Below, in pieces: positions 1-64,000 of a DNA stretch of 64,000 bases. Source of the stretch: Orbicella franksi (Eukaryota); the NCBI GenBank assembly GCA_964199315.1, contig OZ116702.1, positions 21,328,001-21,392,000 of the forward strand, read 5' to 3'. The translations under genes were made by a program, and so were the position numbers. Each line of letters opens with the position of its first letter. Positions within the stretch are counted from its first letter, which is position 1. The notes under the pieces are model-generated. The model was not told the origin of the DNA, searched no databases, and saw only the letters and a list, made by a program, of their open reading frames with translations.

Positions 1-1725
1 GTGTTGAAAGAGCTTCCAGTCCACTTGGACGAGGTGCAAGTAAGTTTCGTGACTTGTGTTTTGACTGTAGGTGACTTAATTGCCGATTGTATTGATTTGT
101 GGAGTTCTATATCATGTGTTGGAGACAACAATACCAGCACGATGCCGCTCTGTGGCTCAATGGGTATTTTTATAAGATATTGCCCATCGTTATAGATACG
201 TACAGTTTCACGTTAAAATAACAGAATTCCTGACAGAAGAAGGACTATTTAATTTATTGGCAGCCTACGTTTGGAGGCAAATTATGATCAAATACGTAGT
301 CAAATTCCTATCTAATGAAGTCACGTCATTTCTGTTCATCAAATAGCTAGTATAATTTTTCACAAGTAACATGGGGCAGCGTTACTTCATGCACACTTCT
401 CTCAGATGTTGCGAGATTAGCTTCAGACCAGGCGGGAAATAAGTTCTAAAAATAAATTTATCGCCTAGCAGGTGTTCGAACAATGCTTATTGTAACGTGT
501 TTACGAAAACATTGTCACACTTAACAAAAAGATAACGTTGTCAGGAAGGGTTTCAAGAATAGCAAGTTCAACAAGAGATATAATGGTGAAAGCCTCGAGT
601 CTTTTTTTTTTTAAAGAAAAACTTGGGCAGGACGTGTGAGAACCTCGCAGGGTTTCTTGTGAAGAAAAGCGGTTGCAAATTACTCATCGCTGATTTTTTG
701 AACGGGATCGGAGAAAAGTCGTACGCATGTAAAACTGAAAGCGAGCAATATCATAACGCAAATAAATATAACCTTATCTTGCTGTTTGGCGCGTTTATAC
801 TTCGTCGTTTTTTATGGTCCTATTACAGAGTATGCTAAAAAAAATTGTCTAACCTTAGCTACAAACTAATCAGGGGTACTATACTGCACGACCTGTCGTT
901 AATGCAAACTAAATTGACTTTGCCACTGAACAAAATATCAATCTAGCATGTGTTTCTTTATCAACAGTCTCCCCATCAAGGACTGATGACTCACCTCCTT
1001 CATCGATAAAGTCTTCTACAGACGACGTCACATCCGGTCTTGCCAGGCTTGCTGTCCCAGACCAACCAAGGCGACGTTCCGCAACGGAGGTCGCAAAAAT
1101 CTCCGAGTACGTCAGCGAAAGACAGAAACGTAATTCTCTTCGGAGCGAAGGCTTACGAAAATCAGAGAATACCGAAGTCAGGCCCCGATCGCAGTCGGAC
1201 CTCATTACGACCACACCTTCGGAAGGAGGCAACAAGGAAACAAGGAGTTACACGTTGCCCATTAATTTCTATGCCTCGGAATTTGAAAGAAGCCGACCAT
1301 CGTCCGACAGATCGTCGGACACCTCACTGCCGTTTTCCGATTCCTGCTCGGAAAGCTCCGGTGATTCCGATCACTTGACCGTGGGTAATCCCCGCAGCCC
1401 AAATTACAGAGGTATCTCTAAGAGATGGTCATACGACGAGAATCAAAACGAACGATTAAGAATAGCTGAAGAGCGACTTCTAAATGGACTCATGGGTAGC
1501 GAAGAGGCTGCAAAGCGAAAGAAAATCACTAAAAACCCTCTAGAAAATGTCATCCACTGGGTCATAGAGCCGCCTAAACAGGATCAACCTGCAACAACGC
1601 ACCCAGGTGGAGTACAAAAAGAGAGCCAGCTTCCAAGAAGGCCAGATCCACCAAAACGAGGCGACAGTAGTAAACGAATCAATGTACAGAAAATACAAGA
1701 GTACAGAGAAGTAACCAATCTTTGA
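1..1725 (+). CDS. 3' end of an unidentified gene: exon tail <1-39 spliced to terminal exon 968-1725; Ser-rich low-complexity C-terminal region ending EVTNL*
   Basis: Donor CAA|GTAAGT at 39/40 and acceptor tttatcaacag|TC at 967/968 are phase-compatible. The joined frame is open: VERASSPLGRGA-I-SPSRTDDSPP...RPRSQSDL...TLPINFYASEF...REVTNL*. It includes the 1255-1725 ORF. Confidence 0.7.
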
Positions 1726-3164
1726 TGCGTGCACACGTGAGCAGATGATAAGATTAAACGTTGATAGTCTCCCGAGAGGCTAATGACTTTGAAAACGACT
1801 GACTGAAGTTTGATATTATATTAATATTATATGGAAGCGCTCTGTGGACCGCTGTTGATCGGTGGTCTGTAGGCAGGACTTGATGGGCGCGTCAGAAGAC
1901 ACTTTGACTTATTGAACATGATTTGAGAGCTGATTCTGCATTTTAAGTCTGTTTTATTGTTCAAAGGTTATTCTACGAAATGTGATTTTACTTGAACTTG
2001 ATTCTCTTATGCACAGTTGAATCATCCATTTTAACTCTCGATATCTGCGTTAAAAATAACAATTAAGACCGCTGATGTAAGTAACTTTCTAAAGTTTCAA
2101 GTCGAATCAGTAAAGGTGTACCGCGTATGTAAGCTACAGTAAAAAAAAAAAGATGACAAGAGTAAAGTCTGTAGATAAGTATTTTGTAGCAGACCAAAGC
2201 TTCAACTTTTTTACTGGATCATTGAACTACTCTTTGAAGAACGACAGACCAAACAAGGCTGAGTTATTTAACGGTTCTGTTTAGTCTCCGTAACGATGTG
2301 CCCCACAAGTGCATTGAGCTTCGTTGTATCTTTATCTTATAGTAACCGCTTTTGCCCTCTACTTTTGCTTGTAAAATTAATGGGTAAAATAACAAAGAGT
2401 TTAATAGTATTAAACACTCGGCATTGTCAGAAACGAAAACGTGACAGACTGACAAATTCAGTACTTTTAAAGCTGATATGCATAGCTTTAGTAAGAGAAC
2501 TGATAAATAATTAACATAGTAGGATCCGAATTGATCAACAATGCTTGTACATTATAAAATGGATGATTTCAATAACGTAATCGTGTAAAAAAAAAAGAAT
2601 GAAAGTTGACTCAGTAACATAACTTCCTTGAAAAGTATACATTTATCAAATAAAAATCAAGTTCATTGGTGATTTGTTTTCATCGTTAATGTAATTTTCT
2701 CTTGTTTGCTTTAAGCCCTGACTTTATAGGTGATGTTGCTGAAACTTTTATCCTTTGGATTAGTTTTTTTCCATAACAATCTGAGCTTACCTTAAAGGTT
2801 ATCGCTGAATCTGAAGAAACTCTTTTTAAACCATTCAGACCTGAATTCAAAACAACTGACCAATGCAAGACCTGTTTACCGCAAGTAAACTCGTCAAACT
2901 AAGGAAAGAATCAGAACTGTGGACCCCCTACATAGTTAAAGTAATTCCCTAGGAAGCACCTCGTGTTGAGACTAACATTTACACGCAAACTTAGCTCTTT
3001 TTGTCCACTCCTTTCAAAAAATGTGCATGCGAATTTTAAAAATCGTCCCAAAATTCTCAAATTTCCATGGGGCTTTTCACTTTAACCCTATGAAGCCAAT
3101 TTTTGATGGCGTAAAAACTCAGGGATGGGAAAATAGTACTACCACGTTGCATTCAGGTGTACCC

Positions 3165-3207
3165 CCTTCTCCCCCCTTCTCCCCCCTTCCCCCCCCCCCC
3201 ACCCACC

Positions 3208-3240
<33 letters not shown>
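3165..3240. repeat. C-rich tract grading into (CCCA)n and (CA)n microsatellite
   Basis: ccccttctccccccttctcc...cacccacccacccacacacacacacacacacacac seen directly. Confidence 0.9.
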
Positions 3241-3241
<1 letters not shown>

Positions 3242-5541
3242 AATTCAAAACCACTCAATTAGATTTTAGTACACCCTTCTTCGTCGGATTACTGTCAAAT
3301 TTACTTTACTGGTCACTGAAGTTTGCCATGATCACAATATGATAGACTAAATGACCTTGTAGAAATTTCTTCATTTACCGAAACTAAATAATAGCAACGT
3401 TTTGCAGGTTAAATTTCTCAACAGACATGCAAAGCATCGTAGCTAGAGTTGAAAGTTGGCTTTGAAGTTTGCCTCGATTTTCAGAAAAATGACCTTGTTA
3501 AAGGTAATAGTACCCTGTTATCGTTGCTATGTTATTTCTATCGCATAGAAGTGAAAAGAATATAGAAGAAAAGGTCATAAAGTGCCAGTGCCCAACATGA
3601 TGTGAAGTTTGCACTTCGTCACGATTAAAGAAAAAAGCCCCCTTTAGACCAACCGGACTTGTTCAATGATGAAGCATCCGTCAATATGAAAGAAAGTTAC
3701 ATCAACAAGACACAGCGACCCCGGCATATTAACGTAAATAATAGATCTTGCAGAGAAAACTTTTAGAATATTACATCTTTAAATATTTATAATAAACACC
3801 AAAAGTTAGCTTTTAAAACAATCGTTACGAGCCATGGGAATACCAGTTCAGTCATGCCCTTTCGATTTACGGCTGTCTCCATGGAAACTTGGGAAAGTTT
3901 ACCTCTCATCCTAACCGTACGTGGACACACACGACATAATTTAAAAAAAGTTTTCACCAGGTAATAACAGCGCTACAATGGGCAAAACTGATTTTATTTC
4001 CGTGTCAATGGTTTGAAATAGAGAAGTGAAATATTACATTTACAGTACAACACAGTTTAAGTTCAAGTTCCAAAGCTGTTTACGTTGTTTCAATGGAAAT
4101 AGTCTTTATCCGCGTAGTCACGCAGTTGTCACGCAACTTTACTCTCCTCTAGTAGAAACGTCCCATGACGACCAAATGACGGCTGGTGAGAATTTTCCAT
4201 TTACAACACATTTATAGAAATTTCGGTTGAATTGTAAATGGAAACGGAACAACGCCAAATGAATGTCAGTGGTGGAGGCTAACTGGCATCCCGACTTCTA
4301 ATTTCTTTTTCGCGGGGGAGACTGTTCCTCAACCTTGCAGGTTGAATGTCAACAAATCAGACTCCACTGCCCAAAAGTGTTAAAATATCGACTATACTTT
4401 AAAAACGATTACAAATAATAGCTTCATATTAAATGTTCTTACAATTTTAGACGAAAAAAATACTTGCAACAGCGTTAGCCATTTCAATGCATACCATGTA
4501 TTCACATATTGTTTTTGTAAAAGTTGTCTTGATGAAACGCTGTTTTAGTTTTGTTAAATATTAACAAGGACATGTAACATGTTCCTCGTACATTATCTGT
4601 TCAGCGAAACTAACAGTGTTGCAATAAGGAAGGTTAAGTTAAGGATCCGATGAACCTCTGAGATGGCTCATTGGTGCTGGTACTTGCCCTAGTGTCTATA
4701 GCATGAACAGACCATATTCGCATTCTCGGTATTGGACTGGAACTAGCTTGCAACTGACGTTAATGCGGGGAGTCTTTTCAAATGCAAATAACATTTCTCT
4801 CTTTTTAATGATACTCCCCGGCATCAGCCAGCAAGCTAGTTCCAGTCCAACACTGAGAATATGAATATTGTTTACTGAGGTAACCAGCAGTATTGCTAAC
4901 ATCCCCCGCCCCTCGGATGAGATGTTAGTCCATCGCAGGTTACCTCCTCCTATTTTGTTAGGCTTTCCCAACTGCTCAGTTACTGAACACGTCATTTGTT
5001 GTCAGAGGAAGGAAACAGAACACAACATTCGTTGCAACAACGAACCACTAACTCCACAAAGCAAAGAGTCTGGGGACAAAGAGATTCAAAGTACTACACC
5101 TAACCTAGAAGCAATATTACAATATGTAATGTGTCACATTATTCTCACCTTTTGAGTGGTTCTTACTTATGATCAATTGGAGGACAGACGCATGGATGAC
5201 GTCATTAACATTTTTGGCTTGTTTGTTTCTTTATCATATAAAACAAACAGATCCCATGTTGCCGTGTGTCTGTTCAAAAATTGACTGTCGATCACTGGAT
5301 AAGCAAGCTATTTACCTTGCGACCGGTAAACATCCCTCGCCGACCAACGCCATCGAGCTAATTTCTAAAATTTCAATGTGACAAACTGAATTGCAACAGT
5401 AAAAAAAAAATGTGTGATGCTATTATTAAATAATACGACAAAATATGAGGATCCTCATATACGATTCGCTCAAATGCGAAAGATACGTCACGAGTATAAT
5501 TTGTAAATCACACCAATGGATGTTTAATAAGCACGAGTGTC

Positions 5542-8500
5542 CTAAACGTTCATATTTTGTCCACTGAAGTGTCTTTGTATAAGCATATTCAGCATTCTGT
5601 TTGGAGTCAGAGTGGTATTCTTCAGAGGAGCATTTGTCATTGGACTTGTTGAACGTCCAGATGTCAGCCACTCGTCTATGGAGGCACGTTCGTATGTGTA
5701 ACCATCTTACAAGACAAAAAATGGAATTAAAAAAATTAAACCAGCCGACTTATTGACTGTCTTCACTGACTGACTGACCAACTATAATGGGCGGAAAGAA
5801 GGACAGAGAGATGGATGGACAGACAGACAGACATACGAACAGACGGACTGACTTTCTGAGCTGAGTAAGGTCAACTGACCCTACTGATAGGCTGTTCAAC
5901 GATCTTATTGGCCAGTTCACCAAGTGACTGACTGACCGACTAATGGGCGGCGAGACAGATGGGCAGATGGATGGACATACAGACTGGCTAACTGACTTGA
6001 CTAAGATCGACTGACCCAGCTGATAGCCTGATCGACGACCATCTGATTGGCCAGTTAACCAAGTGACTGACAGACCAAAACAGTGACTGCTGATGGACTA
6101 AGACAATGCTGCACTGAAAGACTGACGTACGGATTGACTGACGGCCACTTGACAGATTGATAGACTCCATGACTGACATGACTGATTAATCAACCAACCA
6201 ACCACACTGACAACTGACTGACTGATTGACTTCACTAACTATTTAAGAGCATAACAATCATACAAGCTCGTTAAGAATCAAAAACAAGACACACTGTCCA
6301 ACAACCATTTGAAAAATAAAAACTCGCTAAAAAGAATCATAAGTGATTTAACTTTAAAATGTGATTAAAACTTTTCAACTTAAATACGAGACACATGAAA
6401 AAAGAATATACTGCAATAACCCAATTTGCAAATCCTACAAAATGTGCCAACCTGCTGCAATGACTGGGTCAGACATGATGTCTCGTGTTATAGGACACAG
6501 GAATTCATCTGGAATGTCCTCCTCTAGCTCCTCTTTCTTGATATCTTTTATTGTTCGCAAGATCTTATTGCGGTGACCAGCTGGACCTGAAGTTGTGAAC
6601 ATGTCAAAACAATCATAATAAACCTGTGTTTGAATGTCATAATCAGTGGTCACTTCAATTTAGGACTCTTATCTGTCATCGCTTAGGGGTTCAGTATTTT
6701 TCTGACAATAATTTTTGGAATTTGATATCTGGCCCCTTAATAGGAGGTGGCTGCTTAATAGGGGTTAGACTGTAGCTCTGAAATATCAACCTGGCATAAT
6801 AATCACATCCTATCCTCAGGAATGACTAAGAAGGTGGAACTGGATAAACCATGCCCCTTGAGAGAGCCTGCAAGCAACATCACCACAGAAGCCTAGCACT
6901 GGAAACCAACAGGAACACGCAAGAGCGGGCGGCCCAGGCTGTCATGGCAACCGTCAGCCAAAAAAGAATTGAGAGAAAGACTGAGCCTCACCTGGGGTGA
7001 GGCTGCAAAGACCGCATGGGGACCTTATGCGCCACATGGTGCAGAGAGGCCAAAGTAAGTAGGTAAGTACCCTTAGGAACTGTCAGTGCATGTACGTGTG
7101 AATTCGTTAAGTAGCTGTTTCAGTAATCAGCATATAATTTCTCAACAAAATGTCAACACAAAGTAACCGGGCAGGTTGTGAGAAAAACGCGACTGAAACT
7201 GTTGAAGAACTTTAAAAAGTTCTCCCTAAACAATATTACTTTCAATATATATAAACTACTGAAGACAAATCAAAATGAACTCAAATGACCATCCAGCTTG
7301 TTCCTCACCTATCCCAAGGTCTGATGCTAGTACTTCGCCAGTCATGTTGGACAGTTCCACACCATCAATGGCATTTTCACGGAATGATTCACAGTACAAT
7401 TCAAGGTCCAGTGACATTAGCCAGCTGCAAACCTCCTCAACACTCCAAGTCACAAGTTTCTTTCTCTGTTTCTTTGGTTCCTTATAAGAAAAATGGACGC
7501 TTTTTTAAAAGAAAAGGAAGACAAAGACACATGCATGCAAGGTAACTTGTCAGCGTACCTCAGTCTTTGCTTTAAAGAACAAATCAAACAGGATGTCAAG
7601 TGAACATAGTCAAACTAAAGTGAAACAAAAACATAAATATTGAACATGCAAAACAATTTTTGCAACTGCGCAGTCGAACATGTCAATTTCTAACAAGTGA
7701 AGACATTACAGTTTACTACATTTTGTTTCTTGACACAGTGAGAAGTACAAACAACATGGTATTAATTAATTGATTTCAACTTGACTGTACTGCTGTTTGT
7801 ACATGGTCTAAATGTATGCCACTGAAGAAACTCTGAGTTTTTCTAAGTTACTGATGACAGTTAATAACATTATCACTTTAATAAGGCAAAGGATCCTGAT
7901 TGATTAGTTTGAATAATTTTAGGAAACTTCTTCATACTGAGACCATAACAATAGTTACCATACTCCATTGATCGCATCAATATTTCTTTTTTTTTTTTAA
8001 CACAGTCAGTGTCCCTTAAATTACCTGAGGTTCTTGTTTTTGCAGTGGTGGTACCTGTACGGTCTCCCTTGCACCACAATATCTGCCTGATTGGTCCAGT
8101 TCACCTTTAAAAAAACATTTATCATAATTTAAAAACTTCATCAACCTTTTTTTTAAGTCAGGCACAAAATAATCATTAAACCACTGTCCCTCCCTTACAG
8201 AGTCAAAATGGTCAATAGAACCTTGAAACAATGGCAACGTAAATTTAACAAAGGTCCTGGTACAGTTTTACACCCAGATTCCCTGTCTTGCATCAGTATT
8301 CCATGTAGCATTTCAACATTAACACATCAGTATCAGTCTGTAAGTAAAATGTAACTGATCAGCAAATAACCAGAAAGTGGAACACAGGTTTGAATGCTGT
8401 AAGGACTCATATTCTGGTGATTATACTGATTGTTTCCTTGAATTCCAATAAAACCTTTCTAAATGGGTGCTGTATTGCACAAACATTTCTTCCAAACAAT

Positions 8501-11500
8501 TTAAAACACTTCACGTCATTTAAAGCTATTCATACTTCTTACAACAAAGCTAAAACTAACCACTTGAAGTAAGACAAACTTTCCATAGCTTCACTGTTCT
8601 GTCGTTGGATCCTGTAGCTAGCCAGTTACCATCCAAAGAAAAAGTACAGCAAGTAATATACCTGGAAGAGTAATTAAATCAACATTTTAATATAAATATC
8701 ACCTCTGACATATATAGCAGAATGTCATGACATTTTTATAAGAAACTTTATGACATGTAAAGTTCTGAAAGTAATGACTCCCTGCAACAGATCCTCCATA
8801 AGTAGCAATACACTGACTGGTTGTCAGCATATATCCTCAAAAAGTGAACCCTCAAAACTAGGGGCCTCAAATCCAAGTTACCTTATTATGAGAAACAAAG
8901 GAAATAACAGATAACTTAAGTTGTAACATAACAACCCTTATTCCAATGTCAGTATGTTACTATGTTTTTGATAAAATGTGACATTTTTCCAACAAGATTT
9001 ATCATTTCTGCTAGATACGTAAAACACCTTATTTTGAATAAGATGAGCTGAACAACAAAGGTTATGCATTTAGCTTAACCAAAGTGGCAACCCCACAAGA
9101 CTTGCAGCCCTCCAAAAGAAGCAATTATACAAAAAATGCTGATAAATCCAAAAGTACAGAAACCAGTGAGAGGTGTTACTTCAGAACTTCAAAGTGAACC
9201 TCAAGCAGCCCAAAGGGCCACTAAGCAGAACACCAACTTATCATAATCAGACGCTCCGCTTTTAGGCTTGGCTAAATCTATATATTAGGTGTAATTATCA
9301 GGTTCAGTGAAAACTGAAATGTATTTCAAAGTCCTAGCATGTTTATTTTCCATTCAAGAAATTTAACAGCAAATAACTTAATGGAAAATAAAATATGACT
9401 AGAATTTTTTCAATGATCCTTCAACAAAAAAACTAATAGTAAATTATTTCAAATACCTAGTGTGTCCATCCAGTGTTAGTAATGATACTCCCATTACCTG
9501 TGAAAGAGAGTTTTACGCAATTACTCTAAACTCAATTAGTCACCTCATTCTGCAGGTAGCTAGAACATAGATAGATTCCAGGGCTGTTGATAAGGGCTGT
9601 AACCCACAACACTTGTTGCAGCTGACTATGTTTGATGGACCCTTGATGTTACTGGTGAACTGGCCCGTAGTTGATACAATTCACCCATAAAGTAGCAAGC
9701 TTGCTACGGATGTGAAGATCAAGGCTACAAGTGAATTAAAACTTAATGACAGCCCTGTTAGATCTTTTGCATGTTACACCTTTTGCCACAAAGGTCAAGC
9801 AATCAATCATCATATCTATCTCAACAGAACCATGGTTTGTAAAAACCTAAAGTAGTCTGAAAATAACTTTCCATTAGGTGCTGTCAGTAATGCTGGCTTT
9901 GAGCACAAGATCCACAAACCAGAAAAGAAAACTGCTCTACAGCCCCTGACTTGCCAGGCTTTTGAGCAACTGGGTTGCCTAACAATTATTGCCTAAGGCA
10001 GTTATCTACATGTACACATTTTCCACAATATACCTTACACAGGTTTCATGAAGCTAGATAATGCAAGTTTAGCAGGGTATCTACCATTCTGTATACTTAC
10101 TGGATCCCAGAGGATAACTAACTTGTCTGAAGATCTGAAACATAAAGATATTCAAAGTGGCACTGATTTATATATATTACATTTTTGAGAAAGATAGAAA
10201 CACATGGATGACAGGTTGTTTCTTAGGAATTAAACAGAATGAACTAGTCTGTGTAAGTGAACTGACCAACATCGCGTGCAATACAAGCATCTCTCACCCA
10301 TTAACAGGAAGAGAAAAAAAACAAACATTATCATACATTATACAATGTATGGTGCAAGCTCAAACAAAGAGAGCAATCATTGCTTTCCTGTCAGAATTAA
10401 TACAGGAATCTCAAGATTTTAAGTGCAATTTGGAATAAATAAGCATAAGTAAATTTTTTGAATTATAACAGGTTAATTCAATTTAATTTTTATTTCAAAC
10501 ACAACACTAGTCATGTGATTACTTAATAATACCCTTGAAAAATGGACAAATTGCAACCTTTGGCTATGGAATACTTTTGCAGCATGCAGTGCCCATCTTT
10601 GGAAACTTCTGAAAAAATGTTAGGGGTGGTGCATGGTCCTTCAAAAACTCTGGGTCTTGCAAAATTTTAGTCAAATTTCGTGGGTCTCACAGTCTCGTTT
10701 TTTTAGTGGTTACGTGTATCTCGCAGTCTCGATTTTTATACGAGGCTACACTTTTTGCACTGGAGCACTTTTTCCACTGGTGTTACACTAGAACTGCACT
10801 GCTCTTAACCAACCACAAGAAATAAATGCTTAAAGTGCATCATCAACGAGATAACAAGCCTGGTAATTGCTATAGAAGACTGAAGGCTCTAGTGGAATAT
10901 TGCTATAAACTGTACATACATTCTGAGTTCCCGACAAGAATCTAACCCATGACCTCCCGAACACCGGGCGGGCGCTCTATCCACTGAGCTACGAGAACTC
11001 ATGGAGAGCAAGGTCATTTAACTGAGTTCATATATGACAGGTGACCTGCATACTGCTAGGATCAACGCTATCGAAGTCATTGTGAGTAGTGATAAGTTAA
11101 TAAAGATGGTAAATTTTAAGCTCAGTAATGAAATGTGAAGGTGAATTAATCAACATGACACGAGCGTGGGACAAAGAAAAATTCTCAGTCCCCGACAGGA
11201 ATCGAATCCATGACCTCCCTTGCTCTCCATGAGTTTTCGTAGCTCAGTGGATAGAGCGCCCACCCAGTGTTCGGGAGGTCATGGGTTCGATTCCTGTCGG
11301 GAACTCAGAATTTTTCTTTGTCCCACACTTGTGTCATGTTGATTAATTCACCTTCACATTTCATTACCGAGCTTAAAATTCACCATCTTTATTAACTTAT
11401 CAAACATAGTTTAGCACCCAAGTTGTTGCCACCATGTTATAAAGCTAGAGTTGCTCGAGGCGGTAGTGCTTCTTTCATGCTCTCCAAACTTCCTGCGTGC

Positions 11501-14500
11501 AACCATAACTTGATATAGATGAACGCATGCTAAGCATGAACCAATTCTTTAAGAGGATATTACATGGCCACGCTGAGATAAGAAATTTCTGTCTTCAAGT
11601 GTTGAAAAATATTTCCCTTGTGAGCAGAGCAAACAAGTGAAATATTTTTCAACACGAGAAGACAAATTTTGTATCTCTAAGTAGCCATGTAATGTTCTAT
11701 TTATTATATAAACACCAAAGAAATGACAAACATTTCACTTTTGCTAGAAAAGGTGCCAACTATTTTGTAACCTAGCAAAAGCTTAACAAATTGATGTCAG
11801 TTTTTTATGTGTCTGTCCTCTTATTGATGATAAATTGCATCATAACACGGTCAAAGTGGCTGTGGAACCAAGAGCCACAGGCAAGTGGTTCCACAATAAC
11901 AAGACCCTAAAATGGTCAAATGCCAGGAATAAATGAGGGGAAAAGACGCCATAACTTGCTGTAAACAAAGATAAGTGAATTTTATTCAAAATGACGTGAA
12001 CATTGTCAATAGCTTTTCTCGCTTTTTGATTGGCTACTTAACAAAGTCAATAAAATCTCATTGGTTAAAAAGTTTACAGTTTGACAGCTGAAAGTTAAAC
12101 TTAAAAGCTTGCATAAATTAAAATTTTACCTGTCTGTACTCTTATTGATGATAAAAATGAGCTAATCAGCACACAAGAAATTAGACAGCTATTGTAAAAG
12201 ATCTCTCCACTTGTGAAAATAACATGTTATTTCCACACAAGGAGATATCATGTTTTTGCGTGAACGCTCACCTGGTATTTCATTGGTGTTTATATAATAA
12301 ATGTGGATATCTTCCTGGCTGAAATAGTATATTTTTTAATGGTCCTTTCCCATTAGAAAGACAGCCTTGAAAGTGTACATACCCTGACGCCAGTATTTTG
12401 CCATTAGGAGACATGGCCACTCCATGAACCGGCCCTTGATGACCACTTAATGAACAACGTTTCCGTATATGGCACTCTTCTGAAAATGCTGAAATTAAGA
12501 CATAGGAATTAATAAAACCAATAGAAAATACCAGCAAAATGAAAGAAGTAAGATGACAAGAACTACAAAACAAAACAAATTATACATGACATTGCTTTGA
12601 TGTACCATTAATCTTTCCTTGGTGTCAATATCATGGCAGAATCAAAGCAGGACATGTATGGTATTAATACCTGACGCAGTGAAGATATCCCAAAGCTTCA
12701 CAAGGTTGTCATTTCCACCAGTAGCTAGCATGAAATGTGGGGCACTACCACTTGTGTCTTGAAAAGCAGGGTCTGTCAAAAAGAAAATTGAATAAGTATA
12801 ACATGTATCATTCTCTATTATTGACTGAATAACAAAAATGACTGAACAACCACTACTCTGATCTATGACTGGGGATTATGTCACAACAAGCCCCTTCTAC
12901 TGTACAACCACTTAATGAAAAGTGATATCTTTGCTTCGAGGGTGAATAAAGTTTATGATGATGATGATGATGATGATGATGATGCAATCGTATCAGCTGA
13001 TATGTAGCCAAAAATGACATACAGCTGTAGGCTAAGTTTGAATGATCACACAATATCTGGATTATGTGTACTAAAGTAATCCACGGTTGAGTGTCAATCA
13101 ATACTCTCGATAGATACCCTTGATTGACATCTCGATCAGTACTCGATTGAGACTCAGTTGACACTCAGTGAACAGTCGGTTGAGTGTCGACCGACTCGAG
13201 TGCATCGATCAAAATTAGTTGATTGTTGACCAACTGTTGACTGAGATGTTGATGGAGTGTCGACTGAGTCAACCAAGGTGTCAATGGAGTATTGACTGAG
13301 TGTCAATCAAGGGTATCGATCAACACTCAGCCCTTTTGTGCTCTGTAGACATGATCCCAGTGTTCAACAAGATTGAAAAGGATAAGTGATTATTAAAAAC
13401 AAATTGTTGACAATCAAATCAACTGTGTCTGTTCAGTGCTTTGGAAAATAACAAGTAAATCGTCTTGAGTGCACTTCTGTATTCTACAATAACATATATC
13501 ACAGTATGGATGACAGATAACAAGGACTTCCTGACCAGGATAAAAATGTATGGGCACCATCACAATTTTGAGAATAAAGCCTGTAAGTATGTGTGTGGGG
13601 AAGATCAGAGAGAATACCAGTTAAGATCATAATAATATTGGTAAAATTGCCAATTTTGGAATGGCTAGCATTTATTAAGTGACAGATGTGGGCATGCAAG
13701 TTTGAAAATTCATGAAGAGTTGCATAGAAAAAAGTTGTATACTTTGTATGGGAAGGTTTACCATCCAGCAACAAAGAAAGAAAGTTTCATGAAACTTTTT
13801 TCAAACTTTCAAACCAACATAAAATCTTACACTGAATCATTTCTGGTCTCAAATTGAAAAGCTTGCTAATCACACAAACTTTCCATTTTTTGCAACCATT
13901 CTGAGCTGTACCATATATACCTGTTTGATTGATAAGGTCATGTGATAAGTTCTACAAAGGACCTCTTTAAGAAAAGTTAGAAAAATAAATTCTGCAAGAC
14001 CTACTGTATGCTACTGAGTTAAGAACTGCATCCTTCAATAACATTCACAGTTATAATTAGGTATCTCAGAAAAATTCAACTTGCTTCAAATAACAACTTC
14101 CTCTGTTTAATGAAAACAGTTTAAATACATGCACTATAGCAATATACATGTATTAAGCTTACAGTCTGTGTCAAGGCCAAGACGACGCAATGTAACTTGA
14201 GTCATAAATGGAGATTCCATATTCAGTACTGTAAGAAGAATTAAAAGAAACTTTATTTGTATCATGTTAGTTAAAATGAAGAGAAGAAAGAATTAGTTTA
14301 ATGTGAAATCTTTAATGTAATTATTACAAGCTATTTGAGACACATCTTGCATTATTAAAATATTTCTTAGTAATAGTACAATGCCACATAAATATTTGTC
14401 CATTAAAAAAACAAAAAAAAAGACTAACCAAGTTTAATCTTTACTGCATATTTTAAAATATTTAGAAGTGCTTTTTAACAAGAGTTAACATCCAGGTAAA

Positions 14501-17449
14501 GACTTAGATCATTCAAAGCTTGACATAAAAGAGTCCTATTCTCAAAAAATAGTTCTGATAATTATATTGTATATTATCCGTTAAAATTACCCATGGTTAA
14601 ATTTGGAGCAATGATGCCTATGTTGTAGTTAAAAATTAATTTTAGATCAAGATAATTTTAAAATAGCTACTTCAATATAAAGAAAAATAGACATAAAACT
14701 AGTTTGAAATCATTCGACCTAAAATTTATTCTAAACTGAACAGAAAGTTTCAATGAGTTTTCTTTTTCGACAGGAATATCACTTTACTTGTTTAACCCTT
14801 CATACATGTTACTTTGGAAAATTTGGTTAGTAGAAAATTCAGAGTTAGACATTGGTCTATTATTATTATAAATATTAGTCTTCATAAGATAGGAAATGAC
14901 TTTTAAAATGGCTTTGGTAATATCTTCTTGATAATTAAGTGTATTGACACTGAAAGAGAAGTTAGATGTTTACCTACTAGAGCCCTGTCTGTTCCCAAAA
15001 AAAGTATTCTTGGGGAGGCCATTACTTGACCTGGGCTTGACGCCAACAGTTGTTACAACTTGTAGCACAATGTGAGAATTCTTCAAAGCCAGTTCAACTC
15101 AAGGTGCAACTTACCTGGTCACATCGGTGACAAAAATATGGGTGTTTGAGGATTCACTATGTGCTTTTATCCAGTCAGAAAAAGATCTCAAAAGATTCTA
15201 AAGCTAGTGTCAGTCAGTGCCAGAAGTAGTTTTATTACAGGTGTGGGGGTGACAAATACTAGAAGTATTTGAGACTTTGTGAGATGGTTAGACCAATACA
15301 TGAAGGTAAATGTATTTTAATAATGCTCTTTCTCATAAGCCCAGCTTTCTCATTGATGTAGAAGTAATAAAAGCCTTGAAAGGGTGTCAAAAAAACAGCT
15401 GAGATGGTAAGACCCAGGAAAGGAAGGTCTAGGAGTACTGCTACATACAATACTCCCCTTGGAAGGGATGCTAGTCTACAAATTACACACTAGAATTTAG
15501 CCATATTTCCCAAGCATTCACTGCCACCCATTTATAGCTGTTTTGAGAAATGTTACCATACAGAAATTAAAATCCTATCCAACAGTGATATTATGGGAGG
15601 TGGCAGTTCACTTTTATTTCAAGGGAATTCAATAGGCAATGAGAGCATCAATCCCAACAAGCACAGTTATTTCTCTGGCCATCATGTTGAAACTCTTAAA
15701 ACTGTGATATACAAAGCTGAACTACCACTGCCTATAATAGTGATGCTGATGTTTCCAAGACTCAAATATCAAATAGGTCATATTTGTATTCACGGTATTA
15801 GACGATTAATGACGATTATTAACGATTAAAAGAGATTAATGTCATTTGCATCTAAAAAGACTCCCTGCATTAGCCTCACTTGCAAGCTAGTAGTTCTAGT
15901 CCAGTACCAAGAATATGAATACGACCTATTTCAAAGTGTCCATGACTGGCAGACTGGCTTCTAAAATTCACTGACACCAAGACAACATTCTTTGTGCCTT
16001 ATTTTGAGTTCAGATCATTTAAATAAGAAAGACACCAAGAAATAATTACATGTAAGCATTCATATTGCTTTGTTTGACGCATCCACCTTATGCCACTTAC
16101 CAACACTTTATACCACACAAAATTTCACCCATTGGAAAGTGAAATGTGAAATAATTTACTATCATAGAAACTGCCTTTAGTTGGAGAAATCAACGCATTA
16201 TAATCACGATGTTACACCTGCATCAGAGAACAATCTTAATAAAACCAATACAATGACATAGTGCAATGAAACCACTATAACTGAATACATGTATCTAAAA
16301 CACTGGACTTTATGACCATGAGTTAGTTGGCTAAAAATTATCTAATACCATAGGGAAGCACCTGAATGTGGGGAAACAATAGTCACATCCAGCCATTCTA
16401 AAGTGAATGGTTTTATCACATTCTTATCTCAAGTTTGTGAAAACACGTCATTAATAAATAACCAACTTAACAAAAGGAAATAAATTTATCTAACGAGACA
16501 AGTAGTCTAATATGGAAGGACTGTGACGTACATGTATTGACAACCTTTCTTTGACTTCTTGATTGAATTTTCTGGCGACAAGAAGCTACAAGAAGCAAGC
16601 GCCCGGGAGCAAGCGTCCGTGTTTTCAATAAAATCTAACATTTCGGTTTTTTTACGATGGACTATTTGGGCTGAAATAGTATTGAGCAGAATACGTTTAT
16701 TCACAAATGAGTACAATACTTAGCTTAAGTTTCAGCTTAGGAAGTTAAGTTATAAATTATACCTTAATAATATTTGGGTCAAAAAGAAATGTCTAGAATT
16801 GACCTTTTAACAACACCAGTTACCACAAATTGAAGAACAGTGAATGGCACTTACTAGCTGATCCAAAAGTGGGCGAAAAACAACAATCTGCAACTCCCAT
16901 ATCATGGCCTTCTGCATACAACTTCATCAACTTTCCACTCTGGGCATCCCAGACGCACAAATCTCCCATACTTGTTCCTGTTATTATATGCAAGCTATCT
17001 GGCGTAAAGCAACAAGTCAGTACACTACTTTCCAGTCTTTCCACGCTCCGGATAAGCTTTCTCGAGGAAACATCCCAAATACAAAACGTTTCATCTGCGG
17101 AGCCGGTCACAAGAAATCGAGAGTTCGGCGAGAAGCGACAAACGCGAACACCGCTTTTGTGCCCCTGAAGAACAGCGATCACAGAGCCTGTGTTAACATC
17201 CCAAAGGTGAACATTACAGTCTGTCGAGGCTGTAGCGAGTAAAGTTCCAAACGGCGAAAAACGGCAAGAATTAACCCCGTACGAATGCCCAAGCAAAGGT
17301 GATATAGAGACTTCACTTCCATCCTCGATGTTCCACAGTCGCACGGTTTTATCGCCAGAACTGGAGGCTAAAACTTTGCTGTTAGGCGAAAAACTGCATG
17401 ACGTGACGTCTGTGGCATGCTTTGAGAAGGTGTTAACTAACACAGCCAT
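5542..17449 (-). CDS. WDSUB1: WD repeat, SAM and U-box domain-containing protein 1, 10 exons, 506 aa
   Basis: Exons (-): 17449-16855, 12772-12671, 12479-12383, 10134-10101, 9497-9457, 8661-8561, 8104-8025, 7480-7309, 6586-6452, 5705-5542. All introns are GT-AG with consistent phases; total 1521 nt. WD40 repeats (GHSYGVNSCRFSP, GHKSGVRVCRFSP, GHQGPVHGVAMSP, GHTRYITCCTFS), SAM (WSVEEVCSWL...FRENAIDGVEL...DLGI) and U-box ([35 protein letters not shown]...TSPMTN...LTPN). Confidence 0.95.
5750..6240. repeat. Degenerate (GACT/GACA/GATG)n tetranucleotide tract with an internal ~135-bp tandem duplication, in WDSUB1 intron 9
   Basis: The block aaggtcaactgacc...attggccagttcaccaagtgactgac at ~5867 recurs as aagatcgactgacc...attggccagttaaccaagtgactgac at ~6003. 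Confidence 0.8.
6790..7069 (+). mobile_element. 3' end of an RTE-clade LINE (decayed), antisense in WDSUB1 intron 8
   Basis: Translates with breaks to RRWNWINHA...HWKPTGTRKSGRPRLSW...LTWGEAAKTA...LCATW, followed by an (AAGT)n-like tail. This is the typical RTE C-terminus. Confidence 0.75.
10921..11400. mobile_element. Cluster of tRNA-derived SINE-like units: two partial - strand units in tandem and one + strand unit, forming an inverted pair
   Basis: + copy has A box GTAGCTCAGTGGATAGAGC (11239) and B box GGTTCGATTCC (11284). 10921-11012 and ~11096-11219 are reverse-complement copies of parts of it. Confidence 0.8.
11550..12300. mobile_element. Nested MITE-like repeat cluster in WDSUB1 intron 3
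   Basis: Internal inverted motifs (gaggatattacatggcc...gccatgtaatgttc; tatttattatataaacaccaa versus ttggtgtttatataataaa at ~12283-12300). Resemblance to common coral repeats is from recall only. Confidence 0.5.
12955..12985. repeat. (ATG/CAT)n microsatellite
   Basis: tatgatgatgatgatgatgatgatgatgatgc. Confidence 0.95.
13080..13360. repeat. Short-motif satellite-like interspersed repeat (gagtgtcga / tcgatc / gttgac motifs)
   Basis: Repeated GAGTGTC(A/G)A and ATCGATC motifs, ending in acatgatccc. Confidence 0.6.
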
Positions 17450-17687
17450 TTGTAAGCACGAAACAGCTACATTTTAGGCAAATACAGAGTTCTTCAAGGT
17501 GTCTATGACTATTCGCGATGACCAAAATAGATGGAGGTCGCAAATTACGTCACTCGACACAAATACGAGCTACGCCGACTGTAACCGATGAATTGCCGAT
17601 GAGTATCCGAAAATAGACTTGTTCCCAGTCTCTACTGAAATGACTCCTCATGATGACTCGTCAAGAAATTAGGGCCTGTTTACAAGG

Positions 17688-18060
17688 AGAGAGGGTTACC
17701 CTAGCACTCACACATTTCCTTTTTTTTTCCCTTCGTCGTGTTTACAAGGCAGCCAGGGTTACCCGGGTAGGCAGATTACCCGGGTAGGCGGGTAACCCTA
17801 TCTACGTGCTAGGGTTATGGCAGGCGGGTTAACTTTTTCCCTTGTAAATACTCCAGGTAGGGTTAACCCGCCCACCCGGGTTAACTTTCTATTTGTTTCC
17901 AGACCCTTTGAGTGTAACCGGGTTGTAGGGTTACCTAGGCTCGATTTCCACCGCTTTCTCGAGTCCGGTCTACGTTCCCCGTGAGTTCGGGGGAGGAGCG
18001 CGGGCTCCTTTCCCGAACAGCGGCTGGTTATCGAGCCTAAGGGTTACCCTACCTGTGAAA
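17688..18060. mobile_element. MITE rich in GGGTTACC/GGTAACCC motifs, interrupted by a nested 100-bp TA-flanked MITE (17938-18037)
   Basis: Starts tagggcctgtttacaagg with repeated gggttaccc motifs. The nested element has TIRs GGCTCGAT...ATCGAGCC and TA on both sides (17936-37, 18038-39). Confidence 0.7.
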
Positions 18061-18340
18061 TTTTGCTTGAGCTAAGAAGGGGTCAAGGGGGGAGCGTTTT
18101 TTTTTTTGTTTTTTTTTTTTTCTTGCTTGCTTGCCCTGCCGGCTTTTCTTCCTTCTGCGATTTTTTTTTCCCAAAATAAGGGGGGAGCTGGGCCTCGCGG
18201 GTCCCTCCTCCAGATCCGCCACTGACGCTTTGCTGAAACATAGCTTAAGTTACGCCTACAAAACCCGAATTCCAGGTAGAGTGAACTTGAAATGCATCTG
18301 TGAAAACGATACTTCAGTACTGTATCCTCAAGGTATGGAG

Positions 18341-19403
18341 GGGTCTGCTAAATCTGCGAGCCAGCGAGCCATGCGAGCCACGGTGTGAGCCATGCGAGTC
18401 ATGCGAGTCATGCGAGTCATGCGAGCCATTTATGCGAGTATTTTTTTTTTCTTCAACTGGTCTGGGAGGTCGTCGACTTTTCGCCAAGAAACATAGATCT
18501 CGCGCCCGACTATCACTAAACTATCGCTATAAACCGCTCGCCCGCCATCTTGAAAGTGGAGATGACCCTGGGGACGAGTATAAACGGTACAACCTCGCTC
18601 CTAGGGTACTCTCTCTTTTCGGGCCTGGGAAATTAATTTTAAATAAAAATTTAGCTACAAAAGTGCCTACAATTGAAATATTCCCAAAAGAAAATCCTAA
18701 TCTCGCTTCGGTTACCAGAACTATTGCTGGTGCGGCAAATATGAAAAATGCTCTAAACATCTGCACATCGTGCCAAGTCTTGCGTCATAGTAATGGCTAC
18801 CCTGAGTGTGATGAATTTTTTTCTTTGTTTCATATTTTTGTTGTTTGGAGAAAATTTTGTGTATTCCAATCGCCCAGGATCCGCAAAAAATAAAAACGAT
18901 GCGTCAAAAATTTATTAAGGTTCAGGACTAAAGTAGAGAAATTTTCTGAGAGAAACGTACGGCTCCACCGCCCCACCGCTACTCGAATGGGTAAGTGAAT
19001 GGTATCCATTGGCACCTGTCATTCATTGATATCCACGTTGAAAATCATTCAAGAAAAAAGAGAACAGTACTTCAGGGCAACTCCGTGTATTGGCGTCAAG
19101 AATGGTGAGTGAATCGCGTAATTTTAACAGGTTCGCTCTTTAGTGAATCAGAGTTACCAAAACTTTGTCGGTTGGCTGACTGCTGCATGTGGTTGTCCCT
19201 TCCCTTAGAATTTAATATTGCAAGAATTTAATATTGCGATCTTATTCATCTTGTTCCGTTGCTCTTGTTCTTGTTCTCATGTGAATGTAAATGTAACAAA
19301 TAAAAAATCTTAACATTTTTACTAGGGCTCGCATGACTCGCATGACTCGCATGGCTCGCCCTTTGGCTCGCATGGCTCGCTGGCTCGCAGGTTTATAAAA
19401 CTC
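18341..19403. mobile_element. 1063-bp non-autonomous TIR DNA transposon with 8-bp TSD and minisatellite-containing TIRs
   Basis: TSD GTATGGAG at 18333-18340 and 19404-19411. TIRs of ~90 bp (gggtctgctaaatctgcgagcc... / ...ggctcgcaggtttataaaactc) are built from (GCGAG[C/T]CAT)n 9-mers. Confidence 0.85.
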
Positions 19404-20606
19404 GTATGGAGCTAATTAAAAATTTAATTCTTTACTGTACGTAAATATTTCGGACCTTACAATTTTCGACGCATAAAAATTCTCCCTCCCGGTCGAACGG
19501 TTTTATTTTCGGACACGTTTCTTGTCCGAAATCAAAGTCTCATTGAATCTTTTTCGCAAGTATTATAATTTGTTTCCAAGTTGGAAAATTGGAAATGATG
19601 ATGACGACGACGACGACGATGATGATGATGATGAAACAGAAGAAGGGTTACATTGCTGGGAAAGGTGTACTTCGATGATTCTGAAGCTCGAAGAGTGAAA
19701 TCGGAAAATTGACGGAAAAGATTGTTTTATATTTTTTGTCGCACATTGCTTTGTCTAATAGGTGGATACAGAAGCCCATCGATGGGCCCCTGGTGGATGA
19801 CGTACTAGAAATCGAAAGTCCTATAATTGAAAAATTACCAAATATATGAATTTTTTCTTAATGCGTGTGTCATGTGACCGTTGCTTATTTTGAAGCTCAT
19901 TCTGGTCCACTGTATCATGTATCTCGTCTGGTAGTTGGCATGGGTTTCCTCTCTCTCTAAAGACCTCTAAAATAGTTCCCCAAACACAATTGCCTCAGAT
20001 CCTGTACGTTTACAGATCTTTATACCCTTCCTACATGGGCCTGTGGGATAGGTTCTGTTCAGATGTGTATTCACTGTTCTTCTGCACGCAGAGCTCAGAA
20101 GGAAAATTCCAGTCAAACGTGTTTTCCCGGTGCAGTGATAACGCAATCCTACAGTTCGAACCACCAGGTATACATAAACAAAACAATTCTGGATGTAAGT
20201 TTCATCTGAATTTTTTATATTTAAGATATTTTTATGATAAGTTATTTCTACATATATGAATTCCTCAACGTTTTTGCAAGCCTGACCTTTTATTTTTATT
20301 TTTAGCTATTTTTGGCTCAGGAAAACCTGCCACCCTTCCCCGTGATCTAAAAAAGCGCCGAAAAACGTGACCCAGCTCATGGAGCAATTTTCCAAATTCT
20401 GATTGGTTGAACCAAATCATGTGACTTTTCCGTCGCGCCAGTGTAGACCTTCATTGATGTATTTTTAAGAGTACAAGGTTCAAACATGCCTTTATGATCA
20501 CAGAAAATCTGCTGGACAAGTGTTTTAGTAACTAAGCGAAGAGAATCTACATGAAGCCAAGAAGGGAGAAGAGTATTGTTTTCACTACATAAGTACATAT
20601 TTCATT

Positions 20607-23600
20607 ATGCGGATCACAAGAGTCTTGTTTGAAGATGTCGCCAAGCTCATTCAGCGATACAGTCGCTACCAACAGTCCTCCTTGTCGATTGAGCAATTTA
20701 CAACTTTCGGTACGTAGATTTACGAGTTTTATTTCAATGTACTATGCTGAACAGCAATAACTTGTCAATGATTGAGTAAGCTTGGTGGAGTTAAAAATCG
20801 TTCGTGAATACTACGGCTCCTGCAGGTTGCTTTCATGTATATAGACGGTGATCTCGAAGAATAGAGCATTTGTTGGGTAAAATTATGTAAATAGCCTAAT
20901 ACTTCGCCTAACAAGGAGTCAGTGATGCTTTTTTTCGCTGTTATGGATGATGAAACTTATTTGTCACGCGGCCGATTTCTGCCACCCAGGTTCTTTTCTG
21001 TAGAAGTAATAATAGCCCTTTCGATTCATAAACGCGAGATTTTTTCAAGTCAGTTCGTTAATTTTACGCGCTTAGTCGAGTGATGACTTATTCCGTGACT
21101 TTGCGCTGAAGGAGCGAACAATGTTTATGCTGTTTACTACCTACTTCAAAACTTCAGAAATTTTCCCTTGTAGTGTTGAAACTATGCAAGTTCAAATGAC
21201 CGGCGAGGATTACCCTTGTTTATCTGGAGTCGTGTTTCGCTGCTCTCAAGGTCATTTGCATTCTAAACGATGGTGACGTACAGGCAGCGCCCCCAATACG
21301 CCCCCATACCCGGTAAAATAGTTGTTAACACATCCGTTTACGCTTACTCGTGAATCATGTGATAATCACAAGGTTGGAGTCGTGTCTCTGATCCTGTTTT
21401 ATGTTAAAAAGTATAGTACATAATCATGCACTTTTAAATATTTCACTTTGAGTTTCTGTTGTCAGACATGGCCACTGGCATGGCTTGGAAAGTAATTCAG
21501 CTGACTTCCTACAATGTCTTTTCACAGTTTTGTCTCCAGTTTCAATCTAGCAAATTTTAGAAATGTTCTTGAATTTTTTTGCATTTAAATGGTAGTATCT
21601 GGTCAAATTTCTTGGCTCAGTTTTGGCATCTCCATAAACATCATTAAAATTTAAGTAAAAATAATGTGGGTTATTTTTGGCAGTCTTATAAAACAGGTTT
21701 TAGCCTTGAAACACTAAAATAAACAAGCCTATAAGAAAGGAAAGTTAAAGAAGAACAAATTTCAAGTGCTTGCTTCATGAGTTGACAGAAATTTTGTTTA
21801 TAAATGGTAATTACTTTTGACGCAATGATATTGTTCATGTACAAAGGTCCTCCTAAGTGGCTCTTAATGTTAAATTGTGTTGTTTTTTCAACATAACTTT
21901 AGCAACATATCTATTTTTTTAAACATTGTTCTCATGAAACTAATGGATGGTCAATATAAATATTAGGCTTAAAGCTTTTCATTTTGACAACATAATTGCT
22001 TTAATCCTCATTCTAGTGTCACAATTTCATCAGCAAATCATTTTAGAATGTGCAAAATTAGGTTTAGATCAAGGAAGTGCTAAAATGTCAGAAGTAATAT
22101 TATTAAGAAGGCCAATCCCATACTAGTAATCCATTCCAAGTTTCATTAGACTCTGTTTACCTTTGTTGGTAATACTAATGCTGGAAATTTTTTTTCTGTG
22201 ACCGGCAAGTTTTAAATACAATAGTTGGGTTAAACAGGTGTTGGACATTTATCGCGGCTTAAATACAAAAAAGCTACTTTACTGATTCAGAGAAGTTTTT
22301 TATCTATTTTATAAATTATCTATTTTCTTATAAAATTTAAACTAATTAGATAGTGATTGGATATCAAGTCATTTTTAAGTAGTAAGAAGTGCATTGTGTT
22401 ATTCTTTAGTGTACTTTTGTCTCTACTGCATGAGTTTTAGTTGTAACTTTGTGAAAACCTTTGATATGGAGAGGCAAGAGTGAAAGGTTGACAGTTTGAG
22501 AAAAGCTTTTTTCTAATCTTGTTTAATTAACATTCCATCAGACTAAAACATTGACATTCTTTCCTTTGAAAGGCAAGACTGCAAAACCAGTAGAATCTTT
22601 CCAGTTTGGTCGACATGAATTACCTGTGCGGCTTGCACACATCATCAGGGAGATTGATCTTCTTCCTAAGAACTTGTTGAAAATGCCATCTGTTGAACTT
22701 GTTAGAAGCTGGTGAGTATGATTGAAGTTTCAATATCTTTACTGTACCCTGAAGTGATGGTTTGTATTGCATGTTATTCTGAATTGAATACTGTTGATGG
22801 TTGACAAAAGTCCTTTGGACACTGATGTAATGTAGCGAATTATCCGTGTTCTGCAACTGAAGCTTGAAAAAGCACTGCCATTCATTGCTGTTCCCCTTCC
22901 CCATGTCAATACAATGTTGAAACTCAGGAGAAATTACAGGTACTCGGTTTCAACATTGTATGTGAGGTAGGGAGAGAGGCTAGGCAGTTGAAGTTGTATT
23001 TGTTCGTGACTGTTTGTCTGAGGTGTGTGCAAAAGCACCAAAAGTGTAAATTTCTCCTAAGACTTTTATTCATAAATATTGTAGTGTATTGTAGATTACT
23101 GCCAGCATTCTTATCACATTTTTCCAGCATTATTATTGGTATACTATCTGCTTATTGAATGAGCAGGAGGGCCAGATGGGAATATATTAAATCAAGTTCA
23201 CAATATATAGATTTAATACAGCATGGTCAGTGTGTCCTGGCCGGTATTTTTCTGTCTGGCCTGGCCTAACTCAGTCATGTAGTAGTGAGTAACTATTTTA
23301 GTATAACAACACTTTTGCTTAGTTTCATTTGGTTATGTGATGTGAAAGTATTGTTGGTGAAAGGTTTGAATTACCTGTAGATAACAAATTACGTGTACTG
23401 CTGTGTGGGGGTTTGACGGATTTTTGTAGTAACACCAACATAGCAAGTACATGCACATTAAAGGTTGCTTATCTGATTTATTATCAGGTATGTTCAGAGT
23501 TTTAGCGAGTTGGTTGAGTTTCAAAATGAAGAAGAAACAGATGAAGTTACAAACAGGTAAAGTTTTGCTCTTAGAAAATTTGCAGTATTTTAGCTAGCTG

Positions 23601-26600
23601 ATGAAACAGTTTACAAATTTGCATTAGTTTTTCACACTGCTTACTGGTAGGTAGATTAAGTTGAAAAGTGTGCAAAAGTAATATGAAAATGTGGATTTAA
23701 TTGCTGCTTGCTAGGCTGTGAGTGTTCATCATTTTTGGTAATTGTTTTGTAGCCAAATGGTGAAAACAGAGATGGTTAATGAAATTGTGAATGACAGGGA
23801 TCAATGCCTCACTTTAGTGTCAAACTTTTGTATTTCAATAGATTCACGCAAAGTTTGATGTACATCAAACAGCGCCATGACAACGTTGTAGAGACCATGG
23901 CCCAGGTAAAGATAATAATTATTATAGCCTAGTTTAGATGTCATTTCTTTAATGTATCAGTTTTATGACTGGAAAGGATTGTGCCACTTTCTTTAGTGTG
24001 TACAATGTACTTATTCTACTCATCGTAGAATGGTCCCATGGCAAATCTGAGCTTTTAAAGTTATTTCAGTCTATAACTTACAGTATTTGGAGATTTACAT
24101 TCCTAAATGAGTGTTACCAGTGGTGTTGGACCTTTAGAGAAAAAGTGATTATAGCTTGTTTGGATAACATCACAGAACAACAAGCATAGATGTGTGACAG
24201 TGTGACGATGATGATGATGATCATCATCATCATCATCTTTATTTAAAACAAAATTGTCAATTTAAGGTTTTAGAAGAGGAGGTGCACTAAAAAAGGAGGC
24301 AAAGCCTAGCTAGATGATTACTGTCTTTTGTCTTTTTCCGTACATGTGAATTTGGAACTGAGGTCTTCTGTAACATTTGGTCTTCTATAATTCAGGGCAT
24401 CATGGAACTTCGAGAGAAGGAGGGTGATGATGCCTTCCATCCATCAATAGAGTATTTTCTAGGTAATGTAATTAACATGACACTCTTTGTAACAGAATCA
24501 TAGAATATCTTTCCATATTAGGGCTGTGCTCTAGAAGCACCCAGGTGCCACAGGTGCCTAACTTTTGACTTTAGGCGACTGAAAAAACTCACTTTTTTCA
24601 TATAAGTTTAAGTGCTGGATATATATTTTTTCATGGTTAGGAACCTCTGGGCTTTTCACAATTTTTCCACAGCCTTGTATATGGAATAGATTTCTTACTC
24701 CAGACAAAAACATTAAGTTTTTTACAAGTGGAAAAATGTTAAGATTGAGTTCTATGACTAGAAAATTACATGTAACTTCAAGTTATTTGTTAAAATGGTT
24801 TTTACACCTGGATATGGTAACTGTCGTCGCATGGCTGCATTACCATTTCTTTGTTTGTTTGGTCACACAGCTGCGCGACTGGTTACCATGTGACCTGGCA
24901 ACAGTTGAAAACATACAACATAATAAAAGTTGCAAGCGATGTTTCCATTTCAGCTCATTGTTTATCAAACTCAGGCTAAATTAAGGTCAGAAATCACTCT
25001 AAGTATTTTGTCAATTATGTATTCCACTAGTTTTCTCAAAGATTATTCTCGATGCTGATTTATTATCTGATGTTTCGTTGCGTGCGTTGTCTGTAGTCAC
25101 CAACCGCCAAATATATGATTTGTTAAATTCAAAATAAACATCTGCTTAAAAATACTGTAGTTGTAGTCAGGCATAGTAATAAAATCTTAAAAGTTGTTGT
25201 CGCTGACTTAAAAATCTTAAAATAGACATTTCGGCTAAAATACTATAACCTTCTTCAGTGATGAAATGAATGTTAATGGCGTCTAAATGTAAATGAGATG
25301 TTTATAAGAATGTGAGGAACTCGCTAGTGATTAATTTAGCATTTTGTTAATGTCTGGAATATGCGCGTGGTCATTAATTGAGTTCGGTTCGCGAATGGAA
25401 TGCCATGTTTCCAAGAACAATCTACGCGACCACAAGGGACAGCGGTCTATGACCTTGACATTATTAAAATCAAATTCGTGGTTGTTTTTCATACAGTGTT
25501 GCGCCAAAAGAGAGTTCTTGTCACATGTGAGGACGGCTCTTTTATGTTCTTTTGTTCTGGATCTCAGTGCTCTGGATGTTTGACCAATGTAAAGTTTTTC
25601 ATAGTTTTTACAATTGATTTTATACACGACACCAGTTGACAGGTCTTGATCGAATTTGTCCTTCGGTTTCTTCAGGATCGAACCAACCGTCTTGACGGGT
25701 TTATGAGCAACATTTACGTCAAATTGTCCCAAAGTTCTTGCAATTTTTTCAGAGATTCCTTGGAAATATGGCAAAGTAACAAAGCCTCTGTGGCTTTGAA
25801 GCTGATTATTTTGGGGCTGATTTAATGCTTTAGGTGGTTTGGTTCTTTGGCAGCTTTTTAAGAATTGGTCTGTGTAACCATTGGTTTTGAGTGCGTCCAC
25901 CATGTGTTGTACTTCGGATTTTTTGTCTTCATCAGTTGACGGAATATTCTTTGCTCTGTCAAGAAGGGTTCTGGCCACTGAGCGTTTGTGTTGCAAAGGG
26001 TGGTGAGAGTTGAAATGGAGATACTTGTCGGTATGGGTTGCTTTTCTGTAAACACTGGTTTTAATTGATCCATCAGTATTTCTAGTTGTCTTTGTGTTGA
26101 GGAATGCGATGGATCTATCACTCTCTTCTTCGACTGTGAATTTGATGTGCTGGTTGATCGAGTTAAGATGGGAGTGAAATTCAGTGAGATGCTCACGGGC
26201 AAGGCAAACATGGCCATCGTCGACATATCTGTACCACCACGTAGGGGGGTGTGGTGCAGTACTTAACGCTCTCTCTTCGACGTGTTCCATCACCAAATTT
26301 GCCAAGATGGTGCTTACAGGTGAACCCATGGGACAGCCGAATATTTGTTCGTAGAAAACGCCACCAAAGACAAAGTAGTTGTTGTCAAGCACAAATTCAA
26401 GCAACTTCATGATGTTGTCCACGGACATATTGGTTCTTTCGGGTATGGTCAAATCAGACTCAAGTCTGGTCTTAGTCACCTCGAGTGCCAGTGCCGTGGG
26501 AATAGATGTGAAAAGCGATACAACATCAAAAGACACCATGATCTCATGCGGTTGTGCAATTAGAGATTTTTCTCACGAAGTCGTTGCTGTTCGTAACAGT

Positions 26601-29600
26601 GAATTGGTTGCGTTGTAACGGAGACGAAATAGAAGCTAGGTATTTGGAAGCCTGATAGATGGGGCAGTTGATGGAACTGGTGATGGGTCTCAGTGGGACC
26701 TCGGGTTTATGTATCTTTGGTAATCCATAGAAAGTAGTTGATGTGGCATCAGTGCTTCGGAGTTTGTAGTACAATTTGTCGTCGAGTTGTTGCGCACCAG
26801 GATCATGGCACTGGCACTCGAGGTGACTAAGACCAGACTTGAGTCCGATTCGAAAACTAGTGGAATACATAATTGACAAAACACTTAGAGTGATTTCTGA
26901 CCTTAATTTAGCCTGAGTTTGATAAACAATGAGCTGAAATGGAAACATCACTTTCAACTTTTAAGATTTTAAACATCTGCTTAAAATGCTTGTTTGCAGC
27001 CTGATAGGTATTTTCATTTACAGTAACTGATCTTAGAGACTATTTTACTGGAGATTAGACCCACAGGCAAACTTTTCTGGATCAATGTTGGAGATAGTGA
27101 TTGCAGCGTGACAGGTCAAAATGTCTTGTGATTAGCTCAAGTGCCTAGTCTTCAAGATGTTCTCAATTTTTTGCAGGATCGAGCTAATTTTTGGCAGACT
27201 GACTTGTTTTGGCATGAAAAGCATTGTTGCGTAATTGTTTTTGTTGATTTGCACTTTGTTTTTGAGAAATAACGTATGCAAAAAAAACTCAGTTTTCCGA
27301 GCGGCATCTTTTGGAGCAAATCCTTCCAAGGTGGATTTTGACACATTGCAAACTTAAACGGTCACTTTTAGCAGCTTCGACAGCACAGTTTTTTTTTTTT
27401 AAAAATGTTTTGATTTTTGAAAGAAGTAGAGAAATAGACAGGAAAAAAAATCGACCAACCTCGTATCGAACCGGTTTCATGACAATCAAAGTCGAATCTG
27501 GCCTGTTCAGCACTTTATTCGCTTGCGCTAACGAAGCAACAGTAAGAAAAGTGGGTAATTATATGAATAATAAAACTAGCGGCAAATACCACGCTTTGCT
27601 GACTTCATCATTTAGCAAAACACAGGTGTCTTTTGTTTTGTGCTCAACAAAAGATCTCTAAAAGATACCCTTGGAAAACTGAGTATTTTGCATATGTTAA
27701 TTCTCGAAAACGAAGCGCAAATCAACAAAAACAATTACACAACGATGCCATGTCAAAACAAGCCAGTCGGCCAAAAATTAGCTTGATCCTGCAAAAAATA
27801 AAAATCGACCCAAAATGCTACATACGCCCTTTTTGCACTAAAGCCTTCAATTATAACCTGCATAGGTATACAGTGTAGGTGACCATTAGAGAAAGTTGCT
27901 CTTACATTAGTTTGCTACTCTTCTGTAGTATCAGTATAATCACTATGAATTTTTTTTTTTTTCTCAAGGGACTTGGGGTTGCTGACCATTAGAATCCATT
28001 TCTTTGTTAATAAATAGTCCTAACATATGAAGAAGCTAGTCATAAAAGGGGCTAAGTGACGATTTTGGTTGCTTTTCTTTTTTCTTGCTCCAAATTAGCT
28101 GAATTTTTGCATGTGGTCTTCAATGTAATAGAAAAATGTGGTTCTGTATTTTTGTCGCTGGTTTTTGCTTTGTTTTCGAGTTAAAACGTAGGCAAAAAAC
28201 TTGGCTTTTCCTAGCCATGTCTTTAGGAGTTTATTTGTTGAACAGCAAACAGGCAGACTGTTGTATGAAGTCAAAACCAAATCCCACAGCATATAGAGCG
28301 GAAATCTGGGAACGGATTGTTTACACCGGTTATTGTGACATGAACACAACACGTGAATCGATCGAGCGTCAAACGAAATGCCATCAAACAAAAAAGAGAT
28401 GTGCCGTATTAGAGCTCTGTCAACTAATATCTTAAGCATTGTTTTAAAGTACCTTGTGTGCCTACCTGGTGGTTGAGAGGCATCATAAAGCCTCGATAAA
28501 CCCGTAAGTCATCAGCACGTTTTAAAGAATCAAAATGTGTTCTGAAACTTCGAAGGCAGCTGATATACCGTAATCGTGTTATCGGCGTTCGAAGTCAGAT
28601 CGAGCCAGGTAGCAAAGTCCAAGAGCAGTTCTTGCCCAAGAAAAATACCCTCTGGTGAGTTGTGGCCCATTTGCCAAACGTTGCTAGCGTCAAAGTTTGG
28701 AAAGCGAGAACTGGTTTTAGAGTGATAAAATTTGTCTTGTATCGACCGCCATGTCTTCCCGCGCACGAGGTGTAAAGACCCTTCCCGGCATGCATTGCGA
28801 TTACGTTCTGCGGACGTTTCTCGAACTGGTAACTAGATTTAAACATAATAATGGCCAGCAAGTGGCGATCGATTGTAACAGATCTGTGATCCAGTTTGCG
28901 TTGATTTTATTTCAAATCGGCATGATTTGTAGTGTTTTGAGCTTCTGGGATCAGGGGACATGCAGATGTATGGAGACCCGTACGTTGCGCAGAAGGGTTA
29001 ATCTGTTAATCTGTCAGCCCTATTTATAGAGCGTTTTCACGTGGAGTCATCAAATTCTTAAATCCAAAACTAAACAGCCGCCAAAGTTGTCCTCATCAGG
29101 CATAAGAGGTACCAGCGCATTTTGAACTTGGAAGTTATGGCGGTGCGTGACATAAAGCTACGATCACGTTTGTCGAAAACTATGTTTTATCTCGTGATTT
29201 TTTAGCCATTGAAGACGTTGCCGTATTTGAAAAAGTGTTTATTGAAACGTTTATTTGTTTCATTTTATTTTTATTTACACCTTTTTTTGACCTGAAATCA
29301 GCATTTTTGAGCTTATACGTTGCGTGAAATTACCATTTTCAGGAGCCCATCATGGGCTCCTACCATTTTGCTGTTTTCTAAGTGAAACCAACATCCTTGC
29401 CGTCACGCGTTAACGTCAAATTAACATTTTAACCTATTTAGACCTGAAATCAACATCATCAAGTTTATGCGCTGCATAAAATTGACATTTTGCTGGTTTC
29501 TAAGTGAAACCAACATCCTTGCCGTCACGCGTCAACGTGAAATCAACATTTAAACCTTTTTTGACCTAAAAGCAACATTTTTGAGCTTATACGTTGCGTG

Positions 29601-32600
29601 AAATTGACATTTTGCTGCTTTCTAAGTGAGATCAAAGTCCCTGCGGTCACGGCGGGCCGATCCTTTGTTATGATAAACCGAGGCGAGACTTCGACTTATA
29701 ACAAAGGCTTGGCTTGGTTATTATAACAAAGGATCGGCTCTGTTTATCATAACAAAGGCCCGGCTTCATTTATTTGCAGCCTCGGCGGGAAAAGGGCGTT
29801 AGGTATTTTAATCAAAAGTGAACTTTGTCGAAAACGCTCCAAATTTCGCATAGAGTTTTGTTTAGGTATGTTTAGCAATGTCCCGTAGTTTTTGCGCTAA
29901 ACCTTGCTTCGTTTTCAGGATATTGCGTATGCAAAAAACCACTCGGTTTTCCTAGCGGCGTCTTTATAAAGCGAAGACAAAACCAGCGGCAAAAATACAG
30001 GAACACGTTTTTCTATTACATTGAAGACCACATGCAAAAATTCAGCTAATTTGGAGCAAGAAAAAAGAAAAGCAACCAAAATCGTCACTTATCCCCTTTT
30101 ATGACTAGCTTCTTCATATTTACCCCAGTCCAAGCTTTTTGACACTGATGACTGATAATTTCTCATTTTCTCACAGATCGTTTCTACATGAATCGTATTA
30201 GTATACGAATGCTTATCACCCAGCATTGTAAGTGCACTTAATAGTATTGTGTTAACAGTGTTGTGTGTTCTGGCAGTCACTTACTCCTAGTTGTTTTTCT
30301 TCTAAAGTTAGTTTTGGAAAGTTTTTGGTACAGTCAAGAAAATCCCCCTAACAAATTATTGTATTGTTTTCATCTCTACCCCTGACAATGTTTTAATTAA
30401 CAATTATTCCACAAGGTCATGTTGAATATGAGACAATAGATGGTCAACGAGCTTGATAGTGCTGAGTTGGCTATAATCATCTCACATTCAGCTAGTGCAA
30501 GTGGAATAATTGTTTTATTAAAAATGCCCCCAAAATATCGAAAACTAAAACAATGCCCCAAAATTATGGAGCATGGTATAATTGCTCATACATGTATACC
30601 ATGATTGCTTAACCAATGAAAACTCTTGAATTGCATAATACAATGATCCAGTGGTTAATAATAATTTTATTGTATAATACAAGTATTATAAGGGGAAGTA
30701 CATGTAAGATGGTACATGTACATGTACAGTACTTTTCAAGCCTTACCAACCATGGTTTTACTTGTGACCTGTTGAACTAGTTACATACATGTACCAGTCA
30801 ATTGAAGCTGCCCTTAGTTTGCAAACTAAGGTAAATTTCCTGAAATACTTGATCCTGTCTGAACCACAGCTTTTTGTATTTCAGGTGGTATAATGTGTGA
30901 CTCATCTTTATGTGTTTTTTACTAGTGTTGTTATTTGGTCAGGATGCCAGAAGCTCTAAGAGTAATTTCATTGGTTGTTTTGACCCAACATGCCATGTTG
31001 CATCAGTGGTAGAAGGTATTAGTTATGTTATTTTCTCATGACCTGAATCATGTAATCCTTTATGTAACTGTAAACTAGACCATCACAAAGAAACCAATGG
31101 TCATTCAAAACACAGTTCTTTATTTTCTGTAATCTAGGAGTCGTGGGTTTTATATTTAATTGATTAAGTTAGAATAGTGTTCCATTGCCTGTTGGCATGT
31201 AAAACCAGAGCCAAAGTTATAACTTTCGTTAATCACAGAGGACACAGAAAACATAGAGAACCAATGGAAACTCAATGCAAATGTAAGTAAATAGCAAGGA
31301 AACACAGCATTGGAAAACATGTGAGCAAATCACAATTGGTTTTGAGAAAGCAGTGCAAGTTTATTAAACAATCACTAACTCTAAGTGTAGAAATGAAAAA
31401 CCACAAACCATAGATGTGAATTACTCTTGACTGTAAAATGAAAACTGCTCTATTAGGGCAGGTTTTATTCACCATTTCCTTGTGTTGTTTGTTTTCCCAG
31501 ATGCTATAAACAATGCCGCCTACTTGTGTGAACAGTTTTACTGTGCTTCCCCAGAGGTGGAAATTTCTGAGTGTAATGGTAAGCAATGATCCTTCAGCTC
31601 GTTTTAAGCTGGTTTGTAATTATTATCATGTATATTGTATGTGTAAGATGCAGGATACAAGTAGGGAATGGACAACTTGGAAATTACCAAAGGGGACATG
31701 TTTATATTTTAAACCGGAAGTTTGGATTTCAAAATGGGAATTGCCCACAAACAGTTCTTGTTCATATCATTTTACTTCAAAGTTCCTCAAGTGTACAATA
31801 TGATCCAATGTGACCAGTTAACATGACCTGCAAGATGAAAGTTTGACTGGTTAAATCCTCAATGAGGCCAGACATTGTACGAGGACCGCCTGTTAATTCC
31901 AGTTCTACTCTTGACCCCTCTGGGATGACAACCATTAAAACTCCCTGGTGATGTACTGTATCAATACCTTGATGATTCTATAGCTACATGTATACCTGTA
32001 TCTGTAATACAAATGGGTTGTTGACCAAGCATGAGGTCAAGTTGGCCGGATATCTGCCAATTTCAGTTTTAGTGTGTTTATGGACTGAGAGTTGACAGAG
32101 TTGAGGTCCATAGCCACGCAAGTTGTTCTTTGCACATCAGTGGATGCTATATCCCATTTGGCAAACTGGAATTTCTAGCCTGTAAGGAAGAGTTTATATG
32201 GTGTAGCAGAGTTCCTGCGTACGTACGCCCGTCCGTATGCCAATACCTTGAAAACTAAGAGAGTAGCACCATTACCATAGCTACACCTTTGATTTTGGGC
32301 GTCCAAGCTATTGTTGATTGACAGCTGTCACAACAAGCTATCCGCTGACCAGTATCACGTGACTACATCGCGAGCTCAGGTTTAGAGCTCATCGAGGTTG
32401 CATGTTTTTTTTTAAAGTTGACCGCTGACCAGTTACTGGTTTACTGATTGGATTGTGGGCTCAAGCCATGTTATTTCTCTGGGGGAGAAGGAAGGAGTAC
32501 TCGCAAAGGCAAAATTTCGGCACAAATTAACCCCTGGCGCATTGTTGACTTTTCTTCTGACATATTCCTTTCTCTTGGAAAGCCCCTGATATACGTAATT

Positions 32601-35600
32601 TCTACAATCTTGGTTAGGCTTGTTGGGTATAGTTTGTTAAAATTTAACTGGAAAAAATAGCAAAACCACACGTTGAACAATTACATGCTCACAATTGATC
32701 ATTTTTGAGTTTCTGATTAATGAAAAAATAATTATCTTTTTCCTTTATCGTCAGTTGTTGCCATCAGGAGCTTTGCTTTTAGGCATGGCTAAATCTATAT
32801 ATTAGACAAGTTCTGTTGTTTTTAAACAGTTCTAAACATTTCACATCAGTCTTCAAGCCAGTCAACCCAGACTCCTGTACTTAGCACTTGATGTGTATCA
32901 TCAGTTTTAACATACTGGTATATTCTGATGAATAATTAATTATCTTTATTTCTGTGCAGCTATTGATCCCAAAAAGCCAGTTCAAATGGCATATGTTCCT
33001 GGACATTTGTATCACATGCTTTTTGAATTACTAAAGGTAGGTCCTTACTATGTGGTAGATTTTAAAAAAAAAAATGTCCATTTAAAAATTGTCCTTTTAT
33101 TTTCACACAGAGAGTGTTTAATTTGCCTGGCTAGTAACACTGAACAGGACTTGTTTACAGTCCAGCTTATATATTTCATTCATCTTTCAGAATGCCATGC
33201 GAGCAGTCGTGGAGCAACATGGAAGCAGTGTTGACATTCCTCCACTAAAAGTATTGATAACCAAAGGAAGACAAGACTTGACTGTCAAGGTTTGTAATTT
33301 AACTGATAAGTCATCGAATTTCTAGCCACCAGCTTAAGATTTTTCTCAAGGTGCACTCCCAATTCTAGAACAGTCTTGGAATTCATGTTTCGCTATTTTG
33401 AGTATAATAATCAAATATTTCCCAGGTAATATTGCTTCTGATGCATTATTCTTTTTCTGCATCAGTTTTGTACATGTATTTATATTTTTAATCATTCAAA
33501 CTTGTTTTTAGTCCCAAGAAGTTTAGTCACTAAGACTAAACATATTCATGTTGTAGCTATTAAAGTAAAGGCAACAATATGCATGATGTCCCTGGACTAA
33601 CAGGTCAAAAAATGTTGTTTTTGAAGTCTTGTCCCTGCATCAGGAGCACTACATGCTTTATTCACAATCATATAAGAGAATGCTTGAACAATGAAAACTC
33701 TGCTGTAAAGAAACACATCTAAAAGTGCCAAAACAAAGTCTGCAAAGGCATCGAAATCAAGACCGTTGTACTGAAAAACAACCCAGCAAACTTACGCCTG
33801 TTCAAAGCACTTTACATTCGAAAATACAAATCTGCTCTCAACTCCCGAGAGGAATGCAGCGAATTTGCAGACCTTTTGTTCTAATGACTATTTTACCATA
33901 TCTAGAGAGACTCTTTGTACAGTGACACTTAGATCATTTTACCATTTTTATTCATATTTGTACCTTGTTATTTATCTTATACATTTTACTCTCCACATTC
34001 ATTCGCTTTTCACATGTTTTTACTTTACATTTGTATTTAAACCTTATGCGGAATATTTTTCTAATCTCTGATGATGCATGGATCAGCGAAAACTTGGATT
34101 TTAAAAGATTTTAACATCAATTTTACAGCAGTTACAGGCTTCATTTGAACCTTTGTCACTTAATTATCTTGTCCCTGCACTTTTCTTGTTTTAGATTTCT
34201 GATCAAGGAGGTGGAATACCCAAGAGTAAAATTGACCAAGTATTTGAGTACCACTACACTTCAGCCCCAGAACCACTGAGGAGTGGTTCTGCAGCCCCTA
34301 TGGTAGGAAGAAAAACTTTTAACTACATGCAATTCTGTACCATGCAGGAAAAAAAACTGGCTAATTGTTTGGAATCTTTGTTTTTTTGGGGACCTTCTGC
34401 TAACACTTTACAGTCATTTTAATATTTGTACAATAGACGGTGACTACACATTCTCCTGCTTCTGTTTCTCTGTTCACAATTTTAGGGCAACATGAAGAAA
34501 TGCTAGTCTACTCTTCAATTTCTGACATGAGTGTTATTTACTTGCCAATATAAAAAAATTACTGGAAAAAAAGACCTTTTTAAAAGCGTTTATCTTATCC
34601 AGAACCTACCTTTTCATTTATGCTAGTTGAGGTTTTGATAAGACTAGGGAGCTTGAGCAAACCACAACAATGACAGCAATGAGAACGTCACCAACCCAAA
34701 GGTTCAATAACCAAAACAATAGCTCTGCATGTGCTTTATAAATCTTTGTACATTTCTTTGCAAAACAGGAACGTGAAATTGCCAAGTTCTTCGTAGTCCA
34801 GGAACGCGAATGACAATGGCTAATTTTTTGTATTTCCATTTGGAACTGAACGCTGTCATTGCATATTTAGCCTGAGCACGTTTTGAGAGCCATTGGCATA
34901 CTGAACAGATCTAGAAAGTTGCGAATTTTGCTCGTAAAATATAAATTCATTTTTGACAAGGCGTCGTCTTCGGCGTCACTGTTGTCGTTGCTTGAGCTCC
35001 CTACTGGTGTGATTGTAACATTTCTTCTTGTTTGCAGGCTGGTTATGGATATGGCCTGCCATTATCAAGATTATATGCCCGATATTTTGATGGAGATCTA
35101 CAACTTTACTCTATGGAAGGTTTTGGCACAGATGCCGTGATCTGGTTAAAGGTATAGCAGCTTGATTCAATTTATAGTTTTGTAGTTTATACTGTGGAAT
35201 CCTAATTTTTTAACCTCTGGATCAATTAATGTAGTTTTCTTGCTCCCTTGGTTAACAGGACAAGTCCACAGTCAATGTTTCGATTGAAGCAATTTCTCTT
35301 GCCTTAGGGAGTTCATAAATGAGATTCCGATGTAAATTGATAAGTTGAAGTGATCTGTGCTCTTTTGCTGATCTAATTGAATAAGTGATTGCTTGATTGT
35401 TGGCTAGTATTTCTGTTAATAAGTATATTCGTAAGCTCATTGTTATGTGTAATTACATGTATTTCCTTCCTCCCCCCAGTACCCCTTAGTGCTCTTTTTT
35501 TGGAGGCTGAGTGAATACTGAGCTCACTGGGAAATAGGATATGTTTTGCAAAATTCTTGAAATGCTTCAACTCTGTTGCTTTGGTTTCCAGGCATTATCA

Positions 35601-35801
35601 GCAGAAGCAAGTGAAATTCTACCCCAGTACAACAGGAGAACTCCCAAGAATTATGAAGAAGTTAGGCTATCAGCTCAACACTGCCGTGATTGGAGCTCTT
35701 CAAAATTTTATGGACACGGAAATAAATTTCTGTCAACATATCAAGGACAGGTGAAAGCTAGGAGACTGCACAACAGTCAGAGGACAGCTAACTCTACATA
35801 A
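20607..35801 (+). CDS. PDK: Mitochondrial pyruvate dehydrogenase (acetyl-transferring) kinase, 13 exons, 422 aa
   Basis: Exons (+): 20607-20709, 22573-22711, 23488-23556, 23842-23905, 24396-24462, 30177-30227, 30926-31015, 31501-31578, 32960-33036, 33191-33289, 34195-34302, 35038-35151, 35592-35801. All introns are GT-AG and in phase; total 1269 nt. Motifs: [55 protein letters not shown] (N box), [29 protein letters not shown]-terminal DW. Confidence 0.95.
24207..24237. repeat. Palindromic (GAT)n(CAT)n microsatellite
   Basis: gatgatgatgatga|tcatcatcatcatc is a perfect 28-bp palindrome (24207-24234). Confidence 0.9.
24935..26990 (-). mobile_element. Penelope-like retroelement (RT + GIY-YIG), 5'-truncated and frameshifted, with inverted terminal repeat, in PDK intron 5
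   Basis: ORF 25331-26539 has [22 protein letters not shown] and GVVYKINC...YIGQT...R..EH (GIY-YIG). The upstream frame has FYGLPKIHK...LRPI. Segment 24939-25035 recurs inverted at 26852-26949. Confidence 0.9.
25215..25265 (-). ncRNA. Degenerate minimal hammerhead-ribozyme-like motif in the Penelope 3' repeat
   Basis: - strand reads CTGAAGA-a-GGTTA tagtattt TAGCC-GAAA-tgtc: conserved core boxes plus stem II. Stems I and III are poor. Confidence 0.45.
27165..27800. mobile_element. ~640-bp MITE with ~150-bp imperfect TIRs, in PDK intron 5
   Basis: aattttttgcaggatcgagctaatttttggc...actcagttttcc (27165-27300) is mirrored by ggaaaactgagta...aaaaattagcttgatcctgcaaaaaat (27673-27800). Confidence 0.75.
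28029..30115. mobile_element. ~2.1-kb non-autonomous TIR transposon (~150-bp near-identical TIRs, ATAT or TA target), in PDK intron 5
   Basis: gaagaagctagtcataaaagggg...caatgtaatagaaaaa at the left end is mirrored at ~29975-30115, with ATAT at 28025-28028 and 30116-30119. Contains a 122-bp x3 tandem array (29289-29640) and a hairpin (~29655-29762). Confidence 0.8.
32190..32810. mobile_element. Interspersed repeat with ACGT/CCGT microsatellite core and terminal ggctaaatctatatatta motif (possibly Helentron-associated/HINE-like)
   Basis: cgtacgtacgcccgtccgt at ~32218. The end motif gcttttaggc(a/t)tggctaaatctatatattag is shared with ~9255-9290. Family assignment is inference. Confidence 0.4.
33660..34140 (+). 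mobile_element. 3' fragment of a second Penelope-like element, sense-oriented in PDK intron 10
   Basis: Frame from 33783 reads [33 protein letters not shown] (stop 33882-84), resembling a PLE GIY-YIG C-terminus. It is followed by a T-rich UTR and a hammerhead-like motif. Confidence 0.65.
34060..34115 (+). ncRNA. Minimal type I hammerhead-ribozyme-like motif (PLE-associated)
   Basis: aatct-CTGATGA-t-GC atggatca GC-GAAA-actt-ggatt. Core boxes at 34068-74 and 34088-91; stem I aatct/ggatt. Confidence 0.55.
34647..35001. mobile_element. MITE with GGGAGCTT(G)AGCAA TIRs and TA flanks, ending ~35 bp before PDK exon 12
   Basis: ta-gggagcttgagcaaac... and ...gttgcttgagctccc-ta. Confidence 0.8.
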
Positions 35802-36943
35802 ACGAGTTATAGATTGTGCATTTTTGCAACACAAGGCTTAGTCATTGAAAGGAGTAGAATATCAGTTTAGAAGAAAAGCATCACTCAACTAGATCAGGAA
35901 CAAAGACCCTCTTGCATTTCTTACATTGATTTTGTTCTTTTTATCTGATTGATCCTGGGTCTTCACCATATGGTCATGAATCACGTGTTCCCTTGCTATA
36001 GGTATTTGTCAATATTTATTGAAAACCAGTGCTGGGGTTTAGGACTAACACAAGTTGTTACAATACCAGACAAAACATTCTTTGTATGCTGCTTGCTCAG
36101 TTTATCAAATTGAAAAAAGATCAATATGAGCGCACAAACAACCTCCGGATTGTTCATTCATGCAAGTAGATTATATTATTAATATTTATATTCAAGAGAT
36201 GGTGCTCCTCTAAGTAACATTACTCTATCTAATAATATAAATATTAGCATAACAACCATTGTAAGTTAACATCCAGATACTGGAATTTCTTTCAGTTATC
36301 TCAAATCTTTTTTTCGCGCGTCATGGTCAAGGGACAAGTTGACTATAGTATGTCAGATGTTTGAGAAATGAGCTTGAAAATCCTTTTATAATGCATTTAC
36401 CAAAAAAACGTACCTTGAACAAATTTTAATTGTTTATGTAATAAGAAAAAGGTTTATTTGAAAATCCGCTCATCTCCGGTATATTTTTAACTTTGTACGT
36501 GGGTTGTTCAATACAAGACATTTAAAACTCTCAATTCATTGACATCAAGAAAAATCACTTTTGTGTTACATAGCCAGAAATAATTTATTATGTGGGTAGA
36601 GGTTGTGCCACTGGCTTACAAGTGAAGTTATGAATTTCTTGCTTTACACTGATCAGTGATATTTTGCGAATTTTCAAGAAAAGAGAAGACAATTTTCATG
36701 CTATAACTATGGAACAAAATTAGGGTGCAAATCTACAATACAATGTAATTAGGTAAAAATGTGTCCTCTTCTGTTGTTTCGCTGTGACTGAGCTCCCCCT
36801 TGTTGATGTATGATGTGCTTTTTCCCAGCAGAGGGCAGGGACCACCAGAAAAAAAATTAGTTGTTTCTTTACGACCTCCTCAAAACCCTACCCTAGGAGG
36901 GACCGTGATATGTAGCAGACTTGTCCGTTGTGTCATGAGTGAA

Positions 36944-37171
36944 GGTCGGCACACACGAGGGGACTTAGTCCTTGCGACTAGTCCCTGCAACTAGTCCCCT
37001 GAAGAGTTTACACGAAGGGACTGGTCGCAGGGACTTGTCCCACGAATAGTTCATACGAAGCGTTTTGAGGAACAAGTCGCAGGGACCTGTCCCAAAAATT
37101 CAAACCAGTTTGAATTCGAAGCAAAAGTGGCTAGTTCTGACGATGGGACTGGTCCCTCGTGTGTGCCGACC
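36944..37171. mobile_element. 228-bp MITE, probably Kolobok-type (GG termini, TTAA-like target)
   Basis: TIR ggtcggcacacacgaggg(g)ac / gtccctcgtgtgtgccgacc. Flanks tgaa (left) and ttaa (right). Internal gggact/agtccc repeats. Confidence 0.75.
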
Positions 37172-37390
37172 TTAAGACGTTTGGTTTATCCCCCGAGTCC
37201 TGTACCTTTTTCCCAAGAGAGGAGACTCTGAACGAGTCAGCTCCTTAAAGGTGACGAACCTCTCTCGCAATGCTATGTAAAAAGTCCTCCACTCCACAGG
37301 TTCACTGGGGTGTAAAGTTTAAACTCCTTGCTAATTTCTCTTCCTCATCACCTGGTAACAACAACCTGTTATTGACTGAAGAGGGAAGAA

Positions 37391-37564
37391 AGCCTGGTTC
37401 ACACCTGTGGGATAAGCATAGCGCTAATGAAATAAGCAGGTTCCCACTTGTGAGATAAGCGTAACACTAGTGAAATATGCACAAGCGTAAGCACAAGAAA
37501 AAGAAACATGTTCCTTTTTTCTTGTGCCTGTGCCTATGCTTATCTCGCAAGTGTGAACCAGGCT
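37391..37564. mobile_element. 174-bp MITE with ~30-bp TIRs
   Basis: agcctggttcacacctgtgggataagcata ... tatgcttatctcgcaagtgtgaaccaggct. Confidence 0.8.
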
Positions 37565-38699
37565 CAAACATACGTGCTTTTCGAAGCTATAACACGCAAT
37601 CGTTCTGATTCTTCAGGTTGCAACAAGCTCAGACCCTACATTCTCCTTACCCTTACACCACAGTGCATGGGGGCTGAAGTAAGTCTGGATTTAGATTGGA
37701 TTTAGCCCTTATATGGGAATGTGCAAGGAGGGTTGAGGAATTCCGGTCCACTTCCATGCTAGGCGACCTTTCAACGAAATTATCAAGTGTACAGTGTAAT
37801 TCTGCAATTTAGTTCCCAGGGCCTTTGTTGAGCCACCGGTTCGATAAGCAGCACCGATAACTTGTGAGACTCGAGCTCAGTGCATGCTGGAACCTGTTAT
37901 CACTCTAAATTTGGAAACTACACTGATTTTAGCAAGGTACAAAGTCAGCGAGCTAAATGCCCATAAATCTCGCATCTAGCGAAAAAAATTGTTGGTTGTA
38001 AATCTGCGGGATTCTCAAAGGAAGACATGAATGTCGGCCACTCCTAGAGCACAAGCTGCCGCTTATATTGTCCAGTAAACGCGAAGGGTGCGTTTTGTAA
38101 AGAAAGAAATTGACGCTTACTTCGTGAACATAAATATAGAAAGGTGCCGGGTTGGCAGGTTTAAAAACCCACAGTAACTGAGATGCCTCTTATTGAAAGC
38201 GTGGAACCTAATAGTCATTAGAAGGTACTTGTTATGAAGCCCGACAAAGTGTTCTTGTTCTATGCGTTTTTTCGAGCACAAAACATAATAGCTGTTTCTG
38301 CTAGAACAACAAGCAGTTCATTGGGAGCCAATGGCAGTTGAGAAATAGTAAACGATTTTTTAGTCCAATAGTGGAGACCATAGGCGTACGAGCAATTTTT
38401 TCCGGAGGGGGGGCGGTGATTCACTTTCCCGTCACGCAATGCTCCTCCCCACTAACGGAGGAGCGTTTCGTGACGAGACTAAAAACGGCTGCGAGGGAGG
38501 ATTGTGGCTTGGATTTTGCTGTGGGCTTTCCGAAAATGCTAGCAGGCCACCCAGGCCTTACTTCGCTACTAATCACTCAAACAACCATTTAGTTTAACAC
38601 TTTGCGTCTAGAAGCTAAAACCTCTTTCAAACGTGTATAAATTATTTATATGATATTTAAATCTATCTATCTAGAGTATATGTTGACCTATTTACAGGC

Positions 38700-39273
38700 A
38701 AATGTATTGATATAAAAGGCTTCACAAACAGAGACAAAAGGAACTTAATTGAGAGCAATGCACGAGGAGCAGAAGACACGGCTAAGAACAATGATCTGAG
38801 AACCCTCTTTATGACAACACGGAAACGTAGCGGGATAAGATGCAATCAGAATTGCCCAGTTAGAAGTGAAGATGGCACTCTCTTGACAAAAATGGAAGAC
38901 CAGCTTCAGCGATGGAAGAGGCATTTTGAATCCGTATTGAACAGACCAGCTCCAAGCCGATTACCAGATCTCCGACCTGCAGACGTTCCTCTAAACATCA
39001 GCACAGGACTTATTTCCAGGGGAGAAATTAGAACAGCCCTCACTTAATTGAAGAATGCCAAAGCTCCAGGGGTGGGTAACATCCCTCCTGAAGCATTGAA
39101 GGAGGGAGGTCCTTGTACTGTGGAAGCACTGCATAGAATTTTAAATTTCGTATGGAGAAAGAAGATATTCCAGACGACTGGAAGAGAGGTCTTCTAGTAA
39201 AGCTGGCAAAAAATAGGCGACGTTAGTTTGTGTGGTAACTGGAGGGGAATAATGTTGCTCTCAATACCCAGCG
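38700..39273 (+). mobile_element. Internal fragment of an RTE-clade LINE (upstream of and into the RT), pseudogenised
   Basis: Reads RWKRHFESVLNRP...LKNAKAPGVGNIPPEALK...IPDDWKRGLLVKL...GDVSLCGNWRGIMLLSIP with stops and frameshifts. Abuts a tRNA-SINE 5' end (gtgggaggcgcggtggcc). Confidence 0.85.
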
Positions 39274-39297
39274 TGGGAGGCGCGGTGGCCTGAGTAA

Positions 39298-41147
39298 TGT
39301 CCAGGATTGAATGCAGTTACGGAAACTGCGAAACTTGCAATAATTGTCAAGACCATCGACAAAATCTACGAAATTTATTCAAAGGGTTGCAAAGAAGGCC
39401 TCACCAAAGTTACGAAAACTGCGAAAATTACGAAATTTACGAAAACTGTGAAATTTGCAATAATTTCTTTCCAGTTAGGCTCCCGTCCACACGCATCCGG
39501 CGAACTCGGCAGCGAATCCGGATACTTTTAAACCTGCTCTCCAGAGTGGAAAGAAATAAATCTGCAATGAATCTGATACTTGTTGACGGGGAATCCGCAT
39601 ATTTTCGAATCCGATGATGAGCAAAATCGTGTCTGGCAGTCTCTTTTTACTATAAATCAATATGGCGGCACAATGGCAACTTATCGGTATTTTTAGTGTT
39701 TGAGTTTGATATATAACTTTCCGCATTTGAAAACAATTACTATGCCTTGTATAACTATTTATTAAAGAATACTTGGAGCTTTGGTTTTTGTTGTCCCTTA
39801 ATATGGATTTAAATTTAAATTTTTTTCACTCTGAAGTGCATATTGCATATTACTTTTATCCCCAATTAGAAGTATGATAGGTTGACATTATAATTGTCAC
39901 AAACCGATTTTACCCATATTTTAATGAATATGTATTGTGAAAGACAAGTTGAATACCATACAGTGTGCAGGGTAATAATTCCTTTATTGTTTACTTAACG
40001 CATTTCAGCTTGGCATATACTTACTATTGGCATATACTTGTGCAACCTATCCCTTGATACTCATGACTTATTTTCCCATAGAGAGGCGACTAGGCTATAA
40101 CATAGCTGAGTGCGTTTTAGAATAAGAAGCCTACTTGTAGAACGTCAGTGCCGTGATAGTCTTGTTAATCCGCGTACAACAAGCGCTTTGAGAACGAAAC
40201 ATTGCAGTTTGTTATCTCTTGTGGTGTTACGTTAAGCGCATACATTTTGCTTTCGTGACCTTTCCCAAAAGTCGCTTGGAGGTCCTTGGATAGCAATAAG
40301 AAGGTTACTTGTGCAAGGTATCCTTGGATACTTACGACAGTGTGCACAGAACAAACGCTTGAGGACGACATGTGCACATTATTATCTCGTTTAGTGTTGA
40401 CGTAAATGTCATATCATTTTGCTGTCGTGGCTTTGCCGAAACTGGCTTAGGAGAGTGTTAGAACAAGGTTAATAAGCCGTGTGTGACGAGCAGTGGAAAG
40501 GAATATTCTCCTTCCGCATTATGTTCCCATAGACAAGTACGCTTAAACATCGCTGTGTGCATTTTAGATGGTTTTGAATACGTAACACGCTTTTAGAACG
40601 TACAATATATTTTTAGTGAACTAGAAACGCTTATCTCATGTTATGTTTTGCCGGTGTTATGTTAATTCATTTGATTGCGTTAAATTTCTCATAACCCGTT
40701 TTACGATTCTCGGAGAAAAAGCGTGAAAAATATACAGTCTATACAAATTTACAGAAACATGCTTGTCATCTTTGGCGGTTTGTTCCTGTTATGTTAATTG
40801 CAAGAAATTGCTAATTTTGTATAATCTGAGCACCGCCACTGGTAAGTGGAATTAGCATTACAAAGAAGTGTAAAAAATCGCAATTTTCGCAATGAGTTGA
40901 CGAAAAATCGTGAAGTTAGCGAGAAATCGCAAATTTTGTAAGTTTTGTAAAATCCGCAAGCCGGTGCTTGCTGATGTATTAGCATAAAGTTGTAAATTTC
41001 GCAATAATGTGCGGAAAAATCGTTGAGGCAGCGAATTTTTGTAAATCTTGTAGAGTTTAACGAAAAATCGCAAATTTTGTTAAATTTGAAACTCAAACGA
41101 AAAATCGTAAAATTTGTAAAATTTGTAACTGCGTTCGATCCTGGACA
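39298..41147. mobile_element. 1850-bp non-autonomous TIR transposon with TAA TSD and subterminal short repeats
   Basis: TIR tgtccaggattgaatgcagttac / gtaactgcgttcgatcctggaca. TAA at 39295-97 and 41148-50. Many (t/c)gcgaaa and acgaaatt-type motifs near both ends. Confidence 0.75.
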
Positions 41148-41151
41148 TAAG

Positions 41152-43784
41152 TGACTTTAGCATAACCCTTTGACGGACTATCAAGGTAAGCGCAATCTGA
41201 TTGGCTTTACAGACACCTACTATTGATTGATAAACGGTCTTTGCGGTTTTTACAGTTCTTTATACGTTACTTACAAACAAGGCGTCGTACCAAACCGGCA
41301 ATATGAAGGCTGAACCTGACGAATTTTACAACAACTTACAGAACGCAAAGATAATTATAAGCAATTTTTAGTGAGAATACACTAAATCTTGACATTAAAG
41401 ACAATGTCAACTTCAGTGATGTTGATAAAGTACAAAACCAAAACCCTAATAGCAACACAAAGGTTATGTTTTTTTAACATGCGTTTTATCGCCATGTTTA
41501 TCACCGCAGTTTCCGTGTTATTTCTTATCAAGCTACGATGGCCAGAGAAAAAGACCACAACAACAACTAGCTTTATTTGCATGACCATAAATACATACAG
41601 TGTTGCAAAAGCTTTAGTAACCTAAAACTAAAACAGTAACGATTATCGTGATCATATAATAATGTTATGATATAGCAATCAAGTTACATTGGTTTGATTT
41701 GAAAGCAGAATACTGCGTAGATCAAAGCAATATGAAATAAATTTTGCTAATTGAATATTAATATAATGATTTGAAGAAGTCATAAGTTCGCCAATGGCTT
41801 GTAACGAAGATAATTGTACAAAAGTCGGAATGATATGTTCTATTTTTTATATAAAATTTATTTCTTAGAATAGAGTATTTATTGCAATATATAAAAAAGT
41901 GAGATTCGTCTTCAATTTGATTAGATGCACAAATAGGGCAGAGTCTGTTAACCCTTTGAATACCAAACTTTCGCCAAAAAATACCGTTTTAACCGTTTAG
42001 TCAGGTTTTTTAGCTGCCATGACGCTAAATAAGCCTAAGTTTTGCTAAAAAAGCTTGTTTTTACTAAAAGGGGAGATTTTTCGAGGATTAGGTACAAAAT
42101 TGAGCAAAACTTCAGTTACGGGCATGCGCATAAGCCAAAATTTGGACTTCTTTTTTTTTGCCATTAACCGTTCTCAATTTCGTTTGTTGGCCCTTTCCTT
42201 TCTGTTTTTCTCTGCCCTTTTACACTGGCTACCTTTTGCATTGTATGTTCTTTCTGGCTGCAGTGAAAAGTTGGATGTTAATTACGGGCGAAGCCTAGAA
42301 ATGGCCAACATAATGTTTGATTTTACCGTTAGTTAAGTACGTAAGATCAAAAAAAAAAACGAGGGAAATCACAATATTCAGACATACTTAAAATATTAAA
42401 ATAATAACTATTTTTACCAGCGTGATGAAGATCTTGCGACATGAGAAAAATTTGTTTAACAATAGAGCAATTATCCTTACTTAGAAGATATGAGGAGTAA
42501 TTCGTGATTTCCTGATTGATAGCTATATAATGAGAGGAAACCTACCAAGTTCAGCTCTACATGCTACATTGGATACTTTATTGCTTAACTCTAAATAACG
42601 TTTACAGAATTGGAGATGTGTTTTTTCGATCTGGGAACTTTCCCAAGACTTGAGATCAGATTTTGCATATGCACCCCAGACTTCACTGTTATATGTCAAA
42701 ATTGGGGAGATCATTGCGTCGAAAATTTTATTCGCTAGGAATGGAGGTAGTTTGCTGAAATTTGCGTGTTTTCTAAGACTGAAAAGGGCATGAAGGGCCT
42801 TTCCTTTAAATTTAGCAAGTGCCAATGAAAAGTTACCCGTTGAAGAAATGAATGTTCCCAAATAAGTATAATTTTGAACAATTTCAACAGGCTGATTGTC
42901 GATATGAAAATTAGACTCTATACATTTCTTAGCACGTTTTTGAAAGATCATAACTTTGGTTTTTTTTGGATTGATACTTAACATCCATGTTCTGCAATAG
43001 GATGACAGAGTGTTAAGGCAATCTTGCAGTCCTATTTTTGATCTTGACAATATGACTAAATCTTCTGCATATAAAAGTGAATTTAATTTTGCGCCATTTG
43101 GTAGGACAAAGGGATCAGATAGAATTTTTTCAAAAGAGAATGATATGTCATTAATAAAGAGGTTGAACAGTAACGGACTCAAAATACAACCTTGGCGTAC
43201 CCCTCTTACGTATGGAAAGGGCCGTGTTTGATTTTGACCAATTTGTATGGAACATGTAGAGTCTGAATACAAGCTCTTTATTAAATTGAAAAAACAGCCA
43301 CCGATATTAATTTGTAAAAACTTAAATAAAAGTCCGTCATGCCAAACTGAGTCGAAAGCTTTTTTGAAGTCGACAAAACAAGCATAGATTTTTTCGTTGT
43401 GGTGATGCACGTATTTATCTACTAGATAAAAGAGTATTTACGATATGTTAACATACCCCGTATGTTAACATACCTCGTATGTTAACATATCCCGTAGCAA
43501 TAAGGACACCAATGCGCTGACGAATTAAAAATGAATAGAGCATTTCATGTCACGAAGCACGGTCAAAATACCATTAATTACAAACAGGGGGAAACCCAGT
43601 ACCACGTGAACATCTGTTTCAGTTATAATAAAACAATCTTACTTTGAACCGCAGAGCAAGCAAGCTGACCCCACGTGGACTGTAAGATCACTGGGGCGAT
43701 CTGCGTGATACATAATCGTGTGATGATGCATGATCGTATGATTGTCATGGTATAGCCCTCGCGCAAAGGAATCAATCTTTCATT
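41152..43784. repeat. Copy 1 of a ~600-bp local duplication (41152-41470 + 43478-43784), split by a ~2-kb insertion
   Basis: Colinear with 46055-46675 (gactatcaaggtaagcgcaatctgat...aaatcttgacattaaagacaatgtcaacttcagtgatgttga...atgttaacatatcccgtagcaat...catggtatagccctc...aatcaatctttca). Confidence 0.85.
42523..43410 (-). mobile_element. Non-LTR retrotransposon RT fragment (RTEX/L2-like), catalytic YADD altered to YAED
   Basis: CFVDFKKAFDSVWH, GVRQGCILSPLLFNLFIND, LLYAEDLVILS, CRAELGRFPL. Confidence 0.85.
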
Positions 43785-44144
43785 CCCGGGAGGGGATACT
43801 CCCTTATATGGGCTATATAAGTATGTGCGGCCCTAAAGGGTAGGGTTTTTCAGCCGTTTTGGTCATAAATAGGGTATGGTTTCAGCACTCGAGTATGGAA
43901 TTGGGTATGTTCAATAGAAGAAGTTACTTCTTCATCATTATCAATAAGACCGAAAACAAAAGCCCTTCAAAACTTATGTTTAGGGCAACTGTGCCAGCCG
44001 CAACGATCATAAATAGGGTATCGAATTTTAGGCCAGGTCATAAATAGAGTAGCAAAAATCGCAGATCTTGGTCATAAATAGGGTAAGGGTTTTGGGAAGT
44101 GGACCGCACACCCCTACCCAACTTTTCTGGAGTACCCCCCCGGG
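43785..44144. mobile_element. 360-bp MITE with CCCGGG termini and 8-bp TSD (hAT-like), in the 3' UTR of the membrane-protein gene
   Basis: TSD CTTTCATT at 43777-84 and 44145-52. Internal ggtcataaataggg repeats. Confidence 0.85.
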
Positions 44145-44185
44145 CTTTCATTCCATCATGTTGATTGCTCTCGGCTGGTACGCGT

Positions 44186-45827
44186 TCATTTAGTGTTCAT
44201 GTATAAAAACTTTGAAAATGGCTCTGTGCAAGTAAAATTAAGTTCATCACCTTTTGAAGTGTACCTGCTTTTAGCTACAACCAAAATAAACAAACGAGGC
44301 ACGAAATAACACAGAGTCACTGCAGTTAAAATAAAAACAACTAGCATGTGCTTTCGCCATTTCTTCCTCCAAACTCGCACCACAGCCACATTTAAATAAG
44401 ACATTTGCAGCCAAAACGAGAACGAGTTAAAAACGAAATCGATGCTTAGAGCAATGGACACGCGAATAAAGAACTCTGCTATAGACCCCAGACCTTCGTC
44501 GAGATACGTGAATTTGTACAGCTGTATGAAGCCGACTGCCGCTATCATTGCTGTTGATTCTCCGAGAATCATCTGAATGCTCATGTCCGCAATAAGGCGC
44601 ATGCTTCTTGGCGTGCGAAATTTATCTGCTCTCAACGTTTCTTCTGCCTCCCTGTCTCGTTTCAGCTTCCTGTAAACAAAGTACCAAAAATAATCTCGTA
44701 CGACAATGGTTAACCTTTCGAGCAAATCCACAGCGCCGTGTGCAAAACTCAGCCAAACAAACAGTCTACGTTCGACGAGGTCAGCTTGCAAGATACGAAA
44801 AACGATGGCGGAGGCGGTGAACAGGACGCTTAACAACACGTGTGAGTCACCGGGGTGAACAAAATCAATTCTTTGCGCCGCCAAACGCACGATGACCTTT
44901 GGTATGGCTGTTATTAGTGGGAGCCCGCCAGCAATAATAGTTCTAAGGATTTCGTTATCTTCCTTTGCGTACAAAGGAATCAGTATATAGACGAAGGAAA
45001 GCGTAAGAGGGATACCAAAAGCAAACTGAAGTGTCAGCATCGCCGCAACCTTCAAGGCCTTCTTGACTTTCAAATTCCTTAATGTCTGTGTTTTATTTGC
45101 TATTTCTTTGCCGAGTAGGAAACTATTCATAAGCACAATGAACACGAACAAACCATTCAATGGATATGATTTCCAGGATTTGTGATAATTTCCATAAATA
45201 TAGAAATAAAGTCTGAAACAAGTGTCAAAAAACGCGCAGAGGAGATTGAGGGTCAGCAGATTGAGTTTCTTGATTACAGGCCATCCAAATATCAACAGTG
45301 CAACAAAAAAAGTCCACATTTGAATAAAGTAGGCTCCAATTGTCCCCTCAGTAACAACAAATGCCTGAGTCTTTTCAGGAAGAGCCGTCCAGTTTGTAGA
45401 CTTCCAATTAAAGCATAAAATATCTGAAGCAAAATAATAAATCAGCATCAAAATAGGAAGCAAACCAAGTGCCACTCCACCGACAATCTGTATGTAGAAT
45501 GCGTGATTCATTGCCTCCCAAAGCGACATCCACCATTTTTTCGGTCGAGATTTTTTCCAACCCATTTTGCTGACGTCTCCTGGGGGTGGATCGTACTCCT
45601 GAAAAATCGTGTCTTGTTGATTAAACTTCTTAAAATCCTCCAAAAGATCCTCTCGTTGTCTTAGCGGAGTGTCCTCGAGTGCTTCCTGAGCTCTGCAGGA
45701 CTCGATCACACCAGCCGTGAACTTGTCGGTAAAAGAAACTAACAGGCCTTCGAGAAAGGACATAGTGACTGCCATCTTTACAGAGAGTTTATGTACGATA
45801 CTGACGTTTCCTGATTCTTCTTGCGTC
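44186..45827 (-). CDS. Uncharacterised polytopic membrane protein (529 aa from ATG 45775; ~9-10 hydrophobic segments), one large exon
   Basis: Intact 1590-nt ORF with alternating hydrophobic stretches and charged loops. Acceptor ttttgtag|G at 45828/45827; the 52 nt before the ATG are open in frame (TQEESGNVSIVHKLSVK-M), so an upstream exon is possible. Confidence 0.8.
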
Positions 45828-46054
45828 CTACAAAAGTAAAAAGTTCTTAAAGCTTTCCGAAGTCTCTAAAAAAAAACTGGCAGAAACGTCAAGTTAACTT
45901 TGTTTTTTAGTTGACTGCATGCAGTACAGGACGTTTTTTTGTTTTACTGACGGTAATAGAACACGAGTCACAAGCTGTTTTGGCTGTGCCACGAGCATCA
46001 TGCGATCAACTGTTTTTGCATCATGGGACTCGGCTGTTGTGTTAGAAGAGCTTT

Positions 46055-46725
46055 TACTTTAGCCTAACATGTAGACTGACTATCAAGGTAAGCGCAATCT
46101 GATACAGAAACCTGCTATTGATTGACAAAGAGCCTTTGCCGCCCTTGCATCTCTTTATACGTTACTAACAAAAAAAGGTGCGGTACCAAATTAAACAGAC
46201 AATATGAAGGCTAAACCTGCAGAATTTTACATCAACTTACAGAACGCCGATAATTATCAGCAATTTTTACTGAGAATACATTAAATCTTGACATTAAAGA
46301 CAATGTCAACTTCAGTGATGTTGAGGAAGCACAAAACCCTTATAACAACACAAAGGTCATGTTAACATATCCCGTAGCAATGAGCACACCAATGTGCTGA
46401 CACGTTAAGAATGAATAGACTATCTCATGTCACGAAGCACGATCATGATACCATTAGTTATAAACAGTGGAAAACCCAGTGTCACATGAATATCTGTATA
46501 ATAATAATGAAACAATTTTACTTTGAACTGTAGCGCAAGCAAACTGACCTCACAAGGAGTCTAAGATCAATGGGGGCGATCTGCATAATGTATGATCCCG
46601 TGATGGCGCATGATTGTCATGTATGATCGTGTGATTGTCATGGTATAGCCCTCTATCAAAGCAATCAATCTTTCAAAGCAATAGTTCTTGGTCAGTAAAG
46701 TTTAGTTATGCCATCATATTGATTG
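46055..46725. repeat. Copy 2 of the local duplication, an orphan copy of the membrane gene's 3' flank
   Basis: Similar to 41152-41470 + 43478-43784 and, at its right end, to 44145-44175 just after the stop codon (gagaacaatcaatatgatgg versus gagagcaatcaacatgatgg on the - strand). Confidence 0.8.
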
Positions 46726-47669
46726 TTCTCTGTTTACACATGTAACTCACTATTCAAACAATGCAGTGGGAGATAAACTAAGAATAAAGCCAGGATCCGA
46801 GCCAGAATCCGAGCCAGGATTCGAGTCAGGACAGTGTCGAATTTGTAAAGCCCGCGAGTGTATTTATATAGATATATATTTTTATTTATTACTAGGTAAA
46901 TGAAAAATAGTTTCATGGGAGAGAAAATCGTCGTTTGAATGAAAAACTATTTCAGTTTACGAGAACATCCAGGAACACTGAAAGTTTTTGATACCTTAGT
47001 AGACTTACTAGTCAATTTCTTTTCAATAATACTAATACATTTCATTTTGGCGGCGCCCAAGTGTATTTCTACCAGAAAACTTGACTTGCCACGGGGATTC
47101 TAATAGTTGGATTTGTTCACTAAAAATGCCGGCAAGGGCTTCGATCGTTTTTGCTGTAGGAATGTATAAGGCTCCTTTTTGTGTAGAGTTTCTACAGCTC
47201 TGATACATTAATGTCGAGTTTGATTTTATACAGTGCAAAAAATGTTGAAATTTTAAGAAATAAAGAGGGCGTTTTCGTGCCGAACACGGCAATATTTAGT
47301 CGTGCAAAGAAGTTTGATCGGGGCAGATTTTGATCACCTGCTATGTAACCTCTGCACGTAGCGCAATCAACAAAACAACGTTATAATTTGTTATTTTTGG
47401 CAAGCTTCGTCCAAACACTTGATTATACCCACGTACCTAAAATTTACTCCTTGTTTACAAATCGTTATCAAAAATTTAGTCGGTGGATGGTTTGCCGGCC
47501 GTCTCTTGTCCGTGCGGTAAAGTTACTTGCCCGAGAGTAAAATGTACTTGTCCCAGACGAGCGGACGGGATGGGAGTTTCTTCGAGTCCTGCACTAGCTA
47601 TCAAACTTTCTGGAATACAAGTTCAAATGTTCAAATTTTCAGATTTCAGTATATGTGTAATACATGTGG

Positions 47670-47875
47670 CAAGACGCCGCCCAAAGCAATCCTGGAGGCG
47701 AAGTGTGTAATACGAGCTCGCCAAGAAGAATATCACTTGGATAGAGGCAAAGAGAACTGCCAAAAATTGAGTCAGGTGGAGGTCCATGGTTGACGCCCAA
47801 GGCTCCCCAACAGGAGAGAAGATGGCCTAATTTATCGTAATGCACAAACAAACAAACAACAAACAAAGATATGAA
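47670..47875 (+). mobile_element. 3' end of an RTE-clade LINE
   Basis: Reads RRRPKQSWRRSV...KKNITWIEAKRTA...RWRSMVDA with a frameshift, then a (CAAA)n tail. Confidence 0.7.
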
Positions 47876-48536
47876 CTGTAAGAAAAGTTCTTTAAAAATT
47901 TAAAATCTGGTTATTGCTTCTGCGGGAAGATGGATTATTTTTCCAGTGCTGGCAAGAGTTTGAAGTGATATTTCATCAAAGAAATTAAAGCTTTAGTTTT
48001 TAACGCACATTGACCTGTATTTCTGAGGCGTTCTGAATAGATATTTCCCCGAAATTGGTACTCTGGATTTAAAGATGCGCCGATACTCTGGGGCTTTCGA
48101 ATCGATCCGATACGTGGAGCGCGCGGTCGGTCTCGCGAGCGTGCGCGAAAATATTTTCGTGGCAGCTGATGTTCAAGCCCGCCCAAGCGTGAGATCTTGT
48201 TATGGCTACACTAAATGCAGATCGCCGATCAATCTTCACTGAAGCCGCTTTGTCTTGCACGTTAGGCTTATTAATTGACAGGAATCCTTGAAATAGAACT
48301 TTCTCTTTTCGCAGCAGCTGTATCAGAGCGGTAAATCGTTTGCCATATCTTATCAGTTAGGCTTCAAAAGAGATCGCCAAACTAATACGCGTCGAACAAC
48401 AACTTATGAATCAGTGTGGTGCGGAAGTTATAGCACTCACTTCACCTTCATTTCATTTCATTTTACGTTCCAATTTGGTTGATTGATTCTGAATGCATTA
48501 AATCAGATTTCAACGTAAAGGATGCGTTGCACGCAC

Positions 48537-48585
48537 TATATCTATAGTGGACAACAAGATACCCCTGCTGTCCACTATAGATATA
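48537..48585. repeat. Perfect 17-bp-stem hairpin (tiny MITE-like)
   Basis: tatatctatagtggaca-N15-tgtccactatagatata. Confidence 0.85.
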
Positions 48586-48740
48586 CATTACTTTAGTCGA
48601 ACACAATCTTGTAATTACTGCATACAAACTCAGTCATCTGCAATCCAGTAATTACTGAATACAGCTACTTTAATAACATTCCAGTGATTTGGAGAGCGGG
48701 CCAAAGTGATTACAATAGCTTACCTCGAGTCTGTTAATGG

Positions 48741-48955
48741 CTACCAAATCACTTTCTATGGATCTGTTAGTTAACTAACGAAATCTGTATCATCGACTTC
48801 AAAGAAGGTTGCTTTGAATGCTAGAAAATACTACCATTCAAAATACTACCAAATCATTTTCTGTGGATCTGTTAGTTAACTAACGAAATGTGTATAGTCA
48901 ACATCAAATAAGGCTACTTTGAATGCTAGAAAATACTACGATTTAGCAATTATAT
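48741..48955. repeat. 105-bp tandem duplication (2 copies)
   Basis: ctaccaaatca(c/t)tttct(a/g)tggatctgttagttaactaacgaaat...ctttgaatgctagaaaatactac at 48741 and 48846. Confidence 0.85.
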
Positions 48956-49179
48956 ACTGAATACAAAATGACAGAAATGAAATATTGCGGAGCCCAGTGA
49001 TTTCATCAGGGAGACTATCAAAGTATGCGTTCCGGTGTTAGTTTCCATAACGGATTGACTTGGTTGTATTTTCTGTAGTTTTTCTTAAGTACATAACTGC
49101 TAATTTGTCCTGTTTTGTAATATTCAGCGCAGTTATATGTCAGAAAGCAGTCACAGCACAAGTAACTGAAGTTTACTTA

Positions 49180-49960
49180 GAGTATTTCTGATTGATATCA
49201 TCTTTTATGTATGCGTTGCTGCTAGTAATAACACGCTAAATGGACCTCAGTTGTGTCCGCCGTAACTGCTGTCTGCATTAACTGCTTGATTATTTTAAAA
49301 TATTGCTTTCTATGCCCCTAATTAAGAACCAAATTCACAAAATACAACCCGGTAATCGGTTATACAAACATCAGTTACCTTATGTATTTCTTCCGTGGTC
49401 TTTGCTACGACTGCTGTGTAACATCAAACTGCCTCAGTTCTTCGCTGATCATCACTAAATATTGTTATCCAGTTATTATGTACTGAACATTAAGTATTGA
49501 AGATACAACCCAGTAATCCGTTATGGAATTAAACTATCAAATAGCCATGTATACGTTTGTTCAAGTGACATTCTTAGTGGACCTTAGTCGTTTTTGCAGT
49601 GATTGCTCTCTAACGAACATTAAACTGCGATGATTACTAAAAAATATTGTTAACCAGTAATTATGCACTGAATTAGTATAGAAAATACAGCCCATTAATC
49701 CGTTATGGAAACTATTTAACATCTCTTTCTGCGTTCGTGCAAGTAATAGTCTTAGAAGACTTCAGTGGTTTCTGCTTTCACTGCTGTTTTTTTAACTGCG
49801 TTCATTCCTTAAAACTATTACTATTCAGTAATTATGTACCGAATACAAACTAAACAAAACTATCAATACAACTCAGGAATTTCTGTCAGGGAAATTAAAA
49901 ATCATCTATGTATGCGTTCGACTTCAGTCGTTTCTGCTGAGATTGCAGTCTGACATCAAA
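49180..49960. repeat. Degenerate ~160-180-bp tandem array (at least 4 units)
   Basis: Recurring atacaacc(c)...taatc(c/g)gttat at 49342, 49503, 49685 and 49866, and cagt(a/t)attatg(t/c)ac(t/c)gaa at ~49470, 49655 and 49826. Confidence 0.6.
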
Positions 49961-49969
49961 TTCACTTCG

Positions 49970-50554
49970 CTACAAAATATTACAGTTGCATTCACATGAA
50001 CAAGTAGGAGAGTCAGCGTCAGGTCTGGCTGGAGTAGAGCTAGATCTCGGGGAAGGCAATGCTCTGGTCGTAGACGGTACCGCTCTGCCTGGTAGACCGC
50101 GTGCCAGCCTTTGCAGACGACCCTCAAATACCCTCAACGGTGAAATGTAGTTGTCTTCCAGCCAGCATCTCTTAAAGAACATGATCTTAGCTACTCTCTT
50201 CCTTTCTCCTCCAATTAGAACGTTGTCTGACACAGCCAGCATGTGAGTGACTGAACTCAACTCAATGAACTTATTTCTGCTTCCCCCACAGTCTTCGCTG
50301 GGGAAGAATACTTTGCCAATCAGCTGATCTGGGCTGAGAAGTAGCACCAGTGCCAACAAGGCGTCGATTTCTGTGTCATTCAATAAATGGTAACCCATAT
50401 AGTTCCTCAGCCTGTTGAGGTTAGGATCGTCAAGCCGAATAACAATTGCCACACAGTCAAGGTAGTACATCAGTTTGGCTGTTGGACTTCCTGGCACTGT
50501 AACCTTGGTCCCCGCGTTTTTTATTCCAACTCTTTCCCCAATAAGTGCCGCCAT
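49970..50554 (-). CDS. Uncharacterised ~194-aa protein with Cys-rich C-terminus ending in a CaaX box (CNIL)
   Basis: Intact ORF. Likely start MAALIGERVG (ATG 50554), 19 nt after an acceptor ttatcttgtag|A at 50574/50573. Globular-looking core, Pro/Ser/Arg-rich linker, and C-terminal CSCECNCNIL*. Confidence 0.75.
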   Translation of the reverse strand: MAALIGERVGIKNAGTKVTVPGSPTAKLMYYLDCVAIVIRLDDPNLNRLRNYMGYHLLNDTEIDALLALVLLLSPDQLIGKVFFPSEDCGGSRNKFIELSSVTHMLAVSDNVLIGGERKRVAKIMFFKRCWLEDNYISPLRVFEGRLQRLARGLPGRAVPSTTRALPSPRSSSTPARPDADSPTCSCECNCNIL

Positions 50555-52452
50555 ATTGTGGGCTTCAGTTTGTCTACAAGATAACAGAGCTTCCATTTGA
50601 ATCTCAAACAACAGTCTCGACTTCAATTATAACGTTCTTATTGGTGCAGATATTTTTGCATTTTTTCACACCTTAATTCAATAAGAACGAAAATCGTTTC
50701 GAGTCTTCAACGGAGTTTGAACTTCCTAGTATTAAGAATGACCCAAAATTACTTAATATTTTCTTTTCGTCTTGTATCTGGATGATAGTCATTCGTTGAA
50801 GACTTACGGGTTAAAACTGATGCATGCCGGATAAAAAAAGCCAAATCAGTCGAAAGATAACGTATGAAGAAGCCTGCTGTAAAAGTCATAACACTCATAT
50901 TCCCTTCTGATCACCTGTTTTCAGTTGTCAGCTTTAAAGCTGCGTCGTTTAAAGATCTCATACGGCTTAGTGGCTTTGCGCGCGCGACATTGAATTTCTT
51001 ATTCGATTGAAAGACGAACGGAAGACGATGCACCGTTACTCTCGGCATTTTCATTGAGATCAAGGCGTGCGTCCCTCTTTTTTAGTAATTTAAGTGCATT
51101 CTCAGAGAACAAAATGATGGCCATACTCGAATGGTTTTGAATGAATTTTGCACAGTCTCTTACGACGAAAAGCGAATGGTAACGAAAGTGACTGTTGTGA
51201 GAGGTGTTTGTCATCGTCGTTTAAAATGATTGAAAGGATACTGAGTTAAGTTGATCGTCTCTTGTTAGCGTTACACCAGGGCTAGGGTCTCTCTATTTAA
51301 TGGACCCTGAGAACAGTTCCTTGAAGACCAACAGGCAGCATACTTGCATAATTTTGACAGTACATTATTTATTGGCGAACTCCAAATTATTTGACATTGC
51401 AACTGTGATTCCCGACTCTGATAGAAATGACGTCCGACCCACTACTTGTCGACGTCTACTTCGGTTTCCATAAGATCGTAAAACTAGTACAAGTCCAATG
51501 AACAAATCATAAGTGCCAACCGTTTGACTTGCAGTTTTGGCTGATTAATTAGCATGGTCATGCAAGCCTTCGCTTGAATGCAAGAACCAATCTCGCAGCC
51601 TGTTGAACCTTACCCTTACTTTTCCAGTTCTTTGCTTTTCCTTTTTAGTCCTAACTGGGTTCAAAATGTCGACTAAAGGGCTTGTAGATAGCAAATTGCT
51701 CTCATGTTATTTATGAAAGAGTGATAAAAAGAGTCCTACCTGTGACTAGTTCTGCCCTCACTGAATTTATGTTGGACGCCATTGATTAACATATGCATTA
51801 AAATGATCAGCTTAACAATTCCGTTGTTTAATGTTTTGACATCCCGGCGACAGTGCAGTGCAGCTCGTTCGTGCAAAATGATATCCTCTCCTCTGAAAGT
51901 GCTTTTCGTTAGGGACTATTAGTTTGATGGCATGAGCAGTTACTGGATAAGATAATTTGAAATGCGACTGGGGACAAGCACCAACAAGCAACTCGGAAAT
52001 GCGTTGAATGATTTCTATTTCCTTAAACTTGTATACTTAAAAATTAACAACAAAATCAGACTCCGGCAGATAGAACTATGCGTTAACTTACAAACATATG
52101 CTTCTGCAAGAGCAAGAAAAGATCTGGGAACAGAGTAAACAACAGTATTAGAATTTTCCTTATGAGCAGGCTCTTGTTGAGCGCTTCCCGAGTATTATCA
52201 AGTACATGTAAAGGAACACCTACTGTTAACAACGCTTGAAACTGCGGCGGAAATCTTGAACGTCCTGCACACTTCAGTCAGCAATACGATCAATCTGCAA
52301 GAACAACGAAGTAAACAATTGCGCAGGAGGAAAATCGAGAGGACAGACCGAATCGCCTGAGATCGAGGTTGAAGTACTGAAGTTTTTGTTCACGTGGTTT
52401 AGATTGACGTCTCAGCGTCATACAAACCGTCTAGAAAGACTGTTGTAATTAA

Positions 52453-54036
52453 GGTATCAGTAAGGGGAAAATTTGCAATTTTGCATAATTTTACTTTTTT
52501 AAGCGGTTGGATAAATCTTAAAGTAATCTTTTAGATAAAAAAAAACTCCACGAAAAAATCTTATATCTGCCGCTAGTTATTGCGCGAGAAAGATTGTTTT
52601 GCATATTAATTACTTAATTGAGAGTTGACAAGTTCTGTCAAATGAATTAATTATCGAGGCAAGAAGTCACATGACATCAAGATCATGCTGAGTTGACACG
52701 CGATTCGCGCGCCATAATCAGTGCCGGATGTCTTCGAAGAAGACAGAGCGATCTTGCCCGTTTTCATCGGCTAAAGGAAGGCCAAAGAAGGCGAAAAACA
52801 CTTTCAACAAAGAGTGGGCCGCTAAATTAGCGGAAAGCGGCAAAGGGTTCGTTTTACAATCAAGAAAAATTGCTGGATGAACGCGACAACGATCGCAATC
52901 ACAAAGCCAGCGAGCAAGCCGAAATGAGCGCAAGCGGCGCTAAAATACTGTTGCGAGAAACTGTCGAAGCAGAGGAGATTGACGAAGAGAAGTGGACGAA
53001 ATTGACAGGCAGATCGATTGTACAAAATTAGAATCAGCAGTGCAACATGTTTTTTTTCTTACCCAGCTATTGTCATTTCTTCCAGTATTTTTGCCTTTGC
53101 ATCAACATCAGTCGATGTAGTCCCGTTTACGGCGTCCTCTCCAGCGTTTCCCTTTGTGCGCTTCCATTTTCTCGGGAACCTTCTACGGGTCTTTGGCATG
53201 TTAACAGTGACATGGTCATAATTTTGAAGATTAGTCAACCGATACGTGAAATTTCGAACGTTAATATAGTAAATCAAAAGATAATTTCACGTTTACTAAC
53301 TTTGGAATTCTGACTTCACACATGAAAAAGCGGTTTATTCACTGGTGAATAATTTACCGCGCGCCGTCGCGGAAATTTGTACCTGTTCCATGTTAACTGT
53401 CATAGTCCTATTGTTATACAGAAAGTTGATTCCTCTGCGGTGTCTCCCATGGTGTGATAATCTCATAACACTTGGATGCCGCCGAATTTTATTTTTTCTC
53501 TGTTTCTCGAAAGTAAAAAATAGGCGAGTTGTACGTGCATTTCGAGTTCCAGGTCGGCAGCCCCTGGACCAAATTGGCTGAAATTTGGAGAGAATGTTGT
53601 CAGAACGAACGCCGACAAAACCGTGTCTGCGAATTCTGATTACTCTTTTCATTAAAAAGTTATGCCTTTTTTTTCGCGGGCAGTCCTATTTTTTTCCTTT
53701 TTCTAACTTTATCCTCTTGTAAAATAATAACAAACGCATGTGCCAAAAATCTGAGACACGGTTTTTGAGGTCAATGTGTGAAGAAACGGATGCCATGTTA
53801 ATTGTTTTCTCCGACCTAAATTTAGCGGACGTATACCTTGATTTATGGGTTCGTGAAGCTTTGTAAATATATTCACATTTTCGAAACACGGTAAATTTTT
53901 ACCGTTTGAAACAGGTCAGGTCATAATCTGTAGTTATTAAGCTTCCAGTAAATATACGGTTTATATGGGTTTTTGTTGAAGCCACGAACGCTAGAGCGGA
54001 CCGCGCGCGGATGGTCAAATGGGTTATACTGATACC
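52453..54036. mobile_element. Internally deleted Kolobok-type DNA transposon (1584 bp) with remnants of two convergent ORFs
   Basis: TTAA TSD at 52449-52 and 54037-40; TIR GGTATCAGTA / TACTGATACC. + ORF remnant from 52728 (MSSKKTERSC...KGRPKKAKNTFNKEW...) and - ORF remnant from 53199 (MPKTRRRFPRKWKR...AKAKILEEM). Confidence 0.75.
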
Positions 54037-54687
54037 TTAATTTGATTAGATAAGACGTGTTTGCATTGTGTGTGTATATTTGGCTAATGGGGTAACTGAT
54101 ACTATTTAAAACGATTTGCCTGCTGACAGGTACTAGGAGAGGTCCAGATCGTAAAGTCTGACTGGTAGACGGATACTTTTTTTCTGCAGTTAAGCAGTTC
54201 TTTCTCGGGAAAGGAAGTATACGCCATGCTGGAATGATTTTAATGGCTCTTGATCATCGTCTCTAACAACTGCTCTTTGAAAGGAAAATGAACAATCACC
54301 TATGCAAAGGCCAATGTTATCTATTTTTAGTGTTACATTCTGTAGTTTTGAAACGTTAAAATAATAATGTAATTGCATCAAAATTGCTTTAGAACAACTT
54401 TCCATTGAGGGTGGAAAGCAATCCACATTTGTTTTGGTTTTGCTTTGCTACGCCTTGCGATTGGTTAGCAAAATTCCCGCCACTTTCATGTCAACCAATG
54501 AGGAGCGTGGTGATCACCGCGCGTGATGTCGTGTACGTAGTACGTACTCCTATTTGCGACGAATTCTGATTGGTCGTTCTCTGCTTTCTTCTGTTGTTAT
54601 TGGTCAAGCGGAGTAATTACTTTGGTTTTGGCTCTGCGAAACAGCATGTTGCTAGCTGTTCTGATTAGTACACGAGGATACGTAAAT

Positions 54688-54758
54688 GCCGAGTCAGGAC
54701 TGGAGCTGGGACTCGAGTTAGGACTCGAGCCAGGACTCGAGCCAGGACTCGAGCCAGG
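54688..54758. repeat. 12-bp tandem repeat (GGACTCGAGCCA)n, ~6 units; related 4-unit array at 46787-46833
   Basis: Seen directly at both loci, in the same orientation. Confidence 0.8.
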
Positions 54759-54879
54759 TTTCCCGCCATTTTAACCACGTGTTTGTCACATGAACAGTGA
54801 CAGCAAGCCATTTTTTCAAGCCGTGGCCAAAGGAAAGCTTCATTTTTTTTTTATGAAAGCCTTTACCTCTATACTGATA

Positions 54880-57800
54880 ATATTGTTTTCAGTAATACCC
54901 TGACCGTTGCTGGGTTCCCTGTATTGTTCATGTATTTTTCCCGCCGTTTAGTTCCCGCGTTTAAGTCACGTGACCTTTTCCAATGTGCATGTAATGGCGA
55001 ACGTCGGCAAACGTCGGCAAACGTGATAGTTGTGTGTTTGCGATTCACTCGAAGTAAAGACGGATAAGACGAATAAGACGGATAAAGACGCGGACGACTG
55101 ATGGAATTATATACAAGCAAACAGGAGCGTCTCATTGGAGGGTTAGTCGAATTAAAGTCAGTGAACTAGAGTGAATCTTGTCTATTGAAACCGAGAGAAT
55201 TGGACATTCGCCCTTCCAGTTTCTTTGATTCGCTGAATTACACAAGGTGTTTGGAATTTGTTTGGCTTCAAATCGTCGCTCTTGGACCATCGTTTCGTTT
55301 CTGTGGTTGGTTTTTGGTACCAGCATTATTTGGCCTTCAGTTGTAGTTTCGAGTTCTTCTATTATTGGTGGCGAACGATTTCTTTGTCGAAACTGCAACT
55401 TGGAAATTGCATGATTGTTTGCGATGTCGATGTGGGATCTTAGGAGCGATGATGGCCGAACCACGGCACATGAACACGCGGAAACTCCAGATGAGAAGGC
55501 GATGCGTTGGCCTCAGGTTTATTCTACAATGTCAGGAGCCCAGGGAAAAGAGTCGGGCTATTCTACAAGGGAAAATGGAGGGATTGATGTGCGTGTTTAA
55601 GAGAAAATTTGGAATGGAGAAGGAAACTTGAAATTGGACCGGAATGTTATTGAAAGAAGACAACCAAAGCTAACCGAAAAGGGCAAAGCTTATCGGCTCA
55701 CTGAACGAAAAAGGGAAAGAAACAAGCTCAAAAGAGAAATACAGTCACGGATTGCCAACATTGGAACACTTATGGGACTTGATAAAAATTTGGAGCTAGA
55801 CAGTGAGGAATCTGTGAAATTAAATGAGTGTTTAAAGAGTTTGGTGATCTTCATGAGGAGATACAAGAACTTCTCAGTGAAGAAGAACAAATACCTGACA
55901 CTCAGGTGTATGACAACCTGCATACTGAAGTAGAGCTTATTTGTGAAACTGTCCAGAAATGGATGATTGATGATGGTCGACGCAGTAATGAGGAACGGAA
56001 GTCTACTAAATGGAGCGCAAAAACAAAGAACTCTAAAACTTCACATGCATCAAGCACTTCCTCAAGAGCAAGGGCTCTCCAAGCTAAGGCAGAACAAGCA
56101 GAGTTAGAAGCGAGGATTGCTCAACTTGGCAATGTTGAAGCTGCGAGGAAAGCAGCAGAAAGGGCAAGGCTAAGGGCAGATTTTGCTGCTGTCGCTGCTA
56201 TTAGCAAAGTCTACGAAGATGCGATTAAAGAAGATGAGGAGCAGTATTTGGGCTCTGATGACCCTGGTGAAGACCCAGAGTGCTACCATTGGCCTGCATT
56301 GCATGGACTATACCCACAGGAAACATTTGTCAAGGAAGGGCACAGCAGTCCCAGAGCACATGATGAAGAATTATTGAAGCATCCACATGCACCTGATCCA
56401 GCAGCAGGACAACGGAAAGATACCTTAAATACAAAGGCACCAGAATTTACCTTGCCAAACACTCCCTTGCAGCAAGACATTATTTATAGCAGTGGGGATA
56501 CCGTGAACCAAGCTGAAGGAGACTCTCACACCATTGCGAAGGCCAACTACGGACCTCGAGCACGGACGTCTGGGAAAAGATGGAGCTCAGAATGATGCAG
56601 CCACCACCTGCACCCACTCCATTTGTTGGTGATCCATCCTGGTACCTGCGGTTTAGAGCTAATTTCAAAGATGAAGTAGAGAATAGAGCTTCACTAACTG
56701 ATAGTGAGAAAATGAACTATTTAATGACTTACACAACTAGGAAAGCGAGGGAAGTTATTGAGAACTACCAAGGCCTACCAAATGGTTGTCACCTGGCTCT
56801 ACGGGTGCTGAAGCAGAGGTTTGGACTAAATGCTATGATTGTTGAGGCACTCAAATCTTCTGTTATTAGTGGTCCCAAAATAAGAAATGGTAACAGTGCG
56901 GCTCTTCTAACTCTTTCCGACAAACTTCAGGACTGTTGCTGGCAATGATCGAATTGCAGTCAAATGAGCTTGATTGTACTACGAACATGCGATAAATTTT
57001 TGACCATCTACCGGACCCCTTGCAGGCTAAATAGAGAAAGTCAGCTAAGTTGTACCATGAAAGGACAGGTGGCAAGGAGCCAACACTGAAAGAGCTTTCT
57101 GCATTCATTACTGGAGAGTCCCAAACCGAGAATAACCCGGTGTATAGAAAATCAAGCACCCCGACGGCAAGAGTTGGCAGTTGTAACAGATCCAAGAAAC
57201 AACTCTTCATGTTGAAACCAGCAAGTGGGAAACCATTTATCACCATGACAACAGAGGTTGCTAAAACACATGCTAGTATTAATTAAGGGCCGGGAGAGGT
57301 CTTACCAGCGGAAGACGATCAAGTGGTTGGAAGTGGCCGGAGCCAAGGTGAAGCTTGTAAGGTTTGCAAGGGAAAGCATAGAATTTCGAGGTGTTTAGTC
57401 TTTCCGACAAAGAGTTTACGTCGGCGGCGTAATGCACTGTGTTACCGTTGTCTATCTACTTCTCATGTGAGGAAGAGGTGCCCCGAAAAGAACGGTTATA
57501 TATGGAAAAGGACTTTGCTCACCCCTTAAGTCACCATTCACTGTTACGTGCACCTGGGCTGACAATGCGTGAAGTCATGGAAACTGACAGGAATGTTGAT
57601 CAGAGTATTCCTGCAAGGACTGACCTGACTGTATACAATGCAACTAAGGAGAATTCGAAGCGAAGTTTTGTGCTGCTGGAAGTAGTACCTCTGTCTGTTG
57701 TTGCTGACAATGGAGCCATTGTTACCACTTATGGTCTGCTAGACACAGCTGCCGTTAGTTCCATGATCACGTCACAACTTACAGAAAAACTGAAGCTTCG

Positions 57801-59125
57801 AGGTACTCCCGAGAAAGTACTCATCAATACTGTGACTCGGAAGAATCATGACTGTGAATTAGCCAAAGTTAGCTTCCTGGTCCGCCCAGCTGATCAAGAT
57901 GGACCCTGTTTCCCAGTCCATCATGCTTTGACAGTAGAGAGTTTCAATGTGTCAGACCGGTACTGCCCAGATAAGCTGGATCTGTCAGATGGTCCCACCT
58001 TAAGGAATTGGAGTTTCCGAATGTTCCAGGGGACTTGAACGACGTCTCAGTCCTCATTGGTCAGTATTGCTCCAGTGATTTGGTTAAACGTCGGTTCACA
58101 AACTGCTGTTTATTAAAATTCTTTAAAACTCTATAAACACCGTGAGAACTAAAATAAAAGATACAAATAAACTACACATTAGCTTGCGAAAATAACAGGA
58201 TATAAATACATTTAAAATGCTTCGAAAGTTACAAAAGTGAAAGGAGAGAACTTAAGATCGATTTACAGCAACGGTAAAACGATATTGTATACAACTTGAC
58301 TTTATCTGAAACCTTAAGACTCAAATTTACAATTCACAAGCGATGAAACTGAACTAAACGACTAAAGATACAAACCGCTTACATAAACAAACTAAAATAG
58401 CGTAAAAAATAATTACCTTGGTGCTGCCTTGATCACCAGAACAATGATAAACTTGGAGAAACTTGTTAACTTGCAGTGAATTAACAGATCTTGTGTCAAC
58501 TGATCTTGCTAACGAAAAAACTACTCTTTTATAACGCTAGTTGGGTGTCGCGGCACTACGCGTAAGCTTTCGCGACACCACAGAACTTACTAGAAAGACC
58601 TAGGGAAAAGGGTAGCGTACACGCGAAACAAATACGCATGAAAAAGCCTTAAATAACTGAATACACGTTCAAATAAACTTCCAATGACTTAAAAATAGTA
58701 CTCTTAAGGCTACAAAGTATAGTAATTGAGCGTAAAACAGCTTAAATTAGAAACCCTTTGAAAACTTGCGCAATGTTGCGCGTGCAAATTTGTTGCAGAG
58801 GCGCGCGCCACTTCAAGTGTCGTACATCGCGCGCGCACGACTTAACTGTTGCAGCTACGGTCAGGACGTGCCACAGGCTCACATAGTGCTACATTACTGC
58901 TGGGGAGACAATCCTCAGTCTGAGCCGTATGCATCGAAGACCCCATTTGGATGGTGTGTAGCTGAGCCAACAGACAGAAAGGAAGATGAGAGCAAGCCAG
59001 TTGCACTTTCTGCTTTTGAATTTGACTGGGCTGAGGATGAGTCAACCATGTAACTCCCGAGCAAGTAGAGAAGTTTTGGGCTTCTCAGTCGTACAGATTT
59101 GGAAATGATGGTGACAGTGCCAACA
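54880..59125 (+). mobile_element. Decayed BEL/Pao LTR retrotransposon (possible 5' LTR ~54880-55325, gag, Zn knuckles, aspartic protease), truncated before RT
   Basis: SSTSSRARALQAKAE gag motif; PTPFVGDPSWYLRFRANF...KQRFG (DUF1759-like); CKVCKGKH...C and CYRCLSTSHVRKRC knuckles; YGLLDTAA protease; GQDVPQAHIV...PYASKTPFGWCV. Many stops and frameshifts. LTR limits are uncertain. Confidence 0.85.
58065..58859 (-). mobile_element. Solo LTR (~795 bp) nested in the BEL/Pao element
   Basis: 5-bp TSD GTCAG at 58060-64 and 58860-64 splits the codons of IGQDVPQ. Termini tattgc / gctacg look like mutated TG...CA. AATAAA on the - strand ~50 bp from its 3' end. Confidence 0.75.
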
Positions 59126-62100
59126 GTAATTTATCCTCACTGCATATCTATTGTTGCGATCACGGTAGACTAAGTTATGGGAGGAATCCGCTCCCGGCCC
59201 CGACAATTGCCATGCTCCACCGGCACCGTTTGCTGTCCAAACCGACGCACAAAAACGAGGAAAAACACCAGGACACCCCCGAGAATGCTAAACCTGCTTT
59301 ATTCTACAAACCTGCTTTCCATAACTCAGACCCCCCTACTCCCAACTTAAAACGTACTGTGCAAATACAGAAAAACGCTTAAGCGATTAAACTATTGGTT
59401 GGATGTTTGCCGGGTGAGAGACCGCGGCAGCGACAGTGGAAGCTCGGGGCATGACAGACTCCAAAAGGTTAAGAGTACTAGCCGCGTGAGAGACACGCGC
59501 ATAGTGCCTGGCCATGTTGCTACTTTTCCACCCCAAATACTGGGCGATCTCCTCCGGAGAACAACCCAAGATGCTAAGGGTGTTAGAAAGCCCGACCCTG
59601 AAACCATGGGGCGTTTCCCTACTACAAAGTTTCGCCTCGGAGAGATACACACGCAAACGATTATTATCTGCCGAACCAAGAAACGGCCTCTCCCCGTCAA
59701 ATTTCCCATGGTCGGAAGCTCGGAAAAAATATCCCTCGGACAAGGAGACCCCTAGCGCTTGGCAGGCACGAACATAACAATCCAACCAAAAAACAGGGCA
59801 AACATCCGGGTCTCGAAAGGGGACAAGAACAAACTCACGGGGAGATCCCTTGCGAACTGTTTTCGTAAGAGACAATCTAATTAAAAAGCCTTCCCGATCC
59901 CTTAACCTGAAAACTTGGCTGCAAGAGAGCCGCCCTAAATCCGATGCTCTGTCCCCAGTGAAAAAATCCACAACAAAGAAGGTGGCATCCCTAACAAGGA
60001 TATATTTACTAACAAGGGAAAGCGACGCACTTGCCGCTATTTTCACCCTAAAGTGACCGATGAGTGACTTGTACTTCGTGAAGAAAAGAGGGACTGCCTG
60101 TTTCGGAGTGACCGCCAAACTCGCTTGCTCTTTCCTGGTGAATTTTAAGTATTCCTTTACCAGCGAGTGCGAAACAGGGTTTGCATGATTGAAACGGCCT
60201 AACTTATTATAAATAGCACGCACCCTTCCGATGAGGGAATCCGCGGAACCGGCCGCTAAACGGCGGGGGCATTTACAAACTGTCCTATCATATGTCCTAA
60301 CGTGAACAACCGCTCTCCCTGTTCTGTCTTTACTAATAAGAAATTTAACGATATCTTCGGAGGTGGTGGAGGGCATGGCCTTCGGGGCGAAAGAGAGGCG
60401 AGGAAACTTGACAACTGTCGCTCCAAGGAAGACTTTTGCTTCTGATAGGGTTTGCTACTTGACAAAGATTTAAAGTTCACGAAACGGCTATTGATCGCAG
60501 ACATGGCCAGACCAGGTTGGACAACCAGAGTAAAAGGGGCTCCAATTGATATACCAACAAGCCTGGCAAAAATTCGCATCATGATCGTTTGGATAGAGAC
60601 AAGACGTACACCGCCGGGCTGCTTTCCAGGGGCGTGCAACCTGAAGAAAAGAACTGTATGTAGGTAATATGCTCGTCTTAACAAAATTGGTGATGCCATT
60701 ATTTAACAGACGCAACGAAAAGCCCGAACGTCCCATTGTAGCGGTCTAGGGAACCAGCCTGGAGCCGTAGCAGAAGGATAAAACAAAACCAAATCGTCGC
60801 CCTTTCGCCCCAGGAGAAATCGATGAACGCTCGTGGCTTGCAATAACGCCCACCAGTACCGACGGGGCTGGATATCCGGCACGATTATCGTGAAGGGGTG
60901 CTGATACTGCTGGTCAATAAAGAAACGGAGGAGCGGACCGATAAGCACAAAGGGGGAAAAAACATAAAGGTTTTCCCTGATAGGCAACTGATGCGCAAAC
61001 ACATTGATGCCGGATGACTCAGGGGTGTCGCACGGCGTGAAATGCAGAACACGATTACCAAGCTGATCACGGCGGCAGTTACTGTCGAGTGATATGAGAT
61101 CAAAGGTATGTGGTCCAAACATTCTCTGGACACGGGACCACGTTTCCTCAGAAAGGGTACAATCGAGGTCTGAATGTCGACGCGAGGGAGCGTCGGCCGG
61201 GTTCCCGGCCCGAAGGAACGTATTGAATGTCGATCAAAAAGTTGAACTCTTGGTTGCATCACAAAATAGCCTTAATCACGTCATTTATCTTGGAGTTACT
61301 TCCACCCTCGCTCTGTCATGACCCCAACAGAGCTCTGCTATCCGTGTGAACATCAACGCGGGAATTCCGAATCCTTGACTTGAAAGCATCTAAAGCACAC
61401 AACAAGGCCTTCGCCTCCAAAAAATGTATGCTGCCCGATTCTTCTCGCCAGTAATCTCCAGCCTCCATTCTGCCGTTATCCGTCATCAAAACGCCTCCCC
61501 ACGCTCGTTTAGAAGCGTCTCAATACAAAGTGACAGCGAAATGTCTCTCCGATCTCCATGGCAAACAATCCGTCCAGTCATCTAAAAATCGCCAATATTC
61601 CAATTCAGATTGCAGCCGCTTTGGAATTACGTACAAGACCAGCAACGGCTTTGAAGATTTCGCGAAGGTACAGCTTGCAACCAGCTACAGCCAGGTTGAA
61701 GGAAACAGCCTTACCGGCAAAACGCTGAAGGGTTTTTAACGTTACCCTCTTAGAAGCTAACATGTTTTCCCTGAGTACCTTAAATTTGACTTTTTTCTCC
61801 TCTGGGATCAGGAAAACTTGCCGAATAGAATCACAGGTGAAGCCAAGGAATGTGACAAACGTAGACGGACTGCATTGAGATTTACTCAAATTGACAAAAT
61901 AGCCGGCCTCCAATAGCAAGAAACAGAGAATATACGCCGCGGCCTCAGCGTTCTGGTGGCTAGAGGCCCAAGGCAGCTTAGACGATTGTACTAAAAGCTG
62001 ACCAACGTGGCGATCATCTATGTACTGGGAAAGTGGAAAACCGTACGAACGTGCCGCACCAGAGACTGCAAGGCCCAAATTGTGATAGGGAAAAGCACTA

Positions 62101-64000
62101 GCCTTCCAGCCAAATGGTAGCGTACAAAATGTAAAGTAAAAACCCTGCCACTGCAGGCCGAAAAAGGTACGGGAAGACGGGTGGAGACAAACGTGCTGGT
62201 AACCGCTTTTCTCATCGAAGGTCGTCTGGTAATGCCCCGGCAAGACATACTTTGGTAAGTCCGACAAATGGTCCAGTTTAAAAGGAAGATCCTTGATTCA
62301 CAAATTAAGGTAACGTTCGTCATAGCAAAGGCGAGGTTTTGAGGGCTCAATGGTGAGGGGAAGGAGGTGAGACCCGGCCAAACTCGCCCCAAACCGACAA
62401 GACTTCGGCCGACACCCATTGCAAAATGGTAGTGGAAATGAAATCCGAAAATCGGGCGCAAGACTTGGAGTTTTCCAACACGATTGGAGGAGGACGATCT
62501 GAATCAAAACTTTGACCATTGAAATCGCCCTTGAAATGGGCCAAAAATTGTTCAACTTTGACCCCTTCGTTAATTATGGCCATAAGGTCGACGTGCTCAT
62601 TGTCGACATCGGACAACAACTTCTCCCAAACCGCCGGGTGTGCGTGCAACGATTCCGCCTGAAAATCATCCGGATTTCCAAATCGGAGATTACGCAAAAC
62701 CCCAAGAGCTGGATTCTTCGCCACCATTGATGGGGAAGCCAAGGGGTCAACGAAAGGCTGGGTTCCCTTAAAAATATCACACCAAGAAGTCTCTACTGTC
62801 TCGCGGACGGTAACTGCGTCGCCCAACTTTCTCCGAAAAGCAAAGGATGCAACCTAAGGGAACAAGTCAAAAGCGGACAGAGATAAGGAACAGGGAAAAC
62901 AAACGAGAACCCAAACCTTCGTTGACCCCAGGCTCCGAACCAGGTCCAGAATCGAGGCACAGAGAAAGCTCCCCCAAGGTCAACGAGGGCGAATGGGGCA
63001 GGGGCACCCTGGGGAACTAAAATATATGAGGACAAAGGCCCAAACAAACTGCAAAAAATGGCCTACAACAAGCCAGCTGACCACACAAATTGAGACAACC
63101 GATGATGAAATAAACTTTATTAAAGCAATATCGAAGGCGCCAGCTGACAACACAACTGGAGTACGCCGAAATACAAATGCCAGGGAAAAAATGATAGAAA
63201 AACAAACTAGCTACAGAGCAGACACTTGACAAAACAATGATCGCTTACTCAAACGCTGGGCTAACTATTACCGCCTCTGAACCCCCGTGGGGAGCGCGAT
63301 AAGTGAACTGAGAAGGACGGTGATTGTAAAGACATTCGCGTGCCATGTGGCCCAAGCGATTACAAGTAAAGCAACGAACATTTCCGTAAGGCCTCGGGCG
63401 GGTGAAACGAAATCCACGCGACTGAGCTGCCGAGACCCTAGAAGAGGATTTCAGGATGGAGGTGGCCTCCTTCGCTATCTTGGCCCGCACAGGATCCCTC
63501 ACGAAACCCACAAGAAGCCTCTGCAACGACCTCTTTGTCCAGTTGATCCAACCTTGCCCTAACTTCATCGAGAGCCTCCGCGTACATGTCGGCCTTCTCG
63601 TGTGCCTCATTCCTCGCGAGACGAACCAAAGACTGTAGCAGCTCGACCGCTCCATATCGATCAAACATGTTTAACGGGCGGTTTAGGTGCCTGCGGAGAG
63701 TTATCAACGCGTCCTCCGTGCTCCTGCGCGCTTTCTCGTCCTCCAAGGCTTTCAACTTCCTCTCAAGAATTTGAATACGATCGACTGGCTGAGAAACAAG
63801 AAGGAACACGAGGAATGAAAATCACATCTGCTGTCCGGCTGACCAGAACAGAACAAGAACATAATCAAACCGAAAATAGCCCCGGAAAAGAACGGCTCAA
63901 AATCGCCACAATCAACCCCCCATTCCTTATAGAAACGCCTCCTGCGTTCCCACTTCAAATCCTGCGCCTATACACGACTTTCATAAATGGCGGACCGCTC
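59125..64000 (-). mobile_element. DIRS-type tyrosine-recombinase retroposon (gag-RT-RNaseH-MTase-ALOG/YR), degenerate, 5' end outside the window
   Basis: gag with CCHC knuckle CFTCNRLGHMAREC (63245-63809); RT with F...LPFGW...YIDD (61605-62267); RNase H with DAS/LEA/TDS and in-frame stops (~61150-61590); DIRS-type MTase-like domain DLISLDSN...NLYVFSPF (60703-61122); YR with GDRASD, HGFR, GW and HY residues (59387-60376). Confidence 0.9.
59387..60640 (-). pseudogene. Zn-finger + ALOG domain + tyrosine recombinase ORF of the DIRS element (frameshifted)
   Basis: WKAARRCTSCLYPNDHDANFCQAC, then SSLERQLSSFLASL..., then EDIVKFLISKDRTGRAVVH...CKCPRRLAAGSADSLIGRVRAIYNKLG...NPVSHSLVKEYLKFTRKEQA, then the YR catalytic domain. 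Confidence 0.8.

Follow-up and report, generated by a model that had tools for sequence, protein, structure and literature searches.

Retroposons of the DIRS1 type that bear an ALOG domain were reported in 2012 by Iyer and Aravind (Biol Direct 7:39; PMC3537659), who traced the ALOG domain of plant transcription factors back to the recombinase of such an element. According to the same work, the ALOG-bearing recombinase separates this class from all previously described DIRS1 retroposons, and its members include one active copy, in Ectocarpus, as well as others, inactivated, from Acropora digitifera, Nematostella, Branchiostoma, Lottia, Crassostrea, Saccoglossus, and Asterina (PMC3537659). The structure of the plant factor LSH3 supplied the zinc-ligand pattern (HxxxC..CxC) that we used here, and mutation of the zinc-coordinating residues of LSH3 abolishes its DNA binding (PMC10927535).

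Here, we analysed a 64,000-nucleotide stretch of the Orbicella franksi genome (hereafter, the window), a minus-strand part of which very probably encodes the N-terminal DNA-binding (core-binding) domain of a DIRS-order tyrosine recombinase of the ALOG-bearing class. The initial annotation had placed an ALOG domain fused to a DIRS recombinase at 60122-60480 and had credited the tracing of its origin to Iyer and Aravind; the span covers the whole ALOG domain, and the attribution is correct. Because the class was published in 2012, including examples from Acropora digitifera, Nematostella, Branchiostoma, molluscs, and starfish (PMC3537659), the finding is a rediscovery, i.e., correct but ordinary, and this copy is of use for annotation and carries little weight as discovery. 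What it adds is small: a short-knuckle variant, a census in which the genome yields at least 34 ALOG matches (every one of the 24 examined lies in a DIRS remnant), and a natural Cys-to-Tyr loss of a zinc ligand. On the minus strand, the element follows the order gag (CCHC), reverse transcriptase (RT), RNase H-like, methylase-like, zinc ribbon, ALOG, and recombinase catalytic domain, with the following features (C2, C4, and C10 are sister copies, C4 being that of chromosome 4):

63972-64000, no strand assigned: start of a 1.8-kb TIR DNA element (ending at window-coordinate 65785) inserted in the DIRS 5' region, identified by its inverted repeats
63810-63971, minus strand: segment 5' of gag that reaches as far as the insertion point, with C2, C4, and C10 homology on both sides of the insertion
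63245-63809, minus strand: gag, in two overlapping frames, with a CCHC zinc knuckle (PF00098)
61605-62826, minus strand: probable reverse transcriptase, in two frames, with an in-frame stop near 62297 and a YIDD motif (PF00078 and translation)
61230-61600, minus strand: RNase H-like region with three in-frame stops (three-frame translation)
60703-61227, minus strand: putative DIRS methylase-like domain, an open frame that terminates with TAA at 60703 (position and homologous stretches)
60557-60610, minus strand: N-terminal zinc ribbon CTSCLYPNDHDANFCQAC, CxxC..CxxC (weak match to DZR, PF12773)
60556-60557, minus strand: frame break just past the second CxxC of the zinc ribbon, one base more than C2 (alignment column 164)
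60385-60456, minus strand: ALOG helix 1 (SKPYQKQKSSLERQLSSFLASLSP), in a frame other than that of the remaining domain, identified from the C4 copy
60383-60384, minus strand: frame break between helices 1 and 2, one base fewer than both sister copies (DNA alignment column 338)
60134-60376, minus strand: ALOG helices 2-4, including the zinc knuckle (PF04852 and 8p5q_A matches)
60302-60304, 60275-60277, and 60269-60271, minus strand: remaining knuckle ligands His25, Cys34, and Cys36, respectively
60290-60292, minus strand: Tyr29 (TAT) at the second zinc ligand of HxxxC..CxC (TGT in C2 and C4)
59387-60133, minus strand: tyrosine-recombinase catalytic domain, its frame open up to its stop codon (PF00589)
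59115-59386, minus strand: 3' untranslated tail, sister-copy homology stopping near 59115-59122

Searches used the broken pieces separately and in their native, unrepaired sequence, not as a consensus or a read-through. PF04852 (ALOG_dom) matched 60134-60376 (minus strand) at E=4e-17 and 63.0 bits (cut-off, 26.6) over positions 41-122 of the 126-position profile; the matched stretch makes up the initial 81 residues of a 329-codon open reading frame (ORF) and holds helices 2-4 and the knuckle. In a six-frame scan of the genome, the window ALOG scored 65.7 bits against the same profile. The peptide that had been quoted as an ALOG signature is present as written in this ORF (59387-60376, minus strand). 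Searching PDB sequences with phmmer returned 8p5q_A (the ALOG domain of Arabidopsis LSH3; E=1.7e-6) as the sole match, and phage-integrase SAM-like families were absent from the Pfam listing for the ALOG piece, even at E<=10. The missing profile positions 1-40, corresponding to helix 1, were located at 60385-60456 in another frame, in a piece that shares 96% identity with the N-terminus of C4, where it is in frame; helix 1 and the remaining ALOG domain share one frame in C4 and in lineages L028, L014, L021, and L022. Searched alone in Pfam, the 36-aa helix-1 piece gave no match because it is too short, and the C4 domain matched profile positions 13-125 in one stop-free frame.

Structural comparison was made with a model of the C4 sister copy and not with the window's own broken domain. 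AlphaFold predicted four helices for the uninterrupted C4 ALOG domain (residues 3-21, 33-43, 71-85, and 98-115; pLDDT 73.8; 79% identical to the window's), with an insert between helices 2 and 3. Foldseek, the comparison with plant ALOG structures proposed in the initial annotation, ranked 8p5q_A first (E=3.9e-5, TM 0.59), this being the one match at E<=0.001, and Cre N-terminal domains came next. The model of the window's own 329-aa ORF, built on an alignment of 22 natural pieces from the same genome, was too poor for use (mean pLDDT 50.6, pTM 0.39). Like the plant ALOG factors (LSH3, 8P5Q; rice G1), the domain belongs to PF04852 and, as modelled for C4, would form a bundle of four helices in which an HxxxC..CxC knuckle sits between the second and third. 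The base-contacting Asp and Arg of LSH3 helix 3 are likewise conserved, Asp46 and Arg51 aligning with the DNA-contacting D131 and R136. Unlike those stand-alone regulators, it is the N-terminal domain of a recombinase and has no C-terminal NLS tail; it is 28% identical to LSH3 8p5q (as determined for C4), and the window copy is one ligand short, with helix 1 out of frame.

The initial annotation had also reported a short zinc insert in which an expected Cys reads Tyr (HVRTY), and both parts of this description hold. Ligands 2 and 3 are separated by 4 residues, as opposed to 12 in LSH3 (counted from its sequence in the phmmer alignment) and 10-12 in most other lineages of the same genome, and the codon at 60292-60290 is TAT, versus TGT in both sisters. 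Accordingly, three of the four ligand positions are intact in the window copy (H25, Y29, C34, C36), compared with four of four in C2 and C4; the four-ligand arrangement is thus present in the family and lost in the window copy, and the loss falls in the ligand class that is essential in LSH3. The short knuckle (C-x4-C-x-C) is common to the window family and four related lineages (L025, L026, L028, and L029), and the helix 3-4 loop is ~6 residues shorter in the window family and, where the loop survives, in its relatives.

ALOG (in part) and recombinase form one stop-free frame of 329 codons (59387-60376, minus strand). PF00589 matched 59387-60133 at E=2.7e-8 and 34.2 bits (cut-off, 27.1), so that both profile checks proposed earlier gave scores above cut-off, and the alternative outcome of SAM-like matches alone was not seen. 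All six catalytic residues are present (Arg143, Lys172, His257, Arg260, Trp283, and Tyr292), and the recombinase motifs are conserved in a multi-copy alignment. The H-3-R-23-W-9-Y spacing matches that of H289/R292/W315/Y324 in Cre, and a weak Cre match spans Cre 289-333. Against the PDB, phmmer gave chance matches and Cre at E=0.71 for the catalytic domain. As modelled for C4, the ALOG domain resembles the N-terminal domain of Cre and XerC-XerD in its helical fold (Foldseek TM about 0.52) and in its placement before a catalytic domain with R-K-H-R-W-Y at Cre-like spacing, whereas the zinc insert has no counterpart in Cre or Xer, and sequence likeness is undetectable (E=0.71, for the catalytic part only). 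The zinc ribbon matched DZR (PF12773) at E=6.6e-4, below cut-off; its motif is kept upstream of ALOG in six other lineages, and it corresponds to the N-terminal ZnR of ALOG-bearing DIRS elements (PMC3537659). The recombinase is built as zinc ribbon (60557-60610), ALOG (60134-60456), and PF00589 domain (59387-60133), three parts that lie in a single frame in related lineages. The ESM Atlas holds clusters named 'ALOG/Phage integrase family domain-containing protein', which are commonest in Cnidaria.

Further upstream, gag matched PF00098 (E=9.6e-6, 25.9 bits; cut-off, 20.8), and the RT matched PF00078 (RVT_1) at E=3.9e-5 and 23.9 bits, under the cut-off of 29.6. The RNase H-like region had no Pfam match, and its DAS..GWGG and TDS motifs were read by eye. 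The conserved 174-aa ORF at 60703-61227 likewise had no Pfam match; its position and motifs suggest a methylase-like domain, at 15 other places in the genome it has a counterpart directly ahead of ALOG, and a methylase-like domain occupies the same place in the published ALOG-bearing DIRS layout (PMC3537659). Gene order is the same in the sister copies. The 5' part of the element runs past the window to about window-coordinate 67275, and its 5' terminal repeat is present outside the window; a 3' terminal direct repeat was sought in 40001-59115 and none was found there. In C4, each end carries a direct repeat of 176 nt, and the two repeats are only 86% alike. The TIR element, with inverted repeats of 48 and 39 nt, is foreign to the DIRS element, C2 representing the empty site, and AT is duplicated at the insertion.

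The locus resembles the class of Iyer and Aravind in its probable order (gag and its zinc knuckle first, then RT and RNase H-like regions, a putative methylase-like domain, zinc ribbon, ALOG, and recombinase), in the direct terminal repeats of its family (176 nt in the C4 sister; 159 bp in Ectocarpus), and in the decay of metazoan copies by stops and frameshifts. It differs from the class, as far as the text of that paper describes it, in its short C-x4-C-x-C knuckle and shorter helix 3-4 loop, and its catalytic domain is unbroken, whereas metazoan ones were called fragmented (PMC3537659). With DIRS-1 of Dictyostelium and PAT-like elements, the family shares the make-up of a tyrosine-recombinase retrotransposon that combines RT with RNase H-like and putative methylase-like domains and lacks an aspartic protease and a DDE integrase. 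DIRS-1 has inverted terminal repeats and an internal complementary region; the terminal repeats of the window family are direct.

The window copy is dead, and its earlier description as a decayed copy of an ALOG-bearing family is borne out by frame breaks, stops, the TIR insertion, and the missing 3' repeat. More specifically, ALOG helix 1 is out of frame owing to two 1-nt breaks (~60557 and 60384/60383), and the direction of the change at 60556-60557 follows from distant lineages, in which zinc ribbon and ALOG occupy the same frame. The pol of this copy contains stops and frameshifts. Copy-to-copy dS is 0.135-0.146, with dN/dS of 0.62-0.68. The window family is low-copy, consisting of four old damaged copies (87-90% identical), and RT, methylase-like domain, zinc ribbon, ALOG, and recombinase remain linked in C2, C4, and C10 (87-90% nucleotide identity).

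Genome-wide, we counted at least 34 ALOG matches and examined the 24 stronger ones. All 24 lie within DIRS remnants: at 19, pieces of a DIRS methylase-like domain, RNase H, or RT are found upstream, whereas the remaining five (L022, L027, and L030-L032), seen in short loci only, have a recombinase stretch downstream. The initial annotation had suggested that intact copies or domesticated ALOG-only derivatives might exist; none came to light, there being no solo or domesticated ALOG gene among the 24 loci and no intact ALOG-DIRS element among the best-scoring candidates (a lower bound). Among these candidates, only the window ORF is free of stops at a coverage of >=90% of the recombinase query; all others at that coverage carry stops, and shorter stop-free matches are fragments.

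That the 329-codon ORF is a retained, possibly domesticated gene, i.e., a recombinase with a truncated ALOG domain used by the host or by the family, is very improbable in our view. It is stop-free where the sister copies are frameshifted, has all six catalytic residues, and shows dN/dS of 0.62-0.68 rather than 1, all of which speak for retention. However, the ORF starts inside the domain after a frame break and has lost helix 1; one of its zinc ligands is replaced, and zinc-residue mutants of LSH3 lose DNA binding (PMC10927535); the exact 329-aa protein is absent from a collection of 15 billion proteins; dN/dS slightly below 1 is expected if part of the divergence predates the family's inactivity; and so long an open frame would survive by chance in 1/10 to 1/20 of decayed copies, by a rough estimate.

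Two other explanations concern the nature of the recombinase. Tyrosine recombinases also occur in Cryptons, and the absence of a 3' terminal repeat from the window copy would suit a Crypton-type DNA transposon adjoining an unrelated retroelement; yet the methylase-like domain, zinc ribbon, ALOG, and recombinase adjoin one another and run collinear with RT, the same block is kept in C2, C4, and C10 (87-90% nucleotide identity), and a methylase-like domain precedes ALOG in 15 further loci. We rejected this explanation, which we consider extremely unlikely, on the RT-recombinase linkage kept in three sister copies. A generic phage-integrase SAM-like core-binding domain with a superficial ALOG likeness is barely conceivable: ALOG itself derives from that fold, and the structural matches that follow LSH3 are to Cre N-terminal domains, but PF04852 scored 36 bits over cut-off with no SAM-like family at E<=10, LSH3 was the sole PDB sequence match and the sole Foldseek match at E<=0.001, and the HxxxC..CxC insert between helices 2 and 3 is specific to ALOG. 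It was rejected on the PF04852 score, the LSH3-only matches, and the zinc insert.

In an intact ALOG-bearing DIRS element, judging from the family, the RNA would be reverse-transcribed, and the recombinase would insert the DNA copy by site-specific strand exchange via Tyr292. The ALOG four-helix bundle would clamp the DNA on the side opposite to the catalytic domain, its helix 3 lying in the major groove and its HxxxC..CxC knuckle bracing the bundle, as in the plant protein LSH3. This function cannot be performed by the window copy, given its broken helix 1, Tyr ligand, pol damage, TIR insertion, and lack of a 3' repeat.

Possible spliced expression of the recombinase is the only lead of some wider interest. 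It is possible, at a probability that we put somewhat below even, that the ALOG recombinase has no start codon of its own and that a 40-codon leader exon is spliced alternatively to three phase-0 acceptors; the component of this reading that sets the acceptors exactly at the starts of the gag, pol, and zinc ribbon-ALOG-recombinase frames is held just as tentatively. Domestication of some ALOG-only frames of the genome as regulators is much less likely than such splicing and has, at most, a very slim chance. The candidate leader (ATG and a GAG/GTAATT donor) lies outside the window at window-coordinates 67033-66914, and the candidate acceptors are at 63789/63788, about 62855/62854, and 60641/60640. 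In five of the six lineages examined, all of which are divergent except L014 and L019 (one family), a phase-0 polypyrimidine-AG site precedes the first zinc-ribbon Cys by 30 or 42 nt, and most of these lineages have no upstream ATG.

Profile searches established that the ALOG signature reported in the initial annotation is real and lies well past chance. The quoted peptide was found within a 329-codon open reading frame (ORF; 59387-60376, minus strand), whose first 81 residues (60134-60376) matched positions 41-122 of the 126-position Pfam profile PF04852 (ALOG_dom; E=4e-17, 63.0 bits, cut-off 26.6). The following stretch of the same ORF (59387-60133) matched PF00589 (Phage_integrase; E=2.7e-8, 34.2 bits versus a cut-off of 27.1), so both profiles exceed their curated cut-offs and the claimed union of ALOG domain and recombinase stands. 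Pfam phage-integrase SAM-like families gave no match to the ALOG piece, even at E<=10, and a search of all PDB sequences returned a single entry, the Arabidopsis LSH3 ALOG domain (8p5q_A, E=1.7e-6). The observation is confirmed and its interpretation, a decayed copy of an ALOG-bearing DIRS family, is supported.

For structure prediction, we used the natural, unbroken ALOG segment of the sister copy on chromosome-scale piece C4 (L018:1495-1860; 79% identical to the window piece), leaving the broken pieces of the window copy unjoined. The resulting model, built on an alignment of 13 natural segments from the same genome (mean pLDDT 73.8, pTM 0.64), contains predicted helices at 3-21, 33-43, 71-85, and 98-115, with a small hairpin inserted between the second and third. 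In a Foldseek search of the PDB, 8p5q_A was the best match and the sole one at E<=0.001 (E=3.9e-5, probability 1.00, TM 0.59/0.56, 28% identity); the expected likeness to plant ALOG structures was thereby obtained, albeit through the sister domain. The runners-up included many N-terminal domains of Cre recombinase (E 0.2-1, TM ~0.52), and this modeled kinship is the relationship proposed by Iyer and Aravind. A model of the 329-aa ORF in the window itself was of unusable quality (pLDDT 50.6).

Profile positions 1-40, comprising helix 1, are absent from the 329-codon ORF and lie in another frame at 60385-60456 (SKPYQKQKSSLERQLSSFLASLSP). DNA alignment with the two sister copies on C2 and C4 (90% and 82% identical to the window copy, respectively, the latter over the stretch aligned) located two frame breaks. 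At ~60557, directly past the second CxxC of the upstream zinc ribbon, the window copy has one extra base relative to C2, and the C4 copy has a 50-nt deletion at this place; at 60384/60383, the window copy lacks one base relative to both sisters. Consequently, the ~58 codons in between, helix 1 included, are shifted out of frame. The C4 copy keeps helix 1 and the remaining ALOG in one frame, with a stop-free match to profile positions 13-125; lineages L028, L014, L021, and L022, which are more distant, also have the zinc ribbon in frame with both.

In the LSH3 crystal structure, the loop joining helices 2 and 3 coordinates zinc through 103-HxxxC...119-CxC, and mutation of the zinc ligands abolishes DNA binding (PMC10927535). 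The corresponding window residues read H25-V-R-T-Y29...C34-K-C36. As the initial annotation had noticed, an expected Cys reads Tyr: codon 60292-60290 is TAT in the window and TGT in both C2 and C4, so the change at the second ligand is private to the window copy. The insert is also short, as had been stated, with ligands 2 and 3 separated by 4 residues in the window family (and in L025, L026, L028, and L029), versus 10-12 in most other lineages of this genome and, by aligned sequence, 12 in LSH3. Helices 3 and 4 are likewise joined by a loop about six residues shorter in the window family and in relatives where the region survives. Asp46 and Arg51 of helix 3 align with D131 and R136 of LSH3, which contact bases (PMC10927535).

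The element and its surroundings comprise the following features.

Features of the DIRS copy in element order (window positions; slashes mark boundaries)
67033-66914, outside the window (L034/L033): leader, a 40-codon ATG-led frame ending GAG/GTAATT
63972-64000, on to window-coordinate 65785 (L033:7972-9785): 1.8-kb insert in the DIRS 5' region, with ~87-nt terminal inverted repeats
63789/63788: gag acceptor-like site, AG/C
Upstream, first in order, minus strand: gag with CCHC knuckle, in two overlapping frames (PF00098, 25.9 bits versus 20.8)
~62855/62854: pol acceptor-like site, TTAG/GTTGCA
Second, minus strand: reverse transcriptase (RT) with YIDD motif, two frames and an in-frame stop (PF00078, E=3.9e-5, below cut-off)
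Third, minus strand: RNase H-like region interrupted by three in-frame stops
Fourth, minus strand: 174-codon open frame in the methylase-like position, no Pfam match
60641/60640: zinc ribbon-ALOG-recombinase acceptor-like site, TTCAG/GTTGCA
60557-60610, minus strand, fifth, before ALOG: zinc ribbon CTSCLYPNDHDANFCQAC
60385-60456, minus strand: ALOG helix 1, in a different frame
59387-60376, minus strand: ORF with part of ALOG and the recombinase

Homologues of the 174-codon frame directly precede ALOG at 15 other loci. Sister-copy homology extends from 63971 to ~59115, and past the 5' insertion the DIRS element resumes and reaches, beyond the window, as far as about window-coordinate 67275. 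Each end of the C4 copy bears a 176-nt direct repeat, the two sharing 86% identity; no 3' terminal repeat was found for the window copy. With its frame breaks, the Tyr at a zinc ligand, the RT and RNase H stops, and the absent 3' repeat, the copy is decayed, as proposed, and inactive.

The place of the missing repeat is occupied by two short interspersed repeats (58500-58858 and 58859-59127), which abut the 3' end of the copy and each occur in many copies genome-wide (81-96% identity). The empty site of the 1.8-kb insert is seen in the C2 copy, with AT duplicated at insertion; the ORFs of the insert show CCVPNC (THAP-like) and CxC..CxH (SWIM-like) motifs by eye and zero Pfam matches. Another retroelement fragment with broken frames lies at 55828-58038 (plus strand), encoding a DUF1759 gag (PF03564, E=3.1e-9), which is typical of BEL/Pao elements, followed by a weak aspartic-protease match.

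The three acceptor-like sites are polypyrimidine-AG sites located exactly at the starts of coding regions, all in phase 0. The leader is kept in all four copies of the family (its start codon being GTG in C4), and a similar phase-0 site precedes the zinc ribbon by 30 or 42 nt in five of six lineages examined (all divergent apart from L014 and L019, members of one family), most of which have no ATG upstream. Together, these features suggest that ALOG-DIRS elements may be expressed by splicing from the leader to the gag, pol, and recombinase acceptors.

Alignment with pieces from other lineages revealed the conserved recombinase blocks FFxGDRxSDLG, TKTxRxG, HGFRxG, GWKS, and HY. The window copy has the catalytic residues R143, K172, H257, R260, W283, and Y292, in the spacing H-3-R-23-W-9-Y, equal to that of Cre H289/R292/W315/Y324; a weak Cre match spans Cre 289-333. 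With all these residues and Cre-like spacing, the catalytic domain is formally intact. The domain identities and order, catalytic residues, sister-domain fold, and lesions are direct results of this analysis; how an intact element would work can be proposed from the families concerned. Integration of the reverse-transcribed copy would fall to the recombinase, by strand exchange via Tyr292; ALOG, its helix 3 lying in the groove, would serve as a sequence-reading clamp, and the zinc knuckle would act as an LSH3-like brace.

Iyer and Aravind (Biol Direct 2012; PMC3537659) showed that ALOG is a form of the N-terminal domain of recombinases that carries a zinc-ribbon insert; beyond streptophytes, they found it solely in a new class of DIRS1-like retroposons. 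Members of that class code for a zinc-knuckle gag, RT/RNase H, an inactive methylase, and a recombinase composed of an FCS-type zinc ribbon, ALOG, and a catalytic domain. In Ectocarpus, the element has terminal direct repeats of 159 bp, and stops have disabled the copies of Nematostella, Acropora, molluscs, a starfish, Saccoglossus, and Branchiostoma (PMC3537659). In the ESM Atlas, the ALOG-recombinase architecture occurs in clusters named 'ALOG/Phage integrase family domain-containing protein', commonest in Cnidaria, as well as in an unnamed cluster, commonest in Mollusca. Given this paper and these clusters, the window finding is a correct rediscovery of what was already known; our literature search turned up nothing later on metazoan ALOG-DIRS elements.

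The window family comprises four copies (C5, C2, C4, and C10; 87-90% nucleotide identity), all rearranged, deleted, or frameshifted. With dS of 0.135-0.146 and dN/dS of 0.62-0.68 between copies, they are old and evolving nearly neutrally. In the C2 copy (G000:C2:38411929-38414669; L007-L009, L037), the 3' part of the recombinase is inverted relative to the remainder. A six-frame PF04852 scan of the 497-Mb genome yielded at least 34 matches, of which 33 exceeded the cut-off, belonging to several divergent lineages; the 14 control genomes gave none. At 19 of 24 loci examined, ALOG has methylase-like, RNase H, or RT pieces upstream; within the other five, which are short (L022, L027, L030-L032), only a recombinase stretch accompanies it, on the downstream side. 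Among the best candidates scored, no stop-free match besides the window's own covered at least 90% of the recombinase query, shorter ones being fragments. The suggestion that active copies or domesticated ALOG-only derivatives may exist in this genome was therefore not borne out: the best scored candidates of the genome scans included no active copy, and those candidates and the 24 loci no solo ALOG gene. At G000:C15:2.80-2.98 Mb (L010-L012, L027, L030, L031), near-identical ALOG-recombinase remnants recur in at least three repeats within ~180 kb, which looks like a segmental or tandem duplication carrying a DIRS remnant.
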